This document shows positions 1-64,000 of a stretch of 64,000 nucleotides of DNA, piece after piece. The stretch spans positions 1,888 to 65,887 of the forward strand of contig DASXUF010000129.1 of assembly GCA_036504975.1 (NCBI GenBank), given 5' to 3'. The DNA comes from Candidatus Binatia bacterium (lineage in GTDB: Bacteria > Desulfobacterota > Binatia > UBA9968). Below the pieces are notes generated by a model. It was not told the DNA's origin. It made no database searches and saw only the letters and a list, made by a program, of their open reading frames with translations. The position numbers and the translations under genes were made by a program. Every line of letters begins with the position of its first letter. Position 1 is the first letter of the stretch.

Positions 1-1220
1 ATCCATGTGAGGGCGCGCTCGATATTCGGCCAGATCGATTCGACGAACGCCCGGTCTGCGGTCCGTTCGTAGTAAGCGCCCGCCAGGATGATAAAGAGCG
101 GCGTCGCATCGACGCTTCCGTAATAACGCCCGAATGGGACTTCGCCCAACGCCGCCATCTCCCCTTTGCGGGTTTCGTGGAGAATTTTGCCCGGCTCGGC
201 GTCCTGCTCGGGAATGACTTCCTTGGCTTGGTTCGCGGCGAGATAGGCGAGAACCCCCTTGGCGATGGAGGGATCGATCCAGAGAAATTCCAGCGCCGTG
301 ATGATGCCGTCGCGTCCGAAAACCGTGCTGAACCAGGGAACGCCGGCGTATGGATACGGCCCGTTCGGTGTTTCAGTGATCATCATGCGCAGGTCGGCGA
401 CGGAACGATTGAGCCAATCGTTGAACTGCACGTTCGAAGTATCGATGCCGCATGCGCCTGCTATATTTTGCGGCGGATGAAAAGCCAGCTCCGCTTGTTC
501 CAAGGCTTCGTCGTAAGCGAGCGGCGCCCTTCGGGCGTTCCCCGATTCGCACGAAGCGGTCAAAAAAATCGTGGTCTCGTCCTTCGGATTTACGGTCAGG
601 ACAAAATTCATGTACGAGCGGGAGATTTCATTCGGCTGGGGCGCGCATTCCAGCCGCGTCCGGCGGATCACGCCGTCGAGGCCCTGGTAGGCCAGCACCA
701 CCGATTTTTTTTCCACCTGGTCTTCCAGGCGCCGTCCCTTTTTCGGTCTGCTCATGCCCCGGACTTCGAAGATGTCGTCGAAATCGGACCCGAAGTTGAG
801 GGACAACGACAATTTAACCGGCGTCAGTCCGTGATTCATGATTTTGAAACGCTCGTAGCAGACCGCCTGCCAAAGAAACTTGGAACGAAAAATATGCAGC
901 GTGCCGCGTGGCACCACGACCTCTTCGCCCACTTTGACGTCCGGGTTGGTGAGGTCCACGGCCAGCAGCGTATTATCGTCACGCACGGTGGAACTCAGCA
1001 GCAGCGGTCGGGTGTTGCCCAGTCTCAGTTCCAGGCGCGAGAGAAACCGCGTGCCTTCGTGATAGACGCCTTCTTCGCCCAAACCGACGGGGCGGATATC
1101 GCCGTAGCGATCGAAAACGGCGAAGGTCTCGCCGTGTTTGAGCACGCGCACGCGGTCTTCCGCCGCGGCCGTCGTGGCGAGGATATAGAACTGATCTTCG
1201 ACCTTGATGATGTCGTCCAA
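1..1220 (-). CDS. Amylo-alpha-1,6-glucosidase / glycogen-debranching-enzyme family protein; N-terminal ~406 aa, 3' end runs off the left edge
   Basis: Absent from the ORF track because there is no stop in the window. My reverse-strand translation from TTG at 1220..1218 reads MDDIIKVEDQFYILATTAAAEDRVRVLKHGETFAVFDRYGD...GVPWFSTVFGRDGIITALE...GKILHETRKGEMA, with no stop down to position 1. These motifs are typical of GDE_N/GDE_C proteins. The gene begins 7 nt after the GT4 stop. Confidence 0.8.
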   Translation of the reverse strand, partial: MDDIIKVEDQFYILATTAAAEDRVRVLKHGETFAVFDRYGDIRPVGLGEEGVYHEGTRFLSRLELRLGNTRPLLLSSTVRDDNTLLAVDLTNPDVKVGEEVVVPRGTLHIFRSKFLWQAVCYERFKIMNHGLTPVKLSLSLNFGSDFDDIFEVRGMSRPKKGRRLEDQVEKKSVVLAYQGLDGVIRRTRLECAPQPNEISRSYMNFVLTVNPKDETTIFLTASCESGNARRAPLAYDEALEQAELAFHPPQNIAGACGIDTSNVQFNDWLNRSVADLRMMITETPNGPYPYAGVPWFSTVFGRDGIITALEFLWIDPSIAKGVLAYLAANQAKEVIPEQDAEPGKILHETRKGEMAALGEVPFGRYYGSVDATPLFIILAGAYYERTADRAFVESIWPNIERALTW

Positions 1221-1227
1221 GCGATGC

Positions 1228-2268
1228 CTATGCGGCGAAGGTTCGAGTTTCAGCCTGTGTACGGTAGACCTCGAGATAATCTTCGACCATGCGCGCGGCG
1301 CTGAAGCGCTTCTCGAAAACCCGGCGGCATTCTTCCCGGCTCAGGCCGGGAATCCGCTCGAGGCTCGCGACCGCGTCTTCGACCGTATCGACGATAAAGC
1401 CCGTAACGCCGTCGTCGATGACTTCGGGGACGGAGCCGCAGCGAAACGCGATCGTCGGCGTGCCGCAAGCCATCGCCTCGATCATCACCAGGCCGAAAGG
1501 CTCCGGCCAATCGATCGGGAAAAGATGGGCATAGGCGTTGCCGAGAAATTCCTGCTTATCCGCCTCGCCGATCTCGCCCACGTATTCGATCAACGGGTCT
1601 TTGATCATCGGCTCGACGCGGCTCTTGTAATATTCCAAGTCGGCGTGGTCTATCTTCGCGGCGATCTTGAGAGAAATTCCGGTCTGTTTGGAAATTGCGA
1701 TCGCCCGCTCGATTCTTTTTTCCGGGGAAAATCTACCGAGAAAAGCGAGATACCTCCCAGGTTTCGTATGAAGCGAGTAGAGGTCTTCCGGCAGTCCATG
1801 ATGAATGGTTCCCTGCCAATTCAACCACGGCAGCGGCGCTCGCTGGCTGTCGGAGATGGAAACTACGGGCACCTCGGAAAATTCCCGATAGAGGGGCACG
1901 AGATCGGGAAGATCGAGCCGCCCGTGGAGCGTCGTGAAATTCGGCGTCATCAACCGTCTAGCGAGAGAATAATGCAGATAGCTCAGGTGAAAGTGAATGA
2001 TATCGAACTCGCCGGCTGACCTGGCCACCTGCTCGATCTCGAGGATGTGGTAGAGAATCGGGTCGGCGCACTCGGCGTTTAACCGCAACGCCTCGTCGCA
2101 GGCGGGAACGAGGTTGGCCGATGTGACCGAATCGCCGCTGGCGAAGAGCGTCACCTCATGCTCCTGTCGCACCAACTCTTCGGTCAGACACGATACGATT
2201 CGTTCCGTCCCTCCATAGTATTTCGGCGGCACGCTCTCGTACAGAGGGGAAACTTGCGCGATCCTCAA
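1228..2268 (-). CDS. Glycosyltransferase family 4 (GT-B fold, group 1)
   Basis: 346-aa ORF. The N-terminus is MRIAQVSPLYESVPPKYYGGTERIV. The C-terminal region FPIDWPEPFGLVMIEAMACGTPTIAF is typical of GT4. It is co-oriented with the debranching-type gene. Confidence 0.85.
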   Translation of the reverse strand: MRIAQVSPLYESVPPKYYGGTERIVSCLTEELVRQEHEVTLFASGDSVTSANLVPACDEALRLNAECADPILYHILEIEQVARSAGEFDIIHFHLSYLHYSLARRLMTPNFTTLHGRLDLPDLVPLYREFSEVPVVSISDSQRAPLPWLNWQGTIHHGLPEDLYSLHTKPGRYLAFLGRFSPEKRIERAIAISKQTGISLKIAAKIDHADLEYYKSRVEPMIKDPLIEYVGEIGEADKQEFLGNAYAHLFPIDWPEPFGLVMIEAMACGTPTIAFRCGSVPEVIDDGVTGFIVDTVEDAVASLERIPGLSREECRRVFEKRFSAARMVEDYLEVYRTQAETRTFAA

Positions 2269-2538
2269 GAACTTCCTCTCGACGTTTTTTCGGCACGTTA
2301 ACCGGCAGAGACGATCGTCGGCCTGGGATCGGAAAAGACGTTCAGGATATCATCATAGCCGGGAAAACTCCGTTGATTGAGTCTTGCACAAATATCGAGA
2401 GAGACCAAGATAGGCAAAAACTCTAGCTCGATAAATCGATAGCGGCGCGCGGGCAGCGTACTGATTCTCCGGAGGCCCGCCAGCAACCAGAGCCATCGAT
2501 CGCTCACGCCTGAAGAGAACGGTCGTTCTGAAGAAAGG

Positions 2539-2757
2539 TTACTTTTGCTTCTCCTTCTGCTCTTGAAGGCTCTTTTCCACGTTCTCCATACCTTTCGCCA
2601 TCCCCTCGTACATTTTCTGCTCCTTGGCCGCTCCTTCCTGGAGCGCCTTTTTAATTTCAGCATCCCTCTCGGCCGAGCTTTTTTCATCCTTGCCGCAGCC
2701 CGTTCCCCACAACAGTACAACGGCCAAACAGGCAACCGTCCTCGATCGGTATTTCAT
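2539..2757 (-). CDS. Small secreted protein or lipoprotein (72 aa), lysine/glutamate-rich
   Basis: Signal-like N-terminus MKYRSRTVACLAVVLLWGTGC, with Cys after the hydrophobic stretch. A GGGGGAG Shine-Dalgarno lies just upstream of the ATG. No family recognised. Confidence 0.5.
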   Translation of the reverse strand: MKYRSRTVACLAVVLLWGTGCGKDEKSSAERDAEIKKALQEGAAKEQKMYEGMAKGMENVEKSLQEQKEKQK

Positions 2758-2823
2758 CGCTACTCCCCCTTTCGAAATAAATTCTATATTACAGCGCTAG
2801 CACGAGACGGCGCCGCCTTGCAA

Positions 2824-5133
2824 TCAAACTTTCGCCCCTCGGCACAAGCGCCAGATCTTCTCGGGCTTGAGCGGCATGTCGATGTGAGCGACGCCGAAGG
2901 GAGAAAGGGCGTCCACCACCGCATTGACGATCGCCGGCGTGGAGCCGATCGTCCCCGCCTCGCCGATCCCCTTCGCGCCCAGCGGATTGACCGGCGTGGG
3001 CGTCTCGGTCCGCGCCAGCTTGAAGGGCGGAAAATTTTCGGCCTTGGGCAAGGCGTAGCCCGCGAGGCTGCCGGTCGCGAGCTGGCCGTTCTCGTCATAG
3101 ACGAGTTCTTCGTAGAGAGCCTGCCCGAGTCCCTGCGCGATGCCGCCGTGTATTTGTCCCTCGACTAGAAGCGGATTGATCACCTTGCCGCAATCGTCCA
3201 CGGCGATATATTTTTTTATTTTCACCGCGCCCGATTCGGGATCGACTTCGACGACACAGATGTGCGTGCCGAAGGGAAAAGTAAAATTAGCCGGCTCGAA
3301 CTCGGCGGTCGCGAAAAGCCCGGGCGCCGTCTTCTTAGCCGGTTTCGTCGCTAGATGAGCTTCGGACGCGATCTGCCCGAGCGTGAGCGCCTTTTTCGGC
3401 ACGCCCTTGACGCTGAAACGACCGGCGGCGAAGACGATATCCTCGACGTCCGCCTCGAACAGGCGCGCGGCGATCTCGCGCGCCTTCTCCTTCACTTTCT
3501 CGGCCGCTTGAAGCACGGCAACTCCGCCGACCGCCGTCGCGCGGCTGCCGAAAGTCCCGACGCCGCTCGGCACCACGGCGGTATCGCCGTGCGCCACCGT
3601 GATATCGTCGAGAGCGACTCCCAGCTCGTCGCCGACGATCTGCGCGAACGAAGTCTCCTGTCCCTGTCCGTGGGGCGAGGCGCCGGTAAGAACCGTGACT
3701 TTCCCCGTCGGCTCGACCTGGACGCTCGCGTGCTCCGGCAAACCCGGTCCCATGGCGCAGATTTCGACGTAGGTGGAGAGACCGATGCCGAGATATCTTC
3801 TCTGCTTTCTCAGCCGCTTTTGCTCGCGCCTGAGCTTCGGATAACCGGCGAGCCTGAGAGCCTTGTTGAGCGCGCCTTGATAGTTGCCGCTGTCGTAGTT
3901 CAACCCGGTCGCGGTGCTCAACGGAAATTCGCCGGGCTTGGGAAAATTTTTTCTCCGCGCCTCCACCGGATCGACGCCGAGCTCGCCGGCGATCCGGTCT
4001 ATCATGCGCTCGATCACGTAGGTCGCCTCGGGCCTTCCGGCTCCGCGATAGGCGTCGGTGGACATCTTGTTGGTGAAGACCCCCGTGACCTCGATGCCGA
4101 TCGCCGGGATCTTATAGCAGCCGGAAAGCATCAAGCCGGTAAAGCGCGGGATCTCCGGCGTGTAGAGCTGGTGATAAGCGCCGATGTCGGCGACGACTCT
4201 GGATCGCAACCCCAAAATTCTTCCGTCCTTTTTGACCGCCGCCTCGATCTCCGCCGCCTGGCCCCGGCCGTGAATCGTGGAATGCATGTTCTCGCGGCGG
4301 TTTTCGATCCATTTGACCGGGCGACCGAGGCGCAGCGCGAGATAGGCGACCAGCGCCTCCTCCGCGTAGATATTGAGCTTGCTGCCGAATCCGCCGCCGA
4401 CCTCGGGAGCGATGACGCGCACCTCTTTTTCGGGCAGCTTGAGCATTTGGGCGAGCCGGCTCTTGAGCAGGTGCGGGATCTGCGTAGAAGACCAAACGGT
4501 CAATTCCTCTTCTTCGCCGAGATAGCGTGCCAGGACCGCGCGCGTTTCCAGCGCGACCGGCGCAAGACGCTGGTGAATGAACCGTTGTTTGACGATCTTA
4601 TCGGCCCGTTCGAATGCTCCGGAGAGGTCGCCCTGGCTGCGGTTCGAGCGAAAGGCGACGTTATCGGGCCACTCCGGGTGGACGACGGGGCTTTCTTTTG
4701 TGAGGGCCGCTTCAGGATCCGAGACAACGGGAAGAGGCTCGTAGCTCACTTCGACCAGCTCGAGCGCGTCGGCGGCGGCGTAGCGGTCCTCAGCAACCAC
4801 CACCGCCACTCCTTCGCCGGCGAAACAAACTTTGTCGATCGCGAGGACATGATGCTTGGGAACTCGGAGCGTCGGGTTTTGGCTATCGACGGGCAACGGC
4901 CCGATCGCATCCCGGAGGTCGGCGCCCGCCAAAACAGCGACGACACCGGGCAGCCCGAGTACATGCCCGGTCCGAATCGATTGAATCTTTGCGTGCGCGT
5001 GCGGGCTGCGGACAATCGCCGCATGCAATATATCGGGCAGGCGGATATCATCGACATAACGAGCGCGACCGCGAATCAACCTCGGATCTTCGCGCCGCTT
5101 CACCTTGGCGCCGACGAGTTTGCTGAGAGGCAC
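2824..5133 (-). CDS. Molybdopterin-binding large subunit of the xanthine dehydrogenase / CO dehydrogenase family (form II CoxL-like)
   Basis: 769 aa. The N-terminus VGAKVKRREDPRLIRGRARYVDD is typical of the family. It contains the AYRGAGR motif (form II) rather than the VAYRCSFR of bona fide CO dehydrogenases. Confidence 0.9.
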   Translation of the reverse strand: MPLSKLVGAKVKRREDPRLIRGRARYVDDIRLPDILHAAIVRSPHAHAKIQSIRTGHVLGLPGVVAVLAGADLRDAIGPLPVDSQNPTLRVPKHHVLAIDKVCFAGEGVAVVVAEDRYAAADALELVEVSYEPLPVVSDPEAALTKESPVVHPEWPDNVAFRSNRSQGDLSGAFERADKIVKQRFIHQRLAPVALETRAVLARYLGEEEELTVWSSTQIPHLLKSRLAQMLKLPEKEVRVIAPEVGGGFGSKLNIYAEEALVAYLALRLGRPVKWIENRRENMHSTIHGRGQAAEIEAAVKKDGRILGLRSRVVADIGAYHQLYTPEIPRFTGLMLSGCYKIPAIGIEVTGVFTNKMSTDAYRGAGRPEATYVIERMIDRIAGELGVDPVEARRKNFPKPGEFPLSTATGLNYDSGNYQGALNKALRLAGYPKLRREQKRLRKQRRYLGIGLSTYVEICAMGPGLPEHASVQVEPTGKVTVLTGASPHGQGQETSFAQIVGDELGVALDDITVAHGDTAVVPSGVGTFGSRATAVGGVAVLQAAEKVKEKAREIAARLFEADVEDIVFAAGRFSVKGVPKKALTLGQIASEAHLATKPAKKTAPGLFATAEFEPANFTFPFGTHICVVEVDPESGAVKIKKYIAVDDCGKVINPLLVEGQIHGGIAQGLGQALYEELVYDENGQLATGSLAGYALPKAENFPPFKLARTETPTPVNPLGAKGIGEAGTIGSTPAIVNAVVDALSPFGVAHIDMPLKPEKIWRLCRGAKV

Positions 5134-5174
5134 GGTTTTTTTCCGCAGACCCTTTTGTTATCATTTATAGCCTA

Positions 5175-6005
5175 ATGGCGCGCGGACGAGCAAGAATTCT
5201 CTGGATATTGTTTTTTCTGCTGACATTCCCGTCCAGAAGCTTAACGCAAGCGCCGATCCATAGACTCAAGAACAGTCCCGGCCTCGCGGTAACGGACCTG
5301 GGGAGCTGGAAGGTCATCTATAAAGGAGCCGAATTCCGCAAGGTGAGGCTTGAGCGCGCCGAGCCGTATCATTGGCTCGAGCTCAAGCTCGTTCGCCTGG
5401 ATACCCGATGGATCGAGCCGCGCGTCGTCCGCAGCTCGCAATTCAACCTCAAGAGCGCCAACGTGAAGACGCTGGCGGAAAAGAGCGGCGCCATCGCGAT
5501 GATCAACGCCAATTACTTCGACGAAAAGGGACTGCCGCTGGGGTTTCTCAAAACCGCCCATGAAGCCAACCTCAACCTCTCCAAAAGTCCCCTCTATACG
5601 GGCGTCTTTGCCATCAAAGACCGCGCGCCGTTCATCGCGCACCGAGACGAATTCGTACCCCACCAGGCCGACGAGGGTCTCCAGGCGGGTCCATTGCTGC
5701 TGGCGAAAGGCGCCCCCTTGAGCGTGACGCGCGGCGCCGACCGGCAATTCCGCCGTTCGGTCATCGGCATGGACTCTAACCAGAAGTTGATCGTCGCCGT
5801 TACCGATACGTTCTTCGGTGGTCTTACCTGGGTGGAGCTGCAGGAATTTTTCGGCTCGGCCGAGTGGCAGGCGCAGACATCCGACCTGCTCAACCTCGAC
5901 GGCGGCGGCTCGACGCAGCTCCACGTCAGGGGGGCTCAGTTCGAGGAATACGTGCCGGGCACGGTCGAAGTCCCCGTCGCCATCGGTCTCTTCGCGGCGA
6001 AGTAA
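5175..6005 (+). CDS. Phosphodiester glycosidase family protein (DUF2233 / NAGPA-like), secreted
   Basis: 276 aa with an N-terminal signal peptide. It contains AMINANYFD...GLQAGPLLL...RSVIGMD...LNLDGGGST, which are characteristic blocks of this family. Confidence 0.7.
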   Translation: MARGRARILWILFFLLTFPSRSLTQAPIHRLKNSPGLAVTDLGSWKVIYKGAEFRKVRLERAEPYHWLELKLVRLDTRWIEPRVVRSSQFNLKSANVKTLAEKSGAIAMINANYFDEKGLPLGFLKTAHEANLNLSKSPLYTGVFAIKDRAPFIAHRDEFVPHQADEGLQAGPLLLAKGAPLSVTRGADRQFRRSVIGMDSNQKLIVAVTDTFFGGLTWVELQEFFGSAEWQAQTSDLLNLDGGGSTQLHVRGAQFEEYVPGTVEVPVAIGLFAAK

Positions 6006-6093
6006 GACTTCCGTTCCAGACATTTTTCTTGCAGTCACACAGGGTGGGTGGTATAAAAAGCCGACCTACAATGGTGCTCTTTGCCGATCACTT

Positions 6094-6993
6094 ATGACGC
6101 TGCACCAACTGAAAGTATTCGTCAAGGTGGCTGAAATGCAAAGTTTCACGCAAGCGGCAAAGGCGCTGCGTCTCACCCAGCCTTCGGTTTCCGCCCTGGT
6201 ACAGGACTTGGTCGCCGAACTGAGGTACAAATTGTTCGAGCGGCGGGGAGCGAAGGTTTTTCTAACAAAGGAGGGAAATATCCTCCTGCGCCGCACCCAG
6301 GAGGCCCTCGCCATCATCGAGGAAACCAAGGACGAGATCGACGAAATCCACGGGCTAAAGAAGGGAAAGCTCTCCATCGGCGCGTGCGCCATCGCCGGAG
6401 CGTCTTTTCTTCCCGGCGCTCTTCAGTCTTTCAAGGAGTCTCATCCGGGAATCGATATCGGCTTGAAAATTCAGCGCAGCATCGCTTTGGAAAAGATGCT
6501 CGTGGAGGGAGAATTCGATGTCGCGATTCTCGGTTGCGTGCCCCGCTCGGCCAATTTACGCGGCATACTTTACAAGCGCGAAGACATCTTGGTCGTCGCG
6601 CCGCCGGACCATCCGCTCAACAGAAAGCGCACCGTCCCCTTGACGCTGCTTGCCAAGGCGTCCTTGATCGCCCAGCAGAAAGGCAGCCTCGTGCGCGACA
6701 TGGTGGAAGAAAAATTCGCTGAGAAGGGACTTCGGTTCGCTCCCCTGTTGGAGATCGATATCGACCGGGGCGGCTGGGAAGCCATCAAGGCGTCCGTGGT
6801 GAGCGGCCTTGGAATCGGCTTTCTTTGCAAGCAACACATCGAATCGGACCTCAAGGCCGGCAGACTCAAAGAGCTCCGTGTCCCGGGGCTGGATCTAAAA
6901 CGCCCCGTTTACATCGCCTTTCGAAAAAACCGCCAGCGGTTTTCCGCCGTCGAGGCATTCGTTGAATTTGTAAAAGACTACAGAGGTCAGTGA
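6094..6993 (+). CDS. LysR-family transcriptional regulator (paralogue 1)
   Basis: The track ORF 5818..6993 is trimmed to the in-frame ATG at 6094, giving MTLHQLKVFVKVAEMQSFTQAAKALRLTQPSVS. This is the canonical LysR helix-turn-helix (HTH) N-terminus, followed by a substrate-binding domain. Confidence 0.9.
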   Translation: MTLHQLKVFVKVAEMQSFTQAAKALRLTQPSVSALVQDLVAELRYKLFERRGAKVFLTKEGNILLRRTQEALAIIEETKDEIDEIHGLKKGKLSIGACAIAGASFLPGALQSFKESHPGIDIGLKIQRSIALEKMLVEGEFDVAILGCVPRSANLRGILYKREDILVVAPPDHPLNRKRTVPLTLLAKASLIAQQKGSLVRDMVEEKFAEKGLRFAPLLEIDIDRGGWEAIKASVVSGLGIGFLCKQHIESDLKAGRLKELRVPGLDLKRPVYIAFRKNRQRFSAVEAFVEFVKDYRGQ

Positions 6994-7125
6994 TGCCATT
7001 TGAACAACCTGGGTCTTCCGGACCGTCTATTCCATGCTGACAACCGCTTCGTCGTCCAGACGGAGCAACATCTTCTCGAACGGCATCTTCGTAACTAAAG
7101 GCAACAAAATTGTCTGTGTTCAGCT

Positions 7126-8022
7126 ATGACGCTGCACCAGTTAAGAGTATTCGCGAAGGTCGCCGAGCTGCAAAGCTTCACCGAGGCGGCCAAGGCATTA
7201 CGGCTCAGCCAGCCTTCCGTTTCCTCCTTGGTCCAAGGTTTGGTACGCGAATTGAAGTACAAATTGTTCGAGCGGCGGGGAATAAAAATCGCGCTCACGC
7301 CCGCGGGCAAAGTGCTTCTTCGCCGCGCGCAGGAAGCCCTCGCCATTATCGAGGGAACGAAGGATGAGATCGATGAGATTCAAGGGCTGAGGAAGGAAAA
7401 GCTTAACGTAGGAGGATCGGGTCTTGCGGCTTCCTTTTTGCCTGCGGCAATCCAAACCTTCAAGAGGGCACATCCGGAAATCGAGGTCACATTGACCATC
7501 GATAGGAGCAGGAATCTAGAAAATGGACTTTTAGAAGGCGATCTGGACATCGGGGTCCTAAGTCACGTCCATTCTCCCCTTTTAGCGCATACGCTCTATG
7601 GCGAAGACGACCTGATCGTCATTGCGTCACCTAACCACCCGCTAACCAAGAAACATTCCGTGCCGCTCGAGCTTCTGGCGCGGGAGCCTTCGGTGATGTT
7701 CGAGAGAGGCGGACTCATGTATGACATGATCCAAAGAAGATTTGCCGAAAGCAGGATATCGTTTAACCCCACCTTGGAAGTGAAAACCCGTTCGATTGCC
7801 AGAGACGCGATTAAGAGCGCGGTTTCCAATGGGATCGGCATTGGATTTATAGCTAAGCGCCACGTAGAGGCCGATATAAAAGCGGGACGATTAAAGAGAC
7901 TCAAAGTTCCCGAATTCAATTTGAAGCGGCAAATGTATGTGGTAACCCATAAGAAGCGGAACAGCGGTACACCGGTTAAAGAATTCAAAGATTTCCTATT
8001 GCAGTATAAAAACGAGGGATGA
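7126..8022 (+). CDS. LysR-family transcriptional regulator (paralogue 2)
   Basis: 298 aa, starting MTLHQLRVFAKVAELQSFTEAAKALRLSQPSVS. By eye it is roughly half identical to paralogue 1 along the full length. Confidence 0.9.
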   Translation: MTLHQLRVFAKVAELQSFTEAAKALRLSQPSVSSLVQGLVRELKYKLFERRGIKIALTPAGKVLLRRAQEALAIIEGTKDEIDEIQGLRKEKLNVGGSGLAASFLPAAIQTFKRAHPEIEVTLTIDRSRNLENGLLEGDLDIGVLSHVHSPLLAHTLYGEDDLIVIASPNHPLTKKHSVPLELLAREPSVMFERGGLMYDMIQRRFAESRISFNPTLEVKTRSIARDAIKSAVSNGIGIGFIAKRHVEADIKAGRLKRLKVPEFNLKRQMYVVTHKKRNSGTPVKEFKDFLLQYKNEG

Positions 8023-8026
8023 AGGT

Positions 8027-9118
8027 ATGCCGAGAATGCCTATTGCAGTTGTATCACTCCTGATCGCTTTTCAGGCGGGTTGGTGCCCTCCTGCTTGGGC
8101 CGCGGCCGTCGAAAAGGTTTTGGCGGAAATCAACCAGTTGCCTGCCGACCAAAGACAAAAAAGGCTCGAGGACGGAGCTCGAAAAGAAGGCCGCCTCAGT
8201 TGGTATTCCAACGCCAACCTCGATCAAATGCGCCACCTCGCCGATGGATTCATGAAGCGATACCCGGAGATAAAAATAGAGTACTGGCGCGGTGGGGGTA
8301 ATCGGGTAACCGATCGCGTGCTTCTTGAGCATCGCGCCGGCAAGCTGGATGCCGATATCGTTGGAATGCCGTTTGAGGCGGGACTATCGATAAAAAACGC
8401 CGGTGTTTGGGCGAGGTATCACTCACCTGAAAGTAAATATTATTCCAAGATGTTCTTCGACCCTGAAGGATACTGGCACTCCAGCCATCTCGCCATCAGC
8501 GTCATCGGTTACAATACCAATCTGGTGAGAATGGAAGAGGCGCCAAAAGACTATCCTGACCTGTTAAGTCCCAAGTGGAAAAGCGAGATTTCCATAGACA
8601 CGGAACCCGAGCGCGTAGTGATGGGATGGTTGATAAAATGGGGCGAACAAAAAACCCGCAATTTTCTCAAAGGCGTGATGCAAAATGGAGCCATTCCCCG
8701 GCGCGGCAAAACTCTCCAAACGCAACTCCTTTGCGGCGGTGAATTTAAGATCGCCCTCGATCTATTGGCTGCAAGGGTCGCCCAATATAGAAACGACTTG
8801 AGATGCCCGTCGGCTCTTGTTTTTCCGAACCCCACCGTCGGGACGGTGGCCAACCTGGATGGCATCACGACGGCTGCGCAACGGCCCCATGCAGCAGCCC
8901 TGTTTATAGACTATATTCTCGGCGCCGACGGCTCGAAGATATTGGCGAATACGGGGCGAATCGTCGGGCGCAAAGGCGTCAAATCCCGGTACGAAGAGCT
9001 CTCGAACCTCGAAGAGAAAAACATCCCCCTCCTTCTCATTGCTCCCGAGGCGGCTCAAAAGCTTGCGGACGCTACACAGCAAATCGTCGCTGAAATCTTG
9101 ATTCGTCGTCAGTTCTGA
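8027..9118 (+). CDS. ABC-transporter periplasmic solute-binding protein (family 1, iron(III)/polyamine-type), orphan
   Basis: 363 aa with a signal peptide (AWAAAV). The SWYSN...YPEIKIEYWRGGG...VIGYNTNLV blocks are typical of this SBP class. No permease or ATPase gene is adjacent. Confidence 0.75.
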   Translation: MPRMPIAVVSLLIAFQAGWCPPAWAAAVEKVLAEINQLPADQRQKRLEDGARKEGRLSWYSNANLDQMRHLADGFMKRYPEIKIEYWRGGGNRVTDRVLLEHRAGKLDADIVGMPFEAGLSIKNAGVWARYHSPESKYYSKMFFDPEGYWHSSHLAISVIGYNTNLVRMEEAPKDYPDLLSPKWKSEISIDTEPERVVMGWLIKWGEQKTRNFLKGVMQNGAIPRRGKTLQTQLLCGGEFKIALDLLAARVAQYRNDLRCPSALVFPNPTVGTVANLDGITTAAQRPHAAALFIDYILGADGSKILANTGRIVGRKGVKSRYEELSNLEEKNIPLLLIAPEAAQKLADATQQIVAEILIRRQF

Positions 9119-9134
9119 AGCTGTGACCGCCCCT

Positions 9135-9251
9135 ATGACGCTGCACCAGTTAAGAGTATTCGCCAAAGTAGCCGAGCTGCAAAGCTTCACCGAGGCGGCC
9201 AAGCGTAGCATTTCGTCAAAAATAACAAAGCCGAGACGGTCCGCGCCATGA
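9135..9251 (+). pseudogene. 5' stub of a LysR gene (23 HTH codons, then unrelated sequence and a stop)
   Basis: 9135..9203 matches 7126..7194 at 66 of 69 nt. It encodes MTLHQLRVFAKVAELQSFTEAAK, then diverges and stops after 15 more codons. Confidence 0.65.
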
Positions 9252-9325
9252 CCGCATTCAGCTCATCTTAAACAAGTCACGGACTCTAGCTTGTTGGAAG
9301 CCACGAGCGAGGGTCTCCGGTTTTT

Positions 9326-10765
9326 TCAGCGCAAGGAAGAAAAAGCATTGAGGCTGAGGTCCAGCGCCGGCGCGGGAAAAACTCCCAGATAGATCGTTCC
9401 GAGCACCGCGACGGCGATCGCGAGATAGAGATACGGCGCGCGGGCGAACGATTTTCCTTCCGCCCCGCCCTCTTCCATGTACATCATCACGATCACACGA
9501 AGATAATAGACCACGGAGAGAAGGCTGTTGAGCGCGCCGATGATCGCGAGATCGACGTGGCCGGTGGTGACCGCGGAGCTGAAAAGATAAAATTTCCCGG
9601 TGAAGCCGCCGAGCGGCGGAAAGCCCGCGAGCGAGAGCATGAACAGCGCCATCGCCATGCCCAGAAACGGCCGCTTGAAGCCGAGCCCGGCGAAGTCGCC
9701 GTAGGCCTCGTTGTCTCTCGCGCCGTCCTTTAAAGCGATGAGCACGGCGAACGCGCCGAGCGTCATCGCCGCGTAACTCAGCAGATAAAAGAGCAGCGCC
9801 TGTCCGCCCGCCGCGCCGCCGGCCACCAGCGCGATGAGCAGGTACCCCGCGTGGGCGATGCTCGAGTAGGCGAGCATCCGCTTGACGCTCGACTGCGAGA
9901 TCGCGACGACGTTTCCCACGGTCATCGTGAGAATCGCCAGCGCCTTGACAGGCACCGTCCACTCGCCTTGCAGCGGCGACAATGAGTGGAGAAAGATCCG
10001 CGCCCAGCCGGCGAAAGCGGCGGCTTTGACCGCGACCGCCATGAAAGCCGTGATCGGAGTGGGCGCGCCTTCGTAGACGTCCGGCACCCAGAAATGAAAC
10101 GGCACTGCGGCGACTTTAAACGCAAGGCCGATGAGCACGAGAAAAACGCCCGTGAGAAGCAACAGCGATGGCTGACCTCCATCCGGTTTCAGCGCCGAGG
10201 CGACGCGCGCGAGCTGCGTCGAGCCGGTCGTGCCGTAGATAAGCGCGATGCCGTAGAGCAGAAAGCCGGTGGCGAACGCGCCGATGAGAAAATATTTCAT
10301 CGCCGCCTCCGCCGCCTCGGCGCGCTCGCGCCATATCCCGGTCAGAACGTAGACGGCGATCGACATCGTCTCCAGGCCGAGAAAAAAGAGGATGAGATCG
10401 TTGGCCGCGGCCATGAGAATCATCCCGAACGCGGCGAGCAAGACGAGCACGTAGAATTCTCCCTCGCGAATCTCGGTTTCCCGCACGTATTGAACCGAAG
10501 AGAGAATCGTCAGCGCGGCGGCGCCGAGAAAAAACAGCGTGAAGAAAAACGCGAAACGATCGAGCAGGATGGTATTCTGAAACGCGCCTCCCTGGCCGTC
10601 GCGAAGAAAAACCGCCATCCCGCCCGCGATCGCGAGGCCGACGAGGCTGATCCAGACGAGAAGGCCCTTCTCCTTTTTAGGGACGAACAGGTCCAGGACC
10701 AGCGCCGCGAGCGCGGTCAAGAGCACTTCGGCCGACGGGAGAAGAGGCGTGAGGTTAGTTTCCAC
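9326..10765 (-). CDS. nuoN: NADH-quinone oxidoreductase subunit N (operon 1)
   Basis: 479-aa polytopic antiporter-like protein. It is the last gene of a syntenic nuo operon and overlaps the nuoM end by 11 nt. Confidence 0.9.
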   Translation of the reverse strand: METNLTPLLPSAEVLLTALAALVLDLFVPKKEKGLLVWISLVGLAIAGGMAVFLRDGQGGAFQNTILLDRFAFFFTLFFLGAAALTILSSVQYVRETEIREGEFYVLVLLAAFGMILMAAANDLILFFLGLETMSIAVYVLTGIWRERAEAAEAAMKYFLIGAFATGFLLYGIALIYGTTGSTQLARVASALKPDGGQPSLLLLTGVFLVLIGLAFKVAAVPFHFWVPDVYEGAPTPITAFMAVAVKAAAFAGWARIFLHSLSPLQGEWTVPVKALAILTMTVGNVVAISQSSVKRMLAYSSIAHAGYLLIALVAGGAAGGQALLFYLLSYAAMTLGAFAVLIALKDGARDNEAYGDFAGLGFKRPFLGMAMALFMLSLAGFPPLGGFTGKFYLFSSAVTTGHVDLAIIGALNSLLSVVYYLRVIVMMYMEEGGAEGKSFARAPYLYLAIAVAVLGTIYLGVFPAPALDLSLNAFSSLR

Positions 10766-12293
10766 GCGCGGCTTTCTCCTCCCAGACGGTCTCGCCTTGG
10801 ATCAGCGGGATAGCGAGCTTCTGGCTCTCGACTCTCTCGATGACCAGGCGAGCTGAGCTTTTCATCCGGCTTAAGAAAGGCTGGGGGTAGATGCCCATGA
10901 AAAAGATCAACGCTATGATCGGCGCCAACATGCAGATCTCTCGCGCGTTCATGTCTTCGAGCCTCTGGTTCTCCGGCCGCGCAAGAGGGCCGAAAACCAC
11001 GCGGCGAAACATCCACAGCATGGTGATCGCGCCGAGAACGACGCCGGTGGCGGCGATTGCCGTCCATATCGGGGCCGTTGCGAACGCGCCCAGCAGGATC
11101 AGAAACTCGCCGACGAAGCCGTTGAGCCCAGGAAGCCCGATGGAAGAAAGAGTGACCACGAGAAAAAACCCGGAGAAAATCGGGATCTGCTTCCACAAGC
11201 CGCCGAAGTCGTCGATCAGGCGCGTGTGCCGCCGGTCGTAGATCATGCCGACTATAAGAAACAAAGCGCCGGTGGAGAGACCGTGGTTGAGCATCTGGTA
11301 GACCGCACCTTCGATGCCTTGAAGGTTGAACGCGAACAGGCCCAGCATGACGAAGCCCAGATGACTCACCGACGAATAAGCGACGAGCTTTTTAAGGTCG
11401 TCCTGCATCATCGCGACCATGGCGCCGTAGACGATGCCGACGACCGCGAGCGCGACGACCCACGGCGCCGCGGAAAGCGCGGCCGCGGGAAACAACGGAA
11501 TCGCGAAGCGTAAAAAACCGTAAGTCCCCATCTTGAGGAGAACGCCGGCGAGAATGACCGAGCCGGCGGTCGGCGCCTCGACGTGCGCGTCGGGGAGCCA
11601 GGTGTGAAGCGGGAACAGCGGGACTTTGATGGCGAACGAAAGCGCGAAGGCGAGGAACAGCCACATCTGCTCGTCGTAGGGAAGATTGAGATTCGAGATG
11701 CGGAGGAGGTCGAAGGTCAGGCTCTGGGTCACCTGAAAATTCCGCGTCGCGAGAAAGATGATGCCGACCAGCATGAGCAGGCTCCCGGCCATCGTGTAAA
11801 TTACGAACTTGACCGCGGCGTAGATCCGGCGCTCGCCGCCCCAGACGCCGATCAAAAAATACATCGGCACCAGCATCACCTCCCAGAAGACGTAGAAGAG
11901 GAACAGATCGACGGCAACCAGGGCGCCGAGCATGCCGGTCTCGAGGAACAGCATGAAAAAGAGATACTCCTTAACTCTGTCGTGGATCGTCCAGGACGCC
12001 AGGATTGCGACCGGCGTGAGGAAAGCCGTGAGCAAAACGAGAAAAAGACTGAGGCCGTCGATGCCGACGGCGTACTCGATCCCATAGGCTGGAATCCAGC
12101 GAAGCCGCTCGACGAGCTGCATCGCGCCGGTATTCGGGTCGAAGCGCCAGAGAATCCACAGCGACTGGAGAAACGCGAGGAGGCTCACCCCCAGCGCGGC
12201 CTTGAACAGCGCCGAAGTTTGGCGCCGGGGAATAAAAAGCAGCGCCGCCGCCCCCAGCGTGGGAAGAAAAACCAGGAGGCTTAAATCTTTCAC
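10755..12293 (-). CDS. nuoM: NADH-quinone oxidoreductase subunit M (operon 1)
   Basis: 512-aa antiporter-like subunit in the position between nuoL and nuoN. Confidence 0.9.
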   Translation of the reverse strand: MKDLSLLVFLPTLGAAALLFIPRRQTSALFKAALGVSLLAFLQSLWILWRFDPNTGAMQLVERLRWIPAYGIEYAVGIDGLSLFLVLLTAFLTPVAILASWTIHDRVKEYLFFMLFLETGMLGALVAVDLFLFYVFWEVMLVPMYFLIGVWGGERRIYAAVKFVIYTMAGSLLMLVGIIFLATRNFQVTQSLTFDLLRISNLNLPYDEQMWLFLAFALSFAIKVPLFPLHTWLPDAHVEAPTAGSVILAGVLLKMGTYGFLRFAIPLFPAAALSAAPWVVALAVVGIVYGAMVAMMQDDLKKLVAYSSVSHLGFVMLGLFAFNLQGIEGAVYQMLNHGLSTGALFLIVGMIYDRRHTRLIDDFGGLWKQIPIFSGFFLVVTLSSIGLPGLNGFVGEFLILLGAFATAPIWTAIAATGVVLGAITMLWMFRRVVFGPLARPENQRLEDMNAREICMLAPIIALIFFMGIYPQPFLSRMKSSARLVIERVESQKLAIPLIQGETVWEEKAARGN

Positions 12294-12297
12294 CGCT

Positions 12298-14199
12298 TCA
12301 CCACCTCAAAAAATACGCGAAGATCAAAAGCGTTCCGGCCAGAAAGGCGAACAGGTAGTGTTGCACGTTGCCGCTCTGAAGCCGGCGCCACGAGAGGCTT
12401 CTCGCGCGCACGCTCGCGGCGACGCCGTTGACGATGCCGTCGATGAATCCGGGATCGAAGCGCCGCGCCAGCCAGTTGGACCACGCAGTGAAGGGCTGCA
12501 CGAAGAGCCGGTCGTAAAGTTCATCGACGTAGTATTTGTTACCGAGCCATCGATAGAGTGCGCCGGCGGCGATTCGCTCCGCGATCTTGCTGTCGCGGCC
12601 GTAGAGAAAGTACGCGACCAGGGCACCGAGCGCGCCTAATCCGACTGTGAGCGCCATCAGAAATAGTTCTTCGCTCAGCGCATGATGCTCCGCCGCTTTA
12701 GGCCCGCCGAACACCGGCTGCAGCCAATGATCCCACACGCCGCCCCACATAAACTCTGGCGTGGCCAGCCAGCCGGCGAAGATCGAGCCCAGCGCGAGGA
12801 CGATCAGCGGCGCGGTCATGACCCGCGGCGATTCATGAATATGAGATCGGGACGGCTCGGGCACGCGCGACGGGCCATGAAACACCATGAAGAACTGGCG
12901 GAACATGTAAAAAGCTGTCAGTCCCGCCGTGAGCCATGCCATCCCCCAAAGCGCGATCGACCGGCTCGCATAGACCTCCCACAGAATCCGGTCCTTGGAA
13001 AAAAACCCTGCCGTGAGCGGCGCGCCGGAAATCGCCAGGGCAGCGATCAGGTAAGTCCAGTAAGTGACCGGCAGATGGCGCCGGAGACCGCCCATCTTCC
13101 GCATATCTTGTTCTCCATCGAGCGCGTGGATGACGCTTCCCGATCCGAGAAACAGACAGGCCTTGAAAAAAGCGTGCGTGAAGAGATGGAACACGGCCGC
13201 GCTGAAGGCGCCGACGCCGACGGCGAGAAACATGTAACCCAATTGGCTGACCGTGGAATAGGCCAGCACGCGCTTGATGTCGTTTTGGGCAACGGCGATG
13301 GTCGCGGCAAAAATCGCCGTGAGGGCGCCGATGGCTGCGACGACGGCGAGCGTCTCGGGCGCCAGCGTGAAGAGAAAGTTGAGGCGCGCCGTCATGTAAA
13401 CGCCGGCGGTCACCATCGTCGCCGCGTGGATCAGCGCGCTGACGGGCGTAGGCCCTTGCATCGCGTCGGGGAGCCAGACATAGAGCGGGATCTGCGCCGA
13501 CTTGCCGGTCGCGCCGGTGAAGAAGAGCAAGGTGACGAGCGCCACGATCTCGGGCCTGAGGAGATGGGCCGCCTGGCGCAAGTCGGAGAAGTTAAGCGAC
13601 GGCACGCCGTGGCGGCTCATTTCCCAGAAGAGCAGCAGGAGGCCCAGGATAAAGCCGAAGTCGCCGATGCGGTTCACGATGAAGGCCTTGTTCCCGGCGA
13701 TCGTGTTGGTGTGGTCCCGGTACCAGAAGCCGATCAGGAGATACGAGCAGAGACCGACTCCTTCCCAGCCGACAAAGAGGACGAGCAGGTTGTCGGCCAG
13801 GACCAAGAGCGACATAAAAAAAACGAAGAGATTGAGATACGCGAAGTAGCGGATCATGCCTTCGTCGTGGGCCATGTAGCCCAACGAATAAACGTGGATG
13901 AGAAAACCGATCCCGGTGATGACGAGCAGCATGACCACGGTCAAGGGATCCGCCTGAAAAGAAAGGCTCGCTTTGAACGGCTCCGAATCGATCCAAGTAA
14001 AGACCGTATCGCGAAAGACCCCCGTCGGTGACAAAAGCAAGAAAACCTGGAGTGAAACGAGGAACGATAACGCCACGGCAGCGCAGGCGAGAAAGCCGGC
14101 GGATTTGCGGCCCAACCGCGCCCCGAAAAAGATATTGACCGCGGCGCCAAGCAGTGGAAAAAGCGGTATGTAACGAAGTAGAGTCAAAGTTGCCGTCAT
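12298..14199 (-). CDS. nuoL: NADH-quinone oxidoreductase subunit L (operon 1)
   Basis: 633 aa. It has an antiporter-like core plus the C-terminal extension expected for NuoL. Confidence 0.9.
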   Translation of the reverse strand: MTATLTLLRYIPLFPLLGAAVNIFFGARLGRKSAGFLACAAVALSFLVSLQVFLLLSPTGVFRDTVFTWIDSEPFKASLSFQADPLTVVMLLVITGIGFLIHVYSLGYMAHDEGMIRYFAYLNLFVFFMSLLVLADNLLVLFVGWEGVGLCSYLLIGFWYRDHTNTIAGNKAFIVNRIGDFGFILGLLLLFWEMSRHGVPSLNFSDLRQAAHLLRPEIVALVTLLFFTGATGKSAQIPLYVWLPDAMQGPTPVSALIHAATMVTAGVYMTARLNFLFTLAPETLAVVAAIGALTAIFAATIAVAQNDIKRVLAYSTVSQLGYMFLAVGVGAFSAAVFHLFTHAFFKACLFLGSGSVIHALDGEQDMRKMGGLRRHLPVTYWTYLIAALAISGAPLTAGFFSKDRILWEVYASRSIALWGMAWLTAGLTAFYMFRQFFMVFHGPSRVPEPSRSHIHESPRVMTAPLIVLALGSIFAGWLATPEFMWGGVWDHWLQPVFGGPKAAEHHALSEELFLMALTVGLGALGALVAYFLYGRDSKIAERIAAGALYRWLGNKYYVDELYDRLFVQPFTAWSNWLARRFDPGFIDGIVNGVAASVRARSLSWRRLQSGNVQHYLFAFLAGTLLIFAYFLRW

Positions 14200-14230
14200 T
14201 CCGGATCAATCCAAAATCTAAAATCCAAAA

Positions 14231-14254
14231 CCTGTCCTGAGCCCAGTCGAAGGA
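14231..14254. repeat. REP-a unit (CCTGTCCTGAGCCCAGTCGAAGGA) between nuoK1 and nuoL1
   Basis: It shares the CTGAGC..AG.CGAAGGA core with 48559..48581, 33518..33541 and the GIY-YIG flanking repeats. Confidence 0.6.
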
Positions 14255-14266
14255 TCCAAAATCGAT

Positions 14267-14569
14267 TTACCACCTGAGGAACTGCATGTCCTGGGGATCC
14301 AAGGTCTGGCGGTGGCGAAAGACCGAGATGATGATCGCGAGCCCCACCACCGCTTCCGCCGCCGCTACGGTCATCACGAAAAATACGATCACCTGTCCGT
14401 CCATCGAGCCGAGAAAGCGGGCGAAAGCGATGAACGTCAGATTGACGGCGTTCAGCATCAGCTCGATCGACATCAGTATGACGATGATGTTGCGCCGGAT
14501 GACGACGCCGGCGACGCCGATGACGAAGAGCACGGCGCTGAGCGCGAGATAGTAAGGCAACGGGACCAA
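14267..14569 (-). CDS. nuoK: NADH-quinone oxidoreductase subunit K (operon 1)
   Basis: The track ORF 14267..14800 is trimmed to the in-frame TTG at 14569, giving (M)[18 protein letters not shown]..., 100 aa. This is the usual NuoK length and N-terminus. The start lies 2 nt after the nuoJ stop. Confidence 0.85.
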
Positions 14570-14571
14570 GA

Positions 14572-15054
14572 TCAGCTCGCTTTCTTCCCCAGCGTCACCG
14601 CGCCGATGATCGCGACCAGGAGGAGAACCGAGGCGATCTCGAAAGGCAGAGCGTAATCGGTGAAGAGGCTCCGGGCCAGCGCCTCCGGCGCGCCGAAGTT
14701 TCCGGCGACGGGCGACGGCTGGAAATCCGCCGGCCGGTAAAAAAACAGCGCGACCAGCTCCCAGAGGAGCGCCAGCGACGCGAGCGAGCCGGCGGTCCAC
14801 CAGACGGCCGGCCGCGGCTCCAGCGCCGCCGGATTCAGCAGCATGATGACGAAAAGAAAGAGAATCATGATCGCGCCGGCGTAGACCAGCACCTGCAGCG
14901 CGCCGACCATCGGGGCATCCAGCGTGATAAACAAAACGGAGACCAGGAAGAGCGTCGCCGCGAGCGCCATCGCGTTATGAACCACGTTGCGGCGAAAAAT
15001 GACGAGCAGAGAGAACACGACCGAAAGAACGGCGAGGATGAAAAAGAGGATCAT
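14572..15054 (-). CDS. nuoJ: NADH-quinone oxidoreductase subunit J (operon 1)
   Basis: 160-aa membrane protein consistent with NuoJ by synteny and sequence. Confidence 0.9.
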
Positions 15055-15061
15055 CGCGCAC

Positions 15062-16171
15062 TCATGGATGAGAGGAAAATCCTTGCCGGAGCACGATCCA
15101 AACGGCGGTGACGACGAGGTTGACGGCCGCGACCGGCAGCATCATTTTCCAGCCGAGGCGCATCACCTGATCGTAGCGAAAGCGCGGCAGGCTCCAGCGC
15201 AGGAGAATCTGCAGCCAGCAGAAAAAGATCACTTTGACCGTGAAGGCGCCGACCTGGAGCAAGGTCACGCCGAGGGGAGCCAGGAGGAGCGTGCCGCCCC
15301 AGGGAAAATGAAAGCCGTCGCGCATGAGCCAGGGCACCTGCCAGCCGCCGAAAAAGAGCGTCGTGACGAGGCCCGCGGCCGTGACGATCTCGGCGAACTC
15401 GCCGGCGAAGAACATCAAAAACTTTCCGCCGGAATATTCCACGTGATAGCCGGCGACGAGCTCCGATTCGCCCTCGGGGATATCGAACGGTATGCGCTTG
15501 GTCTCGGCGACCGCCGCGGTAAAGAAGAGCAGGAACCCTACCGGCTGGAGAAAAATTCCCCAGGCCGGGAGCCACCCCCCCCAGAGGAGCCCGCCCTGCG
15601 CCCGCACCATCTCTTGCGGCTCGAGCGTGGCGTAGAACATCAGCACCCCCATGATCGAGAGGCCCATGGCGATCTCGTAGGAGATCATCTGCGCCGCGCC
15701 TCGCACGCCGCCGAGCAGCGAGAATTTGTTGTTCGAGGCCCACGCGCCGATGACGATGCCGTAAACGCCGAGCGAAGCCATGGCGAAGAGATAGAGGATG
15801 CCGATGTTCAAGTTCGCGACCTGCAGGTTGATCTCGCGGCCGCCGAGGATCAAGACGTCGCCGAACGGAATGACGGCGAACGTGACCAGCGCCGGAAAAA
15901 GCGCCAGACAGGGCGCCAGCGTGTGCAGCAGCTTGTCGCCGCGCGCCGGAATGAAATCTTCTTTGAAGAGGAATTTGATCGGATCGGCGATCAGCGTGTT
16001 GACCAGCCCCAGGCCGGCGAAGCCGAAGATCGAAGCGCGGTTGGCGCCGATGCGGTCCTGGATGAGGGCGCTGCCCTTGCGCTCGATCCAGCCTAGAATG
16101 CCGGCCAGATTGAGCACCATGAAGAGAACGAGAAAGGCCTTGGCCGCGATGATCCCGACATCGATGATCAT
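15062..16171 (-). CDS. nuoH: NADH-quinone oxidoreductase subunit H (operon 1)
   Basis: The 860-aa track ORF is trimmed to the ATG at 16171, giving MIIDVGIIAAKAF..., 369 aa. The ATGA overlaps the nuoG stop. The upstream extension is an out-of-frame shadow of nuoG. Confidence 0.9.
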   Translation of the reverse strand: MIIDVGIIAAKAFLVLFMVLNLAGILGWIERKGSALIQDRIGANRASIFGFAGLGLVNTLIADPIKFLFKEDFIPARGDKLLHTLAPCLALFPALVTFAVIPFGDVLILGGREINLQVANLNIGILYLFAMASLGVYGIVIGAWASNNKFSLLGGVRGAAQMISYEIAMGLSIMGVLMFYATLEPQEMVRAQGGLLWGGWLPAWGIFLQPVGFLLFFTAAVAETKRIPFDIPEGESELVAGYHVEYSGGKFLMFFAGEFAEIVTAAGLVTTLFFGGWQVPWLMRDGFHFPWGGTLLLAPLGVTLLQVGAFTVKVIFFCWLQILLRWSLPRFRYDQVMRLGWKMMLPVAAVNLVVTAVWIVLRQGFSSHP

Positions 16172-17748
16172 GGCTGTCGTGTTTCGAGTTGGAATCCCAA
16201 ATCGCCAATCTGATCGTAACTCAGGCCGCGATAAACGGGAATCGCCTGCGCGAGCGCCGCGAAGATTTCCGCGGGACCGGGATAGGGCGGCTTCTCTCCC
16301 ATCGCCGCCAGCAGCCGGGAAAAAATCTCCCAGTCCTGGAGCGCCCCGGAAGGCGGGACGAGCGCCGGGTTGACCTTCTGCACCCTGCCGCGGCGGTTCG
16401 TGTAGCTGCCTTCTTTCTCCGCGAAGTTCGTCGCGGGAAGAACCACGTGCGCGAGCTTCGCCGTCGGCGTGAGGCGCGTTTCCTGTACGACGAGGAAAGA
16501 GAGCTTCTCCAGAGCGCTTCTGATCTTCTGGCCGTCGCCGGGAAGCGTCGCCAGGTCCTCGCTGACGATATACGCGCCGCGAAAGCCGCCGCCGATCAGC
16601 CGGCCGGCGAGCGCATCGAAGCCGCCGTCCGAGCCGACGCCCATGTCGCTGGCGCCGCGAAAATTCGGCGAGCGATCCGGGCTCATGAGAACCTTCTCGA
16701 CTTCGGTGAGCGCCCTCTCCCGATAGAAAACCTCGATCGCGGCCTGCGAGAAAATTTTTCGCATCAAACGCCCGAAGAGAAACGCCTCTTCGTTCGTGTT
16801 CCGTCCGGAAAGCACGCCGGCGACCGGCGCCGCCGCGCCGAGACCCGCGATCACGGCCTGGAGCGCCGTCCTCCAATCGGTCGGCGCGAGGCCGCCCTCC
16901 TGCCGGATCAGCGGTGCGCTGATTCGTTCGCCTTCGGTCAAGGCATGAAAAGAATAGCGCCCCTCGTCGCACAGCCAATGACTGTTCACCGCTTCGTTGA
17001 TCCTCGGCTTGAAGCGCGCGATACGATTTTGGTAGGTCTCGACCGAGATATTGCAGCCGGTGCTGCAGCCGGGGCAGACGGACGGCGTTTTCTTGAGATA
17101 CCAGACCCTTACTTTGAAGCGGAAATCGCGGTCGGTGAGCGCGCCGACCGGGCAGACGTCCACGACGTTGACCGAGAGCGGGTTGTCCAAAATCTTTCCC
17201 GGGAACAGAGCGATCGTGGAATCGTCGCCGCGGTTCACTACCGTGAGCTCGTCGGTGTGCGTCACCTCCTGCAAAAAACGCACGCAACGGGTGCACTTGA
17301 TGCAGCGCTCGCCGTCGAAGACGACAAAGGGTCCGAAGATCTCGCGCTTGCGGTCGTGCTCTTTTCTCTCGTCGAACCGGCTTGGCGAGAGGTCGTGCTC
17401 CATATAATAGTCTTGCAGCCAGCATTCGCCCGCCTGGTCGCAGATCGGACAATCGAGCGGATGATTGATGAGCAGGAACTCCATCACCGCGCGGCGCGCT
17501 TCGAGAACTTTCGCACTCTCCGTCTTGACCGCCATGCCCTCGGCGACCTGCGTATTGCAGGCGATCTGGAGCTTGGGCATCTTCTCGATCTCCACCAGGC
17601 ACATGCGGCAGTTGCCCGCGATCGTGAGCTTGGGGTGATAGCAATAATGGGGAATGGCGATTCCCGCCTCGGCCGCCGCCTGGATGACGGTCTTGCCTTT
17701 CGTCGTCGCGATTTCCCGCCCGTCGATGGTGATTTTTACCGGGTCCAT
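16168..17748 (-). CDS. nuoG: NADH-quinone oxidoreductase subunit G (short, 526-aa form)
   Basis: N-terminal 2Fe-2S and 4Fe-4S cysteine motifs are present (CYHPKLTIAGNCRMC, HPLDCPICDQAGEC, CIKCTRCVRF, CPVGAL). Confidence 0.9.
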   Translation of the reverse strand: MDPVKITIDGREIATTKGKTVIQAAAEAGIAIPHYCYHPKLTIAGNCRMCLVEIEKMPKLQIACNTQVAEGMAVKTESAKVLEARRAVMEFLLINHPLDCPICDQAGECWLQDYYMEHDLSPSRFDERKEHDRKREIFGPFVVFDGERCIKCTRCVRFLQEVTHTDELTVVNRGDDSTIALFPGKILDNPLSVNVVDVCPVGALTDRDFRFKVRVWYLKKTPSVCPGCSTGCNISVETYQNRIARFKPRINEAVNSHWLCDEGRYSFHALTEGERISAPLIRQEGGLAPTDWRTALQAVIAGLGAAAPVAGVLSGRNTNEEAFLFGRLMRKIFSQAAIEVFYRERALTEVEKVLMSPDRSPNFRGASDMGVGSDGGFDALAGRLIGGGFRGAYIVSEDLATLPGDGQKIRSALEKLSFLVVQETRLTPTAKLAHVVLPATNFAEKEGSYTNRRGRVQKVNPALVPPSGALQDWEIFSRLLAAMGEKPPYPGPAEIFAALAQAIPVYRGLSYDQIGDLGFQLETRQP

Positions 17749-17752
17749 CGTC

Positions 17753-19024
17753 TCAGCTCGCTGAAACCGTGCATTTCTTTTGTGCGATGTGCGCGTCGAA
17801 TTCCGGGCGGAATTTTTTGATGAACGCGGCGGCCGGCATCGCCGCGGCGTCGCCGAAGGGGCAGATCGTGTTCCCCATGATATTGCCGCTGACGCTCAGG
17901 ATGAGCTCCAGATCGCCGGCTTTTCCCTCGCCGCGCTCGACGCGCCGGAAGATCTTTTCCATCCAGTGGCAGCCTTCGCGGCACGGGCTGCATTGGCCGC
18001 ACGATTCGTGGGCAAAAAAACGGGAAATGTTCCATGCCGACCTGACCATGCAGGTGGATTCGTCCATGACGATCACGCCGCCGGAGCCGAGGAGCGTGCC
18101 GGCGGCCTGGAACGACTCGTAGTCCATCGTGACGCCGTCCAACTCATCCGCGCGCAGCACCGGCATCGACGCGCCGCCGGGAATGACGCCCTTCAACTTT
18201 TTTCCGTTCGGCACGCCGCCGCAGTCCTCTTCGAGGAATTTTTTGAACGGATAACCCATGTCCACTTCGTAGACTCCGGGTTTTCTGATATGGCCGCTGA
18301 CGCTGAAGAGCTTGGTTCCCTTGCTTTTCTCCGTGCCGATCGCGGCGTACCTCGCGGCGCCCCGCTCGACGATCCAGGGAAGCGACGCCAGCGTCTCGAC
18401 GTTGTTGACGACGGTCGGGCAGCCGAAGAGACCGTGCGTCGCCGGAAACGGCGGCTTGACCTTGGGCCAGCCCTTGCCGCCTTCGAGCGAAGAGAGCAGT
18501 CCCGTCTCCTCGCCGCAGATATAGGCGCCCGCGCCGCGATGGAGGATCAGGTCGATGTCGTAGCCGGCGCCAAAAATATTTTTGCCCAGATATCCCGCCG
18601 CGACGGCTTCCTCGATCGCGCGCCCGAGCACTTTGGCGCCGAAGCTGAGCTCGCCGCGAATATAGATGAACGCCGTGTGCGATCGGATCGCGTAGGCGGC
18701 GATGATCGTGCCTTCGATGATTGAATGCGGATCCTTCTCGATCAAGAGACGGTCTTTGAACGTGCCGGGCTCGCTCTCGTCGGCGTTGCAGACGACGTAC
18801 TTCGGCTTGGGGCTGTCCTTGGGAACGAAGCCCCATTTCATCCCCGTGGGAAAGCCGGCCCCGCCGCGGCCGCGCAAACCCGAGGCTTTGATCTCATCGA
18901 TCAGCCGCTCGGGCGACATCTCGCGCACGACTTTCTCGAGCGCCCGGTAGCCGCCCCGCGAGCGATATGCGCCGATCGTGTGCGAGTCGGGCGCGTCGAC
19001 GTTGCGTAGAAGAATTTTCTCCAT
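17753..19024 (-). CDS. nuoF: NADH-quinone oxidoreductase subunit F
   Basis: 423 aa. It has the GRGGAGFPTGMKW NADH/FMN motif and the C-terminal SCGQCSPCREG 4Fe-4S motif. Confidence 0.95.
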   Translation of the reverse strand: MEKILLRNVDAPDSHTIGAYRSRGGYRALEKVVREMSPERLIDEIKASGLRGRGGAGFPTGMKWGFVPKDSPKPKYVVCNADESEPGTFKDRLLIEKDPHSIIEGTIIAAYAIRSHTAFIYIRGELSFGAKVLGRAIEEAVAAGYLGKNIFGAGYDIDLILHRGAGAYICGEETGLLSSLEGGKGWPKVKPPFPATHGLFGCPTVVNNVETLASLPWIVERGAARYAAIGTEKSKGTKLFSVSGHIRKPGVYEVDMGYPFKKFLEEDCGGVPNGKKLKGVIPGGASMPVLRADELDGVTMDYESFQAAGTLLGSGGVIVMDESTCMVRSAWNISRFFAHESCGQCSPCREGCHWMEKIFRRVERGEGKAGDLELILSVSGNIMGNTICPFGDAAAMPAAAFIKKFRPEFDAHIAQKKCTVSAS

Positions 19025-19028
19025 CGAG

Positions 19029-19502
19029 TTATTTCAGCCGGTCGAGAATCTCGCCCACGTTTTGCTCGCTCAGGTTCTCATAGTAGTCGTCGTTCACCTG
19101 CATCATCGGCGCGGTGCCGCACGAGGCGAGGCACTCGACTTCCGACAGCGTGAATCTCCCGTCCGCCGTCGTCTCTCCTAGTTCGATCCCGAGTTTAGCT
19201 TTGATCGCCGCCGTGATCCTTTCCGCCCCGGCGAGCGCGCAGGGGAGCGTCCGGCAGACCTGGGTGTGATGCCGGCCGATCGGCTTCATGTTGAGCATGG
19301 TATAGAAGGTGACGACGCCGTAGACCCGCGCCACCGGCACGTCCATGATCGCGGCGACGTATTCGATCGCCTCCGGACCGAGATAGCCGAACTCTTCCTG
19401 TGCGAGGTAGAGAACCGGCAGCATCGCCGCTTCCTTCTTCGGATAGCGGCCGACGATTGCGTCGAATTTTTTGTGCGTCTCGGGTGAAAATTCCAAAGCC
19501 AT
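19029..19502 (-). CDS. nuoE: NADH-quinone oxidoreductase subunit E
   Basis: 157-aa thioredoxin-like 2Fe-2S protein (CRTLPC...CLASCGTAPMM). Confidence 0.9.
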   Translation of the reverse strand: MALEFSPETHKKFDAIVGRYPKKEAAMLPVLYLAQEEFGYLGPEAIEYVAAIMDVPVARVYGVVTFYTMLNMKPIGRHHTQVCRTLPCALAGAERITAAIKAKLGIELGETTADGRFTLSEVECLASCGTAPMMQVNDDYYENLSEQNVGEILDRLK

Positions 19503-19513
19503 TTTTTCTAGAC

Positions 19514-19542
19514 GTAGGGGCGGGTTTCAAACCCGCCCCTAC
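19514..19542. repeat. REP-b palindrome GTAGGGGCGGGTT-TCA-AACCCGCCCCTAC between nuoD1 and nuoE
   Basis: A perfect 13-bp stem fills most of the 49-nt intercistronic gap. Confidence 0.75.
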
Positions 19543-19551
19543 CTTCGTTCT

Positions 19552-20742
19552 TTATCGATCGCATTCCCCGCCGATCATGTTGATCATCCCGAAGGTCGGC
19601 ACGATGTCCGCCAGCATGTATCCTTTGATCATCTCATGAAAGGCGCCCATCGCAATGAAGCACGGCGGGCGCACGCGCACGCGATAGGGCTTCCCCCCCC
19701 CCTCGCTCACGATGTAAAAGCCCAACTCGCCGTTGCCGCCCTCGACGGGAAAATAGACTTCCCCCGGCGGGACCTGGATGCCCTCCATGATGATTTTGAA
19801 GTGGTGCATCAGTCCTTCGATGCTGTTGTAAACTTTTTCTTTTTCCGGCAGCACGACGCGCGGATCGTCGAGCGAGACCGGTCCCGCCGGCAGTTTTTTA
19901 AGCGCCTGCTCGACGATTCTCATGCTCTGCTCGATCTCCTCGACGCGGCAGATAAACCGGTCGTAGTTGTCGCCTTTGCTCCCCAGCGGCACCGTGAAGT
20001 CCAACTGATCGTAGATCAAGTACGGATTGGCTCTGCGCACGTCGTAGCTGACTCCCGTCGAGCGGAGAATGGGGCCGGTGAGACCGTAGGAAATCGCCGT
20101 CTCGCGGGAAATCACGCCCACGTTCGACATCCGTTCGATGAAGATCCGGTTGCGCGCGAGCAGGCGCTCGCAGTCGGCGAGCAGCCGGCGCACTTTGCGG
20201 AAAGCGTCCGCGACCTTTTCGGCGAAGCCGGGCGGGAGATCGTGCTTCAAACCGCCGATGCGGACGTAAGTGATCGTAAGCCGCGCGCCGGTCACCTCCT
20301 CGATGATTCTCATCAGGAACTCGCGCGCCTCGATCATGTAAAACCCCACCGTGATCGCACCCAGCTCGGAGGCGGCCATGCCGCAGCAAGTGAGATGATC
20401 CGTCACGCGCGAGATCTCGCTCATGATCGTGCGGATAAATTGACAGCGCGGCGGCGCCTCCACGCCGAGGAGCTTTTCCACGGCCAACGCATAGCCCGCG
20501 TTGTTGATGAGCGGCGAGACGTAGTTGAGACGGTCGGTGTAAGGAATGACTTGAGTCCAGGTCGCCTGCTCGGACATCTTGTCGAAGCCGCGATGGAGAT
20601 ATCCGACTTCCGTGTCGCACTCGAGCACTTTCTCGCCTTCCAGCTTGAGATTTAACTTGATGGTCCCATGGGTCGCCGGATGGGAAGGACCCATCTGCAA
20701 GTCCATGGGCTCCAGCGGCAGCTCTTTGGCTTCGGTTTTCAT
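19552..20742 (-). CDS. nuoD: NADH-quinone oxidoreductase subunit D (operon 1)
   Basis: 396 aa with GPSHPATHG and a C-terminus of ...MINMIGGECDR. No obvious Shine-Dalgarno precedes the first ATG. The in-frame ATG at 20706 (preceded by GGAG) is an alternative start. Confidence 0.9.
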   Translation of the reverse strand: MKTEAKELPLEPMDLQMGPSHPATHGTIKLNLKLEGEKVLECDTEVGYLHRGFDKMSEQATWTQVIPYTDRLNYVSPLINNAGYALAVEKLLGVEAPPRCQFIRTIMSEISRVTDHLTCCGMAASELGAITVGFYMIEAREFLMRIIEEVTGARLTITYVRIGGLKHDLPPGFAEKVADAFRKVRRLLADCERLLARNRIFIERMSNVGVISRETAISYGLTGPILRSTGVSYDVRRANPYLIYDQLDFTVPLGSKGDNYDRFICRVEEIEQSMRIVEQALKKLPAGPVSLDDPRVVLPEKEKVYNSIEGLMHHFKIIMEGIQVPPGEVYFPVEGGNGELGFYIVSEGGGKPYRVRVRPPCFIAMGAFHEMIKGYMLADIVPTFGMINMIGGECDR

Positions 20743-20787
20743 GAGTGTGACGACAAGCGGCGCCCTAGACAGGATTATTCACACGAT

Positions 20788-20950
20788 CAGCCCTCAAGCG
20801 CGAGCCGCTCCGGGCGCGGGCAATAGTTTCTGTGGCTCGAAGGCCGCCCTCGCCGTCCACCTCAAGGGTGCTAACTCCATTTGCCGGGCCTGCCGTGTTG
20901 CTCCACGTCCCTGTGCCCTTCGCCCTTCGGGCTCGCGCTCTCGGGCTTCC
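20788..20950 (-). repeat. R1 repeat family, copy A, inside the nuoC1-nuoD1 spacer
   Basis: See copy B. A perfect 10-nt inverted repeat (20797..20806 and 20930..20939) closes the element. Confidence 0.65.
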
Positions 20951-21206
20951 CGCTTCCATGCGCCGGCACGGTTCCGCAGGGGGCGAGGATGAAAGCCGCA
21001 GGCACAGGGACGCGGAGGTACAATGGCTTGTCTGGTGCTTGATATACCGGAGCATGGTATTTCGATTGTTCGCTTAAGCGCAAATATCTCGACCGAGTCT
21101 ACGAGGCACTGACCTATTGCCTGCGGCTGGAAGCCTCGCCCCTGAGGAACCGGGGGGAATGATACTTTGTTCATAGGATTACCGGTTGCGTACTGAACAA
21201 TCCGGG

Positions 21207-21776
21207 TTAGCGCTTCTCCGCCTTCTGCTTCAGTTGCAAGAGCTTATTGTCCGACCGGACATCGACGAACGTCCCCGCCAGCGGCCGCTCGGGAACGAGA
21301 GGCTGGCGCTGGTTCACCGGATAATCTTTCCTGAGCGGATAACCGCGAAACTCCTCGTAGAGAAGAATCCGCCTGAGATCCGGATGGCCGCGAAAGCGAA
21401 TGCCGAACATGTCCCACACCTCGCGCTCGAGCCAGTTCGCCCCTTTCCACAGCGGCGTCAGCGAATCGACTTCGGCCGCTTCTTCAGACAGCGGAACTTT
21501 GACGCGAAATCGGCGATGCGAGCGCAGCGAAAGCAGGTGATAGACGACTTCGAAGCGCGGCGATTTTTTTCCCAGGTAATCGACCGCGGTGATGTCGGCG
21601 AGAAAATCGAAGTCCAGCCTGGGATCGTCTTTGAGGAAGCGGACGATCTCGATCAGCTTCTCCGGGCCGACGACGACCGTTTCGTCGCCGCGAAACGCGT
21701 GCGCGTCAAGAATCGCCGGTCCGAACTTTTCGCCGAGGTATCGGATGCTCGGGCTCTCTTCGGCCATGAAACTCAC
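21207..21776 (-). CDS. nuoC: NADH-quinone oxidoreductase subunit C (operon 1)
   Basis: 189 aa with the WLEREVWDMFGIRFRGHPDLRRIL motif. It overlaps the nuoA stop by 4 nt. Confidence 0.9.
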   Translation of the reverse strand: MSFMAEESPSIRYLGEKFGPAILDAHAFRGDETVVVGPEKLIEIVRFLKDDPRLDFDFLADITAVDYLGKKSPRFEVVYHLLSLRSHRRFRVKVPLSEEAAEVDSLTPLWKGANWLEREVWDMFGIRFRGHPDLRRILLYEEFRGYPLRKDYPVNQRQPLVPERPLAGTFVDVRSDNKLLQLKQKAEKR

Positions 21777-22132
21777 TCCAGGTCCAGGGCGCCTTTCTTC
21801 CAGGCGTAGATAAAGCCGATCGCCGCGATGATTAAAAAGATTCCCATCTCCACCAGGCCAAAAATCCCCAGGCGGCGAAACATGACGGCCCAGGGATAAA
21901 GAAAAACCGCTTCCAGGTCGAAAATCAGAAAAAGCATGGCCACGAGATAAAACTTTACCGGAAAGCGAATCCGGGCGTCGCCTTTGGGAGGATTTCCCGA
22001 CTCGAAAGGCTCGGCCTTCACCGCGCTCGGCTTCTTGGGACCGGCGATCTGCGCGAGCGAAAGGAGCCCCAATACGACCAGGCCTGCGAAGAAAAATAGG
22101 ACGAGGACGGGAAAAAACGGATCGCTCATCAA
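21773..22132 (-). CDS. nuoA: NADH-quinone oxidoreductase subunit A (operon 1)
   Basis: 119 aa with 3 TM segments, and the first gene of the operon. Confidence 0.9.
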   Translation of the reverse strand: MMSDPFFPVLVLFFFAGLVVLGLLSLAQIAGPKKPSAVKAEPFESGNPPKGDARIRFPVKFYLVAMLFLIFDLEAVFLYPWAVMFRRLGIFGLVEMGIFLIIAAIGFIYAWKKGALDLE

Positions 22133-22216
22133 TGGACCACGTTGGCGACCACGCCGGGGGTCACGTTAAAGACAGGCCGTTAGAAAGCCCTGAGGCAACC
22201 GCAGACAACCAATTTT

Positions 22217-22245
22217 TTTGTATTGGAAAACGGCCGCGAAGTCAA
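22217..22245 (-). promoter_or_regulatory. Candidate sigma70-type promoter of nuo operon 1 (TTGACT-N17-TACAAA)
   Basis: On the minus strand the -35 is at 22245..22240 and the -10 is at 22222..22217. It lies about 85 nt upstream of the nuoA ATG. This is a pattern match only. Confidence 0.35.
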
Positions 22246-22287
22246 GGAAATCGGGCGTATACGGCGGATAAAGGCGCGACCAAGTCC

Positions 22288-22362
22288 GACCGCTCTCAGC
22301 ATTTTTGTTGGGCGTAAACTGACGTATCGCATCGGCCCGGAGAGAGACTCCCAGGTGGACGG
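22288..22362 (-). repeat. H1 element, partial copy (5' half only) downstream of htrA
   Basis: 22321..22350 (GACGTATCGCATCGGCCCGGAGAGAGACTC) is identical to 27290..27319. Weaker similarity continues on both sides. Confidence 0.6.
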
Positions 22363-22393
22363 ATGTCAGCGCGAACTCATATGGCCGGCCCGC

Positions 22394-23539
22394 CTAGCCG
22401 GCCGTTTCGTCGATGGGAGCGAGCGTCGCCTTGATCTGAATCTGCTTTCCGTCGCGCAGCAGCGCGATGGTCACCGTATCCCCCACCTTATACTGGTCCA
22501 TCGCCAGGTAAAGATCGTTCACGGTCTCGATCTTTTTTCCATCGAGGCCAACGATCACGTCGCCGAGAGTCACGCGGCCCTGCGCGTCGCGGATGGTCGG
22601 ACGCATGCCGGCCTTGGCCGCCGGACTGTTTCGGGGGACGACCAAGACCAATACGCCCTTCAATCCCAACCGGGCGGCGATCTGATCGTCGGCCGCGGAA
22701 AAACCGAGGCCCGGGCGGACGAACTTGCCGTGCCGAATGAGTTCCGGCACGACGCGGTTCACGGTATCGACCGGAATGGCAAAGCCGATGCCGGCCGACG
22801 CTCCCGACGGACTGTAGATCGCCGTGTTGACGCCGATCAACCGGCCGGCGCTGTCGAGCAGCGGGCCGCCCGAGTTTCCGGGATTGATCGCCGTGTCGGT
22901 CTGAATCACGCCTTGAATCGGCCGGCGCGTGACCGATTCGATCTCCCGGCCGAGCGCGCTCACCACTCCGGTCGTCAGCGTCTGGTCGAGGCCGAACGGA
23001 TTGCCGATGGCGAACGCGCTCTGCCCGACCTGAAGGTCCTTGGACGAGCCGATGGGAATCGGCCGCAGCCGGTTCTTCGGCGCGTCGATCCTCAATACGG
23101 CGAGATCTTTATCGGGCGCGACGCCGACGCGCCGCGCCTTCCAATTGGAATGATCCGCCAACGTGACCTGAGCCGCGTCGGCGTTCTGGATGACGTGAAA
23201 GTTGGTGACGATGTCGCCGTTCTCGTCCCAGATCAACCCGGAGCCCATGCCTTCGGGAATCTGCTGCTGGTTCAACGAGAAGAAGTCGCGCTGAACCGCC
23301 ATGGTGGTGATGTGGACGACGGACGGGGAGGCCTGACGGAAAAGCGCGATCACCGCTTTCTCGCCGGCGGCTAGCTCGCCGCGCGGCGCGACCTGCCCCG
23401 GCGCCGCCGAAGGATCGGTGAGCGCCGCGCCGCGCGCCGCGAGCTGCCAGACCAAAAGCGCGCCCAACGCCAGGCCGGCGAGCGCGAATATAAACGTCCT
23501 CGACTTGGGTGACGCGGCGATGCGATTTGATATGGCCAC
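22394..23539 (-). CDS. HtrA/DegP-family periplasmic serine protease (trypsin-like domain plus PDZ)
   Basis: 381 aa with a signal/TM segment at the N-terminus. The catalytic blocks TNFHVI and GNSGGPLL are present, followed by a C-terminal PDZ-like region. Confidence 0.9.
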   Translation of the reverse strand: MAISNRIAASPKSRTFIFALAGLALGALLVWQLAARGAALTDPSAAPGQVAPRGELAAGEKAVIALFRQASPSVVHITTMAVQRDFFSLNQQQIPEGMGSGLIWDENGDIVTNFHVIQNADAAQVTLADHSNWKARRVGVAPDKDLAVLRIDAPKNRLRPIPIGSSKDLQVGQSAFAIGNPFGLDQTLTTGVVSALGREIESVTRRPIQGVIQTDTAINPGNSGGPLLDSAGRLIGVNTAIYSPSGASAGIGFAIPVDTVNRVVPELIRHGKFVRPGLGFSAADDQIAARLGLKGVLVLVVPRNSPAAKAGMRPTIRDAQGRVTLGDVIVGLDGKKIETVNDLYLAMDQYKVGDTVTIALLRDGKQIQIKATLAPIDETAG

Positions 23540-23599
23540 AAAATTCTCCGGCGCTGATCTTGCCCTGGTCGGCCTTATCGCTCAACTCGAACCGGCGGT

Positions 23600-26049
<2,450 letters not shown>

Positions 26050-26050
<1 letters not shown>

Positions 26051-26463
26051 CAGCTCTTCCTTAGTTGAACGAACAATAATCCTTCGCGCCGGCGCACCTC
26101 TCCTAGCGAGAGTGAAATGCCCGGCGGCAACTGCAAGCGCCGCTCAAACCGTCCACAGGGTATTTCGAGCACTTTAAGCTCTCCGTCCGAAAAACACTCG
26201 GGCAGCGGACGGTGTCCGGAAACGATCAAAGCGCCGCCTTCCAGGCGTAATTCGATTCGATCGGCGGCGACTCCCGGCAGGGCGAAAATCACCCATAGGT
26301 CCTCGTCGGTCTCTACGACGTTCACCGCCGGCGACCAGCGCGCTCTTTGATCGACGGACGCTTGCAGTCCGCCCAGCGCGGCCTGCAAAAAACTCCGTTG
26401 GATACGTTCCGCCTGTTCCAACAACTCGCTCGCCTGCCGCCACATCCACGGGTCCCATACCAT
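26050..26463 (-). CDS. Hsp20 / alpha-crystallin family small heat-shock protein
   Basis: 137 aa with an alpha-crystallin-like core (VNVVETDEDLWVIFALPGV...IELRLEGGALIVSG). Its stop overlaps the lon ATG by 1 nt. Confidence 0.75.
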
Positions 26464-26488
26464 ATTTTACACCTCCGCAATCTTTAAG

Positions 26489-26517
26489 AAGCTAGGTCGC
26501 GATGTCCACCTTGTCAA
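26489..26517 (-). promoter_or_regulatory. Candidate promoter of hsp20-lon-htrA (TTGACA-N17-TAGCTT)
   Basis: On the minus strand the -35 is at 26517..26512 and the -10 is at 26494..26489. A GGAGG Shine-Dalgarno precedes the hsp20 ATG. Confidence 0.4.
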
Positions 26518-26532
26518 GGCAGCCGCCGGATC

Positions 26533-26561
26533 TTGACAGCATGCCGGACCGTGATTAACTT
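26533..26561 (+). promoter_or_regulatory. Candidate promoter of the divergent hsp20 (TTGACA-N17-TAACTT)
   Basis: The -35 is at 26533..26538 and the -10 at 26556..26561. A GGGAGGG Shine-Dalgarno precedes the ATG at 26601. Confidence 0.4.
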
Positions 26562-26600
26562 TTTTGCAGATAAAAAAATAAGAAAAGGGAGGGATTAACT

Positions 26601-27047
26601 ATGGATCTCGTAAGATGGGAACCTTTTGAAGGTTTGCCCAGCATTCAGTCCAGGATCAACGACCTCTTCGAGGACACCCTCGGCTCGCGGCTCACGCGTG
26701 CCGCCGCCAACGGCGCCGTCTGGTATCCTCCGGTGGACATCCTAGAAAGCAAGGAGGCGTATCTGATCCGCGCCGAGCTGCCGGGGATGAAGAAAGAGGA
26801 TTTCAATGTGGAGGTCAAGGAGGGCACGTTGACCTTGAGCGGAGAAAGGAAAGTCGAAGAGCCCGTTAACGGCGTTGAGTACCACCGGGTGGAGCGGCTG
26901 GCGGGAAAATTCACCCGCTCCTTCTACTTGCCGCAGACCGTAAAACAGGACGCGATCAAGGCGACCTACCGGGACGGCATCCTGGAAGTCTATGTCCCGA
27001 AAGCCGAAGAGGCCAAGCCGAAGCAGATCACCGTCAGCGTGAACTGA
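26601..27047 (+). CDS. Hsp20 / IbpA-type small heat-shock protein
   Basis: 148 aa with the canonical blocks PPVDILESKEAYLIRAELPGMKKEDFNVEV and ATYRDGILEVYVPK. Confidence 0.95.
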   Translation: MDLVRWEPFEGLPSIQSRINDLFEDTLGSRLTRAAANGAVWYPPVDILESKEAYLIRAELPGMKKEDFNVEVKEGTLTLSGERKVEEPVNGVEYHRVERLAGKFTRSFYLPQTVKQDAIKATYRDGILEVYVPKAEEAKPKQITVSVN

Positions 27048-27070
27048 TTCGCCGACGCTTGGGTTCCAAG

Positions 27071-27105
27071 GGGGGAGAGAAGAAATTCTCTCCCCCCTTT
27101 TTTTT
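27071..27105 (+). terminator. Rho-independent terminator of hsp20
   Basis: GGGGGGAGAGA-loop-TCTCTCCCCCC followed by T8. Confidence 0.8.
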
Positions 27106-27107
27106 AT

Positions 27108-27140
27108 AAAAAAAGGGCGTCGGGAATTTCCCGGCGCCCT
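27108..27140 (-). terminator. Rho-independent terminator closing the groES-groEL transcript
   Basis: On the minus strand GGGCGCCGGGA-AATT-TCCCGACGCCC is followed by T7. It lies about 205 nt after the groEL stop. Confidence 0.7.
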
Positions 27141-27182
27141 CGTATCATCATTCTCAAAATCTTTTTCCCACCGGTCAACTGA

Positions 27183-27335
27183 TGCAACCGCCCGCCCGGG
27201 GGTTTCTCGAAGGGCCGATGCGTGGGGACGAGGAGCCTCAGGCGTACTTCGGAGTTACTATGAAGACCGCTCGTGCCGGCGTAACACGGACGTATCGCAT
27301 CGGCCCGGAGAGAGACTCACGGACGGGCGGTTGCA
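27183..27335 (-). repeat. H1 nested-hairpin element (full copy) in the groEL 3' UTR
   Basis: A perfect 12-bp outer stem pairs 27183..27194 with 27324..27335. A perfect 11-bp inner stem pairs 27212..27222 with 27296..27306. See findings. Confidence 0.7.
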
Positions 27336-27345
27336 GACGGCCTGC

Positions 27346-29266
<1,921 letters not shown>

Positions 29267-29324
29267 ACGAAACCTCCTCTATAAAACGTGAATTTATAAT
29301 GGACGGAGCCGTGGATTGGATGCA

Positions 29325-29352
29325 AATATAAGCTCGCATCCGCAAACGTCAA
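29325..29352 (-). promoter_or_regulatory. Candidate groESL promoter (TTGACG-N16-TATATT)
   Basis: On the minus strand the -35 is at 29352..29347 and the -10 is at 29330..29325. No CIRCE (TTAGCACTC-N9-GAGTGCTAA) was seen in the leader. Confidence 0.45.
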
Positions 29353-29379
29353 GGGTCCGGCACAAATTTTTTCGTCTCT

Positions 29380-29757
29380 TTACTTGCCAGACGGGTTATA
29401 GGGCGGGCTGGCCAGGCTTCTGACGTATGCGATAACATCGCGGATTTGCTTTTCCCTCAGTTGGTTGCCCCAAGCCGGCATAAACGGCGATTTTCCGACC
29501 CCCTGGCCGCCCTTTGAGATGATCTCGAACAGGAACTTGTCCGGGAGCTGGTTCATCGCAGCCCCGTCGGTATGGTTGGTCGGCTTGACCGGCAGGGATA
29601 CCGCCGCCTGACCGTTCCCTTTCCCGCTCTCTCCATGACAACCGGAACAATAAGTGATGTAGTGTTTCTTGCCCTCGGCCTTGTCCTGGGCCGCCGCGGT
29701 TTGCGCCAGGATCAAAAGCAACGTCACCGTTCCGCCCAAAGCCAATCGATGTTCCAT
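29380..29757 (-). CDS. Mono-haem class I c-type cytochrome, secreted
   Basis: 125 aa with a signal peptide, a single CSGCH haem-binding motif, and a distal Met region (SPFMPAWG). Confidence 0.85.
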   Translation of the reverse strand: MEHRLALGGTVTLLLILAQTAAAQDKAEGKKHYITYCSGCHGESGKGNGQAAVSLPVKPTNHTDGAAMNQLPDKFLFEIISKGGQGVGKSPFMPAWGNQLREKQIRDVIAYVRSLASPPYNPSGK

Positions 29758-29877
29758 TACCCTCCTCCGTATTTTTCCGCCTCTAAAACAATTTCACTTA
29801 TCAGATCGCGGAGAAAAGCGGTAGCGCCCGGTACACTTTATGGCCAAACGGTGGTAAGGGTCCAAAAAGGAGGGGTT

Positions 29878-30513
29878 ATGGCGAGCGCAACCAGGATCAA
29901 GATCTGGGGCAGACGAGACTCATCGAACGTGCAAAAGGTCGTCTGGTGCTGCGATGAGCTGGGCGTGGACTTCGACCGCGTGGACCTCGGCGGCAAATTC
30001 GGCGGCAACAAAGAGAAGCCCTATCTCGATATGAACCCAAACGGCCTCGTGCCGACGATCGATGACGGCGGCTTTATCCTGTGGGAATCGAACACGATCG
30101 TCCGCTATCTCACCGAAAAATACGGCGGCGGAAAACTGCTTCCGCCGAGTCCGGAAGGACGCGCGAACGCCAGCCGCTGGATGGATTGGCAGTTGAGCAC
30201 GATGAATCCGGCCATCGTGCCGCTTTTTTGGGGAATTGTCCGCACGCCGGAAGAAAAGCGTGACCGCGCGGCGCTCGCAACCGCGCTGGAGAGAACCACG
30301 AATGCGTGGAAGATCGTCGACGATCAGTTGGCGAAGACCCCTTACCTCGCCGGCAATGATTTTACCATCGGCGATATCCCGCTGGCCGTTTGGGCCTACC
30401 GCTGGTTCAAACTGCCGATCGAGCGCCCCGCGCTGAAGCACCTAAGCGCTTGGTACGATCGCCTCTGCCAGCGTCCGCCGTATCAGACCCACATCATGAT
30501 TCCGATGACGTAG
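29878..30513 (+). CDS. Glutathione S-transferase family protein
   Basis: The track ORF is trimmed to the ATG at 29878, which follows an AAGGAGGGG Shine-Dalgarno. 211 aa with the N-terminal block SSNVQKVVWCCDELG...NPNGLVPTIDD...LWESNTIVRYL. Confidence 0.85.
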   Translation: MASATRIKIWGRRDSSNVQKVVWCCDELGVDFDRVDLGGKFGGNKEKPYLDMNPNGLVPTIDDGGFILWESNTIVRYLTEKYGGGKLLPPSPEGRANASRWMDWQLSTMNPAIVPLFWGIVRTPEEKRDRAALATALERTTNAWKIVDDQLAKTPYLAGNDFTIGDIPLAVWAYRWFKLPIERPALKHLSAWYDRLCQRPPYQTHIMIPMT

Positions 30514-30528
30514 CCGCCAACCCCGCCA

Positions 30529-31323
30529 CTATTTATCACTTAGAATTATCGGCAAGCCGCTCTTGTCACCCAGGACAATGATCTTTGCGTTCGGGCTCTT
30601 GGAAAGCTCGCTCGCCACTTCGATCGCCTTCCATTTGAGCAACTGCTCGCTGATACCCCTCGATACGATGGCCTGGAAATCGGCGATTCCTTGGCCTTCG
30701 ATGCGCTTTCTTTCGGCTTCCTGCTTTTCCTTGTCAAGAACGAATCTCATCCTCTGAGACTGCTGTTCCGCCTGTAACTTTTCCTGGATCGACTGGGTCA
30801 AAAGCTGCGGGAGCTGCACCGCCCTGAGAAGCACCTGCTCCGCTTCGATGCCCCGGGGAGTGATAAGCAGCTCGATGTGTTTGAACATGTTCTTGGCCAC
30901 CATCTCGCGCGAGGCCGAATAGAGGAACTTCGCCTCGTACTCGGCCGTAACGTCGCGGATGACGGAGCGGAGCTGCGGATCGATAACGACGAATTCATAA
31001 TTTCTCCCAACCGTCTTATAGACTCTGGGCGCCTCTTCCGGTTTGAGGCGAAAGAGCAAAGACACGTCCAGGTTGACGATGAGTCCCTCCGACGTTGGAA
31101 CCGCGGCCGACTCCTTCATTTCCCGGGTCTGGACGCTGAATTTTATTACCCGAGTGAAGGGAAAAACGAAGTTGATCCCCGGGTGCAGCGGCTGGTCGGA
31201 GACTTTACCGAAGAAATCCTTGACTCCGACATGCCCCGCGGGCACAACGGTTGTCGTCAGATACAATAAGAGAAGGATTCCAGCCGCGATCGCAGCCGCC
31301 TTCACCGATACAATACGCTCCAT
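30529..31323 (-). CDS. SPFH / band-7 (prohibitin/HflC-like) membrane protein
   Basis: Trimmed to MERIVSV (ATG at 31323), which is preceded by an AAGGAGG Shine-Dalgarno. It has an N-terminal TM segment, then an SPFH core and a coiled coil (LQAEQQSQRMRFVLDKEKQEAERKRIEGQG). Confidence 0.8.
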   Translation of the reverse strand: MERIVSVKAAAIAAGILLLLYLTTTVVPAGHVGVKDFFGKVSDQPLHPGINFVFPFTRVIKFSVQTREMKESAAVPTSEGLIVNLDVSLLFRLKPEEAPRVYKTVGRNYEFVVIDPQLRSVIRDVTAEYEAKFLYSASREMVAKNMFKHIELLITPRGIEAEQVLLRAVQLPQLLTQSIQEKLQAEQQSQRMRFVLDKEKQEAERKRIEGQGIADFQAIVSRGISEQLLKWKAIEVASELSKSPNAKIIVLGDKSGLPIILSDK

Positions 31324-31678
31324 GCCTGCGCCCTCCTTGCCGTCTTCCGGGCGACGGAAAATGCCGCGATGCTGCCACATAAATTGTAGCGCGTTCTTAT
31401 CGCAGCGGGAGGAAAATGTCTATGTTTTTTTTAACTTTCGGATAGACGGCCGATTGCGGAATTGTTTGAGCGAAATCGGGGATTAATCAGGCGGCAAAGA
31501 ATTTAGGGGCCAGCTCAACTCTGCCGAAGGCGCGAACGTTTGGTGGATTTCCACCGGAAAATTTGCCCACACACGTGTGCATTTCAACCAGAAGAGAACT
31601 GAAGTGAGATCAGCGGGGTTTGGCGGTCTGGCATTGATCGATTGCCCATGATAATTTGTTGCCACAACGAGTAACCTC

Positions 31679-31843
31679 ATGAAACACAAGTTGACGATGG
31701 TCTACTGGAGAGGGGACAAGTTCTGGCTCGGCAAGTTGATGGAGCATCCTGAAATCATGACGCAAGGAGAAACCGTGGAGGAACTTGAAGAGAACATCAA
31801 AAATGCCTACCGCTCCATCGTTATGGATGAACTAGAAGGGTAG
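31679..31843 (+). CDS. HicB-like (UPF0150) antitoxin-domain protein, 54 aa, no cognate toxin adjacent
   Basis: Below the ORF-track size cutoff, so translated by hand: MKHKLTMVYWRGDKFWLGKLMEHPEIMTQGETVEELEENIKNAYRSIVMDELEG. The pattern matches HicB N-terminal-domain proteins. Confidence 0.55.
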   Translation: MKHKLTMVYWRGDKFWLGKLMEHPEIMTQGETVEELEENIKNAYRSIVMDELEG

Positions 31844-32116
<273 letters not shown>

Positions 32117-32130
<14 letters not shown>

Positions 32131-32368
32131 AGGGAAAGCCCGGCCGCTTGGGGCTGACGAAGACACAATGCGGCCCGAGTACGATTTTTCTAAGGCGGTC
32201 CGCGGCGTCACCGCGGCACGGTACGCGGAAGGCACCAACGTTGTTCTTCTCGACCCGGATGTCGCCCAAATCTTTCCTAACGCTCGTGCGGTGAACGAGG
32301 CGTTGCGCACGATCGCTCGCCTGACGCGTACGGCATCGAGACAGCGGCCCCGCAAGCGTACGGCATAA
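32117..32368 (+). CDS. Putative antitoxin partner of BrnT (EYDFSKAVRG... family)
   Basis: It overlaps the end of the BrnT reading frame. MKKSKGKARPLGADEDTMRPEYDFSKAVRGVTAARYAEGTNVVLLDPDVAQIFPN resembles small proteins I recall seeing next to DUF497 toxins. The start is ambiguous, because 32102 is also in frame. Confidence 0.5.
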
Positions 32369-32453
32369 CCATTGGGTTGAGAAGGACGCGGCGGATCGCG
32401 CCTCTACCCAAAGCCTTGGAGAGAACAAAACCTGCCGACAGACTGCCTTCTGC

Positions 32454-32648
32454 CTACTTGCCTTCAACAAGCCGTAAGGCGGCCACTTCAATTTTCTCTA
32501 CGCTCGGCACCATGGCTTCGACCAGCGGGCCGCTGTGGGGTGGAGGAATAAAAGCACCGCCGACGCGGATCACCGGCGCTTTTAAGTCGGAAAAAAGATT
32601 TTCCTGGATCGTCCCCGCGAGTTCGGCCGTGAGACCGCTGGTTGACAA
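32454..32648 (-). pseudogene. Displaced 3' end of a 2-oxoacid dehydrogenase E1-beta gene (repeat copy A; the repeat spans 32419..32640)
   Basis: It encodes ...GLTAELAGTIQENLFSDLKAPVIRVGGAFIPPPHSGPLVEAMVPSVEKIEVAALRLVEGK, which parallels the last ~60 aa of the intact gene. The 35 nt after the stop match 36146..36180 at 34 of 35. Confidence 0.8.
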
Positions 32649-32671
32649 TATTTATGGAAATGAGAGATATC
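32642..32671 (+). promoter_or_regulatory. Conserved cassette-end element with a promoter-like TTGACA-N18-GATATC (cassette 1)
   Basis: It lies immediately after repeat copy A, and a paralogous sequence follows copy B. It faces the plus-strand cargo. Confidence 0.35.
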
Positions 32672-32827
32672 TGCGGCTTAGTGCTAACTTTCTCCGTGCA
32701 CACGCCTCCAGTGGGATCGGCAACTCGTCCCGCACCACATTTAGCTGCCTTAGGAGAAGCGGATCTCATCAGGAGAAGCTAGTCATCTGTAGAAAGGACT
32801 GGTACAATTGCTCAACTGACTTCATGG

Positions 32828-33037
32828 ATGATCGCCCAATCGCGGGTCATTGCCAAAGGCAAGCGTATTCGCGATGTCCGACGCCTGGTGGAGACGTATG
32901 GTGGAAAATCGTCGAAGTGGGTGAAGAAGAGTAGCCCCCGTTTCGATATGGGCGATCACCAGTACGAGTATCATTGGTATGAACACCCCGGTATTGGCCG
33001 GGTTGAACTGAAACGGAGACAGGTACAATCCCGATGA
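32828..33037 (+). CDS. Hypothetical small basic protein (69 aa), cassette 1
   Basis: ATG ORF whose stop overlaps the next ATG (ATGA). It is K/R-rich and contains ...EYHWYEHPGIGRVELK. No family recognised with confidence. Confidence 0.45.
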   Translation: MIAQSRVIAKGKRIRDVRRLVETYGGKSSKWVKKSSPRFDMGDHQYEYHWYEHPGIGRVELKRRQVQSR

Positions 33038-33390
33038 CTGTCAAGCTACGCCGAAAGTACGCGCGATATCCGGACCTGACCACCGGGCTGCCGTATGTCG
33101 TGATTGGAATTGAAGCTAATGATTTCCGCATTTTGAACGATCAAGGCCGCCCGTATCTCTATCCTTCGCGCCTCTTTGAGATTATCGACCCCGACAAACC
33201 CGAGGATTGGGTCACAGAAAGAGGCGAAGAAGGCGAGCGATACGCCTATCCGCCGCCGCTGAACGTCAGTGGATTTTTTGAGGATTTCTTCGATGCCAAA
33301 CCAAAGGCGGTAGCCACGTTTTGGCGGATCGTCAACCAGCGTCTTGCCAGCGCGACCAGACCAAGACAACGCGCGGCGTCTAACACCTAG
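33034..33390 (+). CDS. Hypothetical protein (118 aa), cassette 1
   Basis: It appears translationally coupled to the preceding ORF. It has an acidic core (DPDKPEDWVTERGEEGERYAYPPPLNVSGFFEDFFD). No family recognised. Confidence 0.55.
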   Translation: MTVKLRRKYARYPDLTTGLPYVVIGIEANDFRILNDQGRPYLYPSRLFEIIDPDKPEDWVTERGEEGERYAYPPPLNVSGFFEDFFDAKPKAVATFWRIVNQRLASATRPRQRAASNT

Positions 33391-33419
33391 CCCGGACTAT
33401 TCACCGCCGAGGCGCGGAG

Positions 33420-33560
33420 GACGCGTCCTTCGACGAAGCTCAGGATGCGCGGCTATGAAGAATTCCGTTCGTGGTGATCCCTCGACAAGCTCGGGACTAA
33501 AGGCGCGGTCGAGGGAGCCTGCCCTGAGCGAAGCCGAAGGGTCGAACCATGCGAACTCTG
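33420..33560. repeat. Cluster of REP-like units at the right end of cassette 1
   Basis: There are three related units: ...TTCGACGAAGCTCAGGATG..., ...CTCGACAAGCTCGGGACTAAAG..., and ...CCTGCCCTGAGCGAAGCCGAAGGGTCGAACCATG. Confidence 0.55.
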
Positions 33561-33608
33561 CGGTGAGTACGCCCTCCGACATTCTGTGGTGATTTGTCCT
33601 CCTACCAT

Positions 33609-33697
33609 GAATAAAACGCAGCGCCGACGCGGATGACCGGCGCTTTCAGGTCGGAAAAAAAATTTTCCTGAATCGTCGCCGCCAGTTCGGCCGTGAA
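33609..33697 (-). pseudogene. Internal fragment of the E1-beta 3' region (repeat copy B)
   Basis: It encodes ...FTAELAATIQENFFSDLKAPVIRVGAAF and then stops (YSW*). It lacks the last ~30 codons and the 3' flank. Confidence 0.75.
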
Positions 33698-33705
33698 CCC
33701 GCCGT

Positions 33706-33735
33706 TTGACAAGATTTCTCCAAATGAGGGATATT
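33706..33735 (+). promoter_or_regulatory. Conserved cassette-end element with a promoter-like TTGACA-N18-GATATT (cassette 2)
   Basis: It is a paralogue of 32642..32671 and lies about 55 nt upstream of the 33791 ATG. Confidence 0.4.
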
Positions 33736-33790
33736 GCGCGCAGTTCCGGTTTTGTAAGGCCATTAAGCTGTTCGAAGTGGAAGCACGGAC

Positions 33791-34894
33791 ATGGCGTACT
33801 ATATTGACCTGTTCTCGCCCGAAACGCACGAAGCATTCACGCGCTCTGGCCGTGATATCTCTGGGTTCCGCCTTCGTCACAAAGGAATGGCGGATCGGAT
33901 CAAGCCCGGCGACGTGTTCGTGTGCTACCTCACACGCCTGTCTCGCTGGTTTGGGCTGCTGGAAGTCATCGACGGTCCCTTCATTGACGACACTCCAATC
34001 TTCGTACCAGACAATGACCCGTTCGTCGTCCGCTTTCGTGTCCGACCATCAGTGTGGCTAGAGATCGAAAAGGCCATGCCGATTCACGACGACGCGATCT
34101 GGAATGGTCTCTCTTTCACCCGTGGCCTAGAGAAGGGCTCTATCGCATGGACTGGAAAGGTTCGCGGAAGCCTTGTGCGTCTTGACGACCGGGACGGTAA
34201 GTTCCTCGCTGAAAAACTGCGCGCCCAGACGGTCGAGGGTAGGGCGTACCCGCTCGATGAACAGGACATCAAGAAACTTACCACTCACACTGTCACCCGC
34301 CCTGATAAGGTTGTCGCCGTCTCGGTTCCAGACGATGCTGCCGGCGTCGAGGAGGCGCAGCCGGCTCAAGAAACAGAAGGCCGCGAGTCAATTCGTATTC
34401 AAGCCTTGATTGCCCAAATTGGTGCACGAATGGGTATGTCTATATGGATACCTCGGGCTGATCGTGGTGCCGTGCTTAAAGAGTGGAAGAGTAACGGGCA
34501 GAATCTTCTCGACCGACTTCCTCTCAATTACGACGACACTACCCTGCGGACGATCGAACAGATCGACGTGCTATGGCTTCGTGGTCGGTCAATCATTCGC
34601 GCCTTTGAGGTCGAGCACACAACCTCGGTGTACTCCGGCATCCTACGCATGGCTGATCTCCTCGCGCTTCAGCCGAACATGAACATCCGGCTTCATATCG
34701 TCGCTCCCGCTGCTAAGCGCGAGAAGGTGTTTCAAGAGATACGGCGCCCTGTGTTCTCCCTGCTGGAGAAAGGCCCGCTCGCGGAAAGTTGCACCTATCT
34801 TTCATACGATAGCCTACGGGAACTTGCTGCACAGAAGCACCTTCCACATCTTTCGGACACTGTGCTGGACGAGTACGCCGAGGAAGTAGAGTAA
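33791..34894 (+). CDS. Fusion protein: N-terminal PUA/EVE-like domain plus C-terminal PD-(D/E)xK-type nuclease-like domain (candidate modification-dependent restriction enzyme)
   Basis: 367 aa. The N-terminal ~150 aa follow the EVE strand pattern (YYIDLF, IKPGDVFVCYL, WFGLLEVIDGPF, VVRFRVRPSVWL, SLVRLDDRDGKFL). An acidic linker follows. The C-terminus has ESIRIQALIAQIG...IDVLWL...AFEVEHTTSVYSGILRMADL, which resembles E...D...ExE/K nuclease cores. The assignment rests on pattern recognition only. Confidence 0.6.
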   Translation: MAYYIDLFSPETHEAFTRSGRDISGFRLRHKGMADRIKPGDVFVCYLTRLSRWFGLLEVIDGPFIDDTPIFVPDNDPFVVRFRVRPSVWLEIEKAMPIHDDAIWNGLSFTRGLEKGSIAWTGKVRGSLVRLDDRDGKFLAEKLRAQTVEGRAYPLDEQDIKKLTTHTVTRPDKVVAVSVPDDAAGVEEAQPAQETEGRESIRIQALIAQIGARMGMSIWIPRADRGAVLKEWKSNGQNLLDRLPLNYDDTTLRTIEQIDVLWLRGRSIIRAFEVEHTTSVYSGILRMADLLALQPNMNIRLHIVAPAAKREKVFQEIRRPVFSLLEKGPLAESCTYLSYDSLRELAAQKHLPHLSDTVLDEYAEEVE

Positions 34895-35063
34895 AAACAA
34901 TCCAAAAACAAAAAGAAGCGGAGATGAAAGAGAAAGCCAAGGGAGCAGTCAAGGATCTCTGATCTGAAAAGTGGATTGAAGAGCTGTCTGCGATAGGCCG
35001 CCGACGACGACTCTGCCTAGCGCAGCTCACTTGATAGTTAGCTGACGAAAGGTATTCAGACAA

Positions 35064-36113
35064 TTGGATTGGGCCACCATCCTCACCACCATTCTCGCGA
35101 TCCTCAAGTTCACTGGCATTGGTTTGTCGATGGCGTTCGGCGTCTTGGCGCTCCTGACAAAATACAGAGACGATGACGGCAATATCACTCGATGGGGGCG
35201 CTTTGCGCTTATCGGGGTGTTCGCCTCCGGACTTTCATCGGCTGCAGCACAATCTGTCGAGTTGATTCTTTCAAACAAGGCGCGCCGCGACGCAGAACAC
35301 CGGACACAACTCGAACTCGAAGCCAACACTCGGCTACTCACGCAAATCAATCGCGGGCTGAATCCCCTGTCTGACGTACGGGCTAGCTTCTGGCTGCGAG
35401 TGTCGCTAGAACACCCCGAATTGCGCGGCTTCGTCAAGCGATTCGTTACGTCCGTCAATCCACTGATCGCCCGCTGGGAATCGGACGCATCTTCGCGAGG
35501 CGACGCCCTCGCATACCCGAGTTCCAAGGACATGAACGGCAAGGTCCTTACGGTTAATGTGCGCCAGGACTCCCCGCTGTTCCCCCAGGAGGGCAGTGAA
35601 CGTTTTGCCTATACGGTCTTCGAGAATACTACCATTACGATGCGCTTCTACCGCACGCCTATCGAGATACGCCAGTTTCCGCATTATGGTGCCATCGAGC
35701 CGAGCCGCAGCGTCAGGGATCCCGATATCGAGATGTATTTTGAGCAGGATGATGCGAGCCCATGGGACATCAACCTGGAATATGAGCCAGCGACCGGCAC
35801 ATTCCGAGTGCGAGGCAGCAGCATTTTTAGCGACCCCAATTACTGGCGGAGTTCCGGGGAGATCGTTTCACTTCTCGATCTGGCAGGTGCACAGGTGTTC
35901 ATCACCGCGGGACACACACTGGTCTCTTTTGAGGAACGAGAGAAGCGTGTTCATCCAGAAGTCGACTCAGTTGTCCTGGACGTCGGATCTCGCAAGGGCT
36001 TGAGGTTCCGTGGGGCGAGACTCATCGCGCATAAAGACCCGGTCGATGGGCAGACGATTTACGAGTACCGTTTCCCTAAGAGCTTCGAGGCGGCGGTAGC
36101 TGAGTTGCAGTAG
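35064..36113 (+). CDS. Membrane protein of unknown function (two N-terminal TM segments plus a ~250-aa soluble domain), cassette 2
   Basis: 349 aa with a TTG start. The hydrophobic stretches are TILTTILAILKFTGIGLSMAFGVLALL and WGRFALIGVFASGLSSAAAQ. A short predicted helix follows, then a beta-rich-looking domain with no recognisable motif. Confidence 0.6.
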   Translation: MDWATILTTILAILKFTGIGLSMAFGVLALLTKYRDDDGNITRWGRFALIGVFASGLSSAAAQSVELILSNKARRDAEHRTQLELEANTRLLTQINRGLNPLSDVRASFWLRVSLEHPELRGFVKRFVTSVNPLIARWESDASSRGDALAYPSSKDMNGKVLTVNVRQDSPLFPQEGSERFAYTVFENTTITMRFYRTPIEIRQFPHYGAIEPSRSVRDPDIEMYFEQDDASPWDINLEYEPATGTFRVRGSSIFSDPNYWRSSGEIVSLLDLAGAQVFITAGHTLVSFEEREKRVHPEVDSVVLDVGSRKGLRFRGARLIAHKDPVDGQTIYEYRFPKSFEAAVAELQ

Positions 36114-36115
36114 TC

Positions 36116-36136
36116 GAGGGACGAACACAGTCCCTC
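36116..36136 (+). terminator. Hairpin after the cassette 2 cargo (GAGGGAC-N7-GTCCCTC), no clear U-tract
   Basis: A 7-bp stem lies 3 nt after the stop at 36113. Confidence 0.3.
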
Positions 36137-36180
36137 TGTTCGAAAGAGAGAACAAAACCTGACGACAGACTGCCTTCTGC

Positions 36181-37203
36181 CTACTTCCCTCCAACCAACC
36201 GCAACGCCGACGTTTCAATTCGCTCCACGTTCGGCACCATCGCTTCGACGAGCGGACCGCTGTGAGGCGGTGGAATAAACGCAGCGCCGACGCGGATGAC
36301 CGGCGCTTTTAAATCGGAAAAAAGATTTTCTTGAATCGTCGCCGCAAGCTCGGCCGTGAGTCCACCGACGATCGGTCCTTCATCGACGATTATGGCTCGC
36401 TTGGTCTTGGCGACGGATTTTAAAATGGTTTCCTTGTCCAGCGGCGCCAGCGAGCGCAGGTCGATGATCTCGGCGGCGATGCCTTTTTCTTTGAGCCTCT
36501 CGGCCGCCTCATCCACTTTGAGGACCATGCCGCCGCAGGTAACGATCGTCAAATCTTTTCCCTCGCGGCGCACGCTGGCCAGGCCTATCGGCACGGTGTA
36601 GTCACCGTCGGGCACGGGCCCTTTAACGCCGTATAGATGGTGGCTTTCGAAGCAGAGGACGGGGTTGGGATCACGGATCGCCGATAATAAGAGCCCTTTA
36701 GCGTCCGCGGGAGTCGCCGGGACGATGATTTTGAGCCCCGGAAATGGAATAAACGCGCCGTGATTGCAGCTCGAATGGCTCGGACCGCCACCCGGCCGCG
36801 TGCCGAATTTGTTCCGGATCACGATCGGCACGGAAATCCGTCCGCCGGTCATGTAGTGGTAGCGCGCGGCGTGGGTGACGAGCTGGTCCATGCAGAGCGG
36901 CAAAAGATCGCAGAACTGGATCTCGACGACCGGCCGCATGCCGTTGATTGCGGCGCCGACGGCGAGGCCGACGAGCGCGGCCTCGGAAATCGGCGTGTCG
37001 CGCACGCGCTCGGCGCCGAACTCCTGGAGCAACCCGCGCGTCACGCCGTACGCGCCGCCAAAGAGCGCCACGTCTTCGCCCATCACGAAGACGCGCTGGT
37101 CGCGCGCCATCTCGTATCTCAGCGTCTCGCGCAGCGCCTCCTGAATACGCATCTCTTTAACGGTCCCGCTAAGCGCAACTGCTTCCATAGTCTTGTCGAA
37201 CAT
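36181..37203 (-). CDS. 2-oxoacid (pyruvate/acetoin/branched-chain type) dehydrogenase E1 component, beta subunit
   Basis: Trimmed to MFDKTMEAV... (ATG at 37203), which is preceded by a GAGG Shine-Dalgarno. It has the transketolase-like pyrimidine-binding blocks (VFVMGEDV...ERVRDTPISEAALVG) and a C-terminal domain. Its last ~62 codons belong to repeat copy C. Confidence 0.9.
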   Translation of the reverse strand: MFDKTMEAVALSGTVKEMRIQEALRETLRYEMARDQRVFVMGEDVALFGGAYGVTRGLLQEFGAERVRDTPISEAALVGLAVGAAINGMRPVVEIQFCDLLPLCMDQLVTHAARYHYMTGGRISVPIVIRNKFGTRPGGGPSHSSCNHGAFIPFPGLKIIVPATPADAKGLLLSAIRDPNPVLCFESHHLYGVKGPVPDGDYTVPIGLASVRREGKDLTIVTCGGMVLKVDEAAERLKEKGIAAEIIDLRSLAPLDKETILKSVAKTKRAIIVDEGPIVGGLTAELAATIQENLFSDLKAPVIRVGAAFIPPPHSGPLVEAMVPNVERIETSALRLVGGK

Positions 37204-37350
37204 CAACCTCAATCGAGAAAAAACCAGCGTGCAGACCGAGGGGCGAGCCCCGGAGGCCGAGGGCACAGGAGACTAGAGTCGCCACGACTCGTTAGGTGCT
37301 TGGCCATATGCTTGCAGTTCTTCTCGACGTTCGATCCAAACCAATCGTTT

Positions 37351-37406
37351 GCAGGCCGCCTCAAGGCACGATCTATTGCCCTCGGCCGGAGGGGCTTGCC
37401 CTGAGG
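37351..37406 (+). repeat. R1 repeat family, partial copy D (3' third only), overlapping the end of the E1-alpha gene
   Basis: GGCCGCCTCAAGGCACGATCTATTGCCCTCGGCCGGAGGGGCTTGCCCTGAGG aligns with the 3' parts of copies A and B. Confidence 0.5.
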
Positions 37407-38386
37407 TTTGCGGAATCCAATTCCGGTTCAGCGAACACGCTCTCGATCTCAACTTCTTTCGGCGGCAGCGGCGACGCTTGGGCTTTGGCGGAGACTTCCT
37501 CCAACTCGGCATAGACCGACCCGCTGATCTTCTCGAATTCGGCTTCGCTTAAGTTTCCTTCCGCGATCAACTTTTCTTTGAACCGGCGGATCGGGCAGCG
37601 CTCTTTCCACCGGTCGATCTCCTCCCGCGCGCGGTAGCCGGTCCCCGGATCGCCGCCGAAATGGCCGTCCCATCTATAAGTGAGACACTCGAGCAGCGTC
37701 GCCCCTTCGCCCCCGCGCGCCTTATCCGCCGCCTTCAGCGTCTCATGGTAGACCAGCTCGACGTCGTTGCCGTCGATCACCTTGCCTTCGAAACCGTAAC
37801 CCGCCGCACGTTCGGCGAGATGCTTGACCGCGACGCTTTTCTCCAGGCTTACGGTCATGGCGTACAGATTGTTTTCGATTACATAGATGACGGGAAGCTT
37901 CCACAGGCCGGCGAAGTTCATCGCCTCGTGCACCACGCCTTGATTCATGGCGCCATCGCCCATGAAGCTCACGGCGACTTCCCGGCTGCCCCTGATCTTC
38001 GCCGCCAGAGCGGCGCCGGTCGCGAACGGCACCGTCGCGCCGACAGTTCCCGTATTGCCCAAAAAACCAAACGAAAGGTCGCCCATGTGCATCTTGCCAC
38101 CGCGGCCTTTGGAGTAGCCGTCGAGGCGCCCTATGCATTCGCAGAGGAGCCGGTAAAGATCCGCGCCCTTGGCCACGAGATGCCCGGTTCCCCGGTGGTA
38201 GCTCGCGATAAGGTCTTTGGGCACCAGGGCGGAGCAGACGCCGACGGCGATCGCCTCCTGGCCACGGTAGGAGTGCGGGCTGCCGAACATGACTTTATTC
38301 TGGTAAAGCTCGTTCAGCTTTTCTTCGAAGGCGCGCACCTTGAGCATCGCGCCGAGCATCTCTTTTCGCTTGGATAGGTCGAGCAT
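37373..38386 (-). CDS. 2-oxoacid dehydrogenase E1 component, alpha subunit (TPP-binding)
   Basis: Trimmed to MLDLSKRKEM... (ATG at 38386), which is preceded by a GGAG Shine-Dalgarno. It has the TPP motif region GDGAMNQGVVHEAMNFA. Confidence 0.9.
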   Translation of the reverse strand: MLDLSKRKEMLGAMLKVRAFEEKLNELYQNKVMFGSPHSYRGQEAIAVGVCSALVPKDLIASYHRGTGHLVAKGADLYRLLCECIGRLDGYSKGRGGKMHMGDLSFGFLGNTGTVGATVPFATGAALAAKIRGSREVAVSFMGDGAMNQGVVHEAMNFAGLWKLPVIYVIENNLYAMTVSLEKSVAVKHLAERAAGYGFEGKVIDGNDVELVYHETLKAADKARGGEGATLLECLTYRWDGHFGGDPGTGYRAREEIDRWKERCPIRRFKEKLIAEGNLSEAEFEKISGSVYAELEEVSAKAQASPLPPKEVEIESVFAEPELDSANLRASPSGRGQ

Positions 38387-38537
38387 AAGAAATCTCCGGC
38401 CGGCGGACACGGCCGCTACGCCGTTATGTTACTTCTTAGTTTCTCGTTGGATCGGTTGTCAAGCCGCGTCAGCGCGGCATGGAAGGTTCAAAAGCAAAAC
38501 GCCCATGACCTGAATCACGGGAGCGGCGGCGGTATCG

Positions 38538-39149
38538 TCAGACCGGTTTGTCGGATTTCTCGCGAAGTTTTTTGAGCAGGTCGTCGAGCGACGCGGTGGC
38601 GAGAATGCGCTTGAACTGAGCGTGGAAGTTGCTGACGAGGCTGATGTTGTCCACGACCACGTCGTAGACTTTCCAATCGCCTTGCGTGAGGTGGAGCCGG
38701 TAGTTGACGGAGAGCGGATCTCCCTTCCGCGCCACGACCTGGGTGTCGACCTGAGCCAGATTTTGATTCACGCGCTCGCGCAGATAGACGACCTTTTCAC
38801 CGCGGTAGGAGGCGAGGGTGTTCATGTACGAGCTTTCAACGAAAGCGGTAAAAGCGCCGATAAACTCGCTCTGTCTTCCGTCCAGGCTCTTCCATCGGTC
38901 GCCCAGAGATCTCCTGGCCATTTCAGCGAAGTCGAAGCTCGGCAAAATAATTTCGCGGATTGTCTGTGCCGCCTCGTTTTTGTTGGCGCCTGCCTTGGCG
39001 CTGACGTCCTGGAGCACCTCGGAAACGCGCTCGATGACATTCTTGATCCGGTCCATCGGCTGTTCGGCGAAAGCAAGCCGCGGATAAGCCAACCACAACA
39101 CCGTCAACGTTATCAGCGCCCAACTGAAAAGCTTCCGGTCTCTAATCAT
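38538..39149 (-). CDS. MlaC / Ttg2D-family phospholipid-binding periplasmic protein
   Basis: Trimmed to MIRDRKLF (ATG at 39149), which is preceded by an AAGGAGAGG Shine-Dalgarno. It has a signal peptide and the blocks FDFAEMARRSLGDRW and WKVYDVVVDNISLVSN. Confidence 0.8.
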   Translation of the reverse strand: MIRDRKLFSWALITLTVLWLAYPRLAFAEQPMDRIKNVIERVSEVLQDVSAKAGANKNEAAQTIREIILPSFDFAEMARRSLGDRWKSLDGRQSEFIGAFTAFVESSYMNTLASYRGEKVVYLRERVNQNLAQVDTQVVARKGDPLSVNYRLHLTQGDWKVYDVVVDNISLVSNFHAQFKRILATASLDDLLKKLREKSDKPV

Positions 39150-39328
39150 CCGCCTCTCCTTAGACGATTGTGCGGGCAAAGACTAGAAGCAAGCGAAGGG
39201 CCAGCGGCAGTTTTCTGAAAAAAGGCTTGTGTTTATTAGACTTTTCCTAAATAAAGAAACGGCTTTCGAGTATAAATTGTCACAAACGGTGGCACTTGGC
39301 CAAAAAAGGTCAATGGCGCCGTCGAGAA

Positions 39329-40807
39329 TTACTTGACGAAGAATCTAAGCGATTGGTTGGTGAAGGCGACCAGCGGGCCCCAGTAAATTCCAAACAGCAG
39401 AGTCATGGCGGAGAGCAGGCCGAGCATGACCGCGGCGCCCGCGTTCATCTGGACCTCGCCGTCCGCCGGCTCGGGGAAGTCGAGGAACATGACCTTGACG
39501 ACGCGGGCGTAGTAATAGAGCGAAATGACGCTGTTGACGACGGCGACGACGGCCAGCAGATAAAACTCTTGCTTGATCACCGCGGCAAAGAGAAAAAACT
39601 TGCCGATAAAACCGGCGAGCGGAGGAAGACCGGTGAGAGAAAAAAGAAAGATCGCCATCGCGACCGCCGGGACGGCGGCGCCGCGCCAGGCGAGGCCGCG
39701 GTAGACGTCGATGTCCTCCTTACCCGTCGCGTTGGCGACGACCACGACCACGAGGAAGGCGCCGAGATTCATGATGAGGTAAACGACGATATAAAACAGC
39801 ACCGCCTGGAGACCTTCGTTGTTGAGCACGACCAGTCCCATCAGAATGTAGCCGGCGTGCGCGATCCCCGAGTAGGCGAGCATGCGCTTGACGTTTTGCT
39901 GATTCAAAGCCGAGAGATTCCCCAAGGTCATCGTCACCATGCTCACCACGAGCAAAAATTGCGGCCACTCGACGCCGGAGATAAACTGCCAATCGCCGCC
40001 GGCGGCCGGATGCGACAACGCCGGAAAAAAGAAACGGACGAGAATCGCGACGCCCGCCGCGTTGGAGCCGACCGAGAGAAAGGCGGTGACCGGCGTCGGC
40101 GCGCCCTGGTAGACGTCCGGCGACCACATGTGGAACGGCACGAAAACGATCTTGTAGCCGAACCCCGCGAGGATGAAGACCAGCGCGATGAAAAGAGCGA
40201 GCCGGTTCGGCTGTCCTAGAACGAGCGCCTGATTAATCTGCGCGTAGTCGAGGCTCCCGGTCATGCCGAAGATCCAGCTCATGCCGTAGATCATGGCGCC
40301 CGATGCGACGCCGCCGTAGATCAGATATTTGAGCGCCGCTTCGCTAGAGCGCCGGTTGCGGGGCAAAAACCCCGTCAAAATATAGGAGGTGATGCTCACG
40401 AATTCCAGCGAGAGGTAAGCCATCAGCAAGTTAGTCGAGGAAGCCATGAAAAACATCCCGAGCGTGGAGCTGAGCAGGATCGCAAGGTATTCCCCCTGGT
40501 GCACCTGTTCGATCTCGCGGCTGGCTGAGGACATCCAGATAACCAAAATCGTGGCGGCGAGCGCGACCAGCTTGAAGAAGAGGCTGAAATTATCCAGAAC
40601 CATCATGCGGTGGAAGAGCCAGCCGCCGGAGGCGCCGTAGAGCTTCCACGTGAACCAGAGCGACACACCACACCCTGCGAAAGCCAGCAGAGCGGGAACT
40701 TTCTTATTCTTCAGGACAAGGTCCAGTAAGATAACGAGAAGAATCGTGCCGGTAAGAATCGCCTCCGGATAGAAATAGTCGAGACTTTCGAGATTTCCGA
40801 GGTCCAT
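39329..40807 (-). CDS. nuoN: NADH-quinone oxidoreductase subunit N (operon 2)
   Basis: 492-aa antiporter-like protein and the terminal gene of operon 2. Confidence 0.9.
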   Translation of the reverse strand: MDLGNLESLDYFYPEAILTGTILLVILLDLVLKNKKVPALLAFAGCGVSLWFTWKLYGASGGWLFHRMMVLDNFSLFFKLVALAATILVIWMSSASREIEQVHQGEYLAILLSSTLGMFFMASSTNLLMAYLSLEFVSITSYILTGFLPRNRRSSEAALKYLIYGGVASGAMIYGMSWIFGMTGSLDYAQINQALVLGQPNRLALFIALVFILAGFGYKIVFVPFHMWSPDVYQGAPTPVTAFLSVGSNAAGVAILVRFFFPALSHPAAGGDWQFISGVEWPQFLLVVSMVTMTLGNLSALNQQNVKRMLAYSGIAHAGYILMGLVVLNNEGLQAVLFYIVVYLIMNLGAFLVVVVVANATGKEDIDVYRGLAWRGAAVPAVAMAIFLFSLTGLPPLAGFIGKFFLFAAVIKQEFYLLAVVAVVNSVISLYYYARVVKVMFLDFPEPADGEVQMNAGAAVMLGLLSAMTLLFGIYWGPLVAFTNQSLRFFVK

Positions 40808-40813
40808 GGGAAT

Positions 40814-42334
40814 TTAGCTGAGATGCGGGATGACGATTTGATTGAGCTGGTCCAGCGAGGCGCGCAATAGATCGAGAACCACGCTCGGATAAACCCCGAC
40901 GATAATCACGATGATTCCGAGCGGGATCATGGTAAAAAGCTCCCGGCCGGTGATCTCCGGCAGCATCTTGTACTTCTCGTCGGCCGCGCCGAGAAAGACG
41001 CGCTGGATCGTCCAGAGGAGATATCCCGCGGTCAGGATCACGCCGGTCGCCGCGAACACGGTGAGGATGGTATATTTCTGCCACGATCCGAGCAACACCA
41101 GCACTTCCGAGATGAATCCCGAAAGGCCGGGCAATCCCATCGACGCGAATATCGCCAGCGCGCTGACGCCTGTGTAGAGCGGCATGATCGACGCCAGGCC
41201 GCCGAAGCCCTCGATGTCGCGGTGGTGGGCGCGGTCGTAAATAACGCCGACCATGAGAAAGAGCATGCCGGTGATGGTGCCGTGATTGAACATCTGCAAG
41301 ACCGCGCCGCTGATGCCCTGCGGCGTGAAGCTCGCCATGCCGAGCATGACGTAGCCCATGTGGCTCACGCTCGAGTACGCGACGAGCTTCTTGAAATCTT
41401 TTTGCGCCATGGCGCAGAGCGCGCCGTAAATGATGTTCCAGGTGCCGAGGGCGGCGAGGAAAACATACGCCAGGTCGGCGGTCGCCTGCGGGAGCATCGG
41501 GTAGTTGATCCTGAGAATTCCGTACGTCCCCATCTTCAAAAGAACCCCGGCCAGAATCACCGAGATCGCCGTCGGCGCCTCGACGTGAGCGTCCGGCAGC
41601 CAGGTGTGAAACGGAAAGGCGGGAATCTTGATCGCAAAGCCGATAAACAGCGCCATCCAGACGACGTGCTGGAATCCCCAGCGCAACTGATCGAACGGCC
41701 ACATGGAAAGCGGCGTCGTGGCGTACTTGCCGCTCCGGGCGATCAACTGCGTCATGTCGAACGTGTGCGGCTCGCTGGTGAAATAGAGCGCCAGGATCGC
41801 CAGCAGCATGAGCACGCTGCCGAAGAGCGTATAGAGAAAGAACTTGATCGCGGCGTACTCACGCCGCGGCCCGCCCCAGATGCCGATCAGGAAATACATC
41901 GGCAAGAGCATCACTTCCCAGAAAATGTAGAAGAGAAAGAAGTCGAGCGCGACAAAGACGCCCATCATGCCGGCGTCGAGCAGAAGAAAGAGCGCAAAGT
42001 AGCCTTTGACGCCCTTGTCGATCCCCCAGGAGGCGAAGATGCAAAGAAAACTCAAGAGCGCGGTCAGGAGCACCATCGAGATGCTGATGCCGTCGATGCC
42101 GACGAAATACTGGATGTTGTAAGCCGGAATCCAATCGACCTGCTCTTTGAACTGGAGACCTGGATTCGTTACGTCGAAATTGCGATAGAGCCAAATCCCG
42201 AGCAGCAGCGGGGGAACCGTGAAGATGGCCGACGTCCAGCGGATCAGACCGTGACGGTCGCTTGGCAGCAGGAGCACGACGAGCATGCCGGCCACGGGAA
42301 AAAAAACCATGTAGGTGAGAACGTGGTCTGTCAT
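40814..42334 (-). CDS. nuoM: NADH-quinone oxidoreductase subunit M (operon 2)
   Basis: 506-aa antiporter-like protein. Confidence 0.9.
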   Translation of the reverse strand: MTDHVLTYMVFFPVAGMLVVLLLPSDRHGLIRWTSAIFTVPPLLLGIWLYRNFDVTNPGLQFKEQVDWIPAYNIQYFVGIDGISISMVLLTALLSFLCIFASWGIDKGVKGYFALFLLLDAGMMGVFVALDFFLFYIFWEVMLLPMYFLIGIWGGPRREYAAIKFFLYTLFGSVLMLLAILALYFTSEPHTFDMTQLIARSGKYATTPLSMWPFDQLRWGFQHVVWMALFIGFAIKIPAFPFHTWLPDAHVEAPTAISVILAGVLLKMGTYGILRINYPMLPQATADLAYVFLAALGTWNIIYGALCAMAQKDFKKLVAYSSVSHMGYVMLGMASFTPQGISGAVLQMFNHGTITGMLFLMVGVIYDRAHHRDIEGFGGLASIMPLYTGVSALAIFASMGLPGLSGFISEVLVLLGSWQKYTILTVFAATGVILTAGYLLWTIQRVFLGAADEKYKMLPEITGRELFTMIPLGIIVIIVGVYPSVVLDLLRASLDQLNQIVIPHLS

Positions 42335-42355
42335 ATTTCGCTTCCCCCATTCGAA

Positions 42356-44398
42356 TCAGCTCGAATAGCGCAACTTGATGATGATCGCCACCACTACCGC
42401 GGCGAGAATCACGTACAGGTAGCTGTTGATGTTGCCGGTCTGGACCTTTCTGAATTTGTTGCCCATTCCGAATGTGACGTTCGCCAGGGCGTTGACGATG
42501 CCGTCGATGATGTAGTTGTCGAAAAGGCCGTTCAGCCAGGAGACGAACGCCGTCGCCTTGGCCGATCCATCGACGATGCCGTCGATGATGTGCTGGTCGA
42601 TCCAGACGCCGATGCGGGCGAGCAGCAGCGTCCCGCCGACAAAAACGAACTGATAAAATTCGTCCCAATAATATTTGTTGTTGAACAGCCGGTAAAATAG
42701 CCCGCCGGCGAGAGAGGAAAAGCGCTCCGGCGACAGCGCTTGCTTGTAGTACATGAGGTAGGCGAGGAAAACGCCGAACGCGGCGACGCCGACCGATATT
42801 CCCATCAAGCTCAGCTCCTCGGCCGCCGAGGCGTGGACTTCGTGATGTCCGCCCAAAACCGGTTCGAGCCAATGGGCAAAAAGATTCGGGCCGAAGACCG
42901 CCGGCAGGCCGATCCAGCCAGCGACGATCGCGCCGATCGCGAGCACGACGAGCGGCAGCGTCATCACCTTCGGCGACTCGTGCAGATGTTCCTTCGTGTG
43001 GTGGTCGGCGCGGCACTCGCCGAAGAAGACCATGAACACCTGGCGGAACATGTAGAACGCCGTCAGGCCGGCGCAAACGACGCCCAGTAGCCAGAGCCGG
43101 ACCGAGCCGTGCTCGCTGGAAAAGGCCTGCCAGAGAATCTCATCCTTGGAAAAAAATCCGGACAATCCCGGCACGCCGGCGATCGCCAGGACCGAGATGG
43201 TGAAAGTTGCAAAGGTCGCCGGCATGTACTTTCTGAGCCCGCCCATCTTTCTCATGTCCTGCTCTCCGCCCATGGCGTGGATTACGCTGCCCGAGCCGAG
43301 AAATAGACAGGCTTTGAAGAACGCGTGCGTCATCAGGTGAAAAATCGCCGCGCCGTAAGCCGCGACGCCCGCGGCCAAAAACATGTAGCCGAGCTGGCTG
43401 ATGGTGGAATAGGCGAGCACGCGCTTGATGTCGGTCTGGGTGAGCGCGATCGTCGCCGCCATGAGCGCGGTGGCGACGCCGATGCCCGCGACGATCGACA
43501 GCGTGAACGGGGCCATGGAAAAGAGAAAATTCAGCCGGGCGATCATGTAAACGCCCGCGGTAACCATCGTGGCGGCGTGGATGAGCGCGCTGACCGGCGT
43601 CGGGCCCTGCATCGCGTCGGGAAGCCAGACATGGAGAGGAATCTGCGCCGACTTTCCCGTGGCGCCGACAAAGAGAAACAACGTCGCCAGCGTGACCACG
43701 CCGATTCCCCAGATCTGCTGGCCCTGGAGCAGCGCAGCGTGCTTCGCGATCTCACGGAACGTGACGGTCGCGTGGCCTTGCTGGTCCAAGGACCAGAAGA
43801 CCAAGAAGATTCCCAGTATGAAGCCGAAGTCGCCGACGCGGTTGACGATAAAAGCTTTGTTGCCGGCGCGCGTGTTCGTGTGGTCGTGGTACCAAAAGCC
43901 GATCAGCGCCCAGGAGCAGAGGCCGACGCCCTCCCAGCCGATGAACATCAAGAGCAGGCTGTCCGCCGTGACGAGCAGCAGCATCGAGAAGGTAAACAGA
44001 TTGAGGAAAGCGAAGTAGCGCCAGTACGAGCGGTCGTCGTGCATGTAGCCGATCGAATAGATATGGATGAGGCCGCCGATGCCGGTGACGACGAGGATCA
44101 TCACTGCGGACAGCGGATCGACCCAGAAAGAGACGTCGACGTTGAGCGAGGCGAGCGAAAGCCAGGAATAAACTTTGTCGATCAGAAAGCGCTCTTCGGG
44201 CTTGAGCGCAAGGAGCTTGAAGAAGGCGGCGAGAGACAGCGCAAACGACAGCACGACCGGCGCGCAGGCGACGAGACTCACCCACCACTTGCCGATCCGC
44301 TTCTGTAACGGCGCTCCGAGGAGGCCGTTCAACGCGGCGCCGATCAGCGGCAGGAGAACGATCCACCTCAAATAATCTGTCTGAATCGGATGTTCCAT
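42356..44398 (-). CDS. nuoL: NADH-quinone oxidoreductase subunit L (operon 2)
   Basis: The 793-aa track ORF is trimmed to MEHPIQTDYLRWIVLLPLIGA (ATG at 44398), giving 680 aa. The upstream part runs through nuoK2 out of frame. Confidence 0.9.
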   Translation of the reverse strand: MEHPIQTDYLRWIVLLPLIGAALNGLLGAPLQKRIGKWWVSLVACAPVVLSFALSLAAFFKLLALKPEERFLIDKVYSWLSLASLNVDVSFWVDPLSAVMILVVTGIGGLIHIYSIGYMHDDRSYWRYFAFLNLFTFSMLLLVTADSLLLMFIGWEGVGLCSWALIGFWYHDHTNTRAGNKAFIVNRVGDFGFILGIFLVFWSLDQQGHATVTFREIAKHAALLQGQQIWGIGVVTLATLFLFVGATGKSAQIPLHVWLPDAMQGPTPVSALIHAATMVTAGVYMIARLNFLFSMAPFTLSIVAGIGVATALMAATIALTQTDIKRVLAYSTISQLGYMFLAAGVAAYGAAIFHLMTHAFFKACLFLGSGSVIHAMGGEQDMRKMGGLRKYMPATFATFTISVLAIAGVPGLSGFFSKDEILWQAFSSEHGSVRLWLLGVVCAGLTAFYMFRQVFMVFFGECRADHHTKEHLHESPKVMTLPLVVLAIGAIVAGWIGLPAVFGPNLFAHWLEPVLGGHHEVHASAAEELSLMGISVGVAAFGVFLAYLMYYKQALSPERFSSLAGGLFYRLFNNKYYWDEFYQFVFVGGTLLLARIGVWIDQHIIDGIVDGSAKATAFVSWLNGLFDNYIIDGIVNALANVTFGMGNKFRKVQTGNINSYLYVILAAVVVAIIIKLRYSS

Positions 44399-44409
44399 CT
44401 TTACCCAAA

Positions 44410-44470
44410 AAGGATGAAGGATAAAGGATGAAGGATGAAATTTTCCTCTGTTTTTTCCGCCTTCATCCTT
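44410..44470 (-). repeat. Intercistronic hairpin between nuoK2 and nuoL2 built from GGATGAAGG direct and inverted repeats
   Basis: AAGGATGAAGG occurs at 44410 and again from 44424. The complementary CCTTCATCCTT is at 44460..44470. Confidence 0.6.
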
Positions 44471-44475
44471 CCGCC

Positions 44476-44784
44476 TTATTCCTTTAGCGTTTCCATCGCG
44501 CCGACGTCGATCGTGTGGAAGATCTGGAAAATCGCCAGCACGATGGCGAGCCCGACGGCGGCCTCGGCCGCCGCCAGCATGATGACGAAGATCGCGTAAA
44601 TCTGACCGTCCACGCCGCCGCTGCTGTAATGCGCGAAGGCGACGTAGTTTATATTCGCCGAATTTAAGATCAGCTCCACTCCCATCAACACGCTGATCGC
44701 GTTCCGCCGCGTGAGCACGGTGTAAAGACCGAGGCAAAAGACGGTCGCGCCGAGAATCAGGTAATGAGTGAGCCCGATCTCCAC
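44476..44784 (-). CDS. nuoK: NADH-quinone oxidoreductase subunit K (operon 2)
   Basis: 102 aa, MEIGLTHYLILGATVFCLGLYTVLTRRN.... Confidence 0.9.
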   Translation of the reverse strand: MEIGLTHYLILGATVFCLGLYTVLTRRNAISVLMGVELILNSANINYVAFAHYSSGGVDGQIYAIFVIMLAAAEAAVGLAIVLAIFQIFHTIDVGAMETLKE

Positions 44785-44864
44785 TTAAAAATCTCCCAAA
44801 GGCGGCCGCTCGCGGCGCGAGTCACCTCGCCGAAGCATCTCCAACCTTCTCCCTTCCCTCGAAT

Positions 44865-44964
44865 GAAAGCCGCTGCCCGTTCGAAGAGCCCGCGCATCCG
44901 ATGACCGCCGGTCGGAATAACCACGAACCCATTGCGCGGGCTCGGAGAGCGGGTGGCGGCTTTC
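44865..44964 (-). repeat. H1 nested-hairpin element (second full copy) in the nuoJ2-nuoK2 spacer
   Basis: A 9-bp outer stem pairs 44865..44873 with 44956..44964. An 11-bp inner stem pairs 44886..44896 with 44933..44943. It has the same loop motifs as the groEL copy. Confidence 0.65.
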
Positions 44965-44969
44965 GTTCG

Positions 44970-45470
44970 TCACTCCTTAATTTCCTTCCGCGCCAGGACC
45001 ACGGCGCCGATCAGCGCCGCGAGCAAGACCAACGAGGCCAGCTCGAAGGGCAGCAGATATTCTTGCAGAAACATGTCGCCGATTTTCGCCGAGGTCGGAG
45101 CATAAACGATCTCCTTCGCCTTCGCCCAGGGGGTCTCCCGGATCGTCTGGATCAAAAGCGCCAGCAGCACCGCGACGAGCACGAGCCCCGGAATTCTTCC
45201 CGCCGCGCGGTTGGTAATCTGCACGTCGGTAATTCTGTGCGTGAGCATCACCGCGAAGAGGATCAGGACGAGGATGCCGCCGACGTAGATCAAAAGCTGC
45301 ACGGCGGCCACGAAGTCCGCGCCCAAGAGGACGTAGATCCCGGCCACGCCGGCGAAGGTCCCGAGAAGAGAAAAAGCCGAGTATATGATATTGCGCGAGA
45401 ACGCCACCATCGCGGCGGAGCCGACCGTGACGATAGCAACCAGATAGAAGACTGCCGTGGCAAGTTCCAT
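44970..45470 (-). CDS. nuoJ: NADH-quinone oxidoreductase subunit J (operon 2)
   Basis: 166-aa membrane protein, syntenic. Confidence 0.9.
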   Translation of the reverse strand: MELATAVFYLVAIVTVGSAAMVAFSRNIIYSAFSLLGTFAGVAGIYVLLGADFVAAVQLLIYVGGILVLILFAVMLTHRITDVQITNRAAGRIPGLVLVAVLLALLIQTIRETPWAKAKEIVYAPTSAKIGDMFLQEYLLPFELASLVLLAALIGAVVLARKEIKE

Positions 45471-45583
45471 AAATTCGTCTCGCGCTTAAAAAAAATCCCA
45501 AAAAGCCGAAGCTTTTTGGGTCAGTGAATTACGATCGGGAATCGAGGACGGCGACCGGCCGATGCGCCGGACTCATCAACCAT

Positions 45584-46141
45584 CTATCCCTCTCCCGCTC
45601 CGGCCGCTCCCGTTCCCTCCGGAGTGGCAAACTCGTCCAGATACTTTTGTCCGATCTCGACCTTCTTGGCCATGGTCGGATCCGTCTCGCCGCCCTTCTT
45701 GGGCTTATAAAGCGATACCGGCTCCGTGACAAAGTGGCGCACCAGACCGGCCGGGTTATAGCTCGCGCCTTCGAACTCTTGCGAATGGCGAATCGACCCT
45801 GTCGGACAGATCTCCGCACAGAGACCGCAGTACATGCACTTGCAGATGTCGATGTCGAAGTGGCTGAAGCTACGCTGCTTGGTCTCTTTGTTCATGTCGA
45901 TGCCGATCGTGATGCAAGTAATCGGGCACACCCTCTCGCAGGCGAGACAGCCGGTGCAGATGTCCATATCCACTTCGAGAATTCCGCGGTAGCGGAGCGG
46001 CAGCGTCTCCTGGACCGGTTTTTCGATCCGGTCGGGATACTGGATCGTCATCGGCCGGCGCACCAGATGCGATAGGGTGATCGACATCCCTTCGAAAATC
46101 GTCGTCACGGTCTCGAAGATGTTTTTTAGATATGCTCCCAT
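45584..46141 (-). CDS. nuoI: NADH-quinone oxidoreductase subunit I (2x[4Fe-4S] ferredoxin-type)
   Basis: 185 aa with two CxxCxxCxxxCP motifs (CTGCLACERVCP and CMYCGLCAEICP). This is the only nuoI in the window. Confidence 0.9.
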   Translation of the reverse strand: MGAYLKNIFETVTTIFEGMSITLSHLVRRPMTIQYPDRIEKPVQETLPLRYRGILEVDMDICTGCLACERVCPITCITIGIDMNKETKQRSFSHFDIDICKCMYCGLCAEICPTGSIRHSQEFEGASYNPAGLVRHFVTEPVSLYKPKKGGETDPTMAKKVEIGQKYLDEFATPEGTGAAGAGEG

Positions 46142-46189
46142 ATTGTTCTAGTGGATATTTCAGTCGGAATAGAAAGTCAAAGCCTTCGC

Positions 46190-47386
46190 CTAAATATACG
46201 GCTTCAGGTAGAGCTCCGGCCGCGAGTGGCGGATCTGGTAGCCCACGCGCTTAGCGAACAAAGCCAGGATTGCCGTGCCAATGACGAACATCGCGACGCT
46301 GGCCCATCGGTTTCCCTGCGGCCAGACGACCATCCAGGCCGCGGTGCCGATCACGCAGAGAAACGAAAGCGGCACCATGTACTTCCAGCAGAGCGCCATC
46401 AATTGATCGACCCTGACGCGCGGCAAAGTCGCGCGCACCCACATGGATACAAAGACCCAGAGATACGCCTTTAGGAAGAATACACCGAACTGGAGAATGC
46501 CCAGGACGATCGGCTGATCCGTTACCCAGGGTATATTGGGCACCTGCCAGCCGCCGAGAAAAAGAATCGTCGCCACGGAGCCGATGACGTAGAGGTTGCC
46601 CCACTCGGCGAAGAAAAAAAATAAAAAGCGCATGCCGCTGTACTCGGTCACGTAGCCGGCGACGAGTTCCGACTCCGCCTCCGGGATATCGAACGGCGTG
46701 CGGTTGCCCTCGGCGAGCGCCGAGGTGAAGAAGAGGAAGAAGGCGACGAAGGTGAACGGATTGTAAAATAGATACCAATCCCAGGGCGCCCAGCCCTGGG
46801 CCTGGATGATCCCTTGCGTGCTCATGGTGCCGGCGACGAAGATGATCGTCAGCACGGAAAGGCCGGCGGGAATTTCGTAGCTCACGATTTGCGCCGCCGA
46901 GCGCATGCCGCCGAGCAGCGACCATTTGTTGTTCGACGACCAGCCGGCCATCAGGATGCCGACGACGACGATCGACGTGACCGCGAGTAGATAAAGGATG
47001 CCGATGTTGAGATCGGCGACGATCAGCGCGCCGCCGAAGGGAATCACGACGAAGGTGCACAAAAATCCGACAAAAACGATATAGGGCGCGAGCGGGAAAA
47101 GAATCTTGTCCGCGGCCGTCGGGATGATGTCCTCTTTGAGTAGATTTTTGATGCCGTCGGCGATCCACTGCAAAATCCCTTGCGGTCCGACGCGATTGGG
47201 ACCGACGCGCGACTGCATCCGCGCCCACACCCGCCGCTCGAGCCAGCTCGTCACGCCCGCGAGCGGCGCGACGAAGAAAGAGAGGACGGCGAAGGCCACG
47301 AGGATCATTGCCAGGGCATAGACGACTTGAGGCGGCACTCCCGGAAAGTAGCCTTGCTGGATCAACTGATCGACAAATTCCCGCAT
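46190..47386 (-). CDS. nuoH: NADH-quinone oxidoreductase subunit H (operon 2)
   Basis: 398 aa with NuoH blocks (SNNKWSLLGGMRSAAQIVSYEI, PFDIPEAESELVAGY). Confidence 0.9.
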   Translation of the reverse strand: MREFVDQLIQQGYFPGVPPQVVYALAMILVAFAVLSFFVAPLAGVTSWLERRVWARMQSRVGPNRVGPQGILQWIADGIKNLLKEDIIPTAADKILFPLAPYIVFVGFLCTFVVIPFGGALIVADLNIGILYLLAVTSIVVVGILMAGWSSNNKWSLLGGMRSAAQIVSYEIPAGLSVLTIIFVAGTMSTQGIIQAQGWAPWDWYLFYNPFTFVAFFLFFTSALAEGNRTPFDIPEAESELVAGYVTEYSGMRFLFFFFAEWGNLYVIGSVATILFLGGWQVPNIPWVTDQPIVLGILQFGVFFLKAYLWVFVSMWVRATLPRVRVDQLMALCWKYMVPLSFLCVIGTAAWMVVWPQGNRWASVAMFVIGTAILALFAKRVGYQIRHSRPELYLKPYI

Positions 47387-47393
47387 GATTTTC

Positions 47394-48536
47394 TCAGCGA
47401 TCGATTTCAGGCGCGTCCACGTCGAGGCTGGCGATGAGAGCGATCAAGTCGGCGACCATGATGCCGCGGCTCAGCTTGTCGATGATGCCCATCGCCGTGA
47501 ACGACCCGGTGCGGATTCTCACGCGATACGGATACTCGCTGCCGTCGCTCACGACGTAAAAGCCCATGTCGCCGCGCGGCGCTTCGACCCGGACGTACGC
47601 CTCGCCCGCGGGCGGCTTGAACTTGCGCGCGACCTTGGAGATCGCCGGCCCCTTGGGTATCATCTTGAGGCACTGGCGGAGAATCTTGCAGCTCTCTTCC
47701 AGCTCGCGGATGCGCACCCAGTAACGGTCGTAGCAATCTCCCAGCGTGCCTATGGCGCCAGTGCCGACGGGAACATCAAATTCCAGTTCCGGGTAAACGG
47801 AGTAAGGAATATCTCTACGGACGTCCCACTTGACGCCGCACGCGCGGAGGTTCGGCCCGACGAGGTTGTACTGAAAGGCCTCTTCTTTGGTGATCGCGGC
47901 GACGTCGGCGAGCCGCTCGATGTAAATTTTATTGTACGAGAGCAAACGGTTGTATTCGTCGATGATCGGCTCGAAATGATCGAGAAACACGGTGATCTTG
48001 GCGCAGATCTCGGGCGTGATGTCGTAGCCGACGCCGCCGATGCGAATGTAATTGTACGTCAGCCGCGCGCCGCAGATCTCTTCCATTAAATCGTTGATCG
48101 TCTCGCGCTCGCGGAGCGCGTGGAGAAACGGCGTGATCGCGCCGATATCCTGGCCGAACGTGCCGACGGAGATGAGGTGGCTCGCGAGACGGTTGAGCTC
48201 GCAGGCGATGACGCGACAGAATTCCCCGCGGCGCGTGACTTCGGTGTTGCCGAGCTTCTCCGCCGCCATGCAGAAGCCCTGGTTGGCGAACATCGCCGCG
48301 AGATAATCGGCGCGGTCGGTGTACGGCACATAGCCGTGCCAGGTGCACTTCTCGCCGATCTTCTCGATCGAGCGATGGAGATAGCCGACGTCGGGGATCG
48401 CGTCCTTGATCACCTCGCCGTCGGTCCGGACCACGAAGCGCAGCACCCCGTGCGTGCTCGGGTGCTGCGGACCGACGCTGATGGTCATGTCCTCGGTGTG
48501 GAAAGCCTCGCTCTCGGGAACAACCGCTTCGCTCAT
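47394..48536 (-). CDS. nuoD: NADH-quinone oxidoreductase subunit D (operon 2)
   Basis: 380 aa with GPQHPSTHGVLR and a C-terminus of ...SLDVDAPEIDR. Confidence 0.9.
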   Translation of the reverse strand: MSEAVVPESEAFHTEDMTISVGPQHPSTHGVLRFVVRTDGEVIKDAIPDVGYLHRSIEKIGEKCTWHGYVPYTDRADYLAAMFANQGFCMAAEKLGNTEVTRRGEFCRVIACELNRLASHLISVGTFGQDIGAITPFLHALRERETINDLMEEICGARLTYNYIRIGGVGYDITPEICAKITVFLDHFEPIIDEYNRLLSYNKIYIERLADVAAITKEEAFQYNLVGPNLRACGVKWDVRRDIPYSVYPELEFDVPVGTGAIGTLGDCYDRYWVRIRELEESCKILRQCLKMIPKGPAISKVARKFKPPAGEAYVRVEAPRGDMGFYVVSDGSEYPYRVRIRTGSFTAMGIIDKLSRGIMVADLIALIASLDVDAPEIDR

Positions 48537-48558
48537 TTTAAAATCCGTGCTGACCTTG

Positions 48559-48581
48559 CCTGTCCTGAGCTAGCCGAAGGA
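48559..48581. repeat. REP-a unit (CCTGTCCTGAGCTAGCCGAAGGA) between nuoC2 and nuoD2
   Basis: It has the same core as 14231..14254. Confidence 0.6.
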
Positions 48582-48591
48582 TCGAAGCACC

Positions 48592-49101
48592 TCAGCGCAA
48601 TAATTTTTCCACCAGCGGCGCCCGCTGCGTGCTGATGCCGTCGTACTCTTCCTGCTCGACGTAGTCTTTGCGCAGCGGATGGCCGACCCAGTCCTCCGGC
48701 AGCATGATTCTGCGAAGGTCGCTGTGGCCTTCGAAAATCACGCCGAAAAGATCGAAGACCTCGCGCTCGAACCAGTTGGCCGCCTTCCAGACGCCCTCCA
48801 TCGTGGCGATGCTGGGCGTGCCCTCCCGCGGCAGATCGGCTTTCAGGACGATCTGGTGACGCTTGGAATAGGAATAGAGATGGTAGACGACCTGGAACTT
48901 GTCCTCTTTGGAAAGGTCGAGGGCGGTCAGATCGGAAAGAACTTCGAAAGCCGTTTCGGGATCGTCCCTGAGGTAGCGGCAGACATCGACGACGGCCCGG
49001 GCGTCGACGTTGAGACACGGGTCGATGACGTCGCCGCGAAAGTTGCCAACTTTGCCCGGAAACTGCCGCTCCAGCTTATTGTAGATCTCTTGGGCCTCCA
49101 C
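48592..49101 (-). CDS. nuoC: NADH-quinone oxidoreductase subunit C (operon 2)
   Basis: 169 aa with the NWFEREVFDLFGVIFEGHSDLRRIM motif. Confidence 0.9.
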   Translation of the reverse strand: MEAQEIYNKLERQFPGKVGNFRGDVIDPCLNVDARAVVDVCRYLRDDPETAFEVLSDLTALDLSKEDKFQVVYHLYSYSKRHQIVLKADLPREGTPSIATMEGVWKAANWFEREVFDLFGVIFEGHSDLRRIMLPEDWVGHPLRKDYVEQEEYDGISTQRAPLVEKLLR

Positions 49102-49614
49102 CTATGTACCCGTCTGCCCCTCGGCCGCCGCCGGAGCGCGCACCAGCCAGCGCTCGCGCATCATTTTATCTTGAATTCTGAGGAGACCTTCGGTCAGGGC
49201 TTCGGGCCGCGGCGGACAGCCCGGCACGTAGACATCCACCGGGATGATTTTATCGACCCCTTTGCACACCGAGTAGGCGACCTGGAACAAGCCGCCGCAA
49301 TTGGCACAGCTTCCCATCGAGATGACGTACTTGGGGTCTGGCATCTGGTCGTAGAGCAGCTTGGTGCGCTTGGCCATCTTGTAGGTCAGCGTCCCGGCGA
49401 CGATCATAAGATCGGACTGGCGCGGCGTCGCACGAGGCACGCAACCGAAGCGGTCCACGTCAGCGCGCGGCCCGCCGGTCTGCATCAGCTCGATGGCGCA
49501 GCAGGCCAGGCCGAACAGCATGTACCACTGTGAAGAGGCCCGGCCCCAATTGAGGAGCTGATCCACCTTGGTGGTAAAAACCGTCTCGGGCAGTGAATTC
49601 AGCAGCGGTTGCAT
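49102..49614 (-). CDS. nuoB: NADH-quinone oxidoreductase subunit B (N2 cluster subunit)
   Basis: 170 aa with the cysteine motifs [15 protein letters not shown] and GCPPRP. This is the only nuoB in the window. Confidence 0.95.
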
Positions 49615-49626
49615 TTAGTTACCCCT

Positions 49627-50016
49627 CTATTGCGCTTGAACTTTCTTGACCCATTCGAGATCGCCTTTGGCCCAGGCGTAAACCAGACCGAGGAAGAGGA
49701 TGCCGACAAACACCAGAATTTCGATGAAGGCAAAGCCGCCTTGCCCGCTTTCGACCCAACGGCGAAAAGCGGTCGCTACGGGGAACATAAAGGCGATCTC
49801 GACCTCGAAGATGATGAAAATCAAAGAGACGATGTAAAAACGAATATTGAAGTTGACCCATGCGCTGCCGGCCGCCGGCTCGCCGCATTCATACGTGGAA
49901 AGCTTGCGCGTCTGGGGGTTGTTCGGCCTGAGCAGCTTGCCTATGAGTAAGTTGACGCCGACGAAACCGGCGCCCAAGGCCGTAAAAACCAGAACATTGG
50001 CGAAATCGAAAAGCAT
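49627..50016 (-). CDS. nuoA: NADH-quinone oxidoreductase subunit A (operon 2)
   Basis: 129 aa with 3 TM segments, and the first gene of operon 2. Confidence 0.9.
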
Positions 50017-50068
50017 GGCTGATTGTCGGCTTTGATATCAGACTAAAAGAGGAAAACCAACTGAAATT

Positions 50069-50098
50069 ATTATAGGCACAAATCCCTCTCAGCGTCAA
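50069..50098 (-). promoter_or_regulatory. Candidate promoter of nuo operon 2 (TTGACG-N18-TATAAT)
   Basis: On the minus strand the -35 is at 50098..50093. The -10 at 50074..50069 is a perfect match and lies about 50 nt upstream of the nuoA2 ATG. Confidence 0.5.
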
Positions 50099-50171
50099 TG
50101 TTTCGGCGGCGAACGGCATTGCCATCGCGGGCTTTTTTGACTAGAGTTTAGCGGACTTAAAGGAACCCCTC

Positions 50172-51131
50172 GTGACCAACGTTGAGCGTTTTTGCAGCGC
50201 GCATTTAGTCTTCGCGCTGTTTTGGCTTGTAGCCGGCAGCGCAGCCGGACAAAACCGCCCCGTGAAGGTCGCCTACAGCGCGATCTCGGCCGGCATCGGC
50301 GGTTTGTGGCTGACGCATGAACAGGGGATCTTCAAGAAGCACGGCCTCGATTCGTCGCTGATCTATTTTCGTAGCGGCACGACGGCGGCGCAGGCGCTCC
50401 TCGCCGGCGAAATCGACTTCGGCCACCTCGCGCCGGGGCCGATGATGGCGGCCTGGGCGCAGGGGGCGGATTTCGTCTGGATCGGGACGACCGTCCATAA
50501 AATGGTCTTCACCTTGGTGGCCGAGCCGGCGATCATGCGGGGCGAAAGCCTCAAAGGCAAAAAGATCGGCATCACGCGCATCGGCTCGGCGGCCGATTTG
50601 GCGGTGAGAGCGGCTCTGGAGCATTTCGGTCTGACGTCGAAAGATGTCAGCTTGATCAGCATGGGCGGCATACCTGATATTCTCACGGGTCTCCGCGCCG
50701 GTGCGGTTCAAGCGGCGATCCTCTCGCCGCCGTTCTCGACCGCCGCGCTCGATCTCGGCTATCGCCGCCTCCTTTTCATCCCGGACCTGGGCAAAGAGTT
50801 CACTTTCTCCGGCATCGCCGCCCAACGCGGCTACGTCAACGCCAATCCGAACGTCGCGCGCGCATTCATGACGGCGCTGACCGAGGGCGCGAAGATCTAT
50901 GCGGAGAACTCCAAGGCGGCGCTCGTCGTTCTGAAGCGCTACGCTAAAGTGGAGAAGGATTCGATCTTGGAAGCGGGGTACCGCGAATATGCCAGCGCGC
51001 TCACGAGCCCGCCGTATCCTTCGCTCAAAGGGCTCGAAGCCGTGCGCGAGAGTTTCGCCGAAAGCGCGCCCGCGCTCAAGAACGCCGATCTCAAAAAGTT
51101 CATCGACGATAGGTTCGTGAAGGCGAGATGA
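50172..51131 (+). CDS. NMT1/THI5-like (NitT/TauT-type) ABC solute-binding protein
   Basis: 319 aa with a GTG start and a signal peptide (LVAGSAAGQ). It has typical NMT1-like blocks. Confidence 0.75.
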   Translation: MTNVERFCSAHLVFALFWLVAGSAAGQNRPVKVAYSAISAGIGGLWLTHEQGIFKKHGLDSSLIYFRSGTTAAQALLAGEIDFGHLAPGPMMAAWAQGADFVWIGTTVHKMVFTLVAEPAIMRGESLKGKKIGITRIGSAADLAVRAALEHFGLTSKDVSLISMGGIPDILTGLRAGAVQAAILSPPFSTAALDLGYRRLLFIPDLGKEFTFSGIAAQRGYVNANPNVARAFMTALTEGAKIYAENSKAALVVLKRYAKVEKDSILEAGYREYASALTSPPYPSLKGLEAVRESFAESAPALKNADLKKFIDDRFVKAR

Positions 51132-51132
51132 G

Positions 51133-52350
51133 GTGACCATGAGAGTTGAGACTGAACGAAAAATGAAACGCTGGCGCGAGCAAAGGTGGCTTCTCGACCA
51201 GGTGATCCAAAGCCGCGGCATCGATTGGGACCAGGGCCGGAGCGGAAAGATCCTCCGCAACTGCGGTCCGAGCGTGGAGGCGGAGCTGCGCGAGATCGGC
51301 CGCAGGGTGCAAAAATTCACCGACATCCCGCGCGAGTTTTCGCGCGCGGCCGAGCGCCGCGAAGGACTGGCGCGCGAGGCGGAAAGCGCCGGCCACAACG
51401 TGGAAGCGCGCGAGCACTACTACGTCGCGGCGACTTTCTACACCAACGCGATGTGGGCGATCTACGAAGACAACAATACCAAGCGGATCGCCTGGGGCGA
51501 AAAAAAACGCGCCTGCTACGACAAGTTCATCCAGTTCGCCGGCCGGCCGATCGAGCGCGTGGATCTGCCGTACGAGGGGAAATCGATCGCCGCGCTTTTA
51601 CACTTGCCGCCCGGCACGAAAGCGGGCGAAAAAGTTCCCTGCGTGCTCTACATCCCCGGCATGGACGGCGTCAAAGAAGACAACCCGCTCCACAACGACC
51701 CGTTTTTGGAGCGAGGCGTCGCCGTGCTGGCGATCGACGGCCCCGGCCAGGGCGAGACGCGCGCGCGCGGCATCAAGTGTACCGCGTCGAATTACGAAGA
51801 CGCGGGCAAGCTCGCTTGCGACTATCTGGTCAAGCGGCCCGAGATCGACGCCAACCGCCTCGCGATCATGGGCTCCAGCATGGGCTCGTACTGGGGGCCG
51901 CGCGTCGCCGCGGCCGAGCCGCGCTTCAAGGCCTGCGCCGTGAGCGGCGTTTGCGTCGAGCCCGGACAGTACACGATCTTCAACACCGCCTCGCCGACCT
52001 TCAAGCTCAACTACATGTACATGTCGGGTTACGACGACGAGGCGGCCTTCGACGAGTTCGCCAAGACGCTGACGCTCACCAGGATCGCCTCGAAAATCAC
52101 TTGCCCCTATCTCATCGTCGCCGGCGAAGACGACGAGCTGTGCCCGATCGAATTCGTGTACGACCTGATCGAACAAATCCGCGGGCCTAAAGTTCTGGTC
52201 GTTTACGAAGGCGAGAAGCATTCGATCCGCAACCCGCGCTCGCGCACTCTGATCGTCGATTGGCTCGCCGACCGACTGGCGGGCAAGCCGTTTAAGCCCG
52301 AGAAGATCTACGTCGAGCTGAGCGGCAAAGAGATCCACACGCCGTGGTGA
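51133..52350 (+). CDS. Alpha/beta-hydrolase (dienelactone / DHPON-hydrolase-like)
   Basis: 405 aa with the nucleophile elbow GSSMG. It starts 2 nt after the SBP stop. ATG 51139 is an alternative start. Confidence 0.75.
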   Translation: MTMRVETERKMKRWREQRWLLDQVIQSRGIDWDQGRSGKILRNCGPSVEAELREIGRRVQKFTDIPREFSRAAERREGLAREAESAGHNVEAREHYYVAATFYTNAMWAIYEDNNTKRIAWGEKKRACYDKFIQFAGRPIERVDLPYEGKSIAALLHLPPGTKAGEKVPCVLYIPGMDGVKEDNPLHNDPFLERGVAVLAIDGPGQGETRARGIKCTASNYEDAGKLACDYLVKRPEIDANRLAIMGSSMGSYWGPRVAAAEPRFKACAVSGVCVEPGQYTIFNTASPTFKLNYMYMSGYDDEAAFDEFAKTLTLTRIASKITCPYLIVAGEDDELCPIEFVYDLIEQIRGPKVLVVYEGEKHSIRNPRSRTLIVDWLADRLAGKPFKPEKIYVELSGKEIHTPW

Positions 52351-52576
52351 GGAAAGAACGGGACCACCCTATCCCCTTGGCTCAGCGCCTCCTCGGCTGT
52401 AACTCTAACTGCTCGCCTCGGGCAGCATCGAAACTCGCCCTAAAAACAAAACGGGCTCGAACATCGATGCTGCTTGTCCTCGGCATCGCAGAGAGTTACA
52501 ACGCCTCCGAGTCGATCTTCGCTTATGGGAACAGGGCGGTCCCGGGAGAAAAGAGAGGCCGGAGAAATCCGGAGCG

Positions 52577-52727
52577 ACCGAGGGAAGCGCGAGCGAGGTT
52601 GCGGACGCAGGGACGTGGAGGTCGGCGCAGGCCCCGCCCGGTGGAGTCATCACACTCGGTGCGGATTGGGCGGCGGCCCTCAAGGTAGAGACCTATCGGC
52701 CGCAGCCGAGAGCGCGTTTCCCGAGGG
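52577..52727 (+). repeat. R1 repeat family, divergent copy C, inside the 415-nt larC upstream region
   Basis: The blocks AGCGCGAGC, CAGGGACGTGGAG, GCAGGCCC, GGCGGCCCTCAAG and GAGAGCGCG are shared with copies A and B. Confidence 0.5.
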
Positions 52728-52765
52728 AGCTTGCTACGATCCCGACAATCTGGAAAGTTTAGCCG

Positions 52766-53929
52766 ATGCGCATCGTTTACGGCGATCTGATCGGCGGGGC
52801 GAGCGGCGACATGTTCGTCGCGGCCCTGCTCGACCTCGGCCTTCCATTCGAGACGCTCAAGGGGGAGCTTAAAAAAATCCCGTCGCTGAAATACCGCCTC
52901 GAGATCGGGACCAAGAAACTGAGCGCTATTCGCGCGACCCGCTTTCGCGTGCTCACCGGCAAAAAAGAGGCAGAGCGAACGTGGGAAGAGATCCGCCGTT
53001 TGATCGACGGCAGCGCGCTGGAAGCCGAAGTTAAGGAACGCGCCGTCGCGATCTTCACGCGCCTGGCCGAAGCGGAAGGGAAAATCCACGGTGTGACGCC
53101 GAAAAAAGTCCATTTTCACGAAGTCGGCGCGACCGATTCGATCGTGGACATCGTCGGCACGGCGATAGGGATTCACCGTCTAAAGATCGACAGCCTCCAT
53201 TTCTCGCGCATCCCGCTAGGACGAGGCGTGACTCGCTCCCGCCACGGTGTGCTGCCGCTGCCCGGTCCCGCGACGCTGGAACTTCTCACAGGCCTGCCGG
53301 TCGAGTTCATCGACCTGGACGGAGAGACGGTCACGCCGACGGCTGCTGCCATTATTGCTACTCTGCGATCACGCGTTGGCGCAACGCCGCAGATGACAGT
53401 GGAAAAAATCGGCTACGGCGCGGGCGCAAAAGAGTTTTCGGATCGTCCCAACGTTCTCCGGTTGGTTCTCGGCCAGGATTCGGCCAGCTTGGCGCAAGAC
53501 GAGATGGTGGTCATCGAGACGAACATCGACGACATGAATCCGGAGTTTTACGACTACGTTCTCGATCGATTGTTCGCGGCCGGCGCGCGCGATGTTTTTC
53601 TATCGCCGATCCAGATGAAAAAAAATCGGCCCGGGACTTTGCTGCGAATCATCGCCGAACCGGTTCTCAGGGAAAATCTAACGAATATTGTCTTTAGCGA
53701 GACCACGACGATCGGCCTGCGTTATTATCCCGTCCAGCGCCTGATCCTGAAGCGCAGCGCCGGCCGCGTGAAGACCAAATTCGGCACGGTGGCGGTCAAA
53801 ATTATCGAACAATCCGACGGGAGCAAACGAGCGACGCCCGAGTACGACGACTTAAAACGAATCGCCGCAAGGAAAAAAATCCCTCTCAAGGCGCTCTATG
53901 ACGAGGTCATAAGAAATTCTAACAAGTAG
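52766..53929 (+). CDS. larC: LarC-family nickel-insertion protein (DUF111, nickel-pincer cofactor biosynthesis)
   Basis: 387 aa with MRIVYGDLIGGASGDMFVAALLDLG and HFHEVGATDSIVDIVG, which are hallmark blocks. Confidence 0.85.
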   Translation: MRIVYGDLIGGASGDMFVAALLDLGLPFETLKGELKKIPSLKYRLEIGTKKLSAIRATRFRVLTGKKEAERTWEEIRRLIDGSALEAEVKERAVAIFTRLAEAEGKIHGVTPKKVHFHEVGATDSIVDIVGTAIGIHRLKIDSLHFSRIPLGRGVTRSRHGVLPLPGPATLELLTGLPVEFIDLDGETVTPTAAAIIATLRSRVGATPQMTVEKIGYGAGAKEFSDRPNVLRLVLGQDSASLAQDEMVVIETNIDDMNPEFYDYVLDRLFAAGARDVFLSPIQMKKNRPGTLLRIIAEPVLRENLTNIVFSETTTIGLRYYPVQRLILKRSAGRVKTKFGTVAVKIIEQSDGSKRATPEYDDLKRIAARKKIPLKALYDEVIRNSNK

Positions 53930-53966
53930 GGCGGATTTGAAACCAGCCGACGGTGAAACCACATCC

Positions 53967-55226
53967 ATGGCCGATACTCCACCGGGAAACGACAACCCAA
54001 CGGGCCCTCTGCTGCCATGGGCGTCGTTCCGCTATCGCGATTTCAGCCTGCTTTTCGCAACGTCGCTTTTCGTCACGATGGCGCATCAGATGCGCCAAAC
54101 GCAAAATTTGTATCACGTTTACGAATTGTCGGGCTCCGCGTTCCAGCTCGGGCTCACCGGCCTCGCCCAGGGCATCCCGTTATTTGCCATCGGAATTTTT
54201 GCCGGCACGCTCGCCGACTTCATCGATCGCCGCAAGCTTCTCTTTCTAACCACAGCCGCGAACTTTTTCGTGGCCGTTATCTTGGGCCTTTTGACGATCG
54301 CCGGCACGATAGAAGTCTGGCACATTCTCGTCGGCACGGCGTTGACGTCGGGCGTCAACATCGTGCTCAATCCGACTCGCCAAGCGATAGTCTCCGGGCT
54401 GGTGCCCCGTTCCCACATAACCAACGCCGTATCGCTCAACTCCAGCATCTCCCAAGGCTCTCATTTTATCGGTCCGATGCTCGCAGGCCTCAGTTTCGCC
54501 TTCATGGATGCGGGCAGCGCCTACTTGGTAAACGCTCTGTTTTATCTTCCCGCGGCGATCGGAATCTTCTTACTGAAAGTTCCGCGCATACCCGACCACG
54601 TCAAGGAAACTTTCTCGCTAAAAAGCCTTCTCGGCGGCGTGCGTTTTCTGATCGGCCAGCGGACGGTTTTGACCCTCGTTCTGTTGGACTTCGCCATCGT
54701 CGGCGTCGGTTACTATCGCCCTCTGTTACCCGTTTTTGCCAAAGATATTTTTAAAGTCGGGCCTGCGGGCTTCGGGCTTTTGGCCTCGGCGCCGGCCGTC
54801 GGCGGAACCGTCGCCACGCTCGCGCTCCTCCTGGCCAGGCACGTAGAGCGCAAAGGTCTCCTCGCGCTCTGGGCCTTTCTTCTATTCAGCGTCGGGCTGG
54901 GTTTGTTTGCGGCATCGCAAAACTTCTGGGTGGCGCTCGTGCTGGTCGGCGGACTGGGATTGACGAATGCCTTGCAGGCGGTGATGCGCCAGACGGCTTT
55001 TCACCTTCTCACGCCCGATCACGTGCGCGGCCGGGCCTTTTCCATCTTCAACATGTTTTCTCAGGGAGCCAATTCCGTCGGTGCGATGGTGGTGGGCTTC
55101 ACGGCGGCGCTGATCGGCGCGCCCGGCGCGCTGCTCATCGGGAGCGTCGTAGGAATTATTCTCACCTTGGCTGTTTGGACGGCATGGCCGGGATTGCGGC
55201 AGTTCCGCGCCGGCGGCGCAGCATAG
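53967..55226 (+). CDS. MFS transporter
   Basis: About 12 predicted TM segments by eye. Trimmed to the ATG at 53967 (MADTPPG...). The track start at 53937 is a TTG. Confidence 0.8.
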   Translation: MADTPPGNDNPTGPLLPWASFRYRDFSLLFATSLFVTMAHQMRQTQNLYHVYELSGSAFQLGLTGLAQGIPLFAIGIFAGTLADFIDRRKLLFLTTAANFFVAVILGLLTIAGTIEVWHILVGTALTSGVNIVLNPTRQAIVSGLVPRSHITNAVSLNSSISQGSHFIGPMLAGLSFAFMDAGSAYLVNALFYLPAAIGIFLLKVPRIPDHVKETFSLKSLLGGVRFLIGQRTVLTLVLLDFAIVGVGYYRPLLPVFAKDIFKVGPAGFGLLASAPAVGGTVATLALLLARHVERKGLLALWAFLLFSVGLGLFAASQNFWVALVLVGGLGLTNALQAVMRQTAFHLLTPDHVRGRAFSIFNMFSQGANSVGAMVVGFTAALIGAPGALLIGSVVGIILTLAVWTAWPGLRQFRAGGAA

Positions 55227-55240
55227 CCCGGCTTCGAAAC

Positions 55241-56350
<1,110 letters not shown>

Positions 56351-56361
56351 CTGGGAGCACA

Positions 56362-57720
56362 TCAACTCTCAGTCACCGCCTTTATCGATTCTAGCGTAAC
56401 ATCCAGGAGATCTTTCAACTCGCGGTCACGTATCGTCAGCGGCGGCATCAGGACGATCACGTCGCCCAAAGGCCGGACCATGACGCCGCGTTTTCGCGCT
56501 TCAAGAATCACCTTGTGCCCAATTCGCTTTTCCGTCGGATAAGTCTTCCGGTTCTTTTTATCTTCGACCAGCTCGATTCCCACCATGAAGCCCCACTGCC
56601 GGACATCCGCAACGTGCGCAAGCGGCAGAAATTCTTCTTCCAGCCTGCGCTTGAGATAATCGATCTTCGGCTGCATCCGTTCAAGAATGTTTTCCTTCTC
56701 GAAAAGCTCAAGACTCGCCAGGGCGACGGCGCAGCCGAGCGGATTGCCGGTGTACGTGTGCCCGTGGAAGAAGGTCTTGAATTCCCGGGACTCTCCGAGG
56801 AACGCCGAAAAGATTTCTTCGGTCGTGAGGGTCGCCGCCAAGGGAAGATAGCCGCCGGTGATTCCTTTGGCGACGCAGAGGATATCCGGGCTCGCGCCGG
56901 CGTGCTCGCAGGCGAACATCTTTCCCGTCCTGCCGAAACCGGTCGCGACTTCGTCCGCGATGAAGAGAATCCGGTTCTTGCGACAGATCTCGCCGAGCGC
57001 CTTGATGTAATCGGCCGGCTGCGACCACATGCCGGCGGCGCCTTGCATCAGGGGCTCGACGATCAGCGCCGCTAGAGTGCTTTTTTCTTTGGTCAGTCTT
57101 TCCTCGGCTTCCGCTATCGCACGCTTCAACGCCTCCTCCTCGTTCATCCGCTTGAACCAGCGAAAAACATGCGGCGGGTTGAGGCGCAAGGCCGGAGCCA
57201 CAAGCGAGCGGTGGAAGCGGTGAAAAGTCTCCGAGTAACCGACGCCCATCGAGCCGACCGTGTCGCCATGATACGCCTCGACGAGCGACGCGAAGCGCGT
57301 GCGGCCGGTTTCCTCTTTCAACTGCCAGTACTGAACGGCGATCTTGAGCGCGATCTCGACCGCTGTCGCGCCGTCGTCCGAATAAAAAACACGCTGAAGA
57401 CCGGGAGGCGCGATCGCAATAAGTTTTTCCGCCAGCTCGATGCCGGCCACATGGCTGAGTCCGAGAAAAGTCGAGTGGGCGATGCGGGCAAGCTGTTCCG
57501 TGATCGCCCGATCCAGCTCCTCTTTGCGATGGCCGTGCACGTTGCACCAGAGCGAAGAGACTCCGTCAAGATATCTTTTCCCATGAACATCGACCAGATA
57601 GTGTCCTTCTCCCCGCTCGATGATACACGGCTCCTCGTCCATCCACTCCTGCATTTGCGTGAACGGATGCCATAAATATCTATAGTCGAGTTGTTTAAGT
57701 TGTTCGTAACTCCGAGACAT
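56362..57720 (-). CDS. bioA: Adenosylmethionine-8-amino-7-oxononanoate aminotransferase
   Basis: The track ORF is trimmed to MSRSYEQLKQLDYRYLWHPFTQM (ATG at 57720), giving 452 aa. It is a class III aminotransferase located between bioF and bioD. Confidence 0.9.
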   Translation of the reverse strand: MSRSYEQLKQLDYRYLWHPFTQMQEWMDEEPCIIERGEGHYLVDVHGKRYLDGVSSLWCNVHGHRKEELDRAITEQLARIAHSTFLGLSHVAGIELAEKLIAIAPPGLQRVFYSDDGATAVEIALKIAVQYWQLKEETGRTRFASLVEAYHGDTVGSMGVGYSETFHRFHRSLVAPALRLNPPHVFRWFKRMNEEEALKRAIAEAEERLTKEKSTLAALIVEPLMQGAAGMWSQPADYIKALGEICRKNRILFIADEVATGFGRTGKMFACEHAGASPDILCVAKGITGGYLPLAATLTTEEIFSAFLGESREFKTFFHGHTYTGNPLGCAVALASLELFEKENILERMQPKIDYLKRRLEEEFLPLAHVADVRQWGFMVGIELVEDKKNRKTYPTEKRIGHKVILEARKRGVMVRPLGDVIVLMPPLTIRDRELKDLLDVTLESIKAVTES

Positions 57721-57725
57721 GGCTT

Positions 57726-58895
57726 TCAATCCTTGAACTCTCGGCGGACTTCTTCGAAGGCCTTGATTGCGCGATGCAGGTGCTCGTGCGTGTGCGTCGC
57801 CATGAGCGTAATTCTTAGACGCGACGTCCCTTCGGGCACCGTCGGCGGGCGGATGCCTTGGGCAAAGACTCCTTTGTGCAGCAGCCGCTCGGAGAAGGCC
57901 ATGCATTTTTCCGCGTCGCCGATAACCAGCGGTAAAATTTGGCTCTCGCTACTCCCTAGTGAGAACCCTAAGCTCTGAAGCCCTTCGCGCATAGCCCGAA
58001 TGTTGTGCCAGAGCGCGAGACGCCGCTGCGGCTCCTGATATATGAGATCGACGGCCGCGATCGCCGCCGCCAGCACCGCCGGCGGCAGCGCGGTCGTGAA
58101 AATAAAACTCCGGCAGCGGTTGACGAGGAATTCGCGCAGCGCGCGGCTGCCGGCGACGTAGGCGCCGAACCCTCCGAGCGCCTTTCCCAGCGTCCCCATC
58201 TGAATCGGGATGCGCTCGCCGAGTCCTAACTTGGCGGCTACTCCGGCGCCGTTCGGACCTGCGACTCCGGTCGCGTGCGCTTCATCGACCATGATGAGTG
58301 CGCCATACTGCTCCGCCAGCTCGACGATCTCCGCCAGCGGCGCCTCGTCGCCGTCCATGCTGAAGAGCGTCTCGGTAATGATTAGCTTCCGTGTTGCAGC
58401 CGGCGCTTTCTTGAGCGCGTCTTCGAGTCGCGCTGGATCGCGATGCGGATAGACGATCGTTTTGGCGCGCGCGAGACGGCAGCCGTCGATAATGCTCGCG
58501 TGGTTCAATTCATCGCTGAAGATTACGTCGCCTTCGCCCGCAAGCGTTGGAATGATTCCGACGTTGACTTGAAACCCGGAGTTGAAGACAAGCGCGGCCT
58601 CGGTGTTTTTGAGCTTGGCGAGCTTTTCTTCCAGCTCTTCGTGCAACGTCATGTTTCCCGATATGAGACGTGAGGCGACTGCGCCGCAACCGTAGCGATC
58701 GACCGCCTCTTTCGCGGCCTGTTTGAGCGCCGGATGATTCGCCAGGCCGAGATAGTTGTTGGATGAAAAATTGAGGACTTCGCAACCGTCGAGGATGAGC
58801 GTCGGCCCCTGCTCTCCCTCGACGCGGCGCAGCTTGCGATAGAGCCCGCGGCGCTTCAGTGCTTCGAGTTCTTCCTGCATAAAATCAGGCGACAT
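57726..58895 (-). CDS. bioF: 8-amino-7-oxononanoate synthase
   Basis: 389-aa alpha-oxoamine synthase family protein (NNYLGL...DEAHATG...TLGKALG). Confidence 0.9.
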
Positions 58896-59004
58896 GACTG
58901 GATAGATTTATTATATGGAGAGTCTTAGAGCAACCTGTGCTTCGTCGCCTTGACCCTTCAATCAACGCGGTGATAAACATGAATCAAGTTTAAGGAGGTG
59001 CACC

Positions 59005-59739
59005 ATGGCCGAGCGCATTGAGCGAGTGTGGGATCGTTTTCTCACCGAACAGGACAAGGCGCACGTCGCGATGAAGCCGCCAAGACAAATCGGCTTCGGC
59101 CAAAAACCCGCGCTGCTTTTGATCGACCTTTACCGCTGGGTTTTTGGCGACACGCCGCAGCCGGTTTTGGAAGCGATCAAAACCTGGCCGGGCAACTGCG
59201 GCATGGCGGCATGGAACGCAATTCCCCATATTCAGACCTTGCTCAGAACCGCGCGCGAAGTGCGCATTCCGATCGTCCACGTAACGGGCTTGGGCGACGC
59301 CGGAGTCGCCGAATGGTCGGCCCGGCGCAATAGCAACGAAGACCGCAGCAAGTTGAGCCCGGAAGAGCTGGACCGGCGCCGCCGCAAGTTCGACATCATC
59401 GACGAGGTCGAGCCGCTTCCCGGCGAAACGGTCTTGAAAAAATCCTCTCCCAGCGCCTTTTGGGGCACGCCGCTCGTCGGCCATCTCAACCATCTGGGCA
59501 TCGATACGATCATCACCTGCGGCGAGAGCACGAGCGGCTGTGTGCGCGCGAGTGTGGTGGACGGCACGACGTACCGCTTTCGCATGATCGTGACCGAAGA
59601 GTGCGTTTTCGACCGCCACGAGGTGTGCCACGCGATCAACCTGTTCGACATGAATCAGAAGTACGCCGACGTTTTGCCGCTCGCTGAAGTCGTGAAGTAT
59701 CTCCACTCCTGGCGCGCGGAACAGCCCGTCGGAACGTAG
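59005..59739 (+). CDS. Isochorismatase-family cysteine hydrolase
   Basis: 244 aa with PALLLIDLY and TIITCGESTSGCVRAS, the catalytic Cys region. Confidence 0.85.
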   Translation: MAERIERVWDRFLTEQDKAHVAMKPPRQIGFGQKPALLLIDLYRWVFGDTPQPVLEAIKTWPGNCGMAAWNAIPHIQTLLRTAREVRIPIVHVTGLGDAGVAEWSARRNSNEDRSKLSPEELDRRRRKFDIIDEVEPLPGETVLKKSSPSAFWGTPLVGHLNHLGIDTIITCGESTSGCVRASVVDGTTYRFRMIVTEECVFDRHEVCHAINLFDMNQKYADVLPLAEVVKYLHSWRAEQPVGT

Positions 59740-59778
59740 CGGCGAACACTCGCTACGTTCCGAATCTCAAATCGCAAA

Positions 59779-59820
59779 TCTCAAATTTCAAATAGGCGAT
59801 ATGAGATATGAAATTTGAGA
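59779..59820. repeat. Low-complexity hairpin (TCTCAAATTTCA ... TGAAATTTGAGA, 12-bp stem)
   Basis: It lies in the intergenic region after the isochorismatase gene. A second hairpin, GAACGTAGCG-N9-CGCTACGTTC, precedes it and overlaps the stop codon. Confidence 0.6.
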
Positions 59821-59831
59821 TGTGAGATCTC

Positions 59832-60758
59832 GTGATGCGCATCGCCGTTCCCGACCTGATCTCTAATTCTTACTTCCCAGCCATTGCCGCCGCCGAGCTT
59901 GGATTTTTTAAGGACGAGGGCCTGGATATCGAAAAGGTCGAGCTGCTCTTTCCCGTGCCGAAGACGATGGAGGCGCTGCGCGACGGCGCGCTTGATTTCG
60001 TCGCCGGTTCGGCGCACGCCACGCTCATGGCGTTTCCGGATTGGAAAGGGGCGAAGCTTTTGGCGGCGCTCGGGCAGAGAATGTACTGGCTGCTCGTGCT
60101 GCGCGCCGATCTCGGCGCAAAACGCGGCGATATCGGCGCCGTCAAAGGTTTGAGGATCGGCGCGGCCCCGGGTGTGGACTACGGCCTCAAGCGTCTATTG
60201 CTTGAAGCGGGAATAGATCCGGCGCGCGACAACGTGCAAATCGCGCCGGTTCCCGGCGCGACCGGCGCAACGGTTTCATTCGGCCTTACGGCGGCGAAAG
60301 CTCTGGAAGAGGGAGAGATCGACGGCTTCTGGGCCAACGCCATGGGCGCGGAGATCGCCGTCAGCCGCGGCGTCGGGACCATTATTCTAGACGTCCGGCG
60401 CGGCGACGGACCCGAGACCGCGCGCCACTACACGTTTCCCGCTCTACTCACGACACAAGCCAGAATTGACCGCGAGCCCGAGAGCGCCGCCGCCGGCGTA
60501 CGGGCAATTGTCCGCGCGCAGAAGATGCTGCGAGAAGAGCCGGCGCGCGCGACGGAGATCGGCCGGCGGATTTTTCCGCCGGCCGAGGCGGAATTGATCG
60601 CGGAGTTGATTCGGCGCGATCTGCCTTACTATGATGCAACAATTTCCGAAGAAACCGTCGTCCAAATGAACCGCTTCGCTCAAGACATGGGACTGCTTTC
60701 AAAACCGGTGCCGTACGATCGAGTGGTCGCGACCCAGTTCCGTAACTTATGGCTTTAA
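59832..60758 (+). CDS. NMT1/SsuA-like solute-binding-fold protein without a signal peptide
   Basis: 308 aa, starting (M)MRIAVPDLISNSYFPAIAAAELGFFKDEGLD.... It has the SBP fold pattern but no N-terminal hydrophobic segment. Confidence 0.7.
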   Translation: MMRIAVPDLISNSYFPAIAAAELGFFKDEGLDIEKVELLFPVPKTMEALRDGALDFVAGSAHATLMAFPDWKGAKLLAALGQRMYWLLVLRADLGAKRGDIGAVKGLRIGAAPGVDYGLKRLLLEAGIDPARDNVQIAPVPGATGATVSFGLTAAKALEEGEIDGFWANAMGAEIAVSRGVGTIILDVRRGDGPETARHYTFPALLTTQARIDREPESAAAGVRAIVRAQKMLREEPARATEIGRRIFPPAEAELIAELIRRDLPYYDATISEETVVQMNRFAQDMGLLSKPVPYDRVVATQFRNLWL

Positions 60759-60789
60759 GGGTTCTGAGAGATCTATGCCGACCAATTTT

Positions 60790-60880
60790 CCTTCTCCCTC
60801 GAGGGAGAAGGTTAGGATGAGGGGGTTTTCGAGACAGGCACCCTCACCCCTGCCCTCTCCCGCCAGCGGGAGAGGGCGAC
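60790..60880. repeat. REP-like G/C-rich units upstream of radA
   Basis: CTCCCTCGAGGGAGAAGGTTAGGATGAGGGGG and CACCCTCACCCCTGCCCTCTCCCGCCAGCGGGAGAGGGC each contain a short palindrome. Confidence 0.5.
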
Positions 60881-60915
60881 TATGATCTGATGGCTGATAG
60901 CTGAAAGCTACTTTT

Positions 60916-62277
60916 ATGGCGAAAGCAAAAATCGTCTACGCCTGCCAGAACTGCGGTTTCCAAGCGCCGAAATGGCTGGGCAAGTGTCCCGACTGTAATC
61001 AATGGAACACGCTGGTCGAGGAAAAATTCGAGCGCGCCGCCAACCCGCGCGACGAATTTAATCTTGGCGCGAAGGAAACCCCGACCTCCATCGCCGATAT
61101 TTCGACCGCGGAAGAAGGCAGAGTTCTTTCCAGCATCAGCGAGTTCGACCGCGTTCTCGGCGGCGGTCTGGTTCCCGGCTCCGTGACCTTGATCGGCGGC
61201 GATCCGGGAATCGGCAAATCGACGCTGCTCATCCAGGCCTTCGCCGCTCTCAGCCACAACGGCCTCACCTGTCTCTACGTCTCCGGCGAAGAATCGCCGC
61301 GGCAAATCAAAATGCGCGCCGAGCGCCTCGGCATCGCCTCGCCGCAATTGCTCATTTTAAGCGAGACCGCGCTGGATAGAATTCTGGAGCAGATAAAAAA
61401 GACCAAACCCGCGGTTCTCGTGATCGATTCGATCCAGACGATCTTCTCTTCGTCGCTCCCGTCGGCGCCAGGGAGCATCGGCCAGGTAAGGGAGTGTTCC
61501 GGCTCGATCATCACGCTGGCGAAAAAAAGCGGCCTCAGCACCTTTATCATCGGCCACGTCACCAAAGACGGATCGATCGCCGGACCGCGCGTGCTCGAGC
61601 ACATGGTCGATACGGTTCTCTATTTCGAAGGCGACCGCGGGCACAACTTCAGAATTCTCAGAGCGGTCAAAAACCGCTTCGGCTCGACCAACGAGATCGG
61701 CGTCTTCGAGATGAAAGAGAGCGGTCTCAAAGAAGTGAGCAACCCGTCCGAGCTTTTTCTCCTGGAGCGGCCGCTTTCGGCGCCCGGCTCGGCGGTCGTT
61801 TGCAGCATGGAGGGAACGCGCCCGATCCTCGTCGAATTGCAGGCTCTCGTCAGCCACTCTTTTCTCGCCGTGCCGCGCCGCACCACGATCGGCGTCGATC
61901 ACAGCCGCGTCGCGCTGCTCGTCGCCGTGCTGGAGAAAAAGATGGGGCTCAAGCTTTTCAATCAGGATATTTTCGTCAACGTCGCGGGCGGAGTGCAGGT
62001 GGAGGAGCCGGCGGTCGATTTGGGCATCGTCGCCGCCGTGGGATCGAGCTACAGCGAGCGGGCCATCGACCCGAGAACCGTGATCTTCGGCGAAGTGGGA
62101 CTCGCAGGCGAGATTCGCGGCATCGCCCAGGCCGAAGCGCGTATCAAAGAGGCGGGAAAGCTCGGCTTCGAGCGCGCCGTTCTCCCCAAGAGCAACAGCG
62201 CGCAGCTAACGCACGTCAAAGCTCCAGAACTAATTGGGGTCTCTTCGCTCGCCGAATGCCGCGAAATCCTCTTCTGA
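60916..62277 (+). CDS. radA: DNA repair protein RadA/Sms
   Basis: 453 aa with the zinc finger CQNCGFQAPKWLGKCPDC, Walker A GDPGIGKST and the KNRFG motif. Confidence 0.95.
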   Translation: MAKAKIVYACQNCGFQAPKWLGKCPDCNQWNTLVEEKFERAANPRDEFNLGAKETPTSIADISTAEEGRVLSSISEFDRVLGGGLVPGSVTLIGGDPGIGKSTLLIQAFAALSHNGLTCLYVSGEESPRQIKMRAERLGIASPQLLILSETALDRILEQIKKTKPAVLVIDSIQTIFSSSLPSAPGSIGQVRECSGSIITLAKKSGLSTFIIGHVTKDGSIAGPRVLEHMVDTVLYFEGDRGHNFRILRAVKNRFGSTNEIGVFEMKESGLKEVSNPSELFLLERPLSAPGSAVVCSMEGTRPILVELQALVSHSFLAVPRRTTIGVDHSRVALLVAVLEKKMGLKLFNQDIFVNVAGGVQVEEPAVDLGIVAAVGSSYSERAIDPRTVIFGEVGLAGEIRGIAQAEARIKEAGKLGFERAVLPKSNSAQLTHVKAPELIGVSSLAECREILF

Positions 62278-62434
62278 GGGGACAATAAACTTCGCCTAAC
62301 TTCGTTCATCGCCCCTCGGACTCCCTGCGGCGTACAAGAAGAGTACGCCTCAGTCGCCTCGGGGCTCGCGCCTCGTTATGCTCGTTTCTTGTCCCCTCAG
62401 CAAATTTACTTAGCTTCGAACCCAGTGCCACATA

Positions 62435-62595
62435 AAGCCCGAGAGAGCGAGTTCGAAGGGCGAGGTCACAGTGACGTGTAGCGACACGGCAGGCCCTGAA
62501 CAGGGGAGTAAGCACCGTCGGGGTGGACGGCGCGGGCGGCCCTCGAGGCAGAACTCTATTGAGCTCGCCCGGAGCGGCTCGCGCTTGAGGGCTGA
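62435..62595 (+). repeat. R1 repeat family, copy B
   Basis: By eye it aligns over ~160 nt at roughly 80 percent identity with the reverse complement of 20788..20950. Confidence 0.65.
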
Positions 62596-62614
62596 CCGCG
62601 AGAACAGTCCGTGG

Positions 62615-63238
62615 TTATGCCGCCGCCGGACGGACGGCGGCGGAGCTACTAAAGAATTTATTGACCGCGTCCCAATTGATATTCGAGCAAAACGCCTCGA
62701 TGTACTTGCTCCGCTCCGACGGCTTGTAGTCGAGCAGAAACGCGTGCTCCCAGACGTCCATGACGAGGACGGGCTTAAAGCCCGAAGGAACTCCGACTTC
62801 GTGCAGCTCGATCCAGTGGTTCGAAAGCTGGCCGGTCACCGGATCGTGATAGAGAACCGACCAGCCCACGCCACGCATGCTTCCCACGGCCGTAAAATCA
62901 GTCTTCCAGCCCTCGAAGCTACCGAAACTTTCCTCCAGAGCGCGTTTAAGCTCACCCGACGGGCTGCCTTTGCCTTTCGGCGCGAGATTTCCAAAATAAT
63001 ATTCGTGGAGAACCATGCCGCCATATTCGAAGCCAAGATGGCGCTTGATCTCTGAATAGGCGGGATTGCTGCCGGACGCCTTCTTGTTGCGCACCATCTC
63101 CGATAATTGTTCAGAGAGGAGGTTGGTATTCTTGACGTAGCCTTCGTAGAGGGCGAAGTGCATATCCAGCGTCCTATCGGAAATCCCGTTGAGTCCCGCC
63201 AAATTAAATTTCTTTGCTTTATATACGTGTCGTTCCAC
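62615..63238 (-). CDS. Fe/Mn superoxide dismutase
   Basis: 207 aa with MDVWEHAFLLDY and the metal-ligand His/Asp pattern. Confidence 0.9.
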   Translation of the reverse strand: MERHVYKAKKFNLAGLNGISDRTLDMHFALYEGYVKNTNLLSEQLSEMVRNKKASGSNPAYSEIKRHLGFEYGGMVLHEYYFGNLAPKGKGSPSGELKRALEESFGSFEGWKTDFTAVGSMRGVGWSVLYHDPVTGQLSNHWIELHEVGVPSGFKPVLVMDVWEHAFLLDYKPSERSKYIEAFCSNINWDAVNKFFSSSAAVRPAAA

Positions 63239-63331
63239 GACGTTTAACCTCCTGGAGATATCGGGGCGCGCCAGCGCCCGGCACCAGCGGGCGTCGAGTT
63301 CAGCCCGCTGGTACCGAATTGATCCGCCCCG

Positions 63332-63640
63332 CTAGCCCCGAGCGACTTGCAGGTTGTTGACGACCTTCTTGACGCCCTTGACCTGACTCGCAAGCTGCTC
63401 AGCTCGCGCTTTTTGCTGCGGTGACTCGACGGTGCCGTTCAGATAAACAACACCGTTGTTGGTATCGACGTCGATGCGCGTCAAGTTGGCCGCCTTATCC
63501 GCCACCAGGTTCGCCTTCACCGAAGCCGTAAGATTGGCGTCGTCGACGTTCTGCCCCGCCGTTTTTCCGGTCATCGCCTGGCAGCCGGCCAGCGCAACGA
63601 CCAACAACACCACCGCCAAACTCTCCAATGCGCGTCTCAT
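63332..63640 (-). CDS. BON-domain lipoprotein (OsmY-like)
   Basis: 102 aa with the lipobox LAGC and the BON block VDTNNGVVYLNGTVES...VKGVKKVVNNLQV. Confidence 0.8.
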   Translation of the reverse strand: MRRALESLAVVLLVVALAGCQAMTGKTAGQNVDDANLTASVKANLVADKAANLTRIDVDTNNGVVYLNGTVESPQQKARAEQLASQVKGVKKVVNNLQVARG

Positions 63641-63810
63641 CCCCTTACACCCCCTTTTCGATAAAGTTTGGGACTTGCCTTAGTCTAGCGCTTTCGCAGA
63701 AACGAACAATCGGGTGATTGCTTGCAGTTTCCCTGCGGATTTTTCTGGAGCGGTGTAAATCAAGCAAACGAACGAGATGAACGAAATCGCGGACTTCGTT
63801 TGTACTAAGG

Positions 63811-63839
63811 TTGACGACGCCGCGGCTCTACGCTATCAA
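63811..63839 (+). promoter_or_regulatory. Candidate tRNA promoter (TTGACG-N17-TATCAA)
   Basis: It ends 11 nt before the tRNA 5' end. Confidence 0.4.
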
Positions 63840-63850
63840 TTTTAAGACGC

Positions 63851-63936
63851 GCCGGAGTGGCGGAACGGCAGACGCGTCGGACTCAAAATCCGATGGAGGC
63901 AACTCCGTGGGGGTTCAAGTCCCTTCTCCGGCACCA
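63851..63936 (+). tRNA. tRNA-Leu (anticodon CAA), CCA encoded
   Basis: The acceptor stem GCCGGAG pairs with CTCCGGC. The anticodon loop is CTCAAAA. It has a long variable arm, a GGTTCAAGTCC T-arm, and ends ACCA. Confidence 0.9.
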
Positions 63937-64000
63937 ATCTGATTCGCCTATGTCAGTTGGCGAATTATTTGCGGCGGCGGGAGATCGCGGGATAAGGCGG

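Follow-up and report, generated by a model that had tools for sequence, protein, structure and literature searches.

How did the end of a housekeeping gene come to lie three times over, with unrelated genes between the copies, at the pyruvate/acetoin dehydrogenase E1-beta gene of one uncultured Binatia lineage? We addressed this question in the window, a 64,000-nt stretch of a Candidatus Binatia contig, and at the corresponding place in related Binatia, whose loci are labelled below with L or P and a number. The reading that we favour, with a probability of roughly 0.5, is serial displacement: one homologous crossover in the conserved gene end and one illegitimate joint, followed by stacking and swapping of units through ordinary recombination.

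Three copies of the E1-beta 3' end and their cargo

Pairwise alignment located E1-beta 3' copies A (32419-32640), B (33609-33704) and C (36146-36367), enclosing two cargo blocks, where the initial annotation had put them, and the parallel peptides quoted there for the three copies were correct; only the end of B, formerly set at 33697, had to be moved slightly outward, to 33704. A and C bracket 3.7 kb, and E1-beta is full length with both Pfam domains. The features of the region are as follows.

31541..31592, no strand: 52-nt double-hairpin element, left outer boundary of the array; once in the window
31593..32418, plus strand: unit 0, with promoter-like site, orf54, frameshifted BrnT toxin and orf95
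31628-31655: unit 0 promoter-like site (promoter scan)
31679-31843, plus strand: orf54, HicB-like by eye only
31853-32130, plus strand: frameshifted BrnT toxin; Pfam BrnT_toxin over residues 7-45 only, C-terminal half in another frame
32081-32368, plus strand: orf95, BrnA-like; its L061 homolog gives a weak BrnA match
32419..32459, minus strand: core copy A (35 nt of 3' flank, stop and last codon); 40/41 to 36146-36186 and 40/41 to the native-gene flank in L061
32454..32640, minus strand: orphan E1-beta 3' end A, last ~62 codons and stop
32641..33608, plus strand: cassette 1, with LE_A, orf69, orf118 and GC-rich spacer
32641-32695: LE_A, shared with LE_B
32828-33037, plus strand: orf69
33034-33390, plus strand: orf118
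33391-33608: GC-rich spacer with REP-like repeat
33609..33704, minus strand: orphan E1-beta fragment B; distal end right after an internal hairpin and T tract
33620-33644: hairpin in B (terminator-like scan)
33705..36145, plus strand: cassette 2, with LE_B, orf367, orf349 and terminator-like hairpin
33706-33735: LE_B promoter-like site
33791-34894, plus strand: orf367, EVE-like N-terminus and NmeDI_C/REase_II-like C-terminus
35064-36113, plus strand: orf349, family unassigned; hydrophobic N-terminus by eye
about 36117-36137: terminator-like hairpin
36146..36186, minus strand: core copy C, adjoining the functional E1-beta stop
36181..37266, minus strand: intact E1-beta gene (Pfam Transket_pyr and Transketolase_C); copy C (36184-36367) makes up its last 62 codons
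36283..36307, minus strand: hairpin in the E1-beta coding sequence, a 9-bp GC-rich stem followed by a T-rich run; B-type fragments are cut just after it

A and C align over 218 nt (32419-32636 with 36146-36363) at 86% identity; the coding part (183 nt) is 82.5% identical, in agreement with the four-fifths estimated earlier, whereas stop codon and flank differ at a single position. The 41-nt span that had been singled out as nearly identical (32419-32459 versus 36146-36186) indeed matches at 40/41 positions, and mismatches are rarer in this core than in the coding part (1/41 versus 32/183; Fisher p=0.013). The core occurs exactly twice within the window, where shuffles expect 0. Between C and L061 it is identical at 41/41 positions, whereas the adjacent 180 coding nt differ at 28 (p=0.003); the flank in core C and the corresponding L064 flank are 78% identical by hand count. 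Fragment B comprises codons about -62 to -31 and includes neither the final ~30 codons nor the stop nor the core. Over 90 nt it is 87.8% identical to C and 85.6% to A; the table of pairwise identities gives 88.9% for B-C, 86.7% for A-C and 90% for L061-C. Its distal breakpoint is the same in L008 and L061 and falls within 2 nt in L056, there with another neighbour. Beyond the E1-beta homology, A and B have a further ~30-55 nt in common (32641-32695 and 33705-33760), block LE, which contains a promoter-like site, TTGACA-18-GATATT, directed into the cargo. On our own inspection, the core and the last three codons form an imperfect 49-nt dyad, for which folding gives an 8-bp closing stem.

The cargo is unrelated between the intervals, lies entirely on the plus strand and is AT-richer than the flanks, as the initial annotation had it, although the difference is modest (GC 0.546-0.551; E1-beta 0.615, window as a whole 0.589). 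Relative to the near-empty site in L063, the array runs from 31593 to 36180 and has three stacked units, all transcribed towards E1-beta and separated by orphaned E1-beta 3' ends. The interval thereby belongs to an accessory islet of 4.6 kb that has accumulated just 3' of the E1-beta stop in one Binatia lineage. The idea of successive insertions into the gene end, which left the gene intact, is supported, but the islet is larger than had been supposed, beginning at 31593 with a BrnTA unit left of A. Its content comprises a decayed BrnT/BrnA unit, an orphan gene pair, and an EVE-NmeDI nuclease with a putative membrane protein; family searches returned no match for orf69 and orf118. Orf118, the spacer and B are found again in L008, L056 and L061 (91-94% identity), the unit 0 promoter region also lies beside a stand-alone E1-beta fragment in L062, and LE_B is 89% identical over 55 nt to the GST-side islet edge in L064. 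Orf367 matches PADLOC REase_II (E=6e-16), PF27126 NmeDI_C and, over residues 1-128, PDB 1wmm (PH1033; E=7e-4). It has more than 5,700 homologs, 80-88% identical across phyla, and because this homology is limited to the ORF, the cargo is not a self-contained element.

A variable site in related Binatia

The synteny NuoN-MlaC-E1alpha-E1beta is conserved in about 45 Binatia loci. In sixty-odd related loci, between 15 nt and more than 10 kb follow the E1-beta stop, and the cargo differs from case to case; the gap measures 15-100 nt in L002, L012-L015, L024, L036 and L037, and 7 kb or more than 10 kb in others. The close relatives L061, L063, L064, L008 and P0130 carry different cargo at this site, rather than the identical triple arrangement that the initial annotation had named as the sign of an old fixed duplication. 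An empty site, which it had also envisaged, is nearly realised in L063, where the 52-nt element (window 31541-31592) lies 25 nt after the stop; the same element is found in the same orientation about 110 nt after the stop in L005 and inside the gap in L009. Such empty sites do not in themselves tell gain of cargo from loss. As at a core defence hotspot, the position is the same in many genomes, the content is variable and includes defence genes, and empty variants exist. Only the E1-beta flank is constant, the other being GST, LipA or other genes. The unit beside E1-beta differs among the window, L061 and L008, which have the orf118-B module in common. In L064 the order is E1-beta, core-like sequence, cargo, LE and GST, with no duplicate, an arrangement that suggests the donor type proposed below.

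Among the relatives, homologous recombination in this gene end can be seen directly, as mosaic breakpoints. L003 and L059 have 2 mismatches in 290 nt; from codon -85 onward, across the intergenic region as far as LipA, they diverge by about 20%. The identity of L008 to L003 drops from 91-100% to 76% near codon -61. The proximal boundaries of fragments fall at codon -67 in L062, -62 in A and B (which share LE), -54 in L008 and L056, and about -56 in P0123, with unrelated partner sequences. All recognised proximal boundaries lie in a 16-codon zone, -54 to -70. This clustering counts against the displacement model, since the difficulty of detecting short pieces of the hypervariable tail accounts for it only in part. 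Duplicated 3' ends around small integrase-less cargo were likewise found at LipA (L003, L008 and L045; empty in L056 and L059, as L063 is for E1-beta), at GroEL (L007; 172 nt, the last ~50 nt identical) and at an LplA-like lipoate-ligase gene (L003; 232 nt). At LipA, the stop codon of the functional copy is new, and that of the empty site is retained in the displaced copy; the reciprocal-hybrid SNP pattern there consists of single sites and could be due to later mutations.

Origin of the array

The initial annotation had taken A for the original 3' end. In the conserved 135 nt, the differences between A and C fall 1/2/15 by codon position (15/18 at third positions), and the codons concerned are 14 synonymous against 3 replacement, as in native-native pairs. 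C is continuous with the upstream gene, E1-beta having no identity break at codon -61 against L061, L063, L064 or L003. Because A is allele-like and C continues upstream, A is more likely the imported copy, contrary to the earlier assignment, although its distal core and flank resemble a native context of the L061 type; its differences from C are those of an allele from another lineage, functional until recently, and not those of a decayed local duplicate.

Under serial displacement, donor DNA from another Binatia lineage, consisting of an E1-beta 3' end, its 3' flank and downstream cargo, would recombine with the resident gene. This would require one RecA-type homologous crossover in the conserved gene end or core plus one illegitimate joint, whether by Campbell-like insertion of a circularised fragment or by homology-facilitated illegitimate recombination, and would leave E1-beta intact, while beyond the new cargo there would lie a further 3' end, this one truncated. 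Existing direct repeats could then undergo ordinary homologous recombination with each other and with the islets of other strains, so that further units would be stacked beside the intact gene and cargo would be swapped or deleted, and a dedicated integrase would be unnecessary. In this scheme we infer in what order the events took place, whether the incoming DNA was circular or linear, and that the crossover lay in the core.

The features of a displacement array that are present here are the ordered orphan 3' fragments A, B and C with unrelated cargo between them, orphan copies that stem from different strains (the synonymous-biased A-C divergence is that of native allele pairs), and, in relatives, breakpoints inside the anchor gene with at least three joint types. 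The window E1-beta itself shows no visible mosaic breakpoint, which is a counter-point to displacement. Another is the conservation of the core (40/41 and 41/41) relative to the coding part, which recombination alone does not predict and for which functional constraint or very recent exchange is needed. Since A and B share an identical proximal boundary followed by LE, displacement also has to assume that one founding joint was copied afterwards, and not that two joints arose independently.

That shared boundary with its conserved LE is what would be expected of an element end, and it favours the main rival, an icd/e14-like system in which cassettes carrying a surrogate E1-beta 3' end and the core were integrated in tandem by a tyrosine or serine recombinase acting in trans or since lost. 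The intact target gene with its displaced end on the far side, the near-invariance of the core in A, C and L061 despite differing left neighbours, the 49-nt dyad with its closing stem, and the stop-codon pattern at LipA all fit it too. However, domain searches found no recombinase in the window interval (Pfam), as the initial annotation had observed, nor among 10 integrase-sized ORFs elsewhere in the window, nor in the gaps of 15 relatives (about 20 examined gaps), and a 21-nt core pattern had no match among viral contigs. The core is absent from B, L008, L056 and L062, boundaries shift by as much as 13 codons from one lineage to another, L064 has no duplicate although LE and a core-like flank are present, and, since four different genes bear the same scar, a site-specific model needs four specificities. 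We therefore consider this rival unlikely, though it is the strongest of the alternatives. The 41-nt core may well be the crossover place, as had been proposed, but nothing calls for a site-specific enzyme, given the coreless fragments, the varying boundaries and the scars at other genes; the related suggestion of cassettes decayed or mobilised in trans was right about the missing recombinase, and a trans-acting or decayed integrase is the less probable reading.

Slightly less probable again is that the repeats are working parts of an integrase-less mobile cassette. Gene tail, 41-nt core and promoter-bearing LE would then form a portable homology arm for variable cargo, which would rely on host RecA only, excise between repeats and insert beside the same gene in related genomes, with conserved genes (E1-beta, LipA, GroEL) as landing pads.

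In-situ tandem duplication of the E1-beta end and downstream DNA, by unequal crossing-over or replication slippage with subsequent decay and cargo replacement, appears improbable. Unequal crossing-over between existing repeats would be the simplest way of copying the A-LE joint into B-LE, and B carries decay-like replacements at otherwise conserved residues (L to F twice); against this, the 17.5% divergence of A and C is almost all synonymous, like that of two functional alleles and not of pseudogene and parent, the cargo of the units is unrelated, and the resident gene resembles the gene of a sister lineage at least as closely as it does the fragments. Tandem duplication as sole cause is contradicted by this synonymous bias.

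The small cargo genes all point the same way, toxin-antitoxin genes are frequent among them and a conserved block lies between the cassettes, as in an integron-like or Xer/dif-module array whose sites for an integron integrase or XerCD would be the E1-beta pieces. Yet folding the inter-cassette regions as single strands gave no gain over shuffled sequence (z -0.4 to +0.5), which argues against any attC-like structure, Rfam gave no hit, no IntI integrase was found in the window or relatives, and no dif-like 11-6-11 site was seen by eye, so this origin is very improbable.

An assembly artefact, with paralogous E1-beta genes collapsed or chimerised, is hardly credible despite the metagenome source and one Logan contig that ends within repeats B and C, ends explained by a 33-nt exact B/C match (own count; at least 31 nt needed), because three independent assemblies from different samples (JGI 3300036864, JGI 3300036861 and Logan SRR11743100) agree at 100% identity over A and from B to C, the copies differ by 12-17% and would not collapse, and the distal joint of B recurs in L008 and L061.

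Comparison with known systems

For the assembly of the many defence and toxin-antitoxin islets that occupy fixed chromosomal spots with no recognisable mobile element, the usual proposal is flanking homologous recombination, which is said to leave no trace. The E1-beta islet preserves such traces, namely orphaned housekeeping-gene ends from several lineages, a datable order and mapped joints, and the same signature occurs at three other conserved genes in this barely studied phylum. The assembly mechanism of integrase-less hotspots is therefore directly testable here, and the search image for similar islets is an intact conserved gene followed, some kb downstream, by a truncated copy of its 3' end.

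In staphylococci, the composite SCC arrays found where rlmH (orfX) ends are tandem cassettes, some without a recombinase, bounded by repeated 3' ends of that gene. There the CcrAB/CcrC serine recombinases cleave short, precise repeats of about 15-20 bp, whereas no such enzyme or precise repeat was seen at the E1-beta islet. As with e14 and phage 21 in E. coli icd, where recombination between icd and the icdC pseudogene yields a chimeric gene (PMC13626634, citing Hill et al. 1989), an element lies at the 3' end of a metabolic gene that stays whole, with a C-terminal fragment pseudogene at the far end. Unlike e14, which is a prophage of 15 kb that encodes an integrase and uses a defined att site, the units here are 0.8-2.4 kb, lack a recombinase, vary in their boundaries and occur as stacked copies.

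[quoted passage not shown] 2017, PMC5361080). There too, the new module arrives beside an intact gene whose conserved upstream sequence is the anchor, a string of older 3' pieces and orphan genes is displaced outward, the copies derive from different strains and no integrase is involved. In those arrays, however, the displaced piece is the anchor's own variable toxin domain with its immunity gene, whereas the anchor here is a housekeeping dehydrogenase subunit with a tail that plays no part as a toxin, and toxin-antitoxin and restriction genes, separate from the anchor and convergent with it, form the cargo. The core defence hotspots of Pseudomonas aeruginosa and similar sites have a fixed position beside a core gene and very variable content that includes defence genes; no mobile element can be assigned to them, and flanking homologous recombination has been proposed as their means of transfer (Johnson et al. 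2023, PMC10250203). Those hotspots span tens of kb and are described as scarless; the E1-beta islet, in contrast, spans 0-10 kb, has only its E1-beta flank constant and records its joints in orphaned gene ends.

The E1-beta 3' end and its copies in the window

The ORF list and a repeat finder confirmed that the window holds three copies of the E1-beta 3' end (A, B and C), as the initial annotation had described. Copy C is the end of the intact gene, upstream of which lies E1-alpha. The copies and the genes set between them are as follows.

36181-37266, minus strand: intact E1-beta, with Transket_pyr and Transketolase_C domains
32419-32640: copy A, the last ~62 E1-beta codons plus 35 nt of flank (218 nt at 86% by repeat finder)
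33609-33704: copy B, a shorter piece of E1-beta
Past the end of E1-beta resemblance in A and B: LE, ~30-55 nt common to both, with TTGACA-18-GATATT pointing into the downstream cargo
Left of A: orf54, a BrnT toxin gene with a frameshift, and the BrnA-like orf95
Between A and B: orf69 and orf118, an overlapping pair without family assignment
33791-34894, between B and C: orf367, with an EVE-like N-terminus and an NmeDI_C C-terminus
After orf367: orf349, no family found

Alignment of A with C gave 82.5% identity over the coding part (183 nt), close to the four-fifths estimated by eye, and the same single base difference in the 41-nt core formed by the last codon, stop and flank. The mismatch rates of core and coding part differ significantly (p=0.013), and the 41-mer occurs at only two places in the window (32419-32459 and 36146-36186), with 0 expected. 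The cargo blocks are indeed AT-richer, with a GC content of 0.546-0.551 against 0.615 for E1-beta. The joints recur with 100% identity in contigs of two JGI samples and one Logan run, which excludes the assembly artefact from paralogous E1-beta genes that had been a concern.

No recombinase domain was found in any protein of the interval, in agreement with the initial annotation, nor in ten integrase-sized ORFs elsewhere in the window, and roughly 20 relatives' gaps yielded no integrase. A known RNA or tRNA as target was rejected, since 29000-38500 holds no Rfam family and the sole tRNA of the window lies at 63851. The core as a mobile-element site in viruses was likewise dropped, a 21-nt core pattern having no match in viral contigs. 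A DNA-pattern scan of metagenomes returned only 7 contigs, the window's own not among them, so coverage of this lineage in that collection is sparse.

Variable DNA downstream of E1-beta in Binatia

The closest genomes are Candidatus Binatia MAGs, of which ~45 keep the order NuoN-MlaC-E1alpha-E1beta; the DNA beyond the E1-beta stop is variable. GST is the next gene at eight loci and ends 15-100 nt from that stop; elsewhere the gap measures 0.5-7 kb, or the place of neighbour is taken by a LipA-LipB-E3-E2-E1 cluster or by other genes. The nearest relatives (L063, L061, L064 and L008) all differ from the window and from each other here. L063 is nearly empty, with a 52-nt double-hairpin element 25 nt after the stop. 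L061 carries, in order, DUF2442, orf118, spacer, 19 nt of B, truncated BrnT, BrnA, core and E1-beta. L064 has E1-beta, a diverged core, three unrelated genes, LE and GST, and L008 has four other genes followed by a B-like fragment and orf118. LE was located solely in the window (A and B) and L064. These comparisons bear out the proposed insertion hotspot.

Because L063 places the 52-nt element right after the stop, and its window counterpart lies at 31541-31592, the array relative to L063 spans 31593-36180 and comprises three units. Of the two successive insertions first proposed, the gene-preserving character stands and the extent does not. The element, which forms two hairpins (GGTGGAtttCCACC and, with compensating loop changes, GCCC...GGGC), also occurs in the same orientation downstream of E1-beta at L063 2303-2354, L005 ~9670 and L009 ~13838, and may be a terminator or a regulatory site.

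Fragment ends vary between loci. The distal end of B directly follows a 9-bp hairpin and T tract within the coding sequence; this breakpoint is common to L008 and L061, and that of L056 lies ≤2 nt away with another neighbour. Two independent truncations end within 2 nt of the 3' side of the hairpin, which suggests a breakage or template-switch hotspot. The intrinsic-terminator-like hairpin and T run lie at 36283-36307 in E1-beta, and also at 33620-33644 and 32558-32578. Proximal boundaries fall at codon -67 (L062), -62 (A and B), ~-56 (P0123) and -54 (L008 and L056), counted back from the E1-beta end, each with a different partner sequence. Their clustering within 16 codons is only partly explained by the fact that fragments of the hypervariable tail alone would escape detection. 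Further stand-alone tails exist in other metagenomes: that of L062 spans codon -67 to the stop and joins DNA in which a copy of the promoter region of the window's orf54 lies 86 nt away, and two more comprise 70 aa (P0122) or begin at ~codon -56 (P0123).

Among the cargo genes, BrnT (31853-32130) is split by a frameshift after PDPDHSEG, its C-terminal half (RFIALGMS...) lying in another frame, and its BrnA-like partner is intact. For orf69, orf118 and orf349, no usable match came from Pfam, NCBIfam, PADLOC or PDB. The orf367 product is probably a modification-dependent nuclease, as judged from matches of its N-terminus to the EVE/PUA-like protein PH1033 (E=7e-4) and of its C-terminus to NmeDI_C and the PADLOC type II REase model (E=6e-16). 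This EVE-NmeDI family has >5,700 members, found in Binatia, Acidobacteriota and Pseudomonadota at 80-88% protein identity, and in the window and at L052-L054 its genes are always solitary amid toxin-antitoxin genes. The idea that orf367 is an element of its own with conserved ends was rejected, since DNA homology to relatives ends at the ORF boundaries; no gene-end repeats surround its homologues in three other contexts. At L052, a 93-nt direct repeat (2852-2944 / 3485-3577, 98%) flanks a single 167-aa ORF that adjoins PIN-domain genes and an orf367 homologue. A short GC-rich repeat (window 33386-33425; L061 806-859 and 2420-2495; L008 14069-14153) follows orf118 and recurs in the L061 E1-alpha/E1-beta intergenic region, and the spacer at 33391-33608 is REP-like in look. 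At the E1-alpha/E1-beta junction the window is non-homologous to L061 or L003.

Allele origin and gene ends duplicated elsewhere

Over the conserved 135 nt, the differences between A and C number 1, 2 and 15 at first, second and third codon positions (14 synonymous vs 3 replacement codons), a pattern indistinguishable from that of native-gene pairs of different lineages. This marks A, on its codon-position pattern, as a copy of another lineage's allele that would have been functional until recently, and rules out a local decayed duplicate. The initial annotation had taken A for the original 3' end, a view that is not supported, and our own first reading, an old native end since decayed, was dropped after this comparison. 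C looks native: its similarity to L061, L063, L064 and L003 is equal on both sides of codon -61, and no mosaic breakpoint was seen there against these four. B carries replacements at conserved residues and appears to be older.

Comparison of L003 with L059 revealed two mismatches in 290 nt, then ~20% divergence that begins at codon -85 of E1-beta and extends across the intergenic region, and identity again in LipA, which is a textbook double-crossover patch. Between L008 and L003, identity drops from 91-100% to 76% near codon -61. Together, these two cases indicate that the E1-beta tail has been exchanged between lineages along with the downstream DNA.

The same signature is present at three further conserved genes.

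LipA, last 20 codons: L003 5659-5720 / 6507-6568; L008 14554-14612 / 15466-15524; L045 503-566 / 1351-1414; around a HicBA/orf98 cassette
GroEL, last ~57 codons: L007 6763-6934 vs 11600-11771 (4.7 kb downstream; 172 nt, 89%, distal ~50 nt identical); cargo HTH regulator, PQQ dehydrogenase and alpha/beta hydrolase
LplA/LipB-like ligase, 3' end, 232 nt: L003 14088-14319 vs 14804-15034; around an MNT nucleotidyltransferase (toxin-antitoxin-like) gene

The LipA end is single-copy in L059 and L056, with flanks 93-98% identical; the displaced copy still carries the stop codon and flank of the empty site, and in the functional copy the stop is new. No recombinase was found in the cargoes at these three genes. 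That four conserved genes share the signature argues for a general, sequence-independent process.

The LipA cassette is a presence/absence polymorphism between near-identical backgrounds, carrying HicB-HicA-orf98 or, in L008, orf98 with other DNA. A better intrinsic terminator follows the orphan GroEL copy of L007. Elsewhere in the window, the first 71 nt (7124-7194) of a LysR-type regulator gene (7126-8022) recur at 9133-9203 (96%), directly after a solute-binding protein gene (8027-9118), a 5'-end orphan flanking regulator and binding protein; a third copy (6092-6162, 77%) begins the neighbouring LysR paralogue. A 48-nt repeat (22318-22365 / 27286-27333, 85%), one copy of which lies directly downstream of GroEL, is possibly a common regulatory or terminator element.

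Models for the assembly of the array

We favour, at roughly even odds, serial displacement by one homologous crossover and one illegitimate joint, followed by stacking through ordinary recombination. A donor fragment from a related genome would carry E1-beta from ~codon -62, the stop, the core, that genome's cargo and LE, the layout found in L064, and would join the resident gene by these two events. The crossover would most likely fall in the core, which is the longest identity block. The product would read intact gene, core, cargo, LE, foreign E1-beta tail, core and resident flank, matching A and C. With direct repeats in place, ordinary recombination could then add further units beside the intact gene, exchange them or remove them, which would account for the common A/LE and B/LE joint, for the differing B-to-E1-beta units of the window, L061 and L008, and for single-copy sites.

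An icd/e14-like integrase acting in trans is the main rival but less likely. Such an enzyme would account for the common boundary, LE and the invariant core (for the e14 layout, see PMC13626634); however, none was found in the interval, the window ORFs or the relatives' gaps, and it does not fit variable boundaries, core-less fragments and four different target genes. The same three observations tell against the core as a dedicated crossover site, the role first given to it. It is mainly core invariance that keeps the integrase alive: the window and L061 agree at every core position (41/41), against 28 differences in the neighbouring 180 coding nt (p=0.003), and A agrees at 40/41, although L064 is only 78% identical here (hand count). 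Together with the last codons the core forms an 8-bp stem, which suggests a terminator or stabiliser, yet structure alone does not require sequence invariance; the core could alternatively be a protein-binding or recombination site. In-situ duplication may have copied the A/LE joint, but as sole cause it is contradicted by the A-C codon-position pattern. Nothing supports an attC- or dif-type system, and integron attC sites were rejected because the folds of the inter-cassette regions are no better than those of shuffled sequences.

Under serial displacement, the interval joins known kinds, namely serial displacement itself and icd-like gene-end duplication, in an unstudied phylum, and the chief use of the finding is that its recombination scars are preserved. 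For the orphan ends of Rhs/CDI and for T6SS immunity arrays, the same topology has been put forward (PMC5361080). Flanking recombination has been invoked for core defence hotspots (PMC10250203), and our model for the window would give that idea a concrete form.
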